36,424 nucleotides of DNA from an uncultured Thermomicrobiales bacterium. GTDB taxonomy: Bacteria > Chloroflexota > Chloroflexia > Thermomicrobiales > Thermomicrobiaceae. The notes under the pieces were generated by a model that worked only from the letters and a program-made list of their open reading frames with translations, ran no database searches and was not told where the DNA came from. The position numbers and the translations under genes are program-made. The stretch is taken from positions 1 through 36,424 of the forward strand of contig CALAGB010000229.1 in NCBI GenBank assembly GCA_937891245.1. The letters run 5' to 3'. This document shows positions 1 to 36,424 of this stretch, piece after piece; position 1 is the first letter of the stretch, and each line of letters begins with the position of its first letter.

Positions 1-932
1 ACGAGCAGACGAGCGTCTCCCAGATGGAGCAGCCGATTCCGGTCGGCACCGGTTCCGGCTTCATTTATGACGATCAGGGCCACATTCTGACGAACAACCA
101 TGTCGTGGAAGGCGCTCAGAGTCTGGTCGTGACGCTCCCCGACGGCCGGACGTTCAAGGATAAGGACGTCAAGGTGGTCGGCACCGATCCACAGACCGAC
201 CTGGCCGTATTGCAGATCACCGGCAGCAACCTACCGACCGTCAAGCTGGGCAATTCGTCCGAGATGCAGGTTGGGCAGTGGGTAGTCGCCGTTGGCTACG
301 CGCTGGCGCTCGAAGGACAGCCAACCGTGACATCCGGTGTCGTGAGCGCGGTCGACCGCACCGTGCAGGAGCCGGGCAATGACAGCGGCAATCCGTTCCA
401 GCAGCAGCAAGCCGGTCCGTTCCTGTTCGACGTCATCCAGACCGACGCGGCGATCAACCCCGGCAACTCGGGTGGGCCGTTGGTGAATCTCAACGGCGAG
501 GTCATCGGCATCAATACGCTCGAAGCGGGTAGTGCTGAGCCGGGCGTGCAGGCGCAGGGCATCGGCTTTGCCATCGCCATCGACACGGCCAAGAAGATCG
601 CCAATGAGATCGTCACCACCGGGCACGCGACACACCCGTTCGTTGGCGTCAACTATCTCGCGCTTTCGCCGGCCGCCGCGGCGCAGTTGGACATCACCGC
701 TACGCAGGGCGCCTTGATCGAGAGCGTCGTCAATGGCTCGCCGGCCGAAAGCGCCGGTTTGCAGAAGGGCGACGTCGTAACGAAGATCGACGGCACGGAA
801 TTGAAGACCGAATCAGCCTTCGCCGAGATTATCGACAGCCATGAACCGGGTGACGTCGTCAGTCTCACCGTGGAACGAAACGGTCAGGAGATGACGATCA
901 AGGTCACCCTCGGGACGCGCCCTTCCTCGTAA
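1..932 (+). CDS. htrA: HtrA/DegP-family serine protease (trypsin-like domain plus PDZ), 5' end outside window
   Basis: The frame stays open upstream of the listed Met to the window edge. It has the catalytic motifs TNNHVV (His) and GNSGGPL (Ser) and a C-terminal PDZ-like segment GLQKGDVVTKIDG. GC3 bias is strong. Confidence 0.9.
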   Translation, partial: EQTSVSQMEQPIPVGTGSGFIYDDQGHILTNNHVVEGAQSLVVTLPDGRTFKDKDVKVVGTDPQTDLAVLQITGSNLPTVKLGNSSEMQVGQWVVAVGYALALEGQPTVTSGVVSAVDRTVQEPGNDSGNPFQQQQAGPFLFDVIQTDAAINPGNSGGPLVNLNGEVIGINTLEAGSAEPGVQAQGIGFAIAIDTAKKIANEIVTTGHATHPFVGVNYLALSPAAAAQLDITATQGALIESVVNGSPAESAGLQKGDVVTKIDGTELKTESAFAEIIDSHEPGDVVSLTVERNGQEMTIKVTLGTRPSS

Positions 933-1268
933 GGCGCACAACAGCGAATTCACAAAGGCGCGGCTATCCAGCCGCGCCTTTCGCGTTGGGTGGCCCAGCC
1001 TACTCCGCAAGCGATGAGAGAGGCGAGCGATGAGGTGAGAGCCGCCGAAATAGCGTATCGCCTGCCGCTCGGCCCGGCGCAGGAGCGGGTTCGGCAGGTA
1101 ATCGTAACCGCCCGGCGGCAGAGCGATATCGCCGCCGTAGTTCAGCTTGTAGTACGAGCGGCCATGTTGTTCGGGAGTCACGCTGCCGCTGCCGTCGAGC
1201 ACCATCCGCGCCAGGGCCGGGTCGATGCCCTCCAGAAGGTACGGGTTCGGCAGATTAAGGTGAGGCAA
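813..1268 (-). CDS. Doubtful hypothetical ORF or gene remnant lying between two terminators
   Basis: It has a TTG start directly next to the 1272-1297 hairpin. Codon usage looks coding only for roughly 1030-1268 (NPYLLEGIDPALARMVLDGSG...YFGG). The frame then reads through the 954-981 terminator and 120 nt into htrA. Confidence 0.2.
   Translation of the reverse strand: MPHLNLPNPYLLEGIDPALARMVLDGSGSVTPEQHGRSYYKLNYGGDIALPPGGYDYLPNPLLRRAERQAIRYFGGSHLIARLSHRLRSRLGHPTRKARLDSRAFVNSLLCALRGRARPEGDLDRHLLTVSFHGETDDVTRFMAVDNLGEG
954..981. terminator. Bidirectional rho-independent terminator after htrA
   Basis: The hairpin is aaaGGCGCGGC-tatcca-GCCGCGCCttt, a perfect 8-bp GC stem flanked by A and T runs, about 22 nt after the htrA stop. 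Confidence 0.6.
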
Positions 1269-1271
1269 AAC

Positions 1272-1297
1272 AAAAACCGCGCCGGGCGGCGCGGTTT
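1272..1297 (-). terminator. Rho-independent terminator of the DUF1684 gene
   Basis: The hairpin is aaaaACCGCGCC-gggc-GGCGCGGTttt. On the minus strand it is followed by a tttttgtttt tract, and it lies 25 nt after the stop at 1322. Confidence 0.65.
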
Positions 1298-1321
1298 ACG
1301 CGTCGGGTTGATCTCTGATAT

Positions 1322-1858
1322 TTAGGCCGAGCGATCGAAGGCGCGCTCACCCGCCCGGATCTCAACCGTCGTGCGGTTCTGGAACGGCGGGATGACGCAG
1401 ACGAAGTGATCGCCATAGGCGCAGTACGGGTTGTAAGCATAGTTGAAGTCGATAATCAACGTGCCGCGCGGCGTCTCCTGCGGATCGACATAGCGCCCCG
1501 CACCGTACGTTTCGTGGCCGGCCGTTCCATCGCGGAACGGCAGGAAATAGCGGCCGCGCCCCTGCTCGCGGAAGACGACGAAGCGCACCGTCTCGCCCGC
1601 GATCGGGATCTCCACCCAGCCGGCCGGTATATACGTCTTCGCCTCGTCGGTGCCGGTACCGACTTCAATCGGCGCCAAATCCAGCGTCGCCTCTTCCAAC
1701 GTCACTTCAAAGCGGAGCGCCGGATCCTCCGGATAATAGTCGAGCGCCGAGAACGACGCTTTCTGCTCGGGAATCAACGGTGAATTCTGGTGTTCCCGAA
1801 AATACGAATCGCGATTCGCCCGGAACCGCCCCAGCCGGGATGTCGCCTGTGTTGCCAT
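1322..1858 (-). CDS. DUF1684 family protein
   Basis: The segments YFREHQNSPL...DYYPEDPALRF...FREQGRGRYFLPFRDGTAGHETYGAGRY...DFNYAYNPYCAY are typical of DUF1684. I chose the start at Met50 of the listed ORF (MATQATS, ATG at 1856-1858), because the upstream extension has non-coding character. Confidence 0.8.
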   Translation of the reverse strand: MATQATSRLGRFRANRDSYFREHQNSPLIPEQKASFSALDYYPEDPALRFEVTLEEATLDLAPIEVGTGTDEAKTYIPAGWVEIPIAGETVRFVVFREQGRGRYFLPFRDGTAGHETYGAGRYVDPQETPRGTLIIDFNYAYNPYCAYGDHFVCVIPPFQNRTTVEIRAGERAFDRSA

Positions 1859-2083
1859 TGCGGCCCTTCCATGTTCGCTGTCGGATGACCGATCTCTGCT
1901 GCCCACCACCTTCATTTTACGACAGCACGCCAGAGTACGTACGACCACCGGCATACTGGTCGGGATGACAAGGTGGGGAGGGATGGCCTGGATCCTCGAT
2001 TGCACTTCGTACCAATTTCAGGCGGAGATGTCACAAAAACGACACGTCATGCACTATGTAGAGTGAAGGGGGGGAAGACGAGC

Positions 2084-2580
2084 GTGCCTCACTCCGCCGC
2101 CAGGGCATGGGAACTTGGCCAGTCGGATGTCGAACTGATCGCGGCGGCCCGCTCGGGTTCGACCCTGGCCTTCGAGGTGCTCGCCGACCGTTATTACCTG
2201 GTCATTCAGCAGTACCTTATTCGTCAGACCGGTGATCCGGAACTTGCGGCCGATAGCGAATTCCGGAGGATCGCCCCCTGATCGCCTGGCTCTACCTGAT
2301 CGCGCGCAACAACCTTCGTCCGATCCGACGGCAGCAACGACGCTTCCAGTTCCTCTCGATCGATCGACTGCTGCGGACGATCAGCGCCTCCTTCCCGGCG
2401 TTGCACCAGCGTGACATCGCGCTTGATGCCGGCGATCAGGATCTGATCCAACAGACGCTCAACCGGCTCGCACCAGCGGTCCCTGCTGACACCATCGCTC
2501 ATTCCAAAAGTTCCTTCCTCCCCATCCTTCCTCAGTTGGCCGCCTGGGCTGTCCCCGCACCCAGGCGGCTCCCTCTTTAA
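2084..2580 (+). pseudogene. Decayed ECF (sigma-70 family) sigma factor gene
   Basis: Region 2 is split over two frames. DVELIAAARSGSTLAFEVLADRYYLVIQQYLIRQTGDPELAAD lies in frame 2 and stops at 2281. IAWLYLIARNNLRPIRRQQRR (region 2.4-like) lies in frame 1. The spacer between them is too short, and no recognisable region 4 HTH follows. Confidence 0.5.
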
Positions 2581-2735
2581 CGGGAGATTGCGAACGCGCT
2601 CTTGACGGCATGCCCTCGCCGCCCTACGCTTCCCGCAAACCGGCACGATCGAACGCGCGGGCGTCATCGCGGCAGGTCAGTCTGGCCAGCCGGAGCAGCA
2701 CGCGCTCGCGCGAAGAACCCGATGGAGCACCCTCC

Positions 2736-3248
2736 ATGCCTGTCTCGGTGAAACATTCGCAACTGATTTATGATGCGCTGAAAGCGTGCGACGTTCAGCT
2801 CGTCTCGGCGCTACCGGAAACCTGGCTCGTCCATCTGATCCATATGGCCGAGGACGATCCGGAGATGACGCTTGTGCGGCTGGCGAAGGAAGAGGAAGGC
2901 GTCGGCATTTCGGCCGGGGCGCATCTGGCCGGGGTCAAATCGGCGATGCTGATGCAGAACCACGGCTTCCTGGCCAGCATCAACGGCATTGTCTCGCTGG
3001 CGCACCTCTACCACATCCCACTGCTCATGCTGATCAGCTACCGCGGCGAATTCGGCGAGCGCGATCCCTGGCAGACCCAGGGCGGCATGTCGACCGAGCC
3101 GCTCTTACGCAGTCTCGGCATCCCCTACGACCGGCTCGACGATCCGACGCACGTCGCCTCGCGCATCGCCAAGGCGCAGACGCTGGCCGAATCGTCGCTC
3201 TCGCCGGTGGCGTTGCTGCTCGGCCGTGATTTGATGTGGGAGGACTAA
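2736..3248 (+). CDS. ThDP-dependent decarboxylase, alpha subunit (sulfopyruvate/phosphonopyruvate decarboxylase-like, N-terminal pyrimidine-binding domain)
   Basis: MPVSVKHSQLIYDALKACDVQLVSALPE...EEEGVGISAGAHLAG matches the ThDP-enzyme N-domain with the conserved Glu. A GGAG lies 8 nt upstream of the ATG at 2736. The 5' extension in the ORF track is Arg/Ser-rich junk. Confidence 0.7.
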   Translation: MPVSVKHSQLIYDALKACDVQLVSALPETWLVHLIHMAEDDPEMTLVRLAKEEEGVGISAGAHLAGVKSAMLMQNHGFLASINGIVSLAHLYHIPLLMLISYRGEFGERDPWQTQGGMSTEPLLRSLGIPYDRLDDPTHVASRIAKAQTLAESSLSPVALLLGRDLMWED

Positions 3249-3823
3249 TGCTGCGTATCGACGCCATGCGGGCGATCTATCCCGACCTCGAACAGTGCGT
3301 CGTCGTGACGATCATGGGCGCCGTCTCGGCCGAATTGCAGTCGATCGGCCACCGCCCCAACTTCTTCTATCTCCAGCACGCCATGGGGCTGGCATCCTCG
3401 ATGGGCCTCGGCATCGCGCTCAGCCGCCCAGAACTGCCGGTCGTCGTGCTCGATGGCGACGGCTCGATTCTGATGAACCTCGGCAGCCTGACAACGCTGG
3501 CACGTTATCGCCCGAAGAACCTGATTCATGTCGTCTTCGATAACGAGAGCCTGCTGTCGGTCGGCGGCTTCCCGACCGCGACCTCGACCGGCAGCGACAT
3601 CGCCGAGATGGCGGCCTCGGCCGGCATCCCCAACACCTGTAACGTCGACAACCTCGGTGCTTTTACCGATTCATTTGCCACGGCCCGCGCGGCGGGTGAA
3701 CTGTCGACGATCGTGGCCAAGGTCGAGGCAAAGGGGCCGCCGGTCTTCCTGACCGACCTGCCGTTGCTGGAGAATCGCTTCCAGTTCCAGCGCCATCTAC
3801 GGAATCTGCGCGCGACCGGCTAG
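3248..3823 (+). CDS. ThDP-dependent decarboxylase, beta subunit (diphosphate-binding domain)
   Basis: It carries the ThDP-binding motif LDGDGSILMNLGSLTT...DN. A TAATG stop/start overlap with the alpha gene and a GGGAGGA Shine-Dalgarno indicate translational coupling. Confidence 0.7.
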   Translation: MLRIDAMRAIYPDLEQCVVVTIMGAVSAELQSIGHRPNFFYLQHAMGLASSMGLGIALSRPELPVVVLDGDGSILMNLGSLTTLARYRPKNLIHVVFDNESLLSVGGFPTATSTGSDIAEMAASAGIPNTCNVDNLGAFTDSFATARAAGELSTIVAKVEAKGPPVFLTDLPLLENRFQFQRHLRNLRATG

Positions 3824-3852
3824 CCGGTGCAGCAATCGACAAGGAGTGTCCG

Positions 3853-4632
3853 ATGTCTTCTCTCCTGAATGACCTGGTTGCGGCCCTCTCGAGCGGTCAG
3901 CTCCGTGTGATCGATCTGACGCAGCCGCTGGAACCGTCCACGCCGGTCATCGAACTGCCGCCGATGTTCGCACCCTCGCCCGGCTTTTCGATCGAACAGA
4001 TTTCGCGTTACGACGAGGCCGGCCCAGGCTGGTACTGGAACACGATTCAGCTTGGCGAGCACACCGGCACGCATTTCGACGCACCGGTCCACTGGGTGAC
4101 CGGCAAGGATCTGCCGAACAACCCCTGCGACACGATTCCACCAGCACACTTCGTCGGCCCCGCCTGCGTCATCGACGTCTGTACCCAATGCACCGAGAAC
4201 TCCGACTATCTGCTGACGGTCGACGACCTGCTTTCCTGGGAAGCGGAACATGGCCGTGTGCCGTCCGGCGCCTGGCTGCTGCTGCGCACCGGCTGGGCCG
4301 AACGCACTGACCCGAAGGAGTTCTTCAACGTCGACGAAAACGGCGCGCATACACCCGGGTTCGATCAGGCGACGTCGCTCCTGCTGGCGACCGAGCGCGA
4401 TGTGCTCGGTGTCGGCGTCGAGACGGTTGGCACTGACGCCGGTCAGGCTGGCACCTTCAACCCAGCCTTCCCCAACCACGCGACGATGCACGGCCACGGC
4501 AAATACGGCCTCACCAGCCTCTGCCATCTCGACCAACTGCCGCCGACCGGCGCCGTCCTCATCGCCGCGCCGCTCAAGATCGTCGACGGCAGCGGCAGCC
4601 CGGTACGGGTGCTGGCGATCGTGGAGGGGTAA
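3853..4632 (+). CDS. Cyclase family protein (kynurenine formamidase-like, PF04199-type)
   Basis: It has the signature metal motif HTGTHFDAPVHW and is about 260 aa long. It follows the decarboxylase genes after a 29-nt gap. Confidence 0.8.
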   Translation: MSSLLNDLVAALSSGQLRVIDLTQPLEPSTPVIELPPMFAPSPGFSIEQISRYDEAGPGWYWNTIQLGEHTGTHFDAPVHWVTGKDLPNNPCDTIPPAHFVGPACVIDVCTQCTENSDYLLTVDDLLSWEAEHGRVPSGAWLLLRTGWAERTDPKEFFNVDENGAHTPGFDQATSLLLATERDVLGVGVETVGTDAGQAGTFNPAFPNHATMHGHGKYGLTSLCHLDQLPPTGAVLIAAPLKIVDGSGSPVRVLAIVEG

Positions 4633-4637
4633 CGAGC

Positions 4638-4842
4638 AGCCCTCACCCCCAGCCGGTCCCTCTCCCGAACTCCCTCCCCATGGGCGGGAGAACCATCTCT
4701 CAATTCTGGGAGAGGGGAGGAATCGAGCGGCTTAAGCCACGCTTATCCCCTTCCCCCTACACACGCAGCATGGAACACGACCAACTTCCCCCAAGACACC
4801 TCTCTCCCGTCGCGAACGGGAGAGGGGCCGGGGGTGAGGGCC
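4638..4842. repeat. Intergenic GC-rich palindromic repeat element, family 1, copy A
   Basis: The terminal inverted arms are ccctcacccccagccggtccctctcccg (4640-4667) and cgggagaggggccgggggtgaggg (4817-4840). Internal stem-loops are present. The reverse complement of 4700-4842 is colinear with 23257-23407. Confidence 0.7.
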
Positions 4843-4849
4843 TCCCCGA

Positions 4850-5785
4850 CTACCCGTATGCCCCCAATATCGCCTCCACCTGCTCCTTTATCGCCACAAT
4901 CAGCTCCTCCGGAGATTCGACGATCGCTTCGGTGCCGACCGGCAGGAGCTGGGCGGCGAACCAGGTGACTTCGGAGGCAGGGATGTTTCCTTCGATGACA
5001 CCGCCGGAACTGGTTTCGCGGATGTCGTCGAAGAGGGCGCGCAGGTTGAAGTTCTTGAGGCCACGCCGTGTCACGCGGATACGGAGCGGCAGGCCGCTGC
5101 CGTCGTCGTGCTCGACGATATCGAACCAGTTGTCGAGCGAAATATGCTCCGGTCGCTCGAACCCTTCGACGCGTTCCAGCGTCAGTATTCGATCAACGCG
5201 CAGCGAGAGGTTACGATCGCGCTTGTCGTCGTGGCAGGCGCAATACCAGTAGCCATCCGAGGCGAAGAGGCCGAAGGGAAAGATCACGCGGGTCGAGTGC
5301 CCCGAGCGGCCGTCGTAGTCAATCCGCAGGTGCACGCCGTCGAGCGCGGCCTGCAAGAGATCGGGCAGGAACGGGACATCGGTGCGCGGCGGACGGCTGA
5401 TGATCGCCACGTGGCGCCGCAGCCGGTCAAGCTCCTGCACCGTTTCGGCCGGCAGCGCTGCGCGAAGGCGGGTCACTGCCGAGAGATTCTGTTCCGAAAA
5501 GGGCGATTGGGCGTAGCGCAAGAAGCCTTCGTAGGAGATCAGCATGCCGAGCGCTTCGTCGACTGTGAGCGAGAGCGGCAAGAGACGGCGATCGCGAATC
5601 AGCGAATAGCCGCCGCCGGGGCCGGGCCGCGAGGCGAGCGGCACGCCCATCTCCGACAGCGCCAGGAGATCGCGCTGCATCGTGCGACGAGAAACGCCGA
5701 ATTCCTCGGCCAGCTCATCGACCGAGAAACGCGCTTTGGCTTCCAGCCGGAGCAGTAGCTCCAGAATACGGGTCGCGCGCGACAT
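4850..5785 (-). CDS. YafY-family transcriptional regulator (HTH, WYL and C-terminal extension domains)
   Basis: The N-terminal HTH is RILELLLRLEAKARFSVDELAEEFGVSRRTMQRDLLALSEMGVPL. The central WYL-type segment is VIFPFGLFASDGYWYCACHDDKRDRNLSLRVDRI. Length is about 310 aa. Confidence 0.85.
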   Translation of the reverse strand: MSRATRILELLLRLEAKARFSVDELAEEFGVSRRTMQRDLLALSEMGVPLASRPGPGGGYSLIRDRRLLPLSLTVDEALGMLISYEGFLRYAQSPFSEQNLSAVTRLRAALPAETVQELDRLRRHVAIISRPPRTDVPFLPDLLQAALDGVHLRIDYDGRSGHSTRVIFPFGLFASDGYWYCACHDDKRDRNLSLRVDRILTLERVEGFERPEHISLDNWFDIVEHDDGSGLPLRIRVTRRGLKNFNLRALFDDIRETSSGGVIEGNIPASEVTWFAAQLLPVGTEAIVESPEELIVAIKEQVEAILGAYG

Positions 5786-5913
5786 GCCGTCCCCGTCCGC
5801 GAATTCGTGACGCGATCTGTCACCATTGTACGTTATTCTGGAACACGAGCGCCGATCACGATCCGTCGAAAACCGGCGCTCCGGTTGATTTCTGTTCTGA
5901 GAGGAGCCAAATC

Positions 5914-6819
5914 GTGCTCACGCACGCCAACCTCGATGCGGCTGAAACTTTCATCTGGAATACCGCCCGCGTCATCGATCGTCGTCGCTTCGAGTACCTC
6001 TTCAAAAACGGTGAGGCCGAGCCGGTCGTCGATGCGCTCCGCGCCTATCGCAACACCGATGGCGGCTTCGGCCACGCGCTGGAGCCGGATGATCGTGGTT
6101 CCGAGAGCCAGCCGCTTCCCGCGCTCACCGCACTGCACCTACTCGACGAGGCCGGGCACTTCGATGACCCAATGGTGGCCGCATTGCTCGATTGGTTCGT
6201 CGCCAACAGCACGCCGGATGGCGCCCTGCCGAGCGGCATACCGACCGCGCGCGACTACCCGCATGCGCCCTGGTGGAACATCCCCGAAGGGGAGCCGGCC
6301 GGCTCCCTGCTCATGACGGCCAACATCGTTGGAGTGTTGCTCAAACATGATGTCCAGCATCCGTGGGTCGAACGGGCATCCGCCTTCTGCTGGCAGGCGA
6401 TCCACGCGATCGAGACGTCACACCCGTATGAGGTCGAAGGGATGCTGGCATTCCTCGATCATACCCCCGAGCGCGCTGAAGCCGAACGTGAAGCCGCGCG
6501 ACTTGGCGAGATCGTCGACGCGCAACAACTCGTGGTCCGCGATCCCGAAACCGCTTCGCCCGATGCGTCGGTCGGCTACGGTCCTGGTGAAATTCACACG
6601 CCTCTGAACTACGCGACGCGACCAACGAGTCTCGCGCGTCGCTGGTTCAGCGACGCCGAAATCGATCACAATCTCGATCTCCGCGAACGCGAGCAGCAGG
6701 AGGACGGCGGCTGGATGTTCAACTGGGGCCAGTGGAACGCCGCCTCCACCCTCGCCTGGCGCGGCGCGCTGACCGTCGACACGCTGGCGCTACTGCGCGC
6801 CTACGGACGAATGGAGTAG
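5914..6819 (+). CDS. Hypothetical protein with prenyltransferase/terpene-cyclase-like alpha/alpha-toroid repeats
   Basis: The GTG start is preceded by GAGAGGAG. The repeats NTDGGFGH and QEDGGWMFNWG resemble the DGGF/DGGW repeats of prenyltransferase beta-subunit or squalene-cyclase folds. The ORF has strong coding character. Confidence 0.55.
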   Translation: MLTHANLDAAETFIWNTARVIDRRRFEYLFKNGEAEPVVDALRAYRNTDGGFGHALEPDDRGSESQPLPALTALHLLDEAGHFDDPMVAALLDWFVANSTPDGALPSGIPTARDYPHAPWWNIPEGEPAGSLLMTANIVGVLLKHDVQHPWVERASAFCWQAIHAIETSHPYEVEGMLAFLDHTPERAEAEREAARLGEIVDAQQLVVRDPETASPDASVGYGPGEIHTPLNYATRPTSLARRWFSDAEIDHNLDLREREQQEDGGWMFNWGQWNAASTLAWRGALTVDTLALLRAYGRME

Positions 6820-6822
6820 CCG

Positions 6823-7710
6823 GTGACGACGAATATCAAAACGAACGTGATCGAGATCGGCGAGGCCGAACGGCAACGGCGCCTGGCCGCCTGGGGCCAG
6901 ACACCGGAGGAGCGCATCGATGGACCGGATGCGGGCCGCGCCATGATCGACCGGCTCGGCCTGGTGACCCTCTTTCCGGTCTCGTCCGAGATCCCCAATC
7001 TCTACCACGCTTTCATGGGCGATCCCGACGCGACGACCGATTCCGGCCACAGCTCTCCGTCCGGCGAGGTCTATAGCTGGCGCTGGACGCTTGGCGGGCA
7101 ACAGGCCGCCTTCTACGCCACGATCGTGCGCAACCGGCCAACCTGGGTCAGCTGGCCGCTGCTGCCAGCCATCCTGCGCCTGCGCGGCGAACTCCGTTCG
7201 GCCGAAGAACTCTACGACGCGGGCGAGATCTCAGCCAACGCCCTGCGCATCGGCGAAGCGCTCGAGGAAACAGGCACTCCGCTGGCGACCGCCGATTTGC
7301 GCCGTGCAGCCGGCTTCCCAACCGGCAAAGAGCAGCGCGCTGCATACCTCAAGGCGCTGGACGAACTTGATCGGCGGCTGCTCGTTGCCAAAGTCTTTTC
7401 GCCCGGGTCAACCGACATGAGCCACGCGCTGGTGCGCGTCCGCTATCCGGAGGCGTCGGCCGCCGCCGAGCAGCTGACGCGTGAGGCGGCGCTGGCGCAA
7501 CTGCTGGGGCTCTACCTGCCGGCCGCCGGTTATGTCGCGCCCTCGACACTGGCCAAGCAACTCGGCCTGCCGGAGCCTGAATTACGCTCGACGCTCGACC
7601 GCTTCGTCGCCAGCGGCGATCTCGCACCAGCGAAGCTCGAAGGACAGCGAGGTCAGTGCTACGTCTGGCAGGGAGGAAGCGCCGCTACGATGACTTCTTC
7701 CAGTTCTTGA
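6823..7710 (+). CDS. Hypothetical protein, possible winged-helix domains
   Basis: The GTG start lies 3 nt after the stop of the upstream gene, so the two are operonic. Codon bias is good and no catalytic motif was recognised. The C-terminal part (STLAKQLGLPEPELRSTLDRFVASGDL) looks wHTH-like. Confidence 0.5.
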   Translation: MTTNIKTNVIEIGEAERQRRLAAWGQTPEERIDGPDAGRAMIDRLGLVTLFPVSSEIPNLYHAFMGDPDATTDSGHSSPSGEVYSWRWTLGGQQAAFYATIVRNRPTWVSWPLLPAILRLRGELRSAEELYDAGEISANALRIGEALEETGTPLATADLRRAAGFPTGKEQRAAYLKALDELDRRLLVAKVFSPGSTDMSHALVRVRYPEASAAAEQLTREAALAQLLGLYLPAAGYVAPSTLAKQLGLPEPELRSTLDRFVASGDLAPAKLEGQRGQCYVWQGGSAATMTSSSS

Positions 7711-9610
7711 TGTCCCAAACGTCAGTCGCCCAGGGGGTCGGCTCGTAGCCGGTCAGACTCTTGGCCGCCGCCGCGACGTGGTTGCGGGAGACCATGCCGA
7801 TGTCGGCCACATCTTTGACCACCAGATCCTGCATCTGCAGGAAGATCTGGATTGACTTATCTTTGTCGACCTCCTTGGCCGCCTGGGCGTAGAGCGCGTT
7901 GAAATCGGGGTTCTGGTACCGCTGAATATTGCGCCCCGACCAGCCGTTCTCCTTCTGCGCAATATCGGTCGCCGGGTTAGCGGAGAGATAGCGCAGGTAC
8001 CAGAGCAGCGGGAAGACGCCGGCGGTGTTGCTCTCAATACCGAGGTCGCAGTAGAGATGCTGGAACGAGTCGTCGTTCCCGGCATTGAAGTAGACGCTGG
8101 CGTCAATCGCCTTGATCTCGCAAGCGATGTTCAGCTTCTGCAACGCCGCCTTAATGATCTCCTGCTCTTTCTGGCGCAGATCGTTGGTCGAAGCGGTGAA
8201 AAGCCAACTCATCTTGCGTCCGTTGAGCGTGCGGATACCGTCGGAACCGGGAGCGGCCCCAGCATCGTCGAGAAGCTGCTTGGCTGCGTCGAGGTCGAAT
8301 TTCCAGGTGATGTCCTTCGGCATGTAGAGCGGATTGTTATTGAGCGTGTAACCGGTTTCCTTTCCGCCCGGTCCATAGAGTTGCTTGGCGATCACGTCGC
8401 GTTGAATGGCGAGCGCCAGCGCCTGACGCACCTTCAGTTCTCTGAAGTGCGGATGGGGAGTCTGATAGTACGACTTCTGACCGTTCGTTTCGGTCTGCGG
8501 ATCGGTGTGGTTGATGACCAGCTTTTCCGTGCCGCCACCCGGCCAGGTGACAAAGGTGCCCTTCCCGCCTGACTCCATCGATTGCAGCACCGTCGACTGC
8601 ACCTGAAGATTCCAGGCCCAATCGGCCTCGCCGCTCTGCATGACGGCACGCGCCGCGCTCTCGGCCGAACCGCCACCCTTGATGATGACGCGATCGAAAT
8701 ATGGCTTGCCTGCCTCATAGTAGTCGTTGTTGATTTCGAAGACGACTGAGTCGCCGGGTGTGAAGTTGCTCACCTTATAGGGGCCGGTACCAATCGGCTT
8801 GAGATTGAATGGCGCCGTGGCAGCCTTTTCGCCAACGAAGTCCTTCAGAATATGCTCCGGCAGAATCTGCCCGGCCGCACCGGTAAACGGTGTATACCAA
8901 TCTGGCGTTGGATTCTTGAAGTTGATCCGTACCGTGTAATCATCGACCGCTTCGACCGTGTCGACGCTCTTGTAGTAGCCGATGGTTGTAGCGGCGCTCT
9001 TTGGGTCGCTCAGATACATAAAGGTGAAGACGACGTCGGCCGAGGTGAACGGCTCACCATCGTGCCACTTGACGTCTTTGCGCAACTGCCAGGTCACACT
9101 GGTGCCGTCGGCGGCAAGGCCCCCGTTATCGGCGCTCGGAATCTCAGCGGCGAGGAACGGGACCGGTTCGGTCTGATTATTGAAATCAGCCAACGGTTCG
9201 GCGTAAACACGCACCGAGCCGGTGTCCTTGTCGGCCAGCGAGAGGTGCGCGTTAAGAATCACCGGTGCCTGCCACCAGAGTATATTCAGGTCGCCGCCGC
9301 CACCACGCGCGGCCGTTGGAGTCGCCGCTTCGGTTGCCAATGGTGTGGCCGATCCGGTCGTGGCACTGGCCACCGGGCTGCCGGCTGACACTGACGCAGT
9401 GGAGGAAGATATCGCGGTGTTGGCAGCTGTCTCGGCCATGGTCGCGACCGGCGTTGTTTTCGAACCGCCACCGCAGGCGGCAAGGAGCGACGCGATCGCC
9501 GGAGCGCTCAACCCGAGCGCCACCGCGCGCCGAAGCACGTCACGACGCGAAAGCTGTCGCAGTCGTGCGCGAGTCATCAGTTCGTCAAACGCCTCGTGCT
9601 GCGTCTCCAC
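7685..9610 (-). CDS. ABC transporter substrate-binding lipoprotein, family 5 (peptide/nickel/oligosaccharide type), TAT-exported
   Basis: A twin-arginine signal and lipobox are present (LSRRDVLRRAVALGLSAPAIASLLAACGG), followed by a long Thr/Ala/Ser linker and an SBP_bac_5-like body. I prefer the GTG at 9608-9610, which has AAGGGAGGG 6 nt upstream. The ORF track start at 9727 is probably too long. Confidence 0.85.
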   Translation of the reverse strand: METQHEAFDELMTRARLRQLSRRDVLRRAVALGLSAPAIASLLAACGGGSKTTPVATMAETAANTAISSSTASVSAGSPVASATTGSATPLATEAATPTAARGGGGDLNILWWQAPVILNAHLSLADKDTGSVRVYAEPLADFNNQTEPVPFLAAEIPSADNGGLAADGTSVTWQLRKDVKWHDGEPFTSADVVFTFMYLSDPKSAATTIGYYKSVDTVEAVDDYTVRINFKNPTPDWYTPFTGAAGQILPEHILKDFVGEKAATAPFNLKPIGTGPYKVSNFTPGDSVVFEINNDYYEAGKPYFDRVIIKGGGSAESAARAVMQSGEADWAWNLQVQSTVLQSMESGGKGTFVTWPGGGTEKLVINHTDPQTETNGQKSYYQTPHPHFRELKVRQALALAIQRDVIAKQLYGPGGKETGYTLNNNPLYMPKDITWKFDLDAAKQLLDDAGAAPGSDGIRTLNGRKMSWLFTASTNDLRQKEQEIIKAALQKLNIACEIKAIDASVYFNAGNDDSFQHLYCDLGIESNTAGVFPLLWYLRYLSANPATDIAQKENGWSGRNIQRYQNPDFNALYAQAAKEVDKDKSIQIFLQMQDLVVKDVADIGMVSRNHVAAAAKSLTGYEPTPWATDVWDIKNWKKSS

Positions 9611-9825
9611 CCCATGCCCTCCCTTTTGCATACTCGATTCATACGCCGCAGGACCGCACGGCTCGGCCGGTACGTTCACTTCGACGCATACCTGGGATCT
9701 ATATGGTTGAGCGGATTCACCGCTCACCAGTCTTGCTCTTCTGTGCTACTGTAACGAACGAATTTGGGATTTGTCAATTCTCACTGAACAAATTGAGTAG
9801 TCGCGCTCGTGTGGAGAGGACGGCG

Positions 9826-10398
9826 ATGACGGAAGATTCGATTGACGCGGGCGTTGGCAAAAAGATCCGAGAGATCCGGACTCAGCGCCGTATGAGCCTA
9901 ACGCGTCTCGCCGAGCGCACCGGCGTTAGCAAAAGCCTGGTGAGTCAGGTCGAACGCGGCGTGAGCAATCCGTCGTTGCCGGTGCTGCGTGCGCTGGCGC
10001 AGGCGCTCGACGTGCCGCTCTTCACACTCTTCGTCGAGGACGATCTGCGCGACGGATTGGTACGCCATGATGAGCGACAGCAATTGCGCATACCTGGCTC
10101 GAATATCGTGCGGGAGCTGCTTGTTCCCGATCTCCATCGCCAGATGCTGTTAGTCGCGGCCCGCTTTAATCCGGGGGACGCCAGTTCGTTCGATGGGACG
10201 AGTCATCGTGGCGAGGAATGCGTGGTCGTCATTTCGGGGAGCATCGGTATCGAGGTCGGATCGACCCGCCTCGTGTTACATGCCGGTGACAGCTACTACT
10301 TTAATTCTGAACTATCACATGTCATCTATAACCCAACTGACGAGCCGGGGGAGATCATTGCCGCGATCAGCCCACCAGCTCGCTCACGTCCCGACTGA
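9826..10398 (+). CDS. XRE-family HTH regulator with C-terminal cupin domain
   Basis: The HTH is IREIRTQRRMSLTRLAERTGVSKSLVSQVERGVSNPSLPVLRALAQAL. The cupin motifs are HRGEECVVVISG...GDSYYF. The ATG at 9826 has GGAGAGGA upstream. The listed 5' extension back to 9265 is antisense to the SBP gene. Confidence 0.85.
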   Translation: MTEDSIDAGVGKKIREIRTQRRMSLTRLAERTGVSKSLVSQVERGVSNPSLPVLRALAQALDVPLFTLFVEDDLRDGLVRHDERQQLRIPGSNIVRELLVPDLHRQMLLVAARFNPGDASSFDGTSHRGEECVVVISGSIGIEVGSTRLVLHAGDSYYFNSELSHVIYNPTDEPGEIIAAISPPARSRPD

Positions 10399-10536
10399 CT
10401 AAGATTATTCGCGACACATCAAGAGGTCGTGGCTCACGCATTCTTGCACGATTTAAATATTCGCTTAAATAGTGCATCATGCATCGTGTAAGTTGATGAC
10501 GTCACTCAGCGGCAAATACGCTAGCCGGAGAGGCGC

Positions 10537-10880
10537 ATGTTCGATTCCATCTTTACCACCGCCGTGAACAACCACGACGCCACGGAACATCTCATCGAAA
10601 ATGTCGAGCCCATCCTCCAGCCGTAGGAAGTAGAAAATGAGCTCCTCACCCCGCACGCGCCGGCACCGCTCGACACGTTCCACGCCGGCGGTGAGGCGGC
10701 GACGCTGGCACTGGCGGAACTCGCTGGCATCGATGCCACCAGCGGAATATGATGCGTAACCTCATCGAACACCGGACATCCCTCGTTCGCGCCGTACTCG
10801 CACGGCCGTGAACCAGGTGACGTGACGGAGAGCCCGACGCGAAAGGAGGATTGTGTGGCGCGAACATCGAAGAAAGAGAA
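10537..10880 (+). pseudogene. Remnant of an unidentified plus-strand gene (in-frame stop and frame changes)
   Basis: The GC3-rich frame MFDSIFTTAVNNHDATEHLIENVEPILQP is stopped by TAG at 10624-10626. The same frame continues EVENELLTPHAPAPLDTFHAGGEAATLALAELAGIDATSG and then breaks again. No intact ORF spans the region. Confidence 0.25.
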
Positions 10881-10883
10881 GGC

Positions 10884-11078
10884 ATGACCCACGAACGGAT
10901 CGTCGATAGGGCGTCGCACGCCTTTCGCGCCAACGGCGTCGGCGGCACGAGCATTCCGGCATCGTATTCTCCGGGCGTGCCGGACCTTCTACACCGTGGC
11001 GTTCGCGACGTCACCGGCAACCATGGAGCACGCAGACGATCACCATGCCATAGATTAACGGGCGTTTCTCTCTCTTGA
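10884..11078 (+). pseudogene. TetR-family regulator relic (N-terminal HTH fragment only)
   Basis: MTHERIVDRASHAFRANGVGGTSI matches helix 1 of the TetR N-domain. The expected continuation (RILRA..TFYTVAFATS, compare G.FY.HF.SK) is in a different frame. There is no ligand-binding domain. Confidence 0.4.
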
Positions 11079-11104
11079 TAGTCGCTATCATTTTTCGGGA
11101 TACT
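11075..11104 (+). promoter_or_regulatory. Putative promoter with tetO-like operator upstream of the MFS-TetR operon
   Basis: TTGATA (11075-11080), an 18-nt spacer and GATACT (11099-11104) form the candidate promoter. The perfect inverted repeat TGATAG-tcg-CTATCA (11076-11090) overlaps the -35 element, 52 nt upstream of the ATG at 11142. Confidence 0.35.
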
Positions 11105-11141
11105 CCCTTGTTGGTAGTACTCTGGAAAGGTGGTGACTGCT

Positions 11142-12692
11142 ATGACTCTCTTTGGATCACGCAAATGGTGGGCACTGGCCGCGCTCGCCCTGGTCACACT
11201 GGCGGTTGGGGTCGATGGCACCGTCATCAATATCGCCCTGCCGACGCTCGCGGATGATCTCCATGCCTCCAACACGCAACTCCAATGGTTTGTCGACGCC
11301 TATCTCCTCGTCTTCGCGGCGCTGCTCCTGCCGGCCGGCCTGCTCGGCGATCGCTTCGGCCGCAAGAAGATGCTGATCGTCGGTCTCGTCATCTTCGGCG
11401 CCTCGTCGGCCGCCTGTGCTTATGCCACCTCGGCCGGCACCTTGATCGCCGCACGGGCGGTGCTCGGGCTCGGTGGTGCCTTCCTGATGCCGCTCTCGCT
11501 GGCGGTACTCCCGGTGCTGTTCACGCCGGACGAACGGCCGAAGGCGATTGCCGTCTGGGTGGCGGCCGGCGCCGTTTCGTACCCGATCGGCCCACTGCTC
11601 GGTGGCTGGCTGCTCAGCACCTATTGGTGGGGTTCGGTCTTCCTGATCAACGTGCCGGTGACGATTCTGGCGGTGATCGCGGTGCTGGCGCTCCTGCCGG
11701 AATCACGCAGCGAGGAACGCCCGCGTATCGACACGCTCGGGGTGCTCGCCTCCAGCCTCGGACTGGCCGGACTGACCTACGGCGTCATCGAGGCGGGAGC
11801 CAAGGGCTGGGGAGCCGCCGGAGCGCTCGTCCCGCTCATCATCGGCGTCGTGGCGCTGGTCGCCTTCATCCTCTGGGAACGGCGTCTGACTGCCGCTCCA
11901 CAGGGCAAGCCGCTCATCGACCTCGCGCTTTTCCGCTCGGCGAGTTTCACTTGGGGCACGTTGCTGGCGACGATCGTCTCGTTCGCCATGTTCGGCGTCA
12001 TCTTCGTCGCACCGCAATATTTCCAGGCGATCAACGGCACTGATGCGCTCGGCACCGGCGTTCGCCTGCTCCCGCTCATCGCCGGTTTCCTGATCGGTGC
12101 GGGACTGGCGAATCGCGTGACGCCGCGCGCCGGCGCCAAACTGACGGTCGCCATCGGCTTCGCGCTGCTGGCGATCGGACTCGGCATGGGCGCGCTCACC
12201 AGCGTGTCGAGCGGTTATGGCTTCACGGCAATCTGGACGACGATCGTCGGCCTGTCGCTTGGTTTCGTCATGCCGGCTGCCATGGATGCCGCTCTGAGCG
12301 CGCTCTCGGCGGAACGAAGCGGGGTCGGTTCGGCCCTTATCATGGCCCTGCGTCAGGTGGGTGGTGTCTTTGGCGTGGCGTTGCTCGGTACGATGCTTAA
12401 TTCCGCCTATCGCGGTCATCTCAACCTGCACGACGTTCCGGCACCACTGGCCGGTACCGTCGAAAAGAGCGTAACGGCCGGAACGGCTATCGCCGAACAA
12501 CTCGGCTCGACGGTGCTGCTCGCCTCGGTTCGTTCCTCCTTCGTCTACGGCATGGACGTCATGCTCGGCGCCTGCGGTATCGTCGCCCTCGTCGGGATCG
12601 TGCTCACGCTCGTCTTCCTGCCCCGACTGTCAGACGCCGCAGACGAATCGGCATCCGAACGAGTAGGATTGGAGCATGAAACCGTTGTCTGA
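11142..12692 (+). CDS. MFS transporter, DHA2 (EmrB/QacA-type, 14-TMS) drug:H+ antiporter family
   Basis: The N-terminus WWALAALALVTLAVGVDGTVINIALPTL...LQWFVDAYLL...LGDRFGRKK is typical of DHA2, and the length is about 515 aa. The ATG at 11142 has GGAAAGGTGG upstream. The GTG at 11130 is an alternative start. Confidence 0.9.
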   Translation: MTLFGSRKWWALAALALVTLAVGVDGTVINIALPTLADDLHASNTQLQWFVDAYLLVFAALLLPAGLLGDRFGRKKMLIVGLVIFGASSAACAYATSAGTLIAARAVLGLGGAFLMPLSLAVLPVLFTPDERPKAIAVWVAAGAVSYPIGPLLGGWLLSTYWWGSVFLINVPVTILAVIAVLALLPESRSEERPRIDTLGVLASSLGLAGLTYGVIEAGAKGWGAAGALVPLIIGVVALVAFILWERRLTAAPQGKPLIDLALFRSASFTWGTLLATIVSFAMFGVIFVAPQYFQAINGTDALGTGVRLLPLIAGFLIGAGLANRVTPRAGAKLTVAIGFALLAIGLGMGALTSVSSGYGFTAIWTTIVGLSLGFVMPAAMDAALSALSAERSGVGSALIMALRQVGGVFGVALLGTMLNSAYRGHLNLHDVPAPLAGTVEKSVTAGTAIAEQLGSTVLLASVRSSFVYGMDVMLGACGIVALVGIVLTLVFLPRLSDAADESASERVGLEHETVV

Positions 12693-13284
12693 CGATGGCC
12701 AACCTCCACTTGGCTTGCGTGAGCGCAAGAAAATGAGAACGCGTGCCGCGATTCGGCGGCACGCGCTCAAGCTCTTCCGGGAGCAAGGCTTCGCCAACAC
12801 CACGATTGACCAGATCGTCGATCCGCTGGAAATCTCCCAAAGCACCTTCTTCCGCTATTTCCCGACCAAAGAAGATGTCGTGTTGGAAGACGATTTCGAT
12901 GTGCTGGTGATCGATGCCTTGACGCGCCAACCGGCCGAATTGGGTCCGCTCACGGCTCTGCGCACGGCGATTCAGGAGGCGTTCGCGACGTTATCGCCCG
13001 ACGAACTGGCTGAAGAGCGCGAGCGCGAAGCCTTGATCATGGCGACGCCCGAGCTGCGCTCGCGGATGCTCGACGACTTCGGCCACACGATTCAGTTGAT
13101 TGGCGATCTCTTTTCCGAACGGCTCGGCCGCGCGCCGGATGCGTTCGCCGTGCGCGTCTTCTCCGGCGCGCTCATCGGCGCCATGCTCGCCGCCACCTTC
13201 ACCGCAATCGAAGACCCCAACGCCGACCTGCTCGCGCTGCTGGATCAAGCATTCGGCTACCTCGAAGCGGGTTTGCCCCTGTAA
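12676..13284 (+). CDS. TetR/AcrR family transcriptional regulator
   Basis: The HTH is RERKKMRTRAAIRRHALKLFREQGFANTTIDQIVDPLEISQSTFFRYFPTKEDVV. The gene overlaps the 3' end of the MFS gene by 17 nt, so the two form an operon. Confidence 0.9.
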   Translation: MKPLSDDGQPPLGLRERKKMRTRAAIRRHALKLFREQGFANTTIDQIVDPLEISQSTFFRYFPTKEDVVLEDDFDVLVIDALTRQPAELGPLTALRTAIQEAFATLSPDELAEEREREALIMATPELRSRMLDDFGHTIQLIGDLFSERLGRAPDAFAVRVFSGALIGAMLAATFTAIEDPNADLLALLDQAFGYLEAGLPL

Positions 13285-13295
13285 GAAAAAACTCA

Positions 13296-13360
13296 CGCGG
13301 AAACGCAGAGGTTTTATAGATTCACCTCTGCGTCTCTGCGGCTCTGCGGCTCTGCGCGAG
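13296..13360. repeat. Intergenic hairpin repeat, family 2, copy 1 (probable bidirectional terminator)
   Basis: A perfect 10-bp stem ACGCAGAGGT-11 nt-ACCTCTGCGT lies at 13303-13333, followed by the tandem ctctgcgg ctctgcgg ctctgcgcgag. Its reverse complement aligns with 20000-20061. It lies between convergent genes. Confidence 0.6.
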
Positions 13361-13370
13361 CTATTCGGTC

Positions 13371-14903
13371 TTAGTCGTGCTCGCCGACACCGACGAGGTC
13401 GGCTCCGCGCGACGGCTCGCGGCCGTTGGCCGTGGAACCGGCCGGTGCGGTTGCTGGCTCGATGCGGCGCATCGAGGCGGCCGCATCCGAATCGCGGATG
13501 AGGAAGGCGGCTCCGATACCGAGCAAGGCAACGAGCGCCGAGGCGAGGAAGGCGTCGTGATAGCCCATCAACGTCGCGTGCTGCGTCGCCGCCTGAATCG
13601 CGGCCTGCCCCGTCACGCCCTGCACCGCCGTCGCGACGTGCGATTGCACGCGGTCAACCAGCACCGTCGCCATGACGGCGACACCGACTGACGCGGCCAC
13701 TTGCCGGTTCGTGCTGAAGAGCGCTGAGGCACGACCGGTATCGGCCTGGCTGATCGTGGCATAGGTCGCAGCCTGCATCGGTACCATGCCGATTCCCATT
13801 GCCATACCGCGCAACAGCATCAGCCCGCGAATCCACCAGAGGCTGGTGTGCAGCCCGACGAGCAGGAAGAGCGACGAAACGATCGTGATCATCACCATAC
13901 TCGCGATGATCATGCGCCGCGGCCCGACGCGCGGATAGATGCGGCTCGACACCTGGGCCACGGCCGCCATACCCATTGCTTGCGGGAAGGTCGTCAGGCC
14001 CGATTCGAAGGCCGAGAGTCCAAGCAAGTCCTGCAGGAAGAGCGGCAGGAGAAAGAGCAGGCCCATCATGGCGCCGAAGATGGCAAAGACGACCAGGTTG
14101 CCGTTGCGGAACATCCGGTCGCTGAAGAGCCGCAGCGCCAGCATCGGCTCGCGCTTCTTCAGTTCAACTACCACCATCGCGATCAGGAAGGCGACTCCCG
14201 CAACGCCGGTGCCCCAAACCTTGGTTGACGTCCAGCCCGATGTCGGACCCTGCGAGAGGGCGAAGAGCGTTAATGGTAAACCGATCGCACCGAGAAAAAA
14301 TCCGGGAATATCGAAGCTGCCGACGCTCTTCTCCTGATGCTCTTTCAGCACCAGCAGGGCAAAGATAAAGCCGAGAATGCCGACTGGCGGATTGATGTAG
14401 AAGATCCAGCGCCAGCTTGCATGGTCGATCAGCCAGCCGCCGAGAATCGGTCCGACGGTCGGCGCGATGGCGGTTGGAATGACGAGCACCGCCGAGGCGG
14501 TGGCGCGCTCGTGCGGGGGGAAGGCGCGGAAAAGCATCGCCGTGCCGACCGGCGTCATCATGCCGCCGCCAACACCTTGCAAGACGCGGAAGAAGATGAG
14601 CGAATCGATGCTCCAGGCGATACCGCAGAGGGCCGACCCGAGCGAGAACATGGCCAGCGCGAAGAGGAAAACCCGCTTCGTGCCGAAACGATCACCAACC
14701 CAGCCAGATGCCGGAATCCAGACGGCCAGACTGAGCAGGTAGGCGGTAATGACCCATTCGAGTGTCGTCGTCGAGGCGTGGAACTCTCGTCCCAGGGTCG
14801 GCAGGGCGACATTGACGATCGTCGAATCCATAATGTCCATGAAGAGACCGGAAACGAACACGATCGCGACGAGCCACTTATAATCGAGAGATCTGATTTT
14901 CAA
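13371..14903 (-). CDS. MFS transporter, DHA2 (EmrB-type) family
   Basis: It shows DIMDSTIVNVALPTLGREFHASTTTLEWVITAYLL...GDRFGTKRVF, about 14 hydrophobic segments and a length of 510 aa. Confidence 0.9.
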   Translation of the reverse strand: MKIRSLDYKWLVAIVFVSGLFMDIMDSTIVNVALPTLGREFHASTTTLEWVITAYLLSLAVWIPASGWVGDRFGTKRVFLFALAMFSLGSALCGIAWSIDSLIFFRVLQGVGGGMMTPVGTAMLFRAFPPHERATASAVLVIPTAIAPTVGPILGGWLIDHASWRWIFYINPPVGILGFIFALLVLKEHQEKSVGSFDIPGFFLGAIGLPLTLFALSQGPTSGWTSTKVWGTGVAGVAFLIAMVVVELKKREPMLALRLFSDRMFRNGNLVVFAIFGAMMGLLFLLPLFLQDLLGLSAFESGLTTFPQAMGMAAVAQVSSRIYPRVGPRRMIIASMVMITIVSSLFLLVGLHTSLWWIRGLMLLRGMAMGIGMVPMQAATYATISQADTGRASALFSTNRQVAASVGVAVMATVLVDRVQSHVATAVQGVTGQAAIQAATQHATLMGYHDAFLASALVALLGIGAAFLIRDSDAAASMRRIEPATAPAGSTANGREPSRGADLVGVGEHD

Positions 14904-14993
14904 CCGGTCACCCCGTCCCGATGAAAGAACTTCGCGCCCTCATCACCTGTTTTCCGCGTCCCGGCAGGGAAAACAGGTTACGAGCGCGCGCCG

Positions 14994-15030
14994 TATACTA
15001 ACTAACCGGTCAGTTAGCCCGCGCAGTATA
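14994..15030. promoter_or_regulatory. Candidate operator palindrome upstream of the second MFS gene
   Basis: The core CTAACTAACC|GGTCAGTTAG (14998-15017) matches in 9 of 10 arm positions. It is nested in the outer arms TATACT...AGTATA and lies about 95 nt upstream of the start at 14903. Confidence 0.35.
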
Positions 15031-15223
15031 TCAACCGTTCAGGCACGGTCATCCTGTTCGGTTGGACAGGGAAGGACCGGAAAAAAGGACAACGCGAAGC
15101 TCGTACTCACGTGCGCAACGCGCCAGCGGGCTGCATTCCCTGCCGGTCCCTTCCACGAATCTGTCACCATTAGCCTGAATCGTGAACTTAATCGGGCCTC
15201 GTCGCTACTAAGGTGATGGAGGC

Positions 15224-15826
15224 GTGATTGACGTGGAGCACGCGATAACCGTGGTGAACAGATGGACACGCGAGCGGGGCGGCGACGGCGAGAGCGAGAT
15301 CGTCGCACGTATCGCGAACGGAGAACGGCAGGCGCTCGATACGCTGTATCAGCGCTACGCGCAGCCGCTCTTCGGCTACCTCCTGACGCTCACCACCGAT
15401 CACGGGCTGGCCGAAGAGATTCTGCAGGATACGTTCGTGGCCGCCTGGCGCGCGGCCGAGCGCTTCGAAGCGCGTTCGTCGGTCAAGACCTGGCTCTTCG
15501 GCATCGCCCGGCGCCAGGCGCACAACAGCCTGCGACGTCGCGACCTCACAGTTACCGGCGACGTGGGACTCGACCAACGACCGAGCGACGGGCCGGGGCC
15601 GGAAACGGCGCTGTTGCGAAACGCCGACCAACAAGCGCTCAATGACGCTATCGAGCGCTTGCGACCGGTCCATCGTGAGGTGCTGCTGCTCGCCTTCGTT
15701 CATGAACTCTCCTACGCCGAGATGGCCGACCTGCTCGATGTCCCGCTCGGCACGATTCGCAGCCGCCTGAGCAACGCCCGGCGCCTCCTACGCGACATCC
15801 TCGAAACCGCGGAAACGGAGCGATGA
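15224..15826 (+). CDS. ECF-type RNA polymerase sigma factor (sigma-70 family)
   Basis: Region 2 is LYQRYAQPLFGYLLTLTTDHGLAEEILQDTFVAAWRAAERFEARSSVKTWLFGIARRQAHNSLRRR. Region 4 is HREVLLLAFVHELSYAEMADLLDVPLGTIRSRLSNARRLL. Confidence 0.9.
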   Translation: MIDVEHAITVVNRWTRERGGDGESEIVARIANGERQALDTLYQRYAQPLFGYLLTLTTDHGLAEEILQDTFVAAWRAAERFEARSSVKTWLFGIARRQAHNSLRRRDLTVTGDVGLDQRPSDGPGPETALLRNADQQALNDAIERLRPVHREVLLLAFVHELSYAEMADLLDVPLGTIRSRLSNARRLLRDILETAETER

Positions 15827-16749
15827 CCATGTTCGATGATGCGCACATCATCGATCTGCTACCGGCCTACCTGAATCAGCGTCTCGGAGCGAACGACCGC
15901 GCACGCGTCGAAGCGCACCTGCGCGATTGTCCGGCGTGCCGGGCCGAGCTGGATGCATGGCGAGCGATCGCCTCGGCTACGCGTCAACTTGCGTCAGTCG
16001 CGGCACCGGCACCCGATCTGCTCGGTGCGATTCACGCGGTACTCGATCGCGACGAGGCGATGCAACCAGGGCTCGACCAGATCGATGTACGGTCGTTCCG
16101 CTATCTCTGGCAACTGCTACGGGGGCAGGCGCCACTGGTGCGGCGTGGCATCTGGCTCGCATCCGGACTGACAACCGCGCTCGGCGTGCTGGTCGCCATC
16201 GCTACCCTGCATCAGTCGATCGGCTCGTTCACGCTCGCACTCATCGCGCCGGTCGTCGCCGCTTTCGGCATGGCCTTCATCTATGGGCCGGAGAATGACC
16301 CATCGCTGGAGATCGCAATGTCTACGCCAACCTCGCCGCGCCTCGTGCTGCTCAGTCGACTGACGCTCGTCTTCGGGTACGACCTGCTGCTGGCGCTCAT
16401 CGCCTCGCTGCTGCTCTCGATGGTTCACGGCTTCACGCTCTGGGCGCTCATCGAACTCTGGTTCGCGCCGATGCTCTTTCTGTCAGCGCTGGCGCTGGCC
16501 GCTTCGCTCGTCTTCAGCCCGCTGGTCGCGATGGTCGGCGCACTTATTCTCTGGGGTCTGCGCCTGGTGCAGATGAGCAGTACGATGCGCAACGACCCCG
16601 CACCTTCCACCGACGTGGCGCAGGTGTTCGGTCTGCCCGCGCTCAACCCGTACCTGCTGGCGCTTGGTCTTGCGTTGCTGGTGTTCGCCATTGCCTACGT
16701 GCCACGCCAGGAACGCTTTAGTCTGAATGAAACGACAATGGGCCAATGA
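15823..16749 (+). CDS. Anti-sigma factor (zf-HC2 / ZAS motif) fused to a polytopic membrane domain
   Basis: An ATGA overlap couples it to the sigma gene. It has the N-terminal motif HLRDCPACRAELDAW (H-x3-C-x2-C), followed by about six hydrophobic helices. Confidence 0.8.
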   Translation: MTMFDDAHIIDLLPAYLNQRLGANDRARVEAHLRDCPACRAELDAWRAIASATRQLASVAAPAPDLLGAIHAVLDRDEAMQPGLDQIDVRSFRYLWQLLRGQAPLVRRGIWLASGLTTALGVLVAIATLHQSIGSFTLALIAPVVAAFGMAFIYGPENDPSLEIAMSTPTSPRLVLLSRLTLVFGYDLLLALIASLLLSMVHGFTLWALIELWFAPMLFLSALALAASLVFSPLVAMVGALILWGLRLVQMSSTMRNDPAPSTDVAQVFGLPALNPYLLALGLALLVFAIAYVPRQERFSLNETTMGQ

Positions 16750-17441
16750 TGAAGCATCTCGACTGGGTCCGTTATGAAGCGCGCCGCGTCGGCCTTGCCG
16801 GGCTGCTGACGCCGCTTTTGATCATGCTTGCCTTCAGCGGCTTCGGGCTGCTGATGCGCGCGAACGGCGTTTCGCCCGATCGCTCCACGCGCGCCGTCGT
16901 CGCCGGTCTGGAGATCGGCGTCGCTACGGCGGCCGGGCTAATCTCCGCTACGCTCGCCTCCTCTGACTCGCTGCTCGAACTTCATCTGTCGCTGGCGACG
17001 CGCTATCGCACGACCTTTGCGCGACGGCTCGCCCTAATGCTCGGCTGGACGGCGCTGGTCGGGATCATCACGACGGTCGTGGTCCGGCTGATCGGTCATG
17101 AACTCGCGCCGGTATCGCTGCTGGCGCAACAGCTCGTCTGGCTGGCACCGCTCGCCTGCTTCACGGGCATCGGTGCGGTTCTGACGCTTCTCCTGCGCAG
17201 CCGGAGTGGCGCGGCCGCCATGATCGCCGGGATCTGGATCGCCGAGACGCTGTTCGGAAAAGTGTTCGGTGCCACCACCTGGCTACAGCCCTTCTTCCTC
17301 TTCGCCACCAGCTTCACGGCCGGTAAGTCTTACTGGCTCGGAAACCGGCTGGAACTCATCGCGATGGGGCTGCTGTTCGGTGCGCTGGCGCTCATCTGGC
17401 TGAAACGCAATCCATCGATCCTACTGGGAGGAGAAGGTTGA
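16746..17441 (+). CDS. Polytopic membrane protein, paralogous to the anti-sigma membrane domain (ABC-2 permease-like?)
   Basis: An ATGA overlap couples it to the upstream gene, and it has about six TM segments. The block SSDSLLELHLSLATRYRTTFARRLALMLGW resembles ENDPSLEIAMSTPTSPRLVLLSRLTLVFGY in the anti-sigma factor. Confidence 0.7.
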   Translation: MMKHLDWVRYEARRVGLAGLLTPLLIMLAFSGFGLLMRANGVSPDRSTRAVVAGLEIGVATAAGLISATLASSDSLLELHLSLATRYRTTFARRLALMLGWTALVGIITTVVVRLIGHELAPVSLLAQQLVWLAPLACFTGIGAVLTLLLRSRSGAAAMIAGIWIAETLFGKVFGATTWLQPFFLFATSFTAGKSYWLGNRLELIAMGLLFGALALIWLKRNPSILLGGEG

Positions 17442-18223
17442 GTCACGGAGTCTGGTCGCCCTTCGCCGGTGCGACACACTACGAATTTCGCATGCAGCTC
17501 CGGCGCAAGTCGGTCTGGATCGCGACCTTTCTGACGAGCCTGATCGTCTTTACCGGCCTGCACAACCCCTGGAATTTTCCACACGATACAGCGCTGTCGG
17601 TCGTCGTGGCGCAATGGGCTGTCGTCTGCAACGCCTTCGCGCCGGTCGTCTTTGGCGTGCTGCTGGCCGACCGGCTGCCGCGTGATCGCCGCCTGCACCT
17701 GCCCGAACTGCTCGATGCCCTGCCCGCGCCGTCCGGCAGCCGGCTCGCCGGCAAGTATTTCGGCAGCGCCCTGGCGACCGCCACGCCGATCTTTGTCATC
17801 TATCTTTCCGGCATCATCTACATCCTGGCCGACCGCCATGATCCGCTGGCGGTCCCCCTTGGTCTGGCCGCCTTCCTGGCGATCAATCTTCCCGGCTTAC
17901 TCTTCGTCGCTGCCTTCTCGGTTGTGATGCCGGCTATTCTCTGGGTGCCGCTCTATCAGTTCCTCTTCGTCGGCTACTGGTTCTGGGGTAATCTGCTCAG
18001 CCCGTCGTATGGCATTCCAACCATCAGCACCACGTGGCTCACGCCGCTCGGCAGCTTCGCCGCGGCCGGCTTCTTCAGCCGGGCGGACGAGATCATGACG
18101 ATGGACGGGAGCACCGGGACCGTCTGGCAGGGTGCCGGCAGCATCGCGCTCTTGCTCGCCAGCGCCGTGCTCGCGCTGTTTATCGCGCAGCGCTATCTCA
18201 ACTGGCAGCGCGCCCGGCAATAA
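17438..18223 (+). CDS. Polytopic membrane protein (putative ABC-2-type permease component)
   Basis: A TTG start overlaps the upstream stop (TTGA) and GGAGGAGAAGG lies upstream. There are multiple hydrophobic helices, and the ATPase gene follows 12 nt downstream. Confidence 0.65.
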   Translation: MSHGVWSPFAGATHYEFRMQLRRKSVWIATFLTSLIVFTGLHNPWNFPHDTALSVVVAQWAVVCNAFAPVVFGVLLADRLPRDRRLHLPELLDALPAPSGSRLAGKYFGSALATATPIFVIYLSGIIYILADRHDPLAVPLGLAAFLAINLPGLLFVAAFSVVMPAILWVPLYQFLFVGYWFWGNLLSPSYGIPTISTTWLTPLGSFAAAGFFSRADEIMTMDGSTGTVWQGAGSIALLLASAVLALFIAQRYLNWQRARQ

Positions 18224-18235
18224 GAAGGAAAGACA

Positions 18236-19129
18236 ATGCAAATCGAGATTGAGAATCTAACCAAGACCTACAATCGCAACGTACGGGCGCTCGATAGAAT
18301 CGACCTGACGATCCCGAGCGGGATGTTCGGCCTGCTCGGACCCAATGGCGCCGGTAAAACGACGCTCATGCGTATTCTGGCCGGCATCCTGCGCCCAACC
18401 TCGGGCGAAATTCGGGTCGGTCAGATCGATGGTACGACCGACTCCGGCCGCCAGGCGATCAAAACGATCCTCGGCTACCTGCCGCAGGAACTCGGCCTCT
18501 ACCCCGATCTGACGGCCCGTGAATTCCTCGATTACATCGGCATCCTGAAGGGGCTGAACGACCGCCGCGCTCGCGCACAACGCGTCGATGAACTGCTGGA
18601 ACTGGTGGCGCTGAGCGATGTCGCCAAGCGAAAGCTCAAGACGTTCTCGGGCGGCATGAAGCGGCGCGTCGGTATTGCCCAGGCGTTGCTCAACGACCCA
18701 CGCCTGCTGATCGTCGACGAGCCGACCGCCGGACTCGACCCGGAGGAACGCATTCGCTTCCGTAACCTGCTTTCCGACCTCGGCGGCGATCGTACCGTCA
18801 TCCTCTCGACACACATCGTCGAGGATATCGCCCAGACGTGCCGCAACCTGGCGATTCTCGGCAAAGGCAAGCTCCTCTTCGAGGGGACGACCGCCAACCT
18901 GATTGACGCGGCACGGGGCAAGGTCTGGATGATCACGACCGACGGCCCCAAGCCGGACGGCGACCTCACCGTCGTCTCGACGCTGCACCTGGCCAACGAG
19001 ACGCAGTACCGTGTCGTCGGCGATTCGGCCTTCATCGCGGGCGCTCAACCGGCCGATCCCAGCCTGGAGGACGGCTACATCTGGCTCATGCGCTCCGGCC
19101 GGGCAGAAGTCGCGGCTCTCGCTGGATAA
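18236..19129 (+). CDS. ABC transporter ATP-binding protein (ABC-2/DrrA-like exporter type)
   Basis: It has Walker A GPNGAGKTT, the signature FSGGMKRRVGIAQAL, Walker B LLIVDEPTAGLD and an H-loop STHIVED. Confidence 0.9.
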   Translation: MQIEIENLTKTYNRNVRALDRIDLTIPSGMFGLLGPNGAGKTTLMRILAGILRPTSGEIRVGQIDGTTDSGRQAIKTILGYLPQELGLYPDLTAREFLDYIGILKGLNDRRARAQRVDELLELVALSDVAKRKLKTFSGGMKRRVGIAQALLNDPRLLIVDEPTAGLDPEERIRFRNLLSDLGGDRTVILSTHIVEDIAQTCRNLAILGKGKLLFEGTTANLIDAARGKVWMITTDGPKPDGDLTVVSTLHLANETQYRVVGDSAFIAGAQPADPSLEDGYIWLMRSGRAEVAALAG

Positions 19130-19269
19130 GGCGGCGAGAACAGAATTCGCGAGCGTGAAGTGGCTCCATTGATTCGTGCAGAGTGGTACTCCACGACGAT
19201 CCAGTCCGCCCGCACGATTGGTTCATGCGTATTTCCGCGCAACCGCCTACTGTTGAAGGAGTGATATCG

Positions 19270-19992
19270 ATGGTTCAGCCGCTCGCTCCGCGCCAGCTTT
19301 CCGGCGCGAATGTCAGTCCACTGCCGCCGGGGCTCTACCCAGCACGGACGCCGCTCGAGGGACGCTACGCGCGTCTGGAGCCGCTTAACCCGCTCACCCA
19401 TGCTGAAGAGCTCTGGGAGGCGAGTCATGCCGGTGTCGACACCGACCGCACCTGGGACTACATGGGCTACGGCCCCTTCACCAGTCTCGACGCTTTTCGC
19501 GGCTGGCTGCGTGACAGTGCGGCGCAGGCCGACCCGACCTTCTACGCCATTCGCGACGGTCGCGACGGCAAAGCGGCCGGTATGGCGAGCTTCCTCCGTA
19601 TCGAGCCAAAGATCGGCGCGATCGAGATCGGACACATCTGGCTGGCGCAATCGCTCCGCAACAGCCGCGAGGCGACCGAGGCGCTCTATCTCCTCATGCG
19701 CAATGCCCTGGACGACCTCGGCTACCGGCGGCTGGAATGGAAATGCGACGCGCTGAATGCCGCCTCACGCACCGCGGCCGCGCGGCTCGGCTTCGCCTTC
19801 GAGGGGATCTTCTATCAGCACATGATCTACAAGGGTCACAACCGCGACACCGCCTGGTTCTCGATCCTCAACCATGAATGGCCTGCCATCCGCGCCAACT
19901 TCGAGACCTGGCTCTCGCCCGACAATTTCGACGCCGATGGCCGCCAGCGCCAATCGCTCAGCGACCTGAACCGGGCGTTGCGACCGGAGTGA
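19270..19992 (+). CDS. GNAT family N-acetyltransferase (RimJ/RimL-like, Acetyltransf_3-type)
   Basis: It shows LEPLNPLTHAEELWEA...IEIGHIWLAQSLRNSREATEALYLLMRNALDDLGYRRLEWKCDALNAASRTAAARLGFAFEG. An AAGGAG lies 8 nt before the ATG at 19270. Confidence 0.85.
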   Translation: MVQPLAPRQLSGANVSPLPPGLYPARTPLEGRYARLEPLNPLTHAEELWEASHAGVDTDRTWDYMGYGPFTSLDAFRGWLRDSAAQADPTFYAIRDGRDGKAAGMASFLRIEPKIGAIEIGHIWLAQSLRNSREATEALYLLMRNALDDLGYRRLEWKCDALNAASRTAAARLGFAFEGIFYQHMIYKGHNRDTAWFSILNHEWPAIRANFETWLSPDNFDADGRQRQSLSDLNRALRPE

Positions 19993-19999
19993 GCGATCA

Positions 20000-20061
20000 C
20001 TCGCGCAGAGACGCAGAGAATATTTCTGAGGAACTCTGCGCGCTCCACGTCTCCGCGCGAG
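20000..20061. repeat. Intergenic hairpin repeat, family 2, copy 2 (probable bidirectional terminator)
   Basis: The outer stem CTCGCGCAGAGACG / CGTCTCCGCGCGAG pairs at 13 of 14 positions. The inner stem is CGCAGAG / CTCTGCG around an AT-rich loop aatatttctgaggaa. It lies between the convergent GNAT and M20 genes. Confidence 0.6.
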
Positions 20062-20070
20062 GAATCCGTT

Positions 20071-21198
20071 CTACCCCTGTGCGACCAATTCCGAGGCTTC
20101 AATCACGAGACGCAGCACCTGGGCGAGACCGTCGCCGATTGAGGGGACCTCGATATATTCGTGGATCGTGTGCGCGCCTTCGCCGGTCGCGACACCGACG
20201 CAGACGGCCGGGATATTCTGGCTGAAGGGGATATTGGCATCGGTACTGCCCGCTCGCAGTTCCGGCGAGAAGCCGAGATCGCGCAGCACCTCTATCGCCT
20301 TCTGGATCAGCGGGTCATTCGGCTCACGACCACCGGCCGGGCGTTCGCCGACGACCTCGATGTGCGTCTCAAGCCCTTCGCCCGCCCTTGTCTCAATGAT
20401 CGTCTTCACCTGATCGGCCAGCGCATCGAGCTCGGCCACACCGACTGAGCGCATATCAATGAGGGCGCTCGCGCTGGGTGCGATCGTATTGATCGACGTG
20501 CCACCGTCGATGATCCCGACGTTGTACGTCGTCTTCGGCTCGCTCGGCACCGTGAGATCGGCGATCGCCGCGATGATCCGGCCGAGTCCATGAATGGCGC
20601 TCGGCAGGCCGAAGGCACCGAAGGAATGCCCGCCCGGACCGGTGACCGTGAGCCGCCAGCGCTTCGAGCCGACACCCTGATTGAGCACATCACCCTGCCG
20701 GCCATCGATAACGATGACCGCGCCGAGTTGATCGCGATAGCGCTCGACGGCCGCGCGTGCCCCACGCAGATTGCCGAGGCCCTCTTCACCGACGTTGGCC
20801 GTCGCGATCAGATCAACCGCCGTCTCGATCTTCAATTCGTCGAGCAGGTCAAAGAGATTGATCATCGCCGAGACGTTGACGCTGTTGTCGCCGATGCTCG
20901 GTCCGTAGATCCGGTCACCCTCGCGACGCACCGACATATCGATTCCCGCCGGGAAGACCGTGTCGGTATGCGCCAGGAGCATGATCGCTTTGCCACCACG
21001 TTTACCCCGGCGCGTATAGACGTTCTGAATCTCATCGATCTCCGGCGCGTAGCCACGATCGCGGAACTGCTGGGCGACGAACGCGGCACGTTCGTGTTCG
21101 CCACCGCCCCAGGAGGGGATGACGCTAATCCGCGTCGCCAATTCAGCGACCGCGTCAACCTTGCCGTGCGCGGCCTCACGGAGTTGATCTCTTGACAT
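20071..21198 (-). CDS. M20 family metallopeptidase (ArgE/DapE/PepT-like)
   Basis: It has the metal-ligand context MLLAHTDTVFP, GDNSV and NVGEEGLGNLRG, and is 375 aa long. Substrate specificity cannot be called. Confidence 0.8.
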   Translation of the reverse strand: MSRDQLREAAHGKVDAVAELATRISVIPSWGGGEHERAAFVAQQFRDRGYAPEIDEIQNVYTRRGKRGGKAIMLLAHTDTVFPAGIDMSVRREGDRIYGPSIGDNSVNVSAMINLFDLLDELKIETAVDLIATANVGEEGLGNLRGARAAVERYRDQLGAVIVIDGRQGDVLNQGVGSKRWRLTVTGPGGHSFGAFGLPSAIHGLGRIIAAIADLTVPSEPKTTYNVGIIDGGTSINTIAPSASALIDMRSVGVAELDALADQVKTIIETRAGEGLETHIEVVGERPAGGREPNDPLIQKAIEVLRDLGFSPELRAGSTDANIPFSQNIPAVCVGVATGEGAHTIHEYIEVPSIGDGLAQVLRLVIEASELVAQG

Positions 21199-21565
21199 TC
21201 GATTGCTCCCTCCATACCCGTTTTTCGAGGAATGTACTTCGTACTGACTTCAATCCCGCAGGAAAAGCGACCGATGGGCCAGAGCCGATCGGCCGTCCTG
21301 CTGCGATACTACGCCAGGAAACCGAGGCTGTCGCCCCTGTATACCGAGAACCGACGGCCTGAACACGACGCGCTGTCACGTATGACCAGACGTTGCGTGG
21401 AGCGAACCTGATACGTTGTTCATTCTCGGCGAACGCTACGTGGTCCTGCTATCCTTAAGTACGAAGGTCATTTGTATGTTGACGTTTATGGCCGTCGCGA
21501 ATATGTACCGTTATTGCCGTCCTCCACATTGCTATGCATGCTGAGGGCAAGCGAAGGAATCTCAA

Positions 21566-22270
21566 GTGGCGATCACACAGGAACATCACAGCACACGGCT
21601 TACCGAATATCGCGAGCAGTTCAGTAATCTCGAACGTGCCACCGATGTAGTCCGTGAGACGTTGCGTGAAGCGATTCTCGATGGGCATCTTGCCGCCGGA
21701 ACCTGGCTCCGCGAGGAGGAGATCGCTCGTGAACTCGGCGTCAGCCGCACACCGGTACGCGAGGCACTGCAGCAACTGACCGCCGTTGAACTTATCGAAT
21801 TCAAGCCGCACCAGGGTGCCGTCGTCTCGCGGCTGACCAGCGACGATATCTTGGCGATTTACATCGTACGCGAAGCGTTGGAGGGGATTTCCGCCCGCAT
21901 TGCCGCTGTTCGCGCCACGCAGGAAGATATCGATGACCTGCGCCAGATCCTGACGCAGATGGAACAGTGCGCGGCCGCCAACAACGCAGAGGCGCTGGCC
22001 GACCTTAATCTCGCTTTTCACGCCAGGATGAGGCGCATCTCGACCAATCGCTACCTCGATCGCTTCCTCACCCAGGTCGAACAATCCGTACGCCGCTTCG
22101 GCCGCACCACCTATCGCTACACCAACCGAGCACCAAGTTCGATCGATGAGCACCGGGCCATCGTCGATGCCATCGCGGAACACAATCCGGAGCAAGCCGA
22201 AGCTGTCGCGGTCGAACACATGCGCCAAGCTCGACAACTGCGCTTGCAAATGATCAGCGAAGGCTATTAA
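21566..22270 (+). CDS. GntR family transcriptional regulator (FadR/FCD subfamily)
   Basis: The wHTH is LREAILDGHLAAGTWLREEEIARELGVSRTPVREALQQLTAVELIEFKPHQGAVV. An all-helical FCD-like C-domain follows. The start codon is GTG. Confidence 0.9.
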   Translation: MAITQEHHSTRLTEYREQFSNLERATDVVRETLREAILDGHLAAGTWLREEEIARELGVSRTPVREALQQLTAVELIEFKPHQGAVVSRLTSDDILAIYIVREALEGISARIAAVRATQEDIDDLRQILTQMEQCAAANNAEALADLNLAFHARMRRISTNRYLDRFLTQVEQSVRRFGRTTYRYTNRAPSSIDEHRAIVDAIAEHNPEQAEAVAVEHMRQARQLRLQMISEGY

Positions 22271-22320
22271 GCTCCCAGCGAACGGCCGGCATGGCGTCCG
22301 ATTCTTGGGGAGCACTGAAC

Positions 22321-23247
22321 ATGACTCAGCGTGACGAACTCCGATTCGACAGCGGTGGTTTGACGCTGGCGGGCACGCTGCATCGCCCCGACGGGCCGGG
22401 GCCACACCCAGCGCTCGTGATGCTGCAAGGTTCCGGCCCGGAAGACCGAGACAGCAACGGCTATTTCCCACCGATTCGCGACGAATTCCTCACAAATGGG
22501 ATCGCGGTCTATTCCTGGGACAAACCGGGTATCGGCGAGTCAAGCGGCGACTGGCACCAACGCGATCTCTTCGATCGCGCGAATGAAGCGCTCGACGCGA
22601 TCACCGCGCTTCGCGAGCAGCCGGGCATCGATCCGACACGGGTGGGCATCTGGGGCCACAGTCAGGGAGGCTGGATCGGCCCGCTCGCGGCCTCGAAAGC
22701 GCATGATCTCGCCTTTTTGATCGTTAACTCCGGCCCAGCCGTCGATGTCCACGAGCAGGATCTCTTCGGCATCGAGCAGACGCTGCGCCGCGATGGCGCC
22801 AGCGAGGACGAGATCACCGACGCGCTCGCCTACATGAACCGTATTCACGAAGCGACGATCGCGGCTCTGTCGTACGACGAGGCCGTATCGACCATTCTCG
22901 AACCGGCCCGCGGTTCAGCCGGGGAAACCTACTTTGGCGAGATCGACCCGGAACTCTGGCAGTTCCTGGTACTCGTCTCGCAGAATCTCTACGATCCGGT
23001 CAGCGTGCTGGAACAGATCACCGGCCCAACGCTGGTGCTTTTCGGTGAACTCGATGTTTTGACGCCGGTCGCCCGCAGCGTGCCGCTGTTCGAGTCGGCC
23101 TTCGAAACCTCGGGCAACGCCAACCTGACGATCAGCGTTTTCCCCGGCGCCAACCACCGCATTCTGGTCGGCGATCCTCCCACCTTCGCCCCCGGCTACC
23201 TGGAGACGATGAGCAGTTGGATTCGCCGCCAGGTCGGGCTCGATTAG
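22321..23247 (+). CDS. Alpha/beta hydrolase (S9/dienelactone-hydrolase-like)
   Basis: It has the nucleophile elbow GHSQGGW and a C-terminal His context (FPGANHRIL). The ATG at 22321 has GGGGAG 8 nt upstream. Confidence 0.8.
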   Translation: MTQRDELRFDSGGLTLAGTLHRPDGPGPHPALVMLQGSGPEDRDSNGYFPPIRDEFLTNGIAVYSWDKPGIGESSGDWHQRDLFDRANEALDAITALREQPGIDPTRVGIWGHSQGGWIGPLAASKAHDLAFLIVNSGPAVDVHEQDLFGIEQTLRRDGASEDEITDALAYMNRIHEATIAALSYDEAVSTILEPARGSAGETYFGEIDPELWQFLVLVSQNLYDPVSVLEQITGPTLVLFGELDVLTPVARSVPLFESAFETSGNANLTISVFPGANHRILVGDPPTFAPGYLETMSSWIRRQVGLD

Positions 23248-23256
23248 GCAGGGAAC

Positions 23257-23407
23257 GGCCCTCACCCCCAGCCCCTCTCCCAATTCTGGGAAAGGGGCGT
23301 CTTGGGGAGGAAGTTGGTCGTGTTCCTGCAACGCGTGTACTGGGGGGACGTGGGCGCCATAAATATCGCCCACGCGACTTTCGTCGCGCGTCTCCTCCCC
23401 TCTCCAC
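23257..23407. repeat. Intergenic GC-rich palindromic repeat element, family 1, copy B
   Basis: The sequence ggccctcacccccagcccctctcccaattctgggaaaggggcgtcttggggaggaagttggtcgtgttcc... is colinear with the reverse complement of 4700-4842. It fills the convergent gap between the hydrolase and VOC genes. Confidence 0.65.
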
Positions 23408-23410
23408 GCG

Positions 23411-23887
23411 CTACTCGCCGGTGTAGGCCGCCTGCAGCAGCGGAATCTCGATCTTGGTCATCTGGAGCATCGCCTGGGTGACACGGTTCGCTTTCTCGCG
23501 ATCGGGGTCCGCCATCAGCTCAAGCAGGATGCGCGGCACGATCTGCCAGGTGACGCCGAATTTGTCGGTCGTCCAGCCACACTGGTTCGGCTCACCGCCC
23601 TCAGAGAGCTTCTCCCAGTAGTGATCGACTTCCTCTTGCGTATCGCAGTTGATGACGAACGAAGTCGCCGGTGAAAACTGGTAATGCGGCCCGCCATTGA
23701 GCGCCACGAACGTCTGGTCGTTCAGCCGGAACTCGGTCGTCATCACCGTGCCGGGCGCGCCTGGTCCCGCTTCACCATAGCGCACGATGTTCAGCAGTTC
23801 GGAATCCGCGAAGACCGAGAGATAGTAATTCGTCGCCTCTTCCGCCTGCGAATCGAACCAGAGGAACGGGGTGATTGACTGAGCCAT
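23411..23887 (-). CDS. VOC/glyoxalase-superfamily protein (PhnB-like, '3-demethylubiquinone-9 3-methyltransferase domain' family)
   Basis: ITPFLWFDSQAEEATNYYLSVF...FVALNGGP...EEVDHYWEKLSEGG...CGWTTDKFGVTWQIVP is characteristic of the PF06983-type family. Confidence 0.85.
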   Translation of the reverse strand: MAQSITPFLWFDSQAEEATNYYLSVFADSELLNIVRYGEAGPGAPGTVMTTEFRLNDQTFVALNGGPHYQFSPATSFVINCDTQEEVDHYWEKLSEGGEPNQCGWTTDKFGVTWQIVPRILLELMADPDREKANRVTQAMLQMTKIEIPLLQAAYTGE

Positions 23888-23925
23888 CGGTCACTCCTTG
23901 CATGCACGTCATCAGTACGAAAAAG

Positions 23926-23949
23926 AGCGGGTGCCCGCAAACACCCGCT
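23926..23949 (-). terminator. Rho-independent terminator of the dapA-dapB operon
   Basis: On the minus strand the hairpin is AGCGGGTG-tttgcggg-CACCCGCT followed by ctttttcg. It lies about 40 nt after the dapB stop. Confidence 0.6.
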
Positions 23950-23988
23950 ACTTCTTGTCGTTTAGCGACGCTCAAAATCGACAGGCGA

Positions 23989-24720
23989 TCAATAGCCGGT
24001 GAGATCGGCCAGCAATTGGTCGATGTCGTAGCGCCCGGGTGGCTGCCGCAGGAGGAAACGGGCTGCCAGCAGCGCGCCCACCGCATACGAGCGGCGCCCG
24101 AACGCTTGATGGGTGAGCGTCAGCTCTTCGTCACCAGCCGCAAAGCGTACGGTGTGGCGGCCCGGTTGGCCGCCCAGGCGCAGCGAATGGAGATCGACGG
24201 CCGGTGCGGCGCCACGAGCCTCCGAGATTGTCTCTGCCAGGAGCAAGGCGGTTCCTGAGGGTGCATCGCGTTTGGCGGTGTGATGAGTCTCGATGATCGC
24301 CACGTCGTAGGCCGCCAGCGTCGTCGCCAGGCGGCGCAGCGCCTGCCGCAGCGCCGCGATCCCCAGACTGAAGTTTGCCGCGACGAAGAGCGGGATACGC
24401 AGGGCGTGCGCGTCGAGCCCGGCCGATTGATTCGCGTCGAAGCCGGTGGTGCCGCTAACGAAGCAACAGCCGTGCGCGACGCAGGCAGCCGCATGCCGCA
24501 GCGCACTCTCCGGCGTGCTGAAGTCGATGATAACGTCACAAACCGCGGCCAGTTCGTCCGGCTGGTCCGTCAGAAGATCCGGCCACCAGGCGTCCGCGAC
24601 ATAGGTACTGCCGGGGCGAACCGTGCCGCCGGCCAGCTGCAACTCCGGATCGCCGTCCACCAGTCCGGCCACGGTTCGCCCCATGCGACCGGCAATACCG
24701 GCGACGCCGACACGCATCAT
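23989..24720 (-). CDS. dapB: 4-hydroxy-tetrahydrodipicolinate reductase
   Basis: It has the N-terminal Rossmann motif MRVGVAGIAGRMGR and the DapB signature IETHHTAKRDAPSGTAL. An ATGA overlap couples it to dapA. Confidence 0.9.
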   Translation of the reverse strand: MMRVGVAGIAGRMGRTVAGLVDGDPELQLAGGTVRPGSTYVADAWWPDLLTDQPDELAAVCDVIIDFSTPESALRHAAACVAHGCCFVSGTTGFDANQSAGLDAHALRIPLFVAANFSLGIAALRQALRRLATTLAAYDVAIIETHHTAKRDAPSGTALLLAETISEARGAAPAVDLHSLRLGGQPGRHTVRFAAGDEELTLTHQAFGRRSYAVGALLAARFLLRQPPGRYDIDQLLADLTGY

Positions 24721-25658
24721 GACGCCACCTCGGACCGTTCATCACTGCCCACACCGGCGAGCAGCGCCGTGTCCGACGACCGAATTTGTCTTGGATCGTA
24801 ACGCTCCCAAACGTGTCGCAGGCGACGTTCGCTTGCCGGGGCCAGCGGCACGAGCGGCAGGCGCAGTTCGGCTGTACAGAGACCGAGCCAGCTCGCCACC
24901 GTCTTCACCGGAATCGGATTCGTCTCGATGAAGAGGGCGCGCGTGAGATCGGCAAGCTGGTGGTGGAGCGTGCGCGCTTGAGAAAGATCGCCCGCGAGCA
25001 TCGCCTCAACCAGCCTGGCGATCGGCCGTGGTGCAACATTCGCCACCACTGACACGACACCACGCGCGCCGACGCTCATCATCGGAAGCGTGAGCGCATC
25101 ATCACCCGACAGGACCGTCAGGTCGGACCCGGCGACCGCGACCATCTGGCTTGCCTGTTCGACCGACCCGCTCGCCTCCTTGAGCGCCACGATCGAGGGG
25201 ATGCGACCAAGCCGGGCGACGGTCTCCGGCAGGAGATTCGCACCAGTCCGGCCCGGCACGTTGTAGAGCATGAGTGGCAGGTCAACAGCCGCGGCGATCG
25301 CCGCGAAGTGTTGGTAGAGGCCTTCCTGGGTTGGCCGATTGTAATACGGGGTGACGACCAGCGCGCCATCGGCACCGAGTTCGCGCGCTCGGCGCGTCCG
25401 CTCGATCGTCACATCCGTGTTGTTCGTGCCGGTGCCGATCAAGACCGGTACCCGACCGGCCGCTTGCGCGAGCACGATCTCGGCAACCCGTTCCCATTCC
25501 GGCGTAGTCAGCGACGGCGCCTCGCCCGTCGTGCCGCACGGGATCAACCCATGCGTGCCGTTCGCGATCTGAAAGTCGACCAACGCACGCAACGCTGCTT
25601 CATCAAGTCGTCCAGCCCGGAACGGCGTGACGAGCGCCACAAAACTTCCCTGAAACAT
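24717..25658 (-). CDS. dapA: 4-hydroxy-tetrahydrodipicolinate synthase
   Basis: GSFVALVTPFRAGRLDEAALRALVDFQIANGTHGLIPCGTTGEAPSLT and the Schiff-base lysine context (IVALKEASG) match DapA. It has a C-terminal tail of about 20 aa compared with typical DapA. Confidence 0.9.
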   Translation of the reverse strand: MFQGSFVALVTPFRAGRLDEAALRALVDFQIANGTHGLIPCGTTGEAPSLTTPEWERVAEIVLAQAAGRVPVLIGTGTNNTDVTIERTRRARELGADGALVVTPYYNRPTQEGLYQHFAAIAAAVDLPLMLYNVPGRTGANLLPETVARLGRIPSIVALKEASGSVEQASQMVAVAGSDLTVLSGDDALTLPMMSVGARGVVSVVANVAPRPIARLVEAMLAGDLSQARTLHHQLADLTRALFIETNPIPVKTVASWLGLCTAELRLPLVPLAPASERRLRHVWERYDPRQIRSSDTALLAGVGSDERSEVAS

Positions 25659-26081
25659 TGAAATCTTCCCTTCGCCAACGTATGGATCACACCCCTGGAC
25701 CTCTATGAGTCCAGGTTGATGCTTGTCATCCTGACCGCAGCGAGTGGTACCCGCGAGCGGGTTCTTCTCTTCGCTCCCCAGGCGTCATGTGGAGGGAAGC
25801 ATCAAAGAGATTCTTCACTGCGGCCCAGAAGGACAAGAAGGACAACGGCCATAGCAGCCGTCCATCTGCGTCGCGATCTGCTTTATCTCGTCAGTTGTTT
25901 ACTGGTTTAGGGGTGCCCAAAACGGGCTAGCGTTTGGAGGATTTACGAAGTGAGAGAGCGGGAGTGGTCATGGAAACTTGGAAGGCGCGAACGAAGGGTC
26001 TACGACGGTGGTGAGACATAGCAAACCTCCTGATCATAACGACGAATCGGAGCCGATTGTAATGAGCCGGCGGCCGGCGTG

Positions 26082-28154
26082 TCAATGTTCCAGGTGGTAC
26101 GGCACGCTGACAACGACAACCTTTGGGTGCCGCCAGAGCGCCAGCTTGAGACGGAGCGTCGTCTGATTGTGCAAGAGCAGTTCATAGAGATGCGCCGGTA
26201 CGAACTCCGACAGCACGACGGTGATCACGACGCCCTGTCGCTTCTGCTGCACGCTTTCGATGTAATTGACCAGCGGGCCGACGATCTCGCGATAGGGCGA
26301 TTCAATGATCACGAGCGGAAAGGCGAGGTCGTAGTCGGTCCACTGCTGGCGCAATTGATCGGCCTCATCCGGACCGTCGGTGACGTGGATCGCCGTGACG
26401 TCGCGACTGATGCGCCCGGCGTAGTCGATGGCGCGGAAGGTCGCCCGATCGAGGGAACTGACCGGCACGATCGCCGCCGTATCGCGCATGATATCGGGTG
26501 ATTGGGGCCGCTTGGTCCCTTCCTTGATGCGGAGCTGTTCGGCCGCGCTATCGTAATGCCGCCGGATGCCGAGCATCACCATGATGATGAGCGGCAGCAG
26601 GATCAGCACCATCCAAGCGCCATCGAGGAAACGCGTCGTGATGTTGATGAGCACCACGACCGCGGTGGTCGCGGCACCGGCCCCGTTGATCAGCAAACCG
26701 ACTAGCCGGTGATGACTCCGCGGTGAACGCCACCAGCGGTACGTCATGCTCGTCTGCGACATGGTGAAGGCGACGAAGACGCCGACTGCATAGAGCGGGA
26801 TGAGCGCCGAAACCTGTGCATGAAACGAGACAACGAGCACCAGCGCGGCGCCGCTCAGGGCGATGATACCGGTCGAATAAGCAAGTCGATCACCACGCGC
26901 CATGAACTGATGCGGCATAAAGCCATCGCGCGCCAGGAAGTAGCTGAGCCGCGGAAAGTCGGCAAAAGCCGTATTCGCGCCGAGTACGAGGATAGCCGCC
27001 GTCGCTGCCTGGCTGATGTAGTAGAAGGGCGACGTGCCGACCACGGTGCGCGTCAGTTGGGACACGATTGTTTCGCTCTCGACCGGCACGAGGTGAAAGT
27101 GCCGCGTCAGGACGGTAACACCGAGGAAGAGCGTACCGAGAATGATGCCCATCCAGACGAGCGTCGTGGACGCGTTACGTGCCTGTGGCTCCTTGAAGGC
27201 CGGGACGCCGTCCGCGATCGCTTCGACACCGGTGAGGGCGGCGCAGCCGGCGGCAAAGGCGCGCAGCACGACGAACGCAGTGAGGGCCGAAGTGGCTGCC
27301 GGCATCGGGTTTTGAACCGGATGCGCATGAAAGCCGATGCCGAGATGCGCCCAGGCGAGAAAGCCGAGCAGCAGAATGATCACCATACAGCCGATGAAGA
27401 GATAGGTCGGTATGGCGAAAATCGTGCCACTCTCGCGCACGCCACGCATATTCGCGAGCGTGATAAGAAAAATCGCTCCGACGGCGAGCCAAACCTTATA
27501 CGGCGCCAGCCCGTCGATGGCCGAGGTAATCGCCGCCACACCGGCCGAAACGCTCACGGCGACCGTCAGGATGTAACCGGATAAAAGTGCCGAGGCTGCC
27601 AGCAGGCTCGGCTTCCGACCGAGATTATCCTTCGTGACGATGTACGAACCGCCGCCGTTCGGATAGGCGTTGATCGTCTGGCGATAGGAGAAGACGACGA
27701 TGCCGAGCAGCGCGGCGATGGCGATGCCGATCGGGATCAGCGTGGTGTAGGCCGCGGCACCGGCAACGACCAGAATGAGCAGAATCTCTTCCGTGGCGTA
27801 CGCCGTTGAGGAGAGCGCGTCGGACGAAAAGACCGCCAGCGCCTTGCTCTTGGTCAGACGCTCGTGAATCGCCTGGGCCGATTCGATCGGATTGCCGATC
27901 AGTGCCCGATGCAGCTTTTGATAAAACTTGCCGAGCGGAGTCGTCGCCTCCGATGGTGACGCGATGAGATAGTCCTGTGGTTTCGGGGCGACCGGGAGAT
28001 CCTTGGCGCGAATGACGCGCACATAACGATCGCCGGGATGGCGTCCCCGGACGATATCACGATTCTCATCGGTCACATCAGAGTTGGCGTCGAAGTCGTC
28101 TTTGCCGACCATTACGTCTTTCTCAGACAGATCGCCGAACCGTGACGCTTCCAC
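26082..28154 (-). CDS. APC superfamily permease (amino acid/polyamine-type) with cytoplasmic N- and C-terminal extensions
   Basis: KALAVFSSDALSSTAYATEEILLILV is followed by about 12 TM helices and a soluble C-terminal domain of about 150 aa. The start is uncertain (GTG at 28154 or ATG at 28112). Confidence 0.8.
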   Translation of the reverse strand: MEASRFGDLSEKDVMVGKDDFDANSDVTDENRDIVRGRHPGDRYVRVIRAKDLPVAPKPQDYLIASPSEATTPLGKFYQKLHRALIGNPIESAQAIHERLTKSKALAVFSSDALSSTAYATEEILLILVVAGAAAYTTLIPIGIAIAALLGIVVFSYRQTINAYPNGGGSYIVTKDNLGRKPSLLAASALLSGYILTVAVSVSAGVAAITSAIDGLAPYKVWLAVGAIFLITLANMRGVRESGTIFAIPTYLFIGCMVIILLLGFLAWAHLGIGFHAHPVQNPMPAATSALTAFVVLRAFAAGCAALTGVEAIADGVPAFKEPQARNASTTLVWMGIILGTLFLGVTVLTRHFHLVPVESETIVSQLTRTVVGTSPFYYISQAATAAILVLGANTAFADFPRLSYFLARDGFMPHQFMARGDRLAYSTGIIALSGAALVLVVSFHAQVSALIPLYAVGVFVAFTMSQTSMTYRWWRSPRSHHRLVGLLINGAGAATTAVVVLINITTRFLDGAWMVLILLPLIIMVMLGIRRHYDSAAEQLRIKEGTKRPQSPDIMRDTAAIVPVSSLDRATFRAIDYAGRISRDVTAIHVTDGPDEADQLRQQWTDYDLAFPLVIIESPYREIVGPLVNYIESVQQKRQGVVITVVLSEFVPAHLYELLLHNQTTLRLKLALWRHPKVVVVSVPYHLEH

Positions 28155-28345
28155 ACAGACGCCACGAGTACGGCATGACCATGAGTAGAACGCGAGGCAT
28201 CAGGCGGAACCTCGCTGGTCCCTGGCGCAAACGAATAGAATGCATAATCGCATCCTAACATGGAATCGTCGCACTGAGCCGCCACGCATGATACACCTGG
28301 TGTCTACCCGGTGCGACGCAACCGAGCAACGCGAGAGGACGCGCA

Positions 28346-28825
28346 ATGTTGGTCGCTGCCATCCGGCGCTACCCCGTCAAGTCGATGCTCGGTGAAGCAC
28401 TGCCGATCACCACGATCACCTCACGCGGCATTCCGGGTGATCGCGCCCTGGCGCTGCTCAATCGTGCCACTGGCAACGTCGCCTCAACCAAGCATCCGCG
28501 CCTCTGGCGCCGCTTCCGACCGAACCTTGTCATCAACACTCCCGCCACCGGCGGCTTTGTCGAAAACGACTGGGTCGGTCGGACGCTGCTCATCGGCGAC
28601 GACAGCCGCCTGCGCGTCACCGACCCAACCCCGCGTTGCGTCATTCCGACCCTGCCGCACGGCGACCTGCCCCGCGATCCCGGCATCCTCCGTACCATCG
28701 CCGCCCATAACCGCCCGCCAATCCCAACCCTCGGCGACATCGCCTGGCCCAGCGTCGGCGTCTACGCCACCGTTGAGCAAGGCGGGATCGTGCGAGAAGG
28801 GGACGCGGTGCAGGTGGTGGGGTAG
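28346..28825 (+). CDS. MOSC-domain protein, unusually short (MOSC_N start joined directly to the MOSC core)
   Basis: The N-terminus has IRRYPVKSMLGE...GIPGDRA (MOSC_N-like). The sequence then runs directly into RFRPNLVI...ENDWVGRTLLIG...PTPRCVIPT (MOSC core with the conserved Cys). Confidence 0.75.
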   Translation: MLVAAIRRYPVKSMLGEALPITTITSRGIPGDRALALLNRATGNVASTKHPRLWRRFRPNLVINTPATGGFVENDWVGRTLLIGDDSRLRVTDPTPRCVIPTLPHGDLPRDPGILRTIAAHNRPPIPTLGDIAWPSVGVYATVEQGGIVREGDAVQVVG

Positions 28826-28857
28826 CGGGAGGAACGGCCCCCATCCCCTGCCGCTCG

Positions 28858-29652
28858 CTACGGCAAATCCTGCCCCGGCGGAGACTCGTCCAGCGACACC
28901 AGATCGAGCGGCGGGTGCTCCGGTGGGCTCTGGTTCAGCGTACCGGCCACGGCCTGGCCGATCCCTGCCAGATCGAGTGGTCCGATGAGTCCGTGATAGG
29001 GCGCGTATTCATCGCCATTGGGCAGCCAGATACCTTGTTCGGCACCCGTCGGCCAGAACGCGTCGCCGGGCCGCTCGGGATAGTCCGGTATGAGGAAGAG
29101 CACCAGATCGTCGCCGGGATGCAATTCGGGAGCATTGGCGGAAACGAGCTCCGTGTCACCGACTCGACCACCTGACTGGCGCAGGGTAACGCGGTCCGTG
29201 GGATTACCACGAAACACCTGATCGACATCGATAACATAGTCGGTGTAGATGTTGAGGTCATAGACATTCTGCGGAGTCATCGTCCCGAGCGGGCCGTCCA
29301 CCGCCGGGAAGCGTTGTGACGGCAATTTCTCGGCGATCGTTCCATGCACAATCAGCGATGATACCCACACGAGATCGCGCATATCGGGAATCGCGACCGG
29401 ATCACCGACCACCATCGCACCGAACACAGGAGCCGGCGTCGACTCGGCAACTGCCGGTGAAGCCGCGGGAGTCGGACCCGGCGTCGCGGTCGAGGTCGGG
29501 GTTGGCGTGGGTGTGATTGCCGGGGAGGGTGTCGCCAGGTCAGGTTGAGTCGCGACCGTCGGTGCCAGCGCGATCTCGGGATCCGTCAAACCGCAGGCGC
29601 AGAGGAAGAGCAGCAGCGCCAGGATGGCGGTCGCGGTTCGGGCAATGGTCAT
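28858..29652 (-). CDS. Secreted lipoprotein of unknown function
   Basis: Starting from Met11 of the listed ORF, the signal peptide and lipobox are MTIARTATAILALLLFLCAC|G. A Pro/Thr-rich linker (TPSPAITPTPTPTSTATPGPTP) follows. Confidence 0.7.
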   Translation of the reverse strand: MTIARTATAILALLLFLCACGLTDPEIALAPTVATQPDLATPSPAITPTPTPTSTATPGPTPAASPAVAESTPAPVFGAMVVGDPVAIPDMRDLVWVSSLIVHGTIAEKLPSQRFPAVDGPLGTMTPQNVYDLNIYTDYVIDVDQVFRGNPTDRVTLRQSGGRVGDTELVSANAPELHPGDDLVLFLIPDYPERPGDAFWPTGAEQGIWLPNGDEYAPYHGLIGPLDLAGIGQAVAGTLNQSPPEHPPLDLVSLDESPPGQDLP

Positions 29653-29772
29653 CGGGGCAACCTCGTATTCAAACGGCAGCACGCTGAATCAATGCATGTT
29701 CGACCTTTGTAGCATATCTTCCAATGACGTGACGAACGGGCCGACTTCTCGTAGAGTGAGCGCGTACGGAGG

Positions 29773-30054
29773 ATGATGAGCGAAGGGATGTTGAACGTGG
29801 CGGAGCGAACAAGGATCAACGCGCGCATGATCGTCGCCTATCAGAATGGCGGGCACCGGCTGCTACGTAACGGCTGCCTCGTAATCGAGGGGAACGAGAT
29901 CGTCCATGTCGGGCGTGATTTCGCCGGCCAGGCCGATCATGTGGTCGATGCCAGGGATCGCGTGATCACGCCCGGCTTCATCAACACGCATTCGCATCTG
30001 GCCGGTTCGCCTCTCGATAAATCGTATGGGATAGAGTCGCATCAAGTGGGATGA
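29773..30054 (+). pseudogene. 5' fragment of a metal-dependent amidohydrolase gene, interrupted by the integrative element
   Basis: Only about 85 aa of amidohydrolase-like sequence are present, ending just after the HxH metal motif (VITPGFINTHSHLAGSPLD). Unrelated residues and a stop then follow. The family is normally 400-450 aa. Confidence 0.75.
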
Positions 30055-31534
30055 TCGTCTTGAGTTCGTAGCGCGGGGTGTGGGCCGCGTTGTAGAGCGT
30101 CACTTCTGCTTGGAGCACCGCCAGGATATCGCGCTTTTCAGCCCAGTCGAGACGCTTCGCTCGACGTGCAACGGTCACACACCATGCCCGGACGTCGCCG
30201 ATTTGTCGCCGTGCGCGTTCCCAGTCATGGCGCTGGCACATGATCCGTTCGCGTTCAGCGCGAAGCTCCGCAAGCCGGGAGGCGTATTCTTCCAACTGCC
30301 GGACAAGCGGCGTGAGCGCGTCGTCATTCGTGACCATCGGGATGGCGGTCGTCACGTTACGCTGCTTGCGCTCAACCTCCCGCATTGTGCGGTCAATCGC
30401 TGCGAGGTTCGCGGTCGTCGGATCGTCTTGCATCCGTCGCTCTAGCTCGTCCTCAATAACGGTGGGGTCGGCCAGGAGCGCCATAATACGACCCCAGACG
30501 GCGGCGTCGAGTTCGTCGGCGAAGATCCATGCACCAGGGCACGCGCGCGGCATTCCCCGAGAATGATCGTTATGTCCACGGCAGCGATAGGACGGCTTCC
30601 CGTGACTCTTCGCCGTCTGAACAACGCGGCCACAATAGCCGCAACGAATGAAGCCGCTGCGCAAGAGCGCGTCTTCGGGCTTCAGCGTGTTTCGGGCGCT
30701 GTACTGCTTGTTGTGCTTGAGCCGGTCCTGTATCGTGCTGTGTTCATCCTCAGTGATAATGGCTGGGATAACGTCCTTCGCTAGGGCGAATTCGCCGCAC
30801 CAGGCAGCGCCGCACCCGGTGTAGTCCTGCGTTGTCAGGATGCGGTGAATCGTCGAGTGCGACCAATAATCCAGACCGCTAGGAGACGGGATTCCATCGG
30901 CGTTGAGCCCGAGCCGTATTCGATTGATCGACGTTCCGGCGAGGCATTCATCGACGATCCGGCGCACCACTTGGGCTTCGTCGTCATTGACGGCGTAACT
31001 GCCGCGGTCTTCGTCCTTGAAGCGATAACCGTAGAGCGGCTTCGGTCTGGATAAGAGCTTACCTTCACCCGCTCGCGCGCGTCGACCGCGTATGACGCGC
31101 TCCCTTAGATCTTTCCATTCTCGCTTCGCGCTATAGCCACGCAAGAAGAACATGAGCACGTCGTCATCGTCGGAGAGGTCAAGATCGTCGGTCACGATAT
31201 GGAACTTGACGCCGTACTGCCGGGCCTCAGCCAATCCGAGCATGTGGAAGAGCGGGTCGCGCGCGTAGCGATCCACCGAGTAGAAGACGACCGCTTCGAT
31301 TTCTCCGGTACGGATGGCGTTCCGGAGCGCGGTCATCTGCGGACGTTCCCAGAAATCAACGCCGGTATGTACCTCACGATAGATTTGTGTCTCTGGCACC
31401 ACGTAGCCGAGCCGCTCAGCATGAGCGATGCACGCGGCTAACTGCGTATCGAGCGAGTAGTTATCCGCCTGTTGCTTCGATGAGACGCGGGGATAGACGG
31501 CGGCGCGGGGTTGCTTCTGTTCCATGGTACTCAT
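29981..31534 (-). CDS. Large serine recombinase (integrase)
   Basis: The N-terminal resolvase domain has the catalytic Ser context AAVYPRVSSKQQADNYSLDTQ...VDRYARD. A recombinase domain, a zinc ribbon (CGYCGRVV...YRCRGH...ACPG) and a coiled-coil region follow. Length is 517 aa. Confidence 0.9.
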   Translation of the reverse strand: MSTMEQKQPRAAVYPRVSSKQQADNYSLDTQLAACIAHAERLGYVVPETQIYREVHTGVDFWERPQMTALRNAIRTGEIEAVVFYSVDRYARDPLFHMLGLAEARQYGVKFHIVTDDLDLSDDDDVLMFFLRGYSAKREWKDLRERVIRGRRARAGEGKLLSRPKPLYGYRFKDEDRGSYAVNDDEAQVVRRIVDECLAGTSINRIRLGLNADGIPSPSGLDYWSHSTIHRILTTQDYTGCGAAWCGEFALAKDVIPAIITEDEHSTIQDRLKHNKQYSARNTLKPEDALLRSGFIRCGYCGRVVQTAKSHGKPSYRCRGHNDHSRGMPRACPGAWIFADELDAAVWGRIMALLADPTVIEDELERRMQDDPTTANLAAIDRTMREVERKQRNVTTAIPMVTNDDALTPLVRQLEEYASRLAELRAERERIMCQRHDWERARRQIGDVRAWCVTVARRAKRLDWAEKRDILAVLQAEVTLYNAAHTPRYELKTIIPLDATLSHTIYREANRPDANAC

Positions 31535-32115
31535 GCGATGGCCTTGCTCGTGTCTGTGACGGCGAGCGAAAGAACTGGATGTGCAGCAGTCTTCTCATCC
31601 AGCCATGCTTGCATGCCGGCACGAATGATCTTCCGGGCATCGGTAGAGCGAATCATCCGCTGTTCAACCAGCGCGTGAGCAAGCGCCTCGACGCCAGCCC
31701 AGTGGTAGGGCGGCATGAGCAGTTCCTCGGCCTTGAAACGCATCCAGTTTGAAAACGCCTTCATGCCGTCCGAGTGGCCGTCGACAATGAACCAAGCGAG
31801 TTCCGAGATAGCGTGTGTATCACCACGGGCACCGATCCAATTGAAGCGGCCACTGAATCGCTTTTCCGCAACGGGGCCAGCCCAAAGAACAATGACATGC
31901 CGCTCAAGGTGACTCTGACTTCGGCTATCAAGGTGCGAATCGATGTGGACAGCGCTGGGCCACGGCGTGCCTTGGACATGACCGGCAGACATTTCTTCAA
32001 GGTTCGGGACGATCGAAACATACTCAAAGCGCGCGCCAAGGCGATAACTCGCGAACGCATGCCCCGCCTCATGAATGGCAACACGCAGGAGTCTTTGCCG
32101 TTCCCGTGCATTCAT
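31531..32115 (-). CDS. Stand-alone FtsH-like (M41-type) zinc metallopeptidase domain protein
   Basis: RVAIHEAGHAFASY (HEXXH as in FtsH ayHEaGHA), LWAGPVAEKRF (compare GGRaAEe) and GARGDTHAISELA (compare tGA.nDl..AT) are all present. There are no AAA+ or TM regions. AAGGAG lies upstream, and an ATGA overlap couples it to the integrase start. Confidence 0.75.
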   Translation of the reverse strand: MNARERQRLLRVAIHEAGHAFASYRLGARFEYVSIVPNLEEMSAGHVQGTPWPSAVHIDSHLDSRSQSHLERHVIVLWAGPVAEKRFSGRFNWIGARGDTHAISELAWFIVDGHSDGMKAFSNWMRFKAEELLMPPYHWAGVEALAHALVEQRMIRSTDARKIIRAGMQAWLDEKTAAHPVLSLAVTDTSKAIA

Positions 32116-32182
32116 AGGTACCTACTCCTTGCTACAATGGGCATGCCTCAGCACTGAGCCAACAGCGCGAGGCGTTACCTAG

Positions 32183-32222
32183 ACTCGCGGCGTAGCGGCT
32201 AACCCCTGTCTACGCCGCGAGT
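32183..32222. other. Perfect 13-bp GC-rich hairpin straddling the stop codon of the HTH gene
   Basis: The hairpin is ACTCGCGGCGTAG-14 nt-CTACGCCGCGAGT. The right arm encodes the last codons of the 32210-32413 gene. A T-run follows on the plus strand only. Confidence 0.5.
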
Positions 32223-32413
32223 TTTCCCGACTCATCCTCGAATCGCTCATCCAAGAATGCCCGGAAGTCCTGCTCACGAATCCGGTAGCCTGTTCGGCCA
32301 CCGAAGTTGTGGCCTGCGAGCTTATGCTCGCGAACCCAGCGACGTACCGTATTGACGTGAACCTTCAGCATGTCGGCAATCTCTTCGACCGTGTACCAGC
32401 GTGTTTCGATCAT
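32210..32413 (-). CDS. Excisionase/MerR-like HTH_17 DNA-binding protein (Xis/RDF or small repressor)
   Basis: YTVEEIADMLKVHVNTVRRWVREHKLAGHNFGGRTGYRIREQDFRAFL matches the excisionase-family HTH pattern. I prefer the ATG at 32413, which has AAGGTGG 8 nt upstream. Confidence 0.75.
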   Translation of the reverse strand: MIETRWYTVEEIADMLKVHVNTVRRWVREHKLAGHNFGGRTGYRIREQDFRAFLDERFEDESGKLAA

Positions 32414-32425
32414 CCGTATCACCAC

Positions 32426-32553
32426 CTTCCTTAGCTAACTATAGCACAACAAGACTGCTCATAGTTAGCGTTAGTTATTGACTCCGATGGTACGCTATGT
32501 TACGCTTTGTTCAGGTAACGTCTCGTTTGTTGGCTCAATGAAGGGAGTTCCCG
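32426..32553. promoter_or_regulatory. Divergent control region of the element (candidate operators and promoters)
   Basis: The region is lower in GC. It has an inverted repeat GCTAACTAT-18 nt-ATAGTTAGC (32434-32469) and a tandem decamer TACGCTATGT TACGCTTTGT (32491-32510). TTGACT (32478-32483), a 17-nt spacer and TACGCT form a candidate rightward promoter. Confidence 0.4.
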
Positions 32554-32943
32554 ATGCTCTATCAGCCGGATTCACTCAAGTGGAAGGATGCGGGCAAGCG
32601 CGCCGAAGCGGCGGGGTTGTCTGCTCGCCTGTTGTCATTTCAGGGAGGCGAACACCTCTGCTGCGAGTCATGGCGCGTGGCGCGACCGGACACCGGCACG
32701 CTGCGGAATGTCTACATCCTCTGGACGGCCGAAGGGATCACGTCGGTCGTCTGCGAGTGCCGGACGCGCGAGCAGAACGAGCACGACTGCGCCTGTTGCC
32801 ACGCGGCCGCGGCCGTCGAGGCGTCCTTCGATCTGGCGATTCAGGATGCCTGGCAGGATGACGACGGCGGGCTCGTGACGGTCGTCACACCATCGAACGG
32901 ACCGGGCTACGCAGTGCCGACGCAGCGGATTGAGTCACTCTAA
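32554..32943 (+). CDS. Hypothetical protein with SWIM-like CxC...CxH zinc-finger motif
   Basis: GAAGGGAG lies upstream of the ATG. VCECRTREQNEHDCACCH fits C-x-C-x11-C-x-H. I recognised nothing else in this protein. Confidence 0.5.
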   Translation: MLYQPDSLKWKDAGKRAEAAGLSARLLSFQGGEHLCCESWRVARPDTGTLRNVYILWTAEGITSVVCECRTREQNEHDCACCHAAAAVEASFDLAIQDAWQDDDGGLVTVVTPSNGPGYAVPTQRIESL

Positions 32944-33422
32944 TGGGAAGGATGAGCGACGTGGATATTCAGCAGCACAACGAACAGCCGATGTCATGGC
33001 GTGACAAGCGCAAGGCGATTGCTGAGAGTATGCGATCGGTCGTCGAGCGATTCGACCCGTTCATCGTAGCGGAATTTCTCTGGCAGACGGGCGCATATAT
33101 GGTGCTCTGGAAGCACTACGACCCGGACGCGCCCGCCAACGAGGTCGACAACGCCAGTTATTGTCAGATTGGCTGTAACCTGAATCTCGCGCCGGCGCTC
33201 GCATTCTGGACACGGGAGGAGGAGGAAGCGCTGTGCGCCCTCTGTGCGGAACGCATAACGGCGCGCTTCGGTCCCTACCTGCACGAGCACATCGCACCGC
33301 CGCATTTCACGCTGCTGCGTAACCCCACCGATCCTGAGCAAGTCGCGGCACTCGGTAACGCGCTCGAAACATGGGCAAACGAGCGTGCGCGTTCGGCAAG
33401 GAAGGGGGCGGACGTCGCATGA
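32943..33422 (+). CDS. Hypothetical protein
   Basis: A TAATG overlap couples it to the upstream gene. Coding bias is good and no recognisable motif is present. Confidence 0.6.
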   Translation: MGRMSDVDIQQHNEQPMSWRDKRKAIAESMRSVVERFDPFIVAEFLWQTGAYMVLWKHYDPDAPANEVDNASYCQIGCNLNLAPALAFWTREEEEALCALCAERITARFGPYLHEHIAPPHFTLLRNPTDPEQVAALGNALETWANERARSARKGADVA

Positions 33423-34036
33423 AGGCTGAACAAATCGCTCGCTATCTCAGTAGGCCATCAATTCAACATAGTATGAAGCGGCTCGCTTATCACGAGGCTG
33501 GGCATGCAGTCGGGGAGTGGTTGACCGGGTTTCTGCCCGAACGCATGGAACTTGAAATAGGAGCGGATGGCGATTGGGGGCATACCACTGCCGGGTGGCC
33601 CCAATGGCTACGATTCCCAGACGGCGATACTCGGTGGTGGCAAAGCCAAGTCTTTAGTGTGCTCGCCGGGCCATCGGCCGAAGCATATTTCGGGGGGCTT
33701 GTCCGGCCGCGCCTGAGTGCAACCGACAAAGAGGCCGTAAATCGCGCGGTAGCGCACCTGTACGCGACGCAGTCCGGTCAACGCGCCTATCTGCGAGCGA
33801 CGCGCGTCGAGGTCGATAATCTCTGGCATGCCGGGAACAATTGGCAAGCTGTCGGGCTATTAGCCAACGAACTCTATGATCGTCTGGTTGATAGCGAAGG
33901 AGAGGGATACGCTCGGCTGTTCACTGATGAGATACGCGACATACTCATCAGCACGCTCGGCATGAACGCCGGACTCGAGGAGACCATGTGCGAGGAGCGA
34001 GTGTTTCTTGACGCGATACCTCCGCGACCGGAATAG
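33419..34036 (+). CDS. Second stand-alone FtsH-like (M41-type) zinc metallopeptidase domain protein
   Basis: RLAYHEAGHAVGEW, VLAGPSAEAYFGG and SATDKEAVNRAV parallel the motifs of the 31531-32115 product. I prefer the ATG at 33419, which forms an ATGA overlap with the upstream stop. Confidence 0.75.
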   Translation: MKAEQIARYLSRPSIQHSMKRLAYHEAGHAVGEWLTGFLPERMELEIGADGDWGHTTAGWPQWLRFPDGDTRWWQSQVFSVLAGPSAEAYFGGLVRPRLSATDKEAVNRAVAHLYATQSGQRAYLRATRVEVDNLWHAGNNWQAVGLLANELYDRLVDSEGEGYARLFTDEIRDILISTLGMNAGLEETMCEERVFLDAIPPRPE

Positions 34037-34050
34037 CCGCTCACTCCTTC

Positions 34051-34085
34051 GGCCCGCTCAGGCTTCGGCTCGGGCGGGCCTTTTC
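34051..34085 (+). terminator. Rho-independent terminator of the rightward three-gene operon
   Basis: The hairpin is GGCCCGC-16 nt-GCGGGCC followed by ttttc, 15 nt after the stop at 34036. Confidence 0.55.
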
Positions 34086-34126
34086 ATGCCCCGCGTCCCC
34101 CGCCACAGTGCCGCTACATGCGCTAC

Positions 34127-34152
34127 ACCTTGTGGAATTATTTCCACAAGGT
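34127..34152. other. Perfect 11-bp hairpin/palindrome
   Basis: The sequence is ACCTTGTGGAA-ttat-TTCCACAAGGT. Confidence 0.5.
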
Positions 34153-34218
34153 TGGAAGCACGCCCCCCATGCGCGTATGGGTGCTATAACCCGTGACAAT
34201 GTAACGGAATATGAAGAG

Positions 34219-34340
34219 CCTGACACCCCCCGCGCGCGCGGGAAGCGCTCAACTGCGGACATGTCCGCAGTTGAAAGATCCTGACACCCCCGCGCGCGGG
34301 AGCGGGCCAATACTGCGACATTTTGCGACATGTTCGGACA
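34219..34340. repeat. Cluster of direct repeats, a 24-nt perfect palindrome and iterated GCGACAT-type motifs in a non-coding block
   Basis: DR1 is cctgacaccccccgcgcgcgcggga (34219-34243) and DR2 is cctgacacccccgcgcgcgggag (34280-34302). They flank the palindrome CAACTGCGGACATGTCCGCAGTTG (34250-34273). The motifs ctGCGACATttt, tGCGACATgt and tCGGACAag follow at 34313-34340. Confidence 0.55.
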
Positions 34341-34346
34341 AGGGGA

Positions 34347-34378
34347 AGGCGCCGCCGAAAGGAGCAAGAGCGGCGCCT
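34347..34378 (-). terminator. Hairpin downstream of the tape-measure-like gene (weak terminator candidate)
   Basis: AGGCGCCGC-14 nt-GCGGCGCCT forms a perfect 9-bp stem 76 nt after the stop at 34454. The trailing tract on the minus strand is T-poor. Confidence 0.35.
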
Positions 34379-34453
34379 ATCTGTGGAGAGTACGTAGAGG
34401 CAGTCGAGGAACGCTGAGGGGCGCGAATGGGGGTTGTTAGCGCATCAGTTTCG

Positions 34454-36424
34454 TCATGAGGGCATCGCTCCGAACGGGCTAATCGTCGTGCTGTATTGCT
34501 GCTGTCGGTCCATATCCACCTGGGCCGAGATCACCTGCCCGCCGATATGGACGTTGATCTGCGGGCTGTTGGTTGGCGTCATCCCAACCGCGTTGGAGTA
34601 ATTGGCCGGCGGGTGATAGCCCGCTCCCATGCCGACCACAACCATCTGTTGCCCATTGACGGTGACGATGTGCGCGGTGTTGTTATCGACGTGGTAGTTC
34701 GGATCGAGCGCCGGCGCCTCTCCGTAAGTCGTGCCCGCCGGCGCATAGGGCAGCGGCTCTCCGTTGGCGCCAATTACGTCGCTCAGGCCGGAACTGGCCC
34801 CGCTACCGACGCTGGCCCCGCCACCGCCCGAGCCGCCCGAACCGCCTGAGCCGTTGTGGTTATCGTTGGGGTCGACGTTGACATGGCCACCGGGCACCTT
34901 GTAGCCGAGTCCGTCCTCGAAATCGCCGTACTTGATCTTGACTTCATCGATCTTGTCGCCGAGTGCATCGAGGAGTTGCTCAATAATCCCGATGTTCTTC
35001 TCGATACCGCTCGGATCGGTCCCTTGCAGGAAGGCTGTCGCGAGGTCGACCGTCAGCCCTTGCTCGATCTGTTGCAACTGAGGGATAACGGCGGCGGGCA
35101 GAAGTGCCGCGGCCTGTGCGACCTGCAACGAACCGGTCTCGAGCGACTGAACGATCACGTTTGTCAGCGATGCGCCAGCGTCGTCCATCTGGCCCTCGAT
35201 GGCCCTGATTTGAGCGACGGTCGCGTCATTGACGACCGCGACCGCGTTATCAACCAGTCCGGCCGCTTGCGCCTGGATATAAATCCCTTGCTCAATCTGA
35301 AGCTGTTGGGTCGCGGCTTCGATCTGTTGATTAATGCCGTCCAGAATGGCCTGCGAGGCGCCGGACGCAATCGCGACCGAACGCTCGGTCGTAAGGTCCG
35401 CGATCGTCTGTTGCAGATCAGGAATCGCGGTCCCCTTCAGGATCTGATCGAACTGACGGTAGGCGTCCTGTTCTGCCTGGCCGAACGCATCGGCAAAGCG
35501 TTGTGCGGCATCACCGCTCGTGATTTGGGCGATCGAGCTATTGATGGCATCCGCGACCGTCGTCCCGTTGAACTCTGCCCAGCGCTGAATCAAGGACGTG
35601 ATGTCGTCAAACTGCCCCTGTAATTTCGCGATCTGGTCCGGGTCCGCGCCGGAGAGTTTCGCAAGGTCGAGTTGCTTGGCGATGTCGTCCTGTGTCGCCA
35701 GCAAATCCGGTAGGAGGTTCGCGGTAAGCCGCGGCACCATCGTGTCACTCGACAGCTCCGCCACCATGCCGTCAACCATCGCTTGAGCGATCTGCTTGCC
35801 GTCGCTCGTGGCCGCGTCGATCACGGCCTGTGTCGGGGCCAGTCCATCACCAAGGCTGCGGAGAATCTGCTGCGTCTGGTCGGCGGTGAAAATCTCGGTG
35901 CCTTTGGGGACCAGCGCCAGGCCCGGCGCACCACCGTTGGCAATCCCGACCGTGCCGCCGCTGGCGAAGGCGCCGGCGTAGGGGAACACCATCAACTCGG
36001 GGCCAAGCTCGTTGACCATCGCGACATGGGTCGTGTGGGCCGATGAGAGACCGGACGCATGATTAACCGACGGGTTCCCGGCAATCTGCACCGGCAGGTA
36101 GATCGGTGCGCTGGCCACTGCTCGAATGCGTTCAATCTCGGCAATGGCGGCGGCATCCGCGATCTGGATCTCGATCGGCGGCGGCGACTGCAAGTTATTG
36201 AGTTTGGTCGTGAGGTCTTCGATGGCCGGGACCAAATCATCATGGACGACATCAGCGACTGATTGCATCGCACCAGCCATCGGGTCGCCGCCGAGCCGTG
36301 CCGCTTCGGCTTGCGCATCCTGCACGCCTTTGACCGCCTGTTCATACTGCGGTCCGGAGTTGATACCGTCTTGAACAAGTTGATTGAGCTTGTCCTGAGC
36401 CATCATCAACTCGCCCTTGGCGCC
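34454..36424 (-). CDS. Phage tail tape-measure-like protein (N-terminus outside window)
   Basis: The frame is open to the window edge (GAKGEL precedes the listed start). Long Gln/Ala-rich helical repeats surround a block VNELGPELMVFP...GTEIFTADQT, which is typical of tape-measure proteins. A Gly/Ser-rich linker and a C-terminal globular part follow. Confidence 0.55.
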   Translation of the reverse strand, partial: GAKGELMMAQDKLNQLVQDGINSGPQYEQAVKGVQDAQAEAARLGGDPMAGAMQSVADVVHDDLVPAIEDLTTKLNNLQSPPPIEIQIADAAAIAEIERIRAVASAPIYLPVQIAGNPSVNHASGLSSAHTTHVAMVNELGPELMVFPYAGAFASGGTVGIANGGAPGLALVPKGTEIFTADQTQQILRSLGDGLAPTQAVIDAATSDGKQIAQAMVDGMVAELSSDTMVPRLTANLLPDLLATQDDIAKQLDLAKLSGADPDQIAKLQGQFDDITSLIQRWAEFNGTTVADAINSSIAQITSGDAAQRFADAFGQAEQDAYRQFDQILKGTAIPDLQQTIADLTTERSVAIASGASQAILDGINQQIEAATQQLQIEQGIYIQAQAAGLVDNAVAVVNDATVAQIRAIEGQMDDAGASLTNVIVQSLETGSLQVAQAAALLPAAVIPQLQQIEQGLTVDLATAFLQGTDPSGIEKNIGIIEQLLDALGDKIDEVKIKYGDFEDGLGYKVPGGHVNVDPNDNHNGSGGSGGSGGGGASVGSGASSGLSDVIGANGEPLPYAPAGTTYGEAPALDPNYHVDNNTAHIVTVNGQQMVVVGMGAGYHPPANYSNAVGMTPTNSPQINVHIGGQVISAQVDMDRQQQYSTTISPFGAMPS

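Follow-up and report, generated by a model that had tools for sequence, protein, structure and literature searches.

This locus raises the question of whether a metallopeptidase gene lying between a small HTH gene and an integrase gene belongs to a switch like ImmR-ImmA-Int, and whether the peptidase is of the ImmA/IrrE type or of the FtsH (M41) type. The window, that is, the whole stretch of 36,424 nucleotides analysed here, comes from an uncultured Thermomicrobiales bacterium. The first-pass annotation had described three leftward genes, diverging from the rest of the element, in an order compared with immR-immA-int. All three open reading frames are present on the minus strand at the coordinates given there for the integrase (29981-31534), the peptidase (31531-32115) and the HTH protein (32210-32413), the rightward operon begins at 32554, and the HTH-peptidase-int order, divergent from the remaining element, does resemble immR-immA-int. 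The features of the window are as follows.

29773-30025, plus strand: 5' fragment of an amidohydrolase gene, about 84 codons, interrupted by the element; host side of the attachment junction
30025-30026, no strand: left junction (attL/attR crossover region), within the 3' end of the integrase open reading frame
29981-31534, minus strand: large serine recombinase (integrase), 517 aa, from Pfam and phrog_95
31531-32115, minus strand: M41a, a 194-aa zinc peptidase of the FtsH type (M41-like), stand-alone and ATGA-coupled to the integrase; from profile and fold
32183-32222, minus strand: hairpin with a perfect 13-bp stem (inverted repeat I23) in the interval between the HTH and peptidase genes, overlapping the HTH_17 stop codon
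32210-32413, minus strand: leading gene of the leftward operon, for a small DNA-binding protein of 67 aa of the HTH_17 type (excisionase/MerR-like, BldC-like)
32414-32553, no strand: intergenic switch region between the divergent operons, containing repeats that resemble operators; from a repeat search
32554-32943, plus strand: first rightward gene, an open reading frame of 129 aa, Cys/His-rich (CxC...CxCCH)
32943-33422, plus strand: second rightward gene, an open reading frame of 159 aa, translationally coupled to M41b
33419-34036, plus strand: M41b, 205 aa, a divergent paralog of M41a and likewise a stand-alone M41-like peptidase, at the end of the rightward operon
34454-36424, minus strand: 3' part of a tape-measure-like gene, truncated at the window end, from TMP_3 similarity

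The peptidase M41a is of the FtsH/M41 type and not of the ImmA/IrrE type, as had been read from its motifs, and Pfam, NCBIfam, Foldseek and the family profile run against PDB sequences agree on this assignment. The HMM searches recommended in the first-pass annotation returned Peptidase_M41 as the top Pfam family of M41a (E 9.8e-6; 26.0 bits, slightly under the PF01434 gathering cut-off of 29.9, which several family relatives pass with 31-53 bits), no Peptidase_M78/DUF955 match at E<=0.1 in Pfam, and HTH_17 for the HTH protein, and NCBIfam gave FtsH_fam only for M41a. The family profile retrieved solely FtsH-class PDB sequences at E<=1 (best 7e-14) and, at E<=10, one additional entry, a DNA polymerase alpha subunit (E 2.1). 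With the AF2 model of M41a (pLDDT 92, pTM 0.87), the top 50 Foldseek matches in the PDB were FtsH/YME1/AFG3L2/FtsHi protease domains in 50 of 50 cases, at probability 1.00; M41a as a whole, the helical region at its C-terminus included, aligns structurally with FtsH protease domains (TM 0.6-0.69 over about 195 columns), at an identity of only 17-23% in the Foldseek alignments. Membership in ImmA/IrrE was rejected, because Pfam gave no M78 match and the structure and profile searches gave FtsH-class proteins only.

The three FtsH protease-domain blocks are found in M41a as HEAGHA (residues 15-20), AGPVAE (79-84) and GARGD (95-99). H15, E16, H19 and D99 are conserved without exception in the 38 relatives, the HEXXH motif (H15-E16-A-G-H19) is found in both M41a and M41b, and D99 of M41a, which we take to be the third zinc ligand, aligns with the Asp of GAENDF in FtsH of T. 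thermophilus and A. aeolicus. M41a begins 10 residues ahead of the HEXXH helix and has neither the AAA+ ATPase nor the membrane anchor, in keeping with the earlier reading, no AAA match being obtained with Pfam or NCBIfam; the complete FtsH proteins encoded in the retrieved loci have 512-664 aa. M41a and M41b are predicted to be catalytically intact stand-alone M41 domains, and the invariance of the catalytic residues argues that they are real proteases. As they have no unfoldase, they would be restricted to cutting exposed or disordered segments.

The integrase that follows M41a has the composition of a large serine recombinase, with a resolvase catalytic domain (Resolvase, 6.6e-22), a Recombinase domain (1.6e-14) and a zinc ribbon (Zn_ribbon_recom, 4.3e-11), each exceeding its Pfam cut-off, and it matches the phrog_95 integrase at 1.3e-79. 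Its N-terminus reads YPRVSSKQQ, with the catalytic Ser in an RxSS motif. The peptidase stop and the integrase start overlap as ATGA (gcATGAgt, 31531-31534), as had been noted. The HTH protein, 67 aa from an ATG preceded by the ribosome-binding site GGAAGGTGG (an alternative GTG lies at 32425), scores above the curated cut-offs of both Pfam HTH_17 (1e-16; 61.4 bits, cut-off 27) and TIGR01764 'excise' (2.7e-13; 50 bits, cut-off 28.8), which bears out its description as an excisionase-type HTH_17 partner. Among the DNA-binding proteins of the PDB, it is closest in sequence to one of 71-72 aa in 6ama/6amk, listed as a 'putative DNA-binding protein' (E 0.01), and its match to PADLOC mad1 is a generic HTH_17 match. 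A conserved ssrA-like tail was considered for this protein and rejected, the C-terminal ...KLAA not being common to its homologs in loci L050 and L067. The hairpin between the HTH and peptidase genes has a predicted RNA fold of -35 kcal/mol (z = -3.25 vs shuffles) and is without a U-tract, and it could be an attenuator or an RNA-stability element; neither it nor the intergenic regions had an Rfam match. The switch region contains an inverted repeat, GCTAACTAT-N18-ATAGTTAGC, at 32434-32469 and a tandem ATGGTACGCT/ATGTTACGCT at 32487-32506, and a Cheo-type LexA box sought there was absent.

On the other side of the switch region, the rightward operon ends in M41b, which the first-pass annotation had overlooked. 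Along its full length, M41b shares 26% identity with M41a (E 6e-5); it keeps HEAGHA, AGPSAE and the Asp, and scores 139.6 bits on the family HMM and 14.4 bits on Pfam PF01434. The TAA stop of the 129-aa gene overlaps the following ATG (TAATG), and the 159-aa gene and M41b overlap as ATGA at 33419-33422. No match to either the 129-aa or the 159-aa protein was found in Pfam, PHROG or NCBIfam, nor in PADLOC for the former; in the related loci, the 159-aa protein had no homolog and the 129-aa protein one chance-level match (E 0.004, 15 bits).

The element is an integrated prophage, or prophage remnant, in the chromosome of a Nitrolancea-like member of the Chloroflexota, where it interrupts an amidohydrolase gene. 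The target gene is uninterrupted (478 aa) in the related Nitrolancea sp. MAG contig L079, which represents the empty site, and residues 57-81 of the fragment in the window match Amidohydro_3/Amidohydro_1 in Pfam. The window is collinear with the empty site up to ...GATAAATCGT, past which there is no relation, and blastn homology ends at position 30025. Because the junction lies at 30025/30026 and the integrase stop codon at 29981-29983, the last 14 integrase codons are host-derived. The prophage derivation rests on the tape-measure-like gene, residues 5-222 of which align at 58% identity with the last 220 residues of P0239, a TMP_3 protein of 907 aa encoded in a capsid/tail/lysin module. Since this gene abuts the early region, without intervening tail or lysis genes, the element seems to be rearranged.

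The family of M41a is large and uncharacterised and consists of stand-alone proteins about 170-200 aa long. It comprises 334 50%-identity clusters at E<=1e-30, with several thousand weaker profile matches beyond these and about 3,900 50%-identity clusters at E<=1e-10, after removal of true FtsH, and its members go at present under the annotation 'ATP-dependent Zn protease' or 'hypothetical'. The recurrent linkage on which the earlier proposal had been made to depend was observed in a census of 41 stand-alone loci, near which recombinases and HTH genes recur. In 9 of the 41 loci, the peptidase has a Ser or Tyr recombinase no more than 1.1 kb away, a frequency inflated because this small census was drawn partly from a viral collection. 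Of the 12 recombinases found in the flanks, 9 are this close, compared with 3.8 expected within 1.1 kb under uniform placement (P about 0.002). An HTH gene is directly upstream and co-directional in 7/41 loci (about 17%), the families being HTH_17 (three), HTH_3 (two), AlpA (one) and MarR (one). Examples are an XRE gene followed by M41, the pair being divergent from a serine integrase (L018), a Tyr-integrase followed by HTH_17 and M41 (L061), and MarR followed by M41 with a 9-nt gap on pAtK84b; for the remaining HTH_3 and AlpA neighbours, ten candidate small open reading frames had no matches, and these are given as counts, without assignment to a locus.

The idea of the three-gene module as a conserved unit did not hold, since its order was unique to this element among the loci examined. 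In the closest relatives (38-41% identity), the peptidase gene is in the rightward operon, 3-6 kb from the serine integrase, and the most complete of these loci, L050, also has an S24-type gene (a weak Pfam match) that possibly encodes a LexA/CI-like self-cleaving repressor. At least four close family members are encoded singly on chromosomes, with metabolic genes around them, many members are without a nearby recombinase, and locus L064 carries tandem duplicates of the peptidase gene. The neighbours are sometimes Fic, RelE/HigB or AAA_15/AAA_21 genes or a gene with a faint SIR2_2 match. Neither a fusion of a family peptidase to a DNA-binding domain nor any other informative domain fusion was found. 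A search of isolated phages and plasmids yielded no relatives of M41a, and with a central family member it yielded only true FtsH of jumbo phages and 'hypothetical' stand-alone genes on Agrobacterium/Rhizobium plasmids. The literature was searched for M41 peptidases that occur on their own in switches of prophages or ICEs, and nothing relevant came up.

Considering these results, we tentatively propose the following scenario, in which the window holds a prophage lysogeny/integration module and M41a is most likely a regulatory site-specific protease setting the lysogeny/excision state. The divergent promoter region would drive both operons, the leftward one with the HTH_17 regulator, the hairpin, M41a and the large serine integrase, and the rightward one ending in M41b. 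M41a, made together with the integrase, would act as a site-specific protease on an element-encoded DNA-binding or recombination protein, the candidate substrates being HTH_17, as regulator/directionality factor, and the tail of the integrase. Its cleavage would set the lysogeny/excision state by an ImmA-like logic that uses a different zincin family. A new induction switch is on this basis a reasonable hypothesis rather than a finding. The wider generalisation, that stand-alone ATP-independent M41 peptidases are a widespread, unrecognised class of regulatory proteases of mobile elements, convergent with ImmA/IrrE and cleaving small HTH regulators, directionality factors or integrase tails, and that in this prophage the two paralogs flanking the switch give opposing or sequential control, is more speculative and rather doubtful.

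Other explanations would leave M41a outside the control of the element. The peptidase may be prophage cargo, that is, an accessory ('moron') superinfection-exclusion or abortive-infection protease that has no part in the element's own switch and cleaves, in the fashion of e14 Lit, a protein of the host or of an invading phage. The slot beside the integrase and the att end is typical for cargo, the position of the peptidase gene varies among related elements, and the paralogs in the window, the tandem duplicates at L064, the solitary chromosomal copies and the occasional Fic, SIR2_2-like, RelE/HigB and AAA_15/AAA_21 neighbours all fit such a role. However, translational coupling to the integrase on one side and to an early-operon gene on the other, together with the repeated HTH-then-peptidase pairs, looks more like regulation, and a consistent defence-island context was not seen in the examined loci. 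A known defence system was rejected, as no PADLOC defence model matches M41a or M41b and the HTH protein matches the generic mad1 only. We consider the cargo explanation somewhat unlikely. The very large size of the family, its many non-mobile contexts and the rearranged state of the element would also suit a soluble peptidase of the ordinary kind that has nothing specific to do with the element and came to lie next to the integrase by a gene-shuffling accident in a decaying prophage. This is improbable, because recombinases are nearer than under uniform placement, peptidase genes preceded by an HTH gene recur, with HTH genes from four different families, and two intact, translationally coupled paralogs lie within one 4-kb switch region.

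Two further explanations keep M41a in the regulation of the element and assign it a different action. Lambda CIII and Xis/FtsH biology provide a precedent for phage regulators under FtsH control, and M41a might by mimicry take the role of lambda CIII, co-assembling or competing with the host FtsH hexamer and so stabilising or destabilising phage regulators that FtsH degrades. The superposition of the whole of M41a on FtsH protease domains agrees with this, but the family keeps its zinc ligands and catalytic Glu without exception, unlike the inactive FtsHi-type domains, and identity to FtsH is low, so that such a modulator appears very unlikely. Alternatively, the M41-like or the HTH_17 protein may be a recombination directionality factor (RDF) or a serine integrase cofactor recruited from an unrelated fold, working by binding and not by proteolysis. 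Large serine integrases have as RDFs structurally unrelated 'scavenged' proteins, which measure either about 7-9 kDa or about 27 kDa (PMC11795197); at 67 aa and 194 aa, the HTH_17 protein and M41a come near these two size classes. Family members near both Ser and Tyr recombinases and the ATGA coupling of M41a to the integrase also accord with an accessory function. Family-wide invariant catalytic residues would nevertheless be unexpected in a pure binding cofactor, an RDF obligatorily co-translated with the integrase would block stable integration, and many members have no recombinase nearby; we therefore judge this explanation unlikely.

To our knowledge, protease-triggered switches such as ImmA/ImmR and IrrE/DdrO in Deinococcus have so far been confined to one metalloprotease family. 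If M41a is a regulatory protease as proposed, a second, unrelated zincin family would do the job of ImmA, and the logic of the protease switch would have evolved more than once. A function would thereby be assigned to a family of several hundred clusters, the FtsH protease domain would be able to work without its unfoldase, and a protease controlling a serine integrase or directionality factor would offer a new handle on recombination direction for tool building. If the peptidase is a cargo or defence gene, the interest would be modest.

Among known systems, Lit of e14 is a prophage zinc metalloprotease, encoded beside intE, that acts in phage exclusion. The window likewise has a HEXXH metalloprotease gene beside a prophage integrase, whereas Lit comes from an unrelated peptidase family and M41a and M41b fit none of the defence models. 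Prophages of the phiRv1 type with a serine integrase have a small Xis-like RDF, and here too an excisionase-like HTH protein of about 7-8 kDa is encoded near, and in the same orientation as, a large serine integrase; the difference is that the peptidase gene lies between the HTH_17 gene (a putative RDF) and the integrase gene and is translationally coupled to the latter. With FtsH/YME1/AFG3L2 (MEROPS M41, PF01434), M41a shares the HEXXH motif, the Asp downstream of it, the AGxxAE block and, across all 194 residues, the overall fold. It differs in having no AAA+ module or transmembrane segments, in its identity of about 17-23% and its score of 26.0 vs 29.9 bits, and, together with M41b, in being encoded in a mobile-element switch region and not as a housekeeping gene. 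Compared with ImmR-ImmA-Int of the ICEBs1 and phi105 type (COG2856, Peptidase_M78), M41a belongs to a different zincin family by its M41 profile and fold and the missing M78 signal, the HTH protein is of the excisionase-type HTH_17 and not an XRE protein, the integrase is a large serine recombinase, and the pairing with an HTH gene, near-obligate for ImmR/ImmA, occurs in only about 17% of the M41a-family loci. Nevertheless, both modules combine an HTH protein, a HEXXH metallopeptidase and an integrase in one divergent leftward operon, M41a is soluble and without an ATPase like ImmA, and the XRE-then-peptidase pair of L018 beside an integrase recalls ImmR-ImmA. M41a thus has the placement typical of ImmA, adjacent to and co-oriented with an HTH gene and beside an integrase, as do a minority of its relatives, and an ImmA-like regulatory role for it is plausible.

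ORF calling in the window returned the three leftward genes at exactly the positions of the first-pass annotation, together with the overlap, as ATGA, of the stop codon of M41a with the integrase start that it had described. The window features discussed here are as follows.

29773-30054: interrupted host amidohydrolase, with its counterpart at 4520-5956 of L079, a Nitrolancea sp. MAG contig
29981-31534, leftward (-): large serine recombinase (integrase), by Pfam and PHROG
31531-32115, leftward (-): HEXXH peptidase M41a of 194 aa, by Pfam, profile and model
32183-32222 (-): perfect hairpin with a 13-bp stem and 14-nt loop between the HTH gene and M41a, overlapping the HTH_17 stop codon
32210-32413, leftward (-): small HTH protein; ATG with a GGAAGGTGG ribosome-binding site upstream, alternative GTG at 32425
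32434-32506: operator-like repeats, inverted GCTAACTAT-N18-ATAGTTAGC and tandem ATGGTACGCT/ATGTTACGCT
32554-32943 (+): rightward operon gene 1, 129-aa protein, Cys/His-rich (VCECRTREQNEHDCACCH)
between the 129-aa gene and M41b (+): rightward operon gene 2, 159-aa protein
33419-34036 (+): rightward operon gene 3 (last), M41b, divergent M41-like paralog of 205 aa
34214-34317: repeat-rich non-coding region separating the tape-measure gene from the rightward operon
34454-36424 (-): tape-measure-like ORF, cut by the window end

Peptidase_M41 was the top Pfam family for M41a (E 9.8e-6; 26.0 bits, slightly below the cut-off of 29.9), FtsH_fam was its sole NCBIfam match, and the Pfam search gave no match to Peptidase_M78/DUF955 at E ≤ 0.1. 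Iterative searching revealed a large short-protein family, with 11,288, 3,857 and 334 50%-identity clusters matched by a four-sequence profile at E ≤ 1e-3, 1e-10 and 1e-30, respectively, and the best 150 clusters were without exception 160-280 aa long. Across a 38-member alignment, H15, E16 and H19 (HEAGH), G80, A83 and D99 were invariant and E84 nearly so, D99 of M41a lining up with the Asp of the GAxxD helix in FtsH. The family profile matched only FtsH, YME1, AFG3L2 and FtsHi among PDB sequences at E ≤ 1 (best 7e-14), the single extra listing between E 1 and 10 being a DNA polymerase alpha subunit (E 2.1). With the AlphaFold2 model of M41a (pLDDT 92, pTM 0.87), the best 50 Foldseek matches were FtsH-class protease domains only (TM-scores 0.6-0.69, ~195 columns); no ImmA/IrrE structure was among these 50, and an ImmA/IrrE identity was rejected on the Pfam, profile and fold searches. 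A local family HMM scored stand-alone members at 76 bits or more and full-length FtsH genes (512-664 aa) at 73 bits or less, with more divergent stand-alone proteins forming a tail at 45-68 bits. Taken together, the profile, alignment, PDB, fold and HMM results indicate that M41a is a soluble M41-type domain without an ATPase, predicted to be catalytically intact, in agreement with the FtsH-type assignment made at first pass. Family members are labelled 'ATP-dependent Zn protease', 'Peptidase family M41' or 'hypothetical' in databases, and no relative of M41a was detectable in isolated phages.

The integrase exceeded the Pfam cut-off for each of Resolvase, Recombinase and Zn_ribbon_recom and matched phrog_95 in the PHROG profile search (1.3e-79). 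The small HTH protein belongs to the excisionase family (HTH_17, 1e-16 in Pfam; TIGR01764, 2.7e-13 in NCBIfam), and among solved DNA-binding proteins it is closest in sequence to that of 6ama/6amk (71-72 aa; E 0.01), the MerR-like regulator BldC. Its C-terminus (32210-32224, -) reads ...ESGKLAA, an ssrA-like tail that might be a degron and is absent from the HTH_17 homologs in the compared loci L050 and L067. Xis/BldC-like proteins bind DNA head-to-tail, and the tandem repeats at 32434-32506 would suit such binding. These operator-like repeats lie in the divergent intergenic region, which holds the promoters; the inverted one is 9 bp and the tandem one 10 bp long, and no LexA box was found there. 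The hairpin at 32183-32222 (-35 kcal/mol, z -3.25), which is without a U-tract, may be an attenuator placed after the HTH gene and before the genes for peptidase and integrase; neither it nor the intergenic regions matched Rfam.

M41b, overlooked in the first-pass annotation, shares 26% identity with M41a across the full length and keeps every catalytic residue. Its ATG start shares the sequence ATGA with the stop codon of the 159-aa ORF, so that each paralog is translationally coupled to a neighbour, and the two lie on opposite sides of the switch. The Cys/His pattern of the 129-aa protein suggests a zinc finger; no family was found for it in Pfam, PHROG or NCBIfam. Downstream of the rightward operon lie a terminator-like hairpin (34067-34080) and, within the repeat-rich region, two ~61-nt direct repeats (AAGA[G/T]CCTGACACCCCC...) on either side of a perfect 26-bp palindrome (34249-34274).

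The DapA encoded in the window and a Nitrolancea sp. protein fall in one 90%-identity cluster, and L079 has the host gene order of the window with the amidohydrolase gene intact (478 aa). Homology between the two ends at window position 30025 (junction 30025/30026), and the element is thus a genuine insertion. This left junction falls within the integrase ORF, the final 14 codons of which are host DNA; the excised form must therefore encode another integrase C-terminus. The right end is outside the window. A TMP_3 tape-measure protein situated in a capsid/tail/lysin module matches the ORF at 34454-36424 through its C-terminal 220 residues (58% identity), identifying the element as a prophage or prophage remnant. 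The ORF has ~430 additional C-terminal residues, among them a Gly/Ser-rich stretch. Between it and the early region there are no genes for tail or lysis, a layout that suggests rearrangement or decay of the prophage. An independent assembly (L001) also breaks off within this tape-measure-like gene.

The compared loci include the following arrangements.

L018 (IMG/VR contig), 188-3451: XRE-type HTH gene (2475-2732), 12 nt, then M41-like gene; a large serine recombinase diverges from this pair
L061 (compared locus): tyrosine integrase, HTH_17, M41-like gene, in this order
pAtK84b: MarR, 9-nt gap, M41-like gene
L050 (prophage-like relative of the window element), 8001-9482: M41-like gene, 3-nt gap, 321-aa tyrosine recombinase
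L064 (compared locus), 2538-4301: truncated serine recombinase ORF (225 aa), then tandem M41-like paralogs (3227-3796 and 3783-4301)
L055 (compared locus), 6558-8543: chromosomal family member and an IMS (Y-family polymerase) gene in divergent orientation

Ten contexts of close family members, annotated with Pfam and including the window, comprised four prophage-like elements with a large serine recombinase (again counting the window), four solitary chromosomal genes and two other, mobile-looking or uninformative contexts; in the three prophage-like relatives, 3-6 kb separate the large serine recombinase from the peptidase gene, which belongs to the rightward operon. In a small census of 41 non-redundant stand-alone loci, drawn in part from a viral collection, a serine or tyrosine recombinase lay within 1.1 kb of the family gene in nine, and the co-directional gene directly upstream encoded an HTH protein in seven (HTH_17 in three, XRE-type HTH_3 in two, AlpA in one and MarR in one). 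Nine of the 12 flank recombinases were within 1.1 kb, compared with 3.8 expected under uniform placement (P ~0.002). These counts and examples show a real but partial linkage, both to recombinases and to several families of transcription factor, and the refuting outcome named at first pass, an absence of recurrent linkage, was not borne out.

We infer the function of the peptidase from context alone. Our preferred, though tentative, reading is that M41a may be a regulatory protease of a lysogeny/excision module, which would act on a DNA-binding or recombination protein encoded by the element itself. A cargo or defence protease resembling Lit is a rather doubtful alternative; PADLOC gave no match for M41a or M41b. 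It is unlikely that M41a is an ordinary peptidase whose adjacency to the integrase is accidental. A non-proteolytic recombination cofactor for the integrase would accord with serine-integrase RDFs, which are scavenged, mutually unrelated proteins of ~7-9 or ~27 kDa (PMC11795197); the invariance of the catalytic residues in the family argues against purely binding roles, and we consider such a cofactor improbable and a mimic or modulator of FtsH highly improbable.

A fixed, obligate switch module is made less likely by the varying position of the peptidase gene, by a relative's S24-type gene (a weak Pfam match) and by the family members that are chromosomal. That relative, L050, also carries a large serine recombinase, two HTH_17 genes and the S24-type gene, possibly a self-cleaving repressor, across the switch. 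The IMS neighbour in L055 hints at a possible DNA-damage connection.

In the literature, no account was found of stand-alone M41 peptidases taking part in the control of prophages or ICEs. The closest analogue of immR-immA found was L018, which has the same XRE-then-peptidase arrangement with an N-terminal extension of ~55 aa on its peptidase. The control logic proposed for M41a would be that of ImmA, carried out by another zincin family; the HTH/metalloprotease/integrase module is a known layout, built here on an uncharacterised protein family.

Follow-up and report, generated by a model that had tools for sequence, protein, structure and literature searches.

Two genes in the window (the whole stretch of DNA analysed, 36,424 nucleotides), pepA and pepB, each encode a soluble protein with a single intact domain, homologous to the M41 zinc-protease domain of FtsH, and neither has the ATPase. 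Both belong to a large and uncharacterised family of stand-alone M41 peptidases, within which they diverged long ago, and they lie beside the integrase where an integrated element, apparently a prophage, has its edge. The best explanation as a whole, which we put forward tentatively as possible but somewhat short of probable, is that they serve as ATP-independent, site-specific regulatory proteases of a lysogeny/excision module.

PepA (31531..32115, minus strand) has 194 aa, with H15-E16-x-x-H19, E84 and D99. PepB (33419..34036, plus strand) is a more divergent family member of 205 aa, with H25-E26-x-x-H29, E88 and D103; an alternative gene call starts at M19 and gives 187 aa. Both ORFs are present where the earlier note had placed them. 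BLASTP aligns the two proteins over 191 columns with 25% identity (E=4e-5 for the single comparison), and since the similarity spans the whole length, they have more than the HEXXH in common. A family HMM made from 111 homologues, with both window proteins left out, gives full-length matches to pepA (183.5 bits, E=2.6e-58, residues 1-181) and pepB (76.5 bits, E=1.4e-25, residues 13-155). The invariant or near-invariant columns of the family (HEAGH, the G of AGP, A and D) are retained in pepA as H15/E16/H19/G80/A83/D99 and in pepB as H25/E26/H29/G84/A87/D103, and they align with TAYHEAGHA, LAGRAAEE and GAENDxxxAT of FtsH. Both proteins have the HEXXH, the third-ligand Asp and the glutamate of AGPxAE, and both appear to be active as proteases. 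The earlier note had described a pair of ATPase-less FtsH-like peptidases with the HEXXH histidines and a candidate third-ligand Asp in each, and these alignments, which it had proposed, agree; neither of the outcomes that it thought fatal, a similarity limited to HEXXH or a copy without metal ligands, was found. Its suggestion of a decoy or inhibitor paralogue is not supported, as every invariant catalytic column is kept in pepB.

Pfam gives only weak M41/M50 matches. PF01434 scores 26.0 bits with pepA (E=9.8e-6) and 14.6 bits with pepB (E=0.031), under the gathering threshold of 29.9, and several relatives pass that threshold (for example P0023 at 53.3 bits), so the family is a divergent sub-branch of M41. 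TIGR01241 (FtsH) scores 19.9 bits with pepA, against a cutoff of 600, and has no match to pepB. Against FtsH chains the family profile reaches E=2e-20, with its domain 2 aligned to FtsH residues 419-480. Pfam finds no AAA+ module in either protein. The N-terminal transmembrane anchor of FtsH is absent from both, and there is no space for transmembrane helices because HEXXH begins at residue 15 in pepA and 25 in pepB. PF06114 (ImmA/IrrE, M78) has no match to either at E<=1.

The predicted folds lead to the same assignment. The AF2 models of pepA (pLDDT 92.4, pTM 0.87) and pepB (pLDDT 84.5, pTM 0.81) are confident and start with the active-site helix region. In Foldseek searches of the PDB, FtsH/AFG3L2/YME1/FtsHi chains make up the top 49 among the matches listed for pepA and all 50 of the 50 listed for pepB. 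The best match is 3kds_F for both (E=7e-7 and TMq 0.66 for pepA; E=3.5e-4 and TMq 0.52 for pepB), and TMq against FtsH-family chains is 0.5-0.68 across about 190-230 aligned columns. The entire protease domain is kept, including the C-terminal helical part. In these searches no other fold outranks the FtsH-family protease domains for either model, and no M78 structure is among the matches listed. Both proteins therefore have the HEXXH, the third-ligand Asp and the FtsH protease fold of M41, and the structural comparison that the earlier note had called for bears out its assignment.

The stand-alone family is large: a cutoff of E<=1e-3 gives 11,288 representatives, and one of E<=1e-10 gives 3,855 clusters; the best 150 of the 11,288 matches are all 162-280 aa long. 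Relatives carry the JGI labels 'ATP-dependent Zn protease' or 'Peptidase family M41'. Sequence databases also hold stand-alone entries of this kind. One of them, the 214-aa A0A6J5RJ76 of an uncultured Caudovirales phage (E=4.9e-6 and TMt 0.55 in Foldseek against BFVD), has the short single-domain architecture in a phage. Such entries bear domain labels only, and none of the loci examined has two copies. The family has no curated phage or defence annotation and is not found in the cultured phage and plasmid collections searched. A literature search found no functional study of the stand-alone 'Peptidase M41 domain-containing protein' entries. PepA and pepB fit the known M41 fold, and the family of stand-alone peptidases to which they belong is unstudied.

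An HMM scan of 53 loci finds two family members only in this element, and the single-copy elements inspected afterwards likewise have one each. The pair is unusual because the family is single-copy in about 30 other loci. A recent, local duplication, as the earlier note had taken it to be, is not supported. With pepA as the query, pepB ranks last of 258 family proteins, and with pepB as the query, pepA ranks 151st; these low mutual ranks point to two old lineages of one family. PepA is typical of the family, and pepB is an outlier. Both are found where other elements have their single copy: pepA, translationally coupled to int, is flanked by a small HTH protein and the integrase, and pepB ends a short operon that runs rightward towards convergent late genes.

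The leftward operon runs from an HTH_17 gene through pepA to the int gene. The int product (29981..31534, minus strand) is a large serine recombinase of 517 aa (Pfam Resolvase 6.6e-22, Recombinase 1.6e-14, Zn_ribbon_recom 4.3e-11), and the int ATG overlaps the pepA stop codon. A 93-aa 5' fragment of a host amidohydrolase-like ORF (29773..30054, plus strand), seen in the ORF list and its translation, stops inside the end of the recombinase gene, overlapping the int stop region, and is the probable left attachment junction of the element; we read its ...ITPGFINTHSHL... motif as an amidohydrolase N-terminus. The HTH_17 gene (32210..32425, minus strand) encodes a small excisionase/MerR-like DNA-binding protein (Pfam HTH_17 1e-16; PHROG 66, 'excisionase and transcriptional regulator', 3e-11), which has 71 aa from a GTG, or 67 aa from the ATG at 32413 in other gene calls, and ends in ...GKLAA. 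The rightward operon consists of ORF129 (32554..32943, plus strand), ORF159 (32943..33422, plus strand) and pepB, with overlaps of 1 and 4 nt. ORF129 has a Cys/His cluster (CxC-x9-CxCCH), no family match and a singleton cluster; ORF159 also has no family match. A terminator-like hairpin and T-run (34067..34090, plus strand; hairpin 34067-34080) lies 31 nt past the pepB stop, found by a consensus scan whose overall count is no higher than the shuffled expectation. A convergent 651-aa ORF (34454..36409, minus strand) in the ORF list has no family match; the relatives L154 and L155 suggest by analogy that it is probably a late gene or a tail gene. The arrangement is as first described, with the peptidases on either side of a divergent control region, pepA second-last and pepB last in its operon, and a mobile element close by, here the adjacent integrase at the element edge.

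The control region contains a bipartite motif, AGGTAACG-N7/8-TGTTGGCTCA (26-29 nt), with exactly two occurrences in 36 kb. Copy 1 (AGGTAACGCCTCGCGCTGTTGGCTCAGTG; 32152..32180, minus strand) is in the HTH-pepA intercistronic leader and ends 39 nt before the pepA ATG. Copy 2 (AGGTAACGTCTCGTTTGTTGGCTCAATG; 32513..32540, plus strand) is directly upstream of the ORF129 ribosome-binding site and ends 16 nt before the ORF129 ATG. Both copies have the same orientation relative to their own downstream gene, and this twin motif, one per peptidase operon, argues for shared control and not for the opposite regulation proposed earlier. What stands of that interpretation is the unusual ATPase-less M41 pair beside an integrase; duplication, decoy and opposite regulation are unsupported. 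Immediately 5' of copy 1 on the transcript, a perfect 13-bp stem with a 14-nt loop (32183..32222, minus strand) straddles the HTH gene stop, and the HTH-pepA leader folds at -53.8 kcal/mol (z=-3.35). The 128-bp divergent intergenic region has a perfect, operator-like 9-bp inverted repeat, GCTAACTAT-N18-ATAGTTAGC (32434..32469). In our reading its left arm overlaps a putative extended -10, TGCTATAGT, on the minus strand, and its right arm is just upstream of a putative TTGACT-17-TACGCT promoter on the plus strand.

Apart from the copies on Planctomycete chromosomes, family members occur chiefly in uncultured prophages and integrative elements, in the lysogeny part close to the integrase, and 12 short members are on IMG/VR viral contigs. 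A serine recombinase adjoins the peptidase in L021 and L022, is 6 kb away in L004, and in L155 diverges from the operon ORF105-peptidase-ORF232, which is itself convergent with head genes; the P0003 contig has both a serine recombinase and a tyrosine integrase, along with HicAB. The peptidase is followed by a tyrosine integrase in L006, which has an HTH_3 gene nearby, is preceded by an integrase fragment in L058, and is the last gene ahead of convergent tail genes in L154. In L020 an HTH_17-like ORF overlaps the peptidase start. One of about 120 members (P0070) has an HTH_3 domain fused to the M41 domain. A phmmer all-against-all comparison finds no conserved partner protein beside family members, and a census of 104 neighbours finds no dominant Pfam family.

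PepA and pepB resemble FtsH, YME1 and AFG3L2 in fold, in TAYHEAGHA, AG(x)AAE and the third-ligand Asp, and in the C-terminal helical sub-domain, but they are short, soluble and encoded by a mobile element. Host FtsH, an M41 protease, decides the stability of the lambda lysogeny/excision regulators CII, CIII and Xis. It does so as a full-length, ATP-dependent, membrane-bound enzyme, whereas pepA and pepB are the element's own ATPase-less versions. Lambda Xis is degraded by Lon and FtsH, according to Leffers and Gottesman 1998 as cited in PMC9956884. A second parallel is ImmA/IrrE/CapP (M78, COG2856, PF06114), which acts with ImmR/DdrO/CapH and is also an HEXXH zinc peptidase without an ATPase. 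In ICEBs1 immR, immA and int are expressed together, and ImmR is cleaved by ImmA (PMC9956884, PMC10233336). The HTH_17-pepA-int order, with pepA and int overlapping and divergent from the ORF129 operon, is similar to immR-immA-int (compare PMC9956884), and the HTH_3-peptidase fusion is a further, rare likeness. The peptidase family and fold are different, and the stand-alone M41 family has no conserved partner. The pepA neighbour is an HTH_17 protein of 67-71 aa rather than an XRE repressor whose C-terminal domain can be cleaved off.

By analogy with ImmA on ImmR and host FtsH on CII, CIII and Xis, each peptidase may cleave a DNA-binding regulator of the element or the host, or the factor that gives excision its direction, and in this way contribute to the lysogeny/excision switch. 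Since the two operons have the motif just upstream in common, pepA and pepB would probably be switched on together, with different substrates, and would not be mutually opposed. Several features of the family fit a regulatory protease less well: the lack of a conserved partner or dominant neighbour family and the single fusion, the small HTH_17 protein without the domain that ImmA-type proteases remove, and the lack of likeness to ImmA/IrrE (PF06114) in sequence or fold. The protease domain of FtsH, when isolated, is not known to degrade folded proteins efficiently.

Some relatives have other settings. In Planctomycete MAGs the copies adjoin ordinary chromosomal genes, which encode an S46 peptidase, a sulfatase and a MauG homologue. 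In L056 the peptidase has an SLFN_AlbA_2 (Schlafen-AlbA_2) gene and a restriction-modification system of type I as neighbours, a setting that resembles a defence island. Both settings also count against a regulatory role. Lysogen-expressed defence genes are usually in the integrase-proximal region, and it is conceivable, though rather unlikely, that pepA and pepB are accessory (moron-type) prophage genes of defence or counter-defence, cleaving proteins of superinfecting phages or host defence/stress proteins. The L056 setting suggests this, as do the HicAB and Fic genes in neighbouring positions, the varied settings without a conserved partner, and locations at prophage ends or beyond the integrase (L057). 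However, no PADLOC-DB 2.0 model is matched at E<=1 by pepA, pepB, ORF129 or ORF159, a sensor or partner gene is not evident, and the translational coupling of pepA to int ties it to recombination rather than defence.

FtsH-family proteases form hetero-hexamers from paralogues, such as FtsH type A/B. With the whole protease domain and its C-terminal helical part kept, and two divergent paralogues apparently under a common control motif, pepA and pepB could modulate host FtsH, assembling with each other into a hetero-oligomeric ring or joining the host FtsH ring and so changing the turnover of FtsH substrates that decide lysis versus lysogeny. We consider this improbable. Hetero-oligomers cannot be the general mode, since about 30 other elements have a single copy, and the catalytic residues, for which a pure scaffold or poison subunit would have no need, are invariant in the family.

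It is slightly less likely again that the peptidase is the toxin of an addiction module, checked by the small protein upstream (HTH_17, or RHH in L057). Several loci have small DNA-binding genes upstream, and the L057 operon at a prophage end, with its integrase divergent, has the three-gene layout RHH-ORF149-peptidase. ImmR/ImmA-like pairs are often mis-scored as toxin-antitoxin pairs, and a test of this idea on the ImmRA pair of TnSmu1 led to its rejection (PMC10233336). The upstream genes are not homologous between loci, many loci have no small DNA-binding gene there, and pepB is preceded by two non-DNA-binding ORFs.

Least likely of all, the two motif copies, which are inverted repeats around a ~390-bp cassette (32152-32540) with the HTH gene and both predicted divergent promoters inside and each arm abutting the ribosome-binding region of one peptidase operon, could mark an invertible promoter cassette that would exchange the promoters driving pepA-int and ORF129-ORF159-pepB. 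Such a lysogeny/excision switch would work by DNA inversion and be linked to both FtsH-type proteases, which possibly also form a hetero-oligomeric ATP-independent ring.

Many prophages and ICEs detect the moment to leave through regulated proteolysis of repressors, for which RecA-stimulated self-cleavage, M78 peptidases of the ImmA/IrrE type and the Lon, ClpXP and FtsH of the host are known. The two-copy element is a natural test case for the regulatory-protease reading, because within 2.5 kb it has both proteases, four small proteins as candidate substrates and a control motif common to the two operons. If that reading is true, the stand-alone M41 family, with its thousands of clusters, would form a second class of switch proteases encoded by mobile elements, unrelated to the first; many genes of uncultured temperate phages that are now called "hypothetical" would get a name, and the FtsH protease domain would be shown able to work without an unfoldase.

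pepA (31531-32115, minus strand) and pepB (33419-34036, plus strand) encode peptidases of 194 and 205 aa, and the resemblance between them claimed in the earlier note is real. The two proteins align over their whole length (25% identity, 191 columns, E=4e-5), and both match a profile of 111 family sequences built without either of them (183.5 bits for pepA, 76.5 bits for pepB). Both also keep the columns that are invariant or nearly so in the family, namely HEAGH, the Gly and Ala of AGPxAE, and one Asp; the likeness is thus not confined to HEXXH, and pepB, with every invariant catalytic column in place, does not look like the decoy or decayed copy that had been considered. Against FtsH chains in the PDB the family profile scores E=2e-20 and covers TAYHEAGHA, LAGRAAEE, GAENDxxxA and the C-terminal helical part. 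AlphaFold2 models of the two are confident (pLDDT 92.4 for pepA and 84.5 for pepB), and the fold is of the FtsH type: the best 49 Foldseek matches of pepA in the PDB, and 50 of 50 among the matches listed for pepB, are FtsH, AFG3L2, YME1 or FtsHi chains. The proteins resemble M41 peptidases in fold and catalytic motif, but they are not FtsH, since an AAA+ module and a membrane anchor gave no match in either and neither has room for them. Both score under the Pfam M41 gathering value and therefore represent a divergent sub-branch. Judged from sequence, pepA and pepB are shown to be soluble M41 domains that are catalytically intact and have no unfoldase, located in a lysogeny-proximal module.

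The family to which they belong is large and consists of short single-domain proteins, as indicated by match counts and lengths. With a first profile of four sequences, a cutoff of E<=1e-3 admitted 11,288 representative proteins, of which 3,855 remained at E<=1e-10 and 334 at E<=1e-30; the best 150 of the 11,288 are all 162-280 aa long. Longer members have no extra domains, except for a single HTH_3 fusion. Sequence databases name the members by domain alone, PHROGs, NCBIfam and PADLOC returned nothing useful for pepA, pepB, ORF129 or ORF159, and no publication on mobile-element M41 peptidases of the stand-alone type was found in the literature. Twelve short members occur on viral contigs in IMG/VR, and BFVD holds one stand-alone "Peptidase M41 domain-containing protein" from an uncultured phage. 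Searches of cultured phage and plasmid collections with tblastn gave no match for pepA or pepB, and for the relative P0009 only apparent full-length FtsH genes, of which the single annotated one reads 'ATP-dependent metalloprotease'.

Within the family pepA is typical, and many of its relatives score 100-124 bits, while pepB is an outlier whose best relative reaches only 43 bits. Among 258 family proteins, pepA ranks 151st with pepB as the query and pepB ranks last with pepA as the query, which contradicts the local duplication proposed earlier. The pair is as unusual as had been supposed: when 53 fetched loci were scanned with an HMM, a second family member turned up nowhere but in this element and its identical copy, and the loci examined after that scan have one member each. 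An apparent paralogue downstream of P0009 (locus L005) was rejected, as the ORF there is Arg-rich and spurious.

The integrated element occupies the last 6.4 kb of the window. On the minus strand, int (29981-31534) encodes a large serine recombinase (Pfam Resolvase, Recombinase and Zn_ribbon_recom), and its ATG is overlapped by the stop codon of pepA. Upstream of pepA is a small HTH_17 gene (32210-32425, minus; Pfam 1e-16) that matches PHROG 66, "excisionase and transcriptional regulator". A divergent intergenic region of 128 bp separates this gene from the plus-strand operon of ORF129, ORF159 and pepB, whose genes overlap by 1 and 4 nt. A terminator-like hairpin lies 3' of pepB, followed by a repeat-rich spacer of 417 bp (34037-34453) and a 651-aa ORF that converges on the pepB operon and reaches nearly to the contig end. 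Within the spacer, 34127-34152 is a perfect 11-bp hairpin and 34249-34274 a perfect palindrome of 26 bp; two direct repeats of about 45 nt, at 34214-34257 and 34275-34317, have palindromic cores rich in GC. Neither an Rfam nor a tRNA scan of 29.5-36.4 kb gave a match.

The left junction can be placed at about 30.0 kb, because the 3' end of int lies inside a truncated host ORF (29773-30054), which in turn stops within that end of int. The putatively amidohydrolase-like N-terminus of this ORF (…ITPGFINTHSHL…) suggests the 5' portion of a gene for such an enzyme, and a host coding sequence seems to be the integration target. An independent assembly, L001, is 99.92% identical to the window and stops at the same base (window position 36424), just upstream of the 651-aa ORF, which points to an assembly-breaking repeat or strain-variable sequence there. 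The element is identical in the two contigs, which have 12 mismatches in total; ten of these are clustered within 150 bp (24418-24565) of host ORF 23989-24720 (minus), the counterpart of a Pfam DapB_N/DapB_C gene in L001. The three contigs that carry the element besides the window show no difference across it, leaving no variation for a selection analysis. Every element protein is a singleton at 90% identity, and no relatives of the element were found in IMG/VR via the integrase or the 651-aa protein.

Relatives of the peptidases are found overwhelmingly in integrase-bearing elements or phages, with counter-examples. The contig of the relative P0003 carries a serine recombinase, a tyrosine integrase and HicAB. 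A serine recombinase adjoins the peptidase gene at loci L021 and L022 and is 6 kb away at L004; at L155 it is divergent from the peptidase operon, which has three genes and converges on head genes. The peptidase is followed directly by a tyrosine integrase at L006, with an HTH_3 gene close by, is preceded by an integrase remnant at L058, and is the final gene ahead of convergent tail genes at L154. At L020, an HTH_17-like ORF overlaps the peptidase start. Single-copy precedents thus exist for each of the two places that the peptidase genes have in the window, one between HTH gene and int and one closing a short operon that faces late genes. At a prophage end with an adjoining tape-measure gene (L057, 5396-6537), an operon of RHH_1 (51 aa), ORF149 and peptidase has overlapping stop and start codons and a divergent tyrosine integrase. 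Its shape is that of ORF129-ORF159-pepB, and the partner ORFs have no sequence similarity. A phmmer all-against-all comparison of 30 upstream neighbours revealed no conserved partner beyond one near-identical locus pair, and a Pfam census of 104 neighbours showed no dominant family.

In Planctomycete MAGs (L008, L011, L013 and L014), short M41-like genes lie directly downstream of ordinary, unrelated chromosomal genes, overlapping them or within about 25 bp. These copies may be a non-mobile sub-branch with another role. The upstream genes encode an S46 peptidase, a sulfatase, a MauG-like peroxidase and DUF1570; none is AAA+, and a split FtsH with an upstream ATPase gene was rejected.

The control region argues against the earlier view that the two peptidases are oppositely regulated. 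A bipartite motif, AGGTAACG-N7/8-TGTTGGCTCA (26-29 nt), has exactly two copies in the 36-kb window, a result matched by none of 100 shuffles. One copy, on the minus strand at 32155-32180 (32152-32180 with wider bounds), ends 39 nt before the ATG of pepA. The other, on the plus strand at 32513-32537 (32513-32540 with wider bounds), ends 16 nt before that of ORF129, and the two have the same orientation relative to their own downstream genes. Both peptidase operons therefore start with one cis element, which suggests that pepA and pepB are co-expressed and have different substrates. Single matches in public collections (74 in metagenomes and 21 in IMG/VR) are estimated to be about the number expected by chance, and none is in a related element. 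On the DNA, the copies are inverted repeats flanking a cassette of about 390 bp with the HTH gene and the divergent promoter region. The motif may serve the two operons in common, as operator or leader element, or its copies may be the arms of a switch that inverts. A cassette that inverts and thereby exchanges promoters between the two operons is highly improbable; its orientation is the same in all three assemblies that cover it.

This region has further features. A perfect inverted repeat (13-bp arms, 14-nt loop; 32183-32222) spans the HTH_17 stop codon and comes immediately before the motif on the pepA transcript; the pepA-side leader RNA folds strongly (-53.8 kcal/mol, z=-3.35), and the hairpin may serve for attenuation or processing between the HTH gene and pepA-int. 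By eye, candidate promoters are a leftward TGCTATAGT extended -10 and a rightward TTGACT-17-TACGCT. Between them is a perfect 9-bp inverted repeat, GCTAACTAT-N18-ATAGTTAGC (32434-32469), and a tandem 10-nt repeat, ATGGTACGCT/ATGTTACGCT, lies at 32487-32506; both are candidate operators, overlapping putative -10 and -35 elements. Control regions of relatives showed no consistent pattern of comparable inverted repeats. The HTH_17 protein ends in ...ESGKLAA (32210-32225), and we take the C-terminal LAA to be ssrA-like, of the type recognised by ClpXP and FtsH, though it may be accidental. ORF129 (32554-32943) has a Cys/His cluster, CECRTREQNEHDCACCH (CxC-x9-CxCCH), resembling a SWIM-type zinc finger, and matches no Pfam model at E<=0.01.

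The coupling of pepA to int and the cis motif common to both operons are part of the basis for a tentative proposal, the likeliest of those considered, that pepA and pepB are ATP-independent, site-specific regulatory proteases. They would cut the small regulators or the directionality factor that the element encodes, or else a regulator of the host. In ICEBs1, immA lies in a regulator-protease-integrase order and ImmA cleaves ImmR (PMC9956884, PMC10233336). The window has the same order in HTH_17-pepA-int, and pepA and pepB may be functional analogues of ImmA. The likeness to ImmA/IrrE/CapP (M78) is proposed for mode of action; there is no match to that family by sequence, or by fold among the Foldseek hits listed, and unlike in ImmA systems the HTH protein next door is no XRE-type repressor carrying a domain that could be cleaved off. 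The XRE-M78 fusions of the ImmA/IrrE type are paralleled by P0070 (L054, 387-1088), an N-terminal HTH_3/HTH_31 fused to M41 and the sole such fusion found in the family. Lambda Xis is degraded by host FtsH (Leffers and Gottesman 1998, as cited in PMC9956884), and the two peptidases might be element-borne counterparts of that host enzyme.

A role as lysogen-expressed effectors for defence or counter-defence is rather unlikely, although one family copy, an exception to the usual integrase-bearing context, has a Schlafen-AlbA_2 gene and type I R-M genes as neighbours. That pepA and pepB form hetero-oligomers, or modulate host FtsH, is improbable, and toxin-antitoxin-like modules are very improbable.

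The two peptidases belong to an ATPase-less M41 peptidase family placed in prophage lysogeny modules. Two divergent copies in one element, apparently under one control element, are unique among the loci examined. Large as it is, the family is unstudied; this locus, for which we infer function from context, offers a compact test case.
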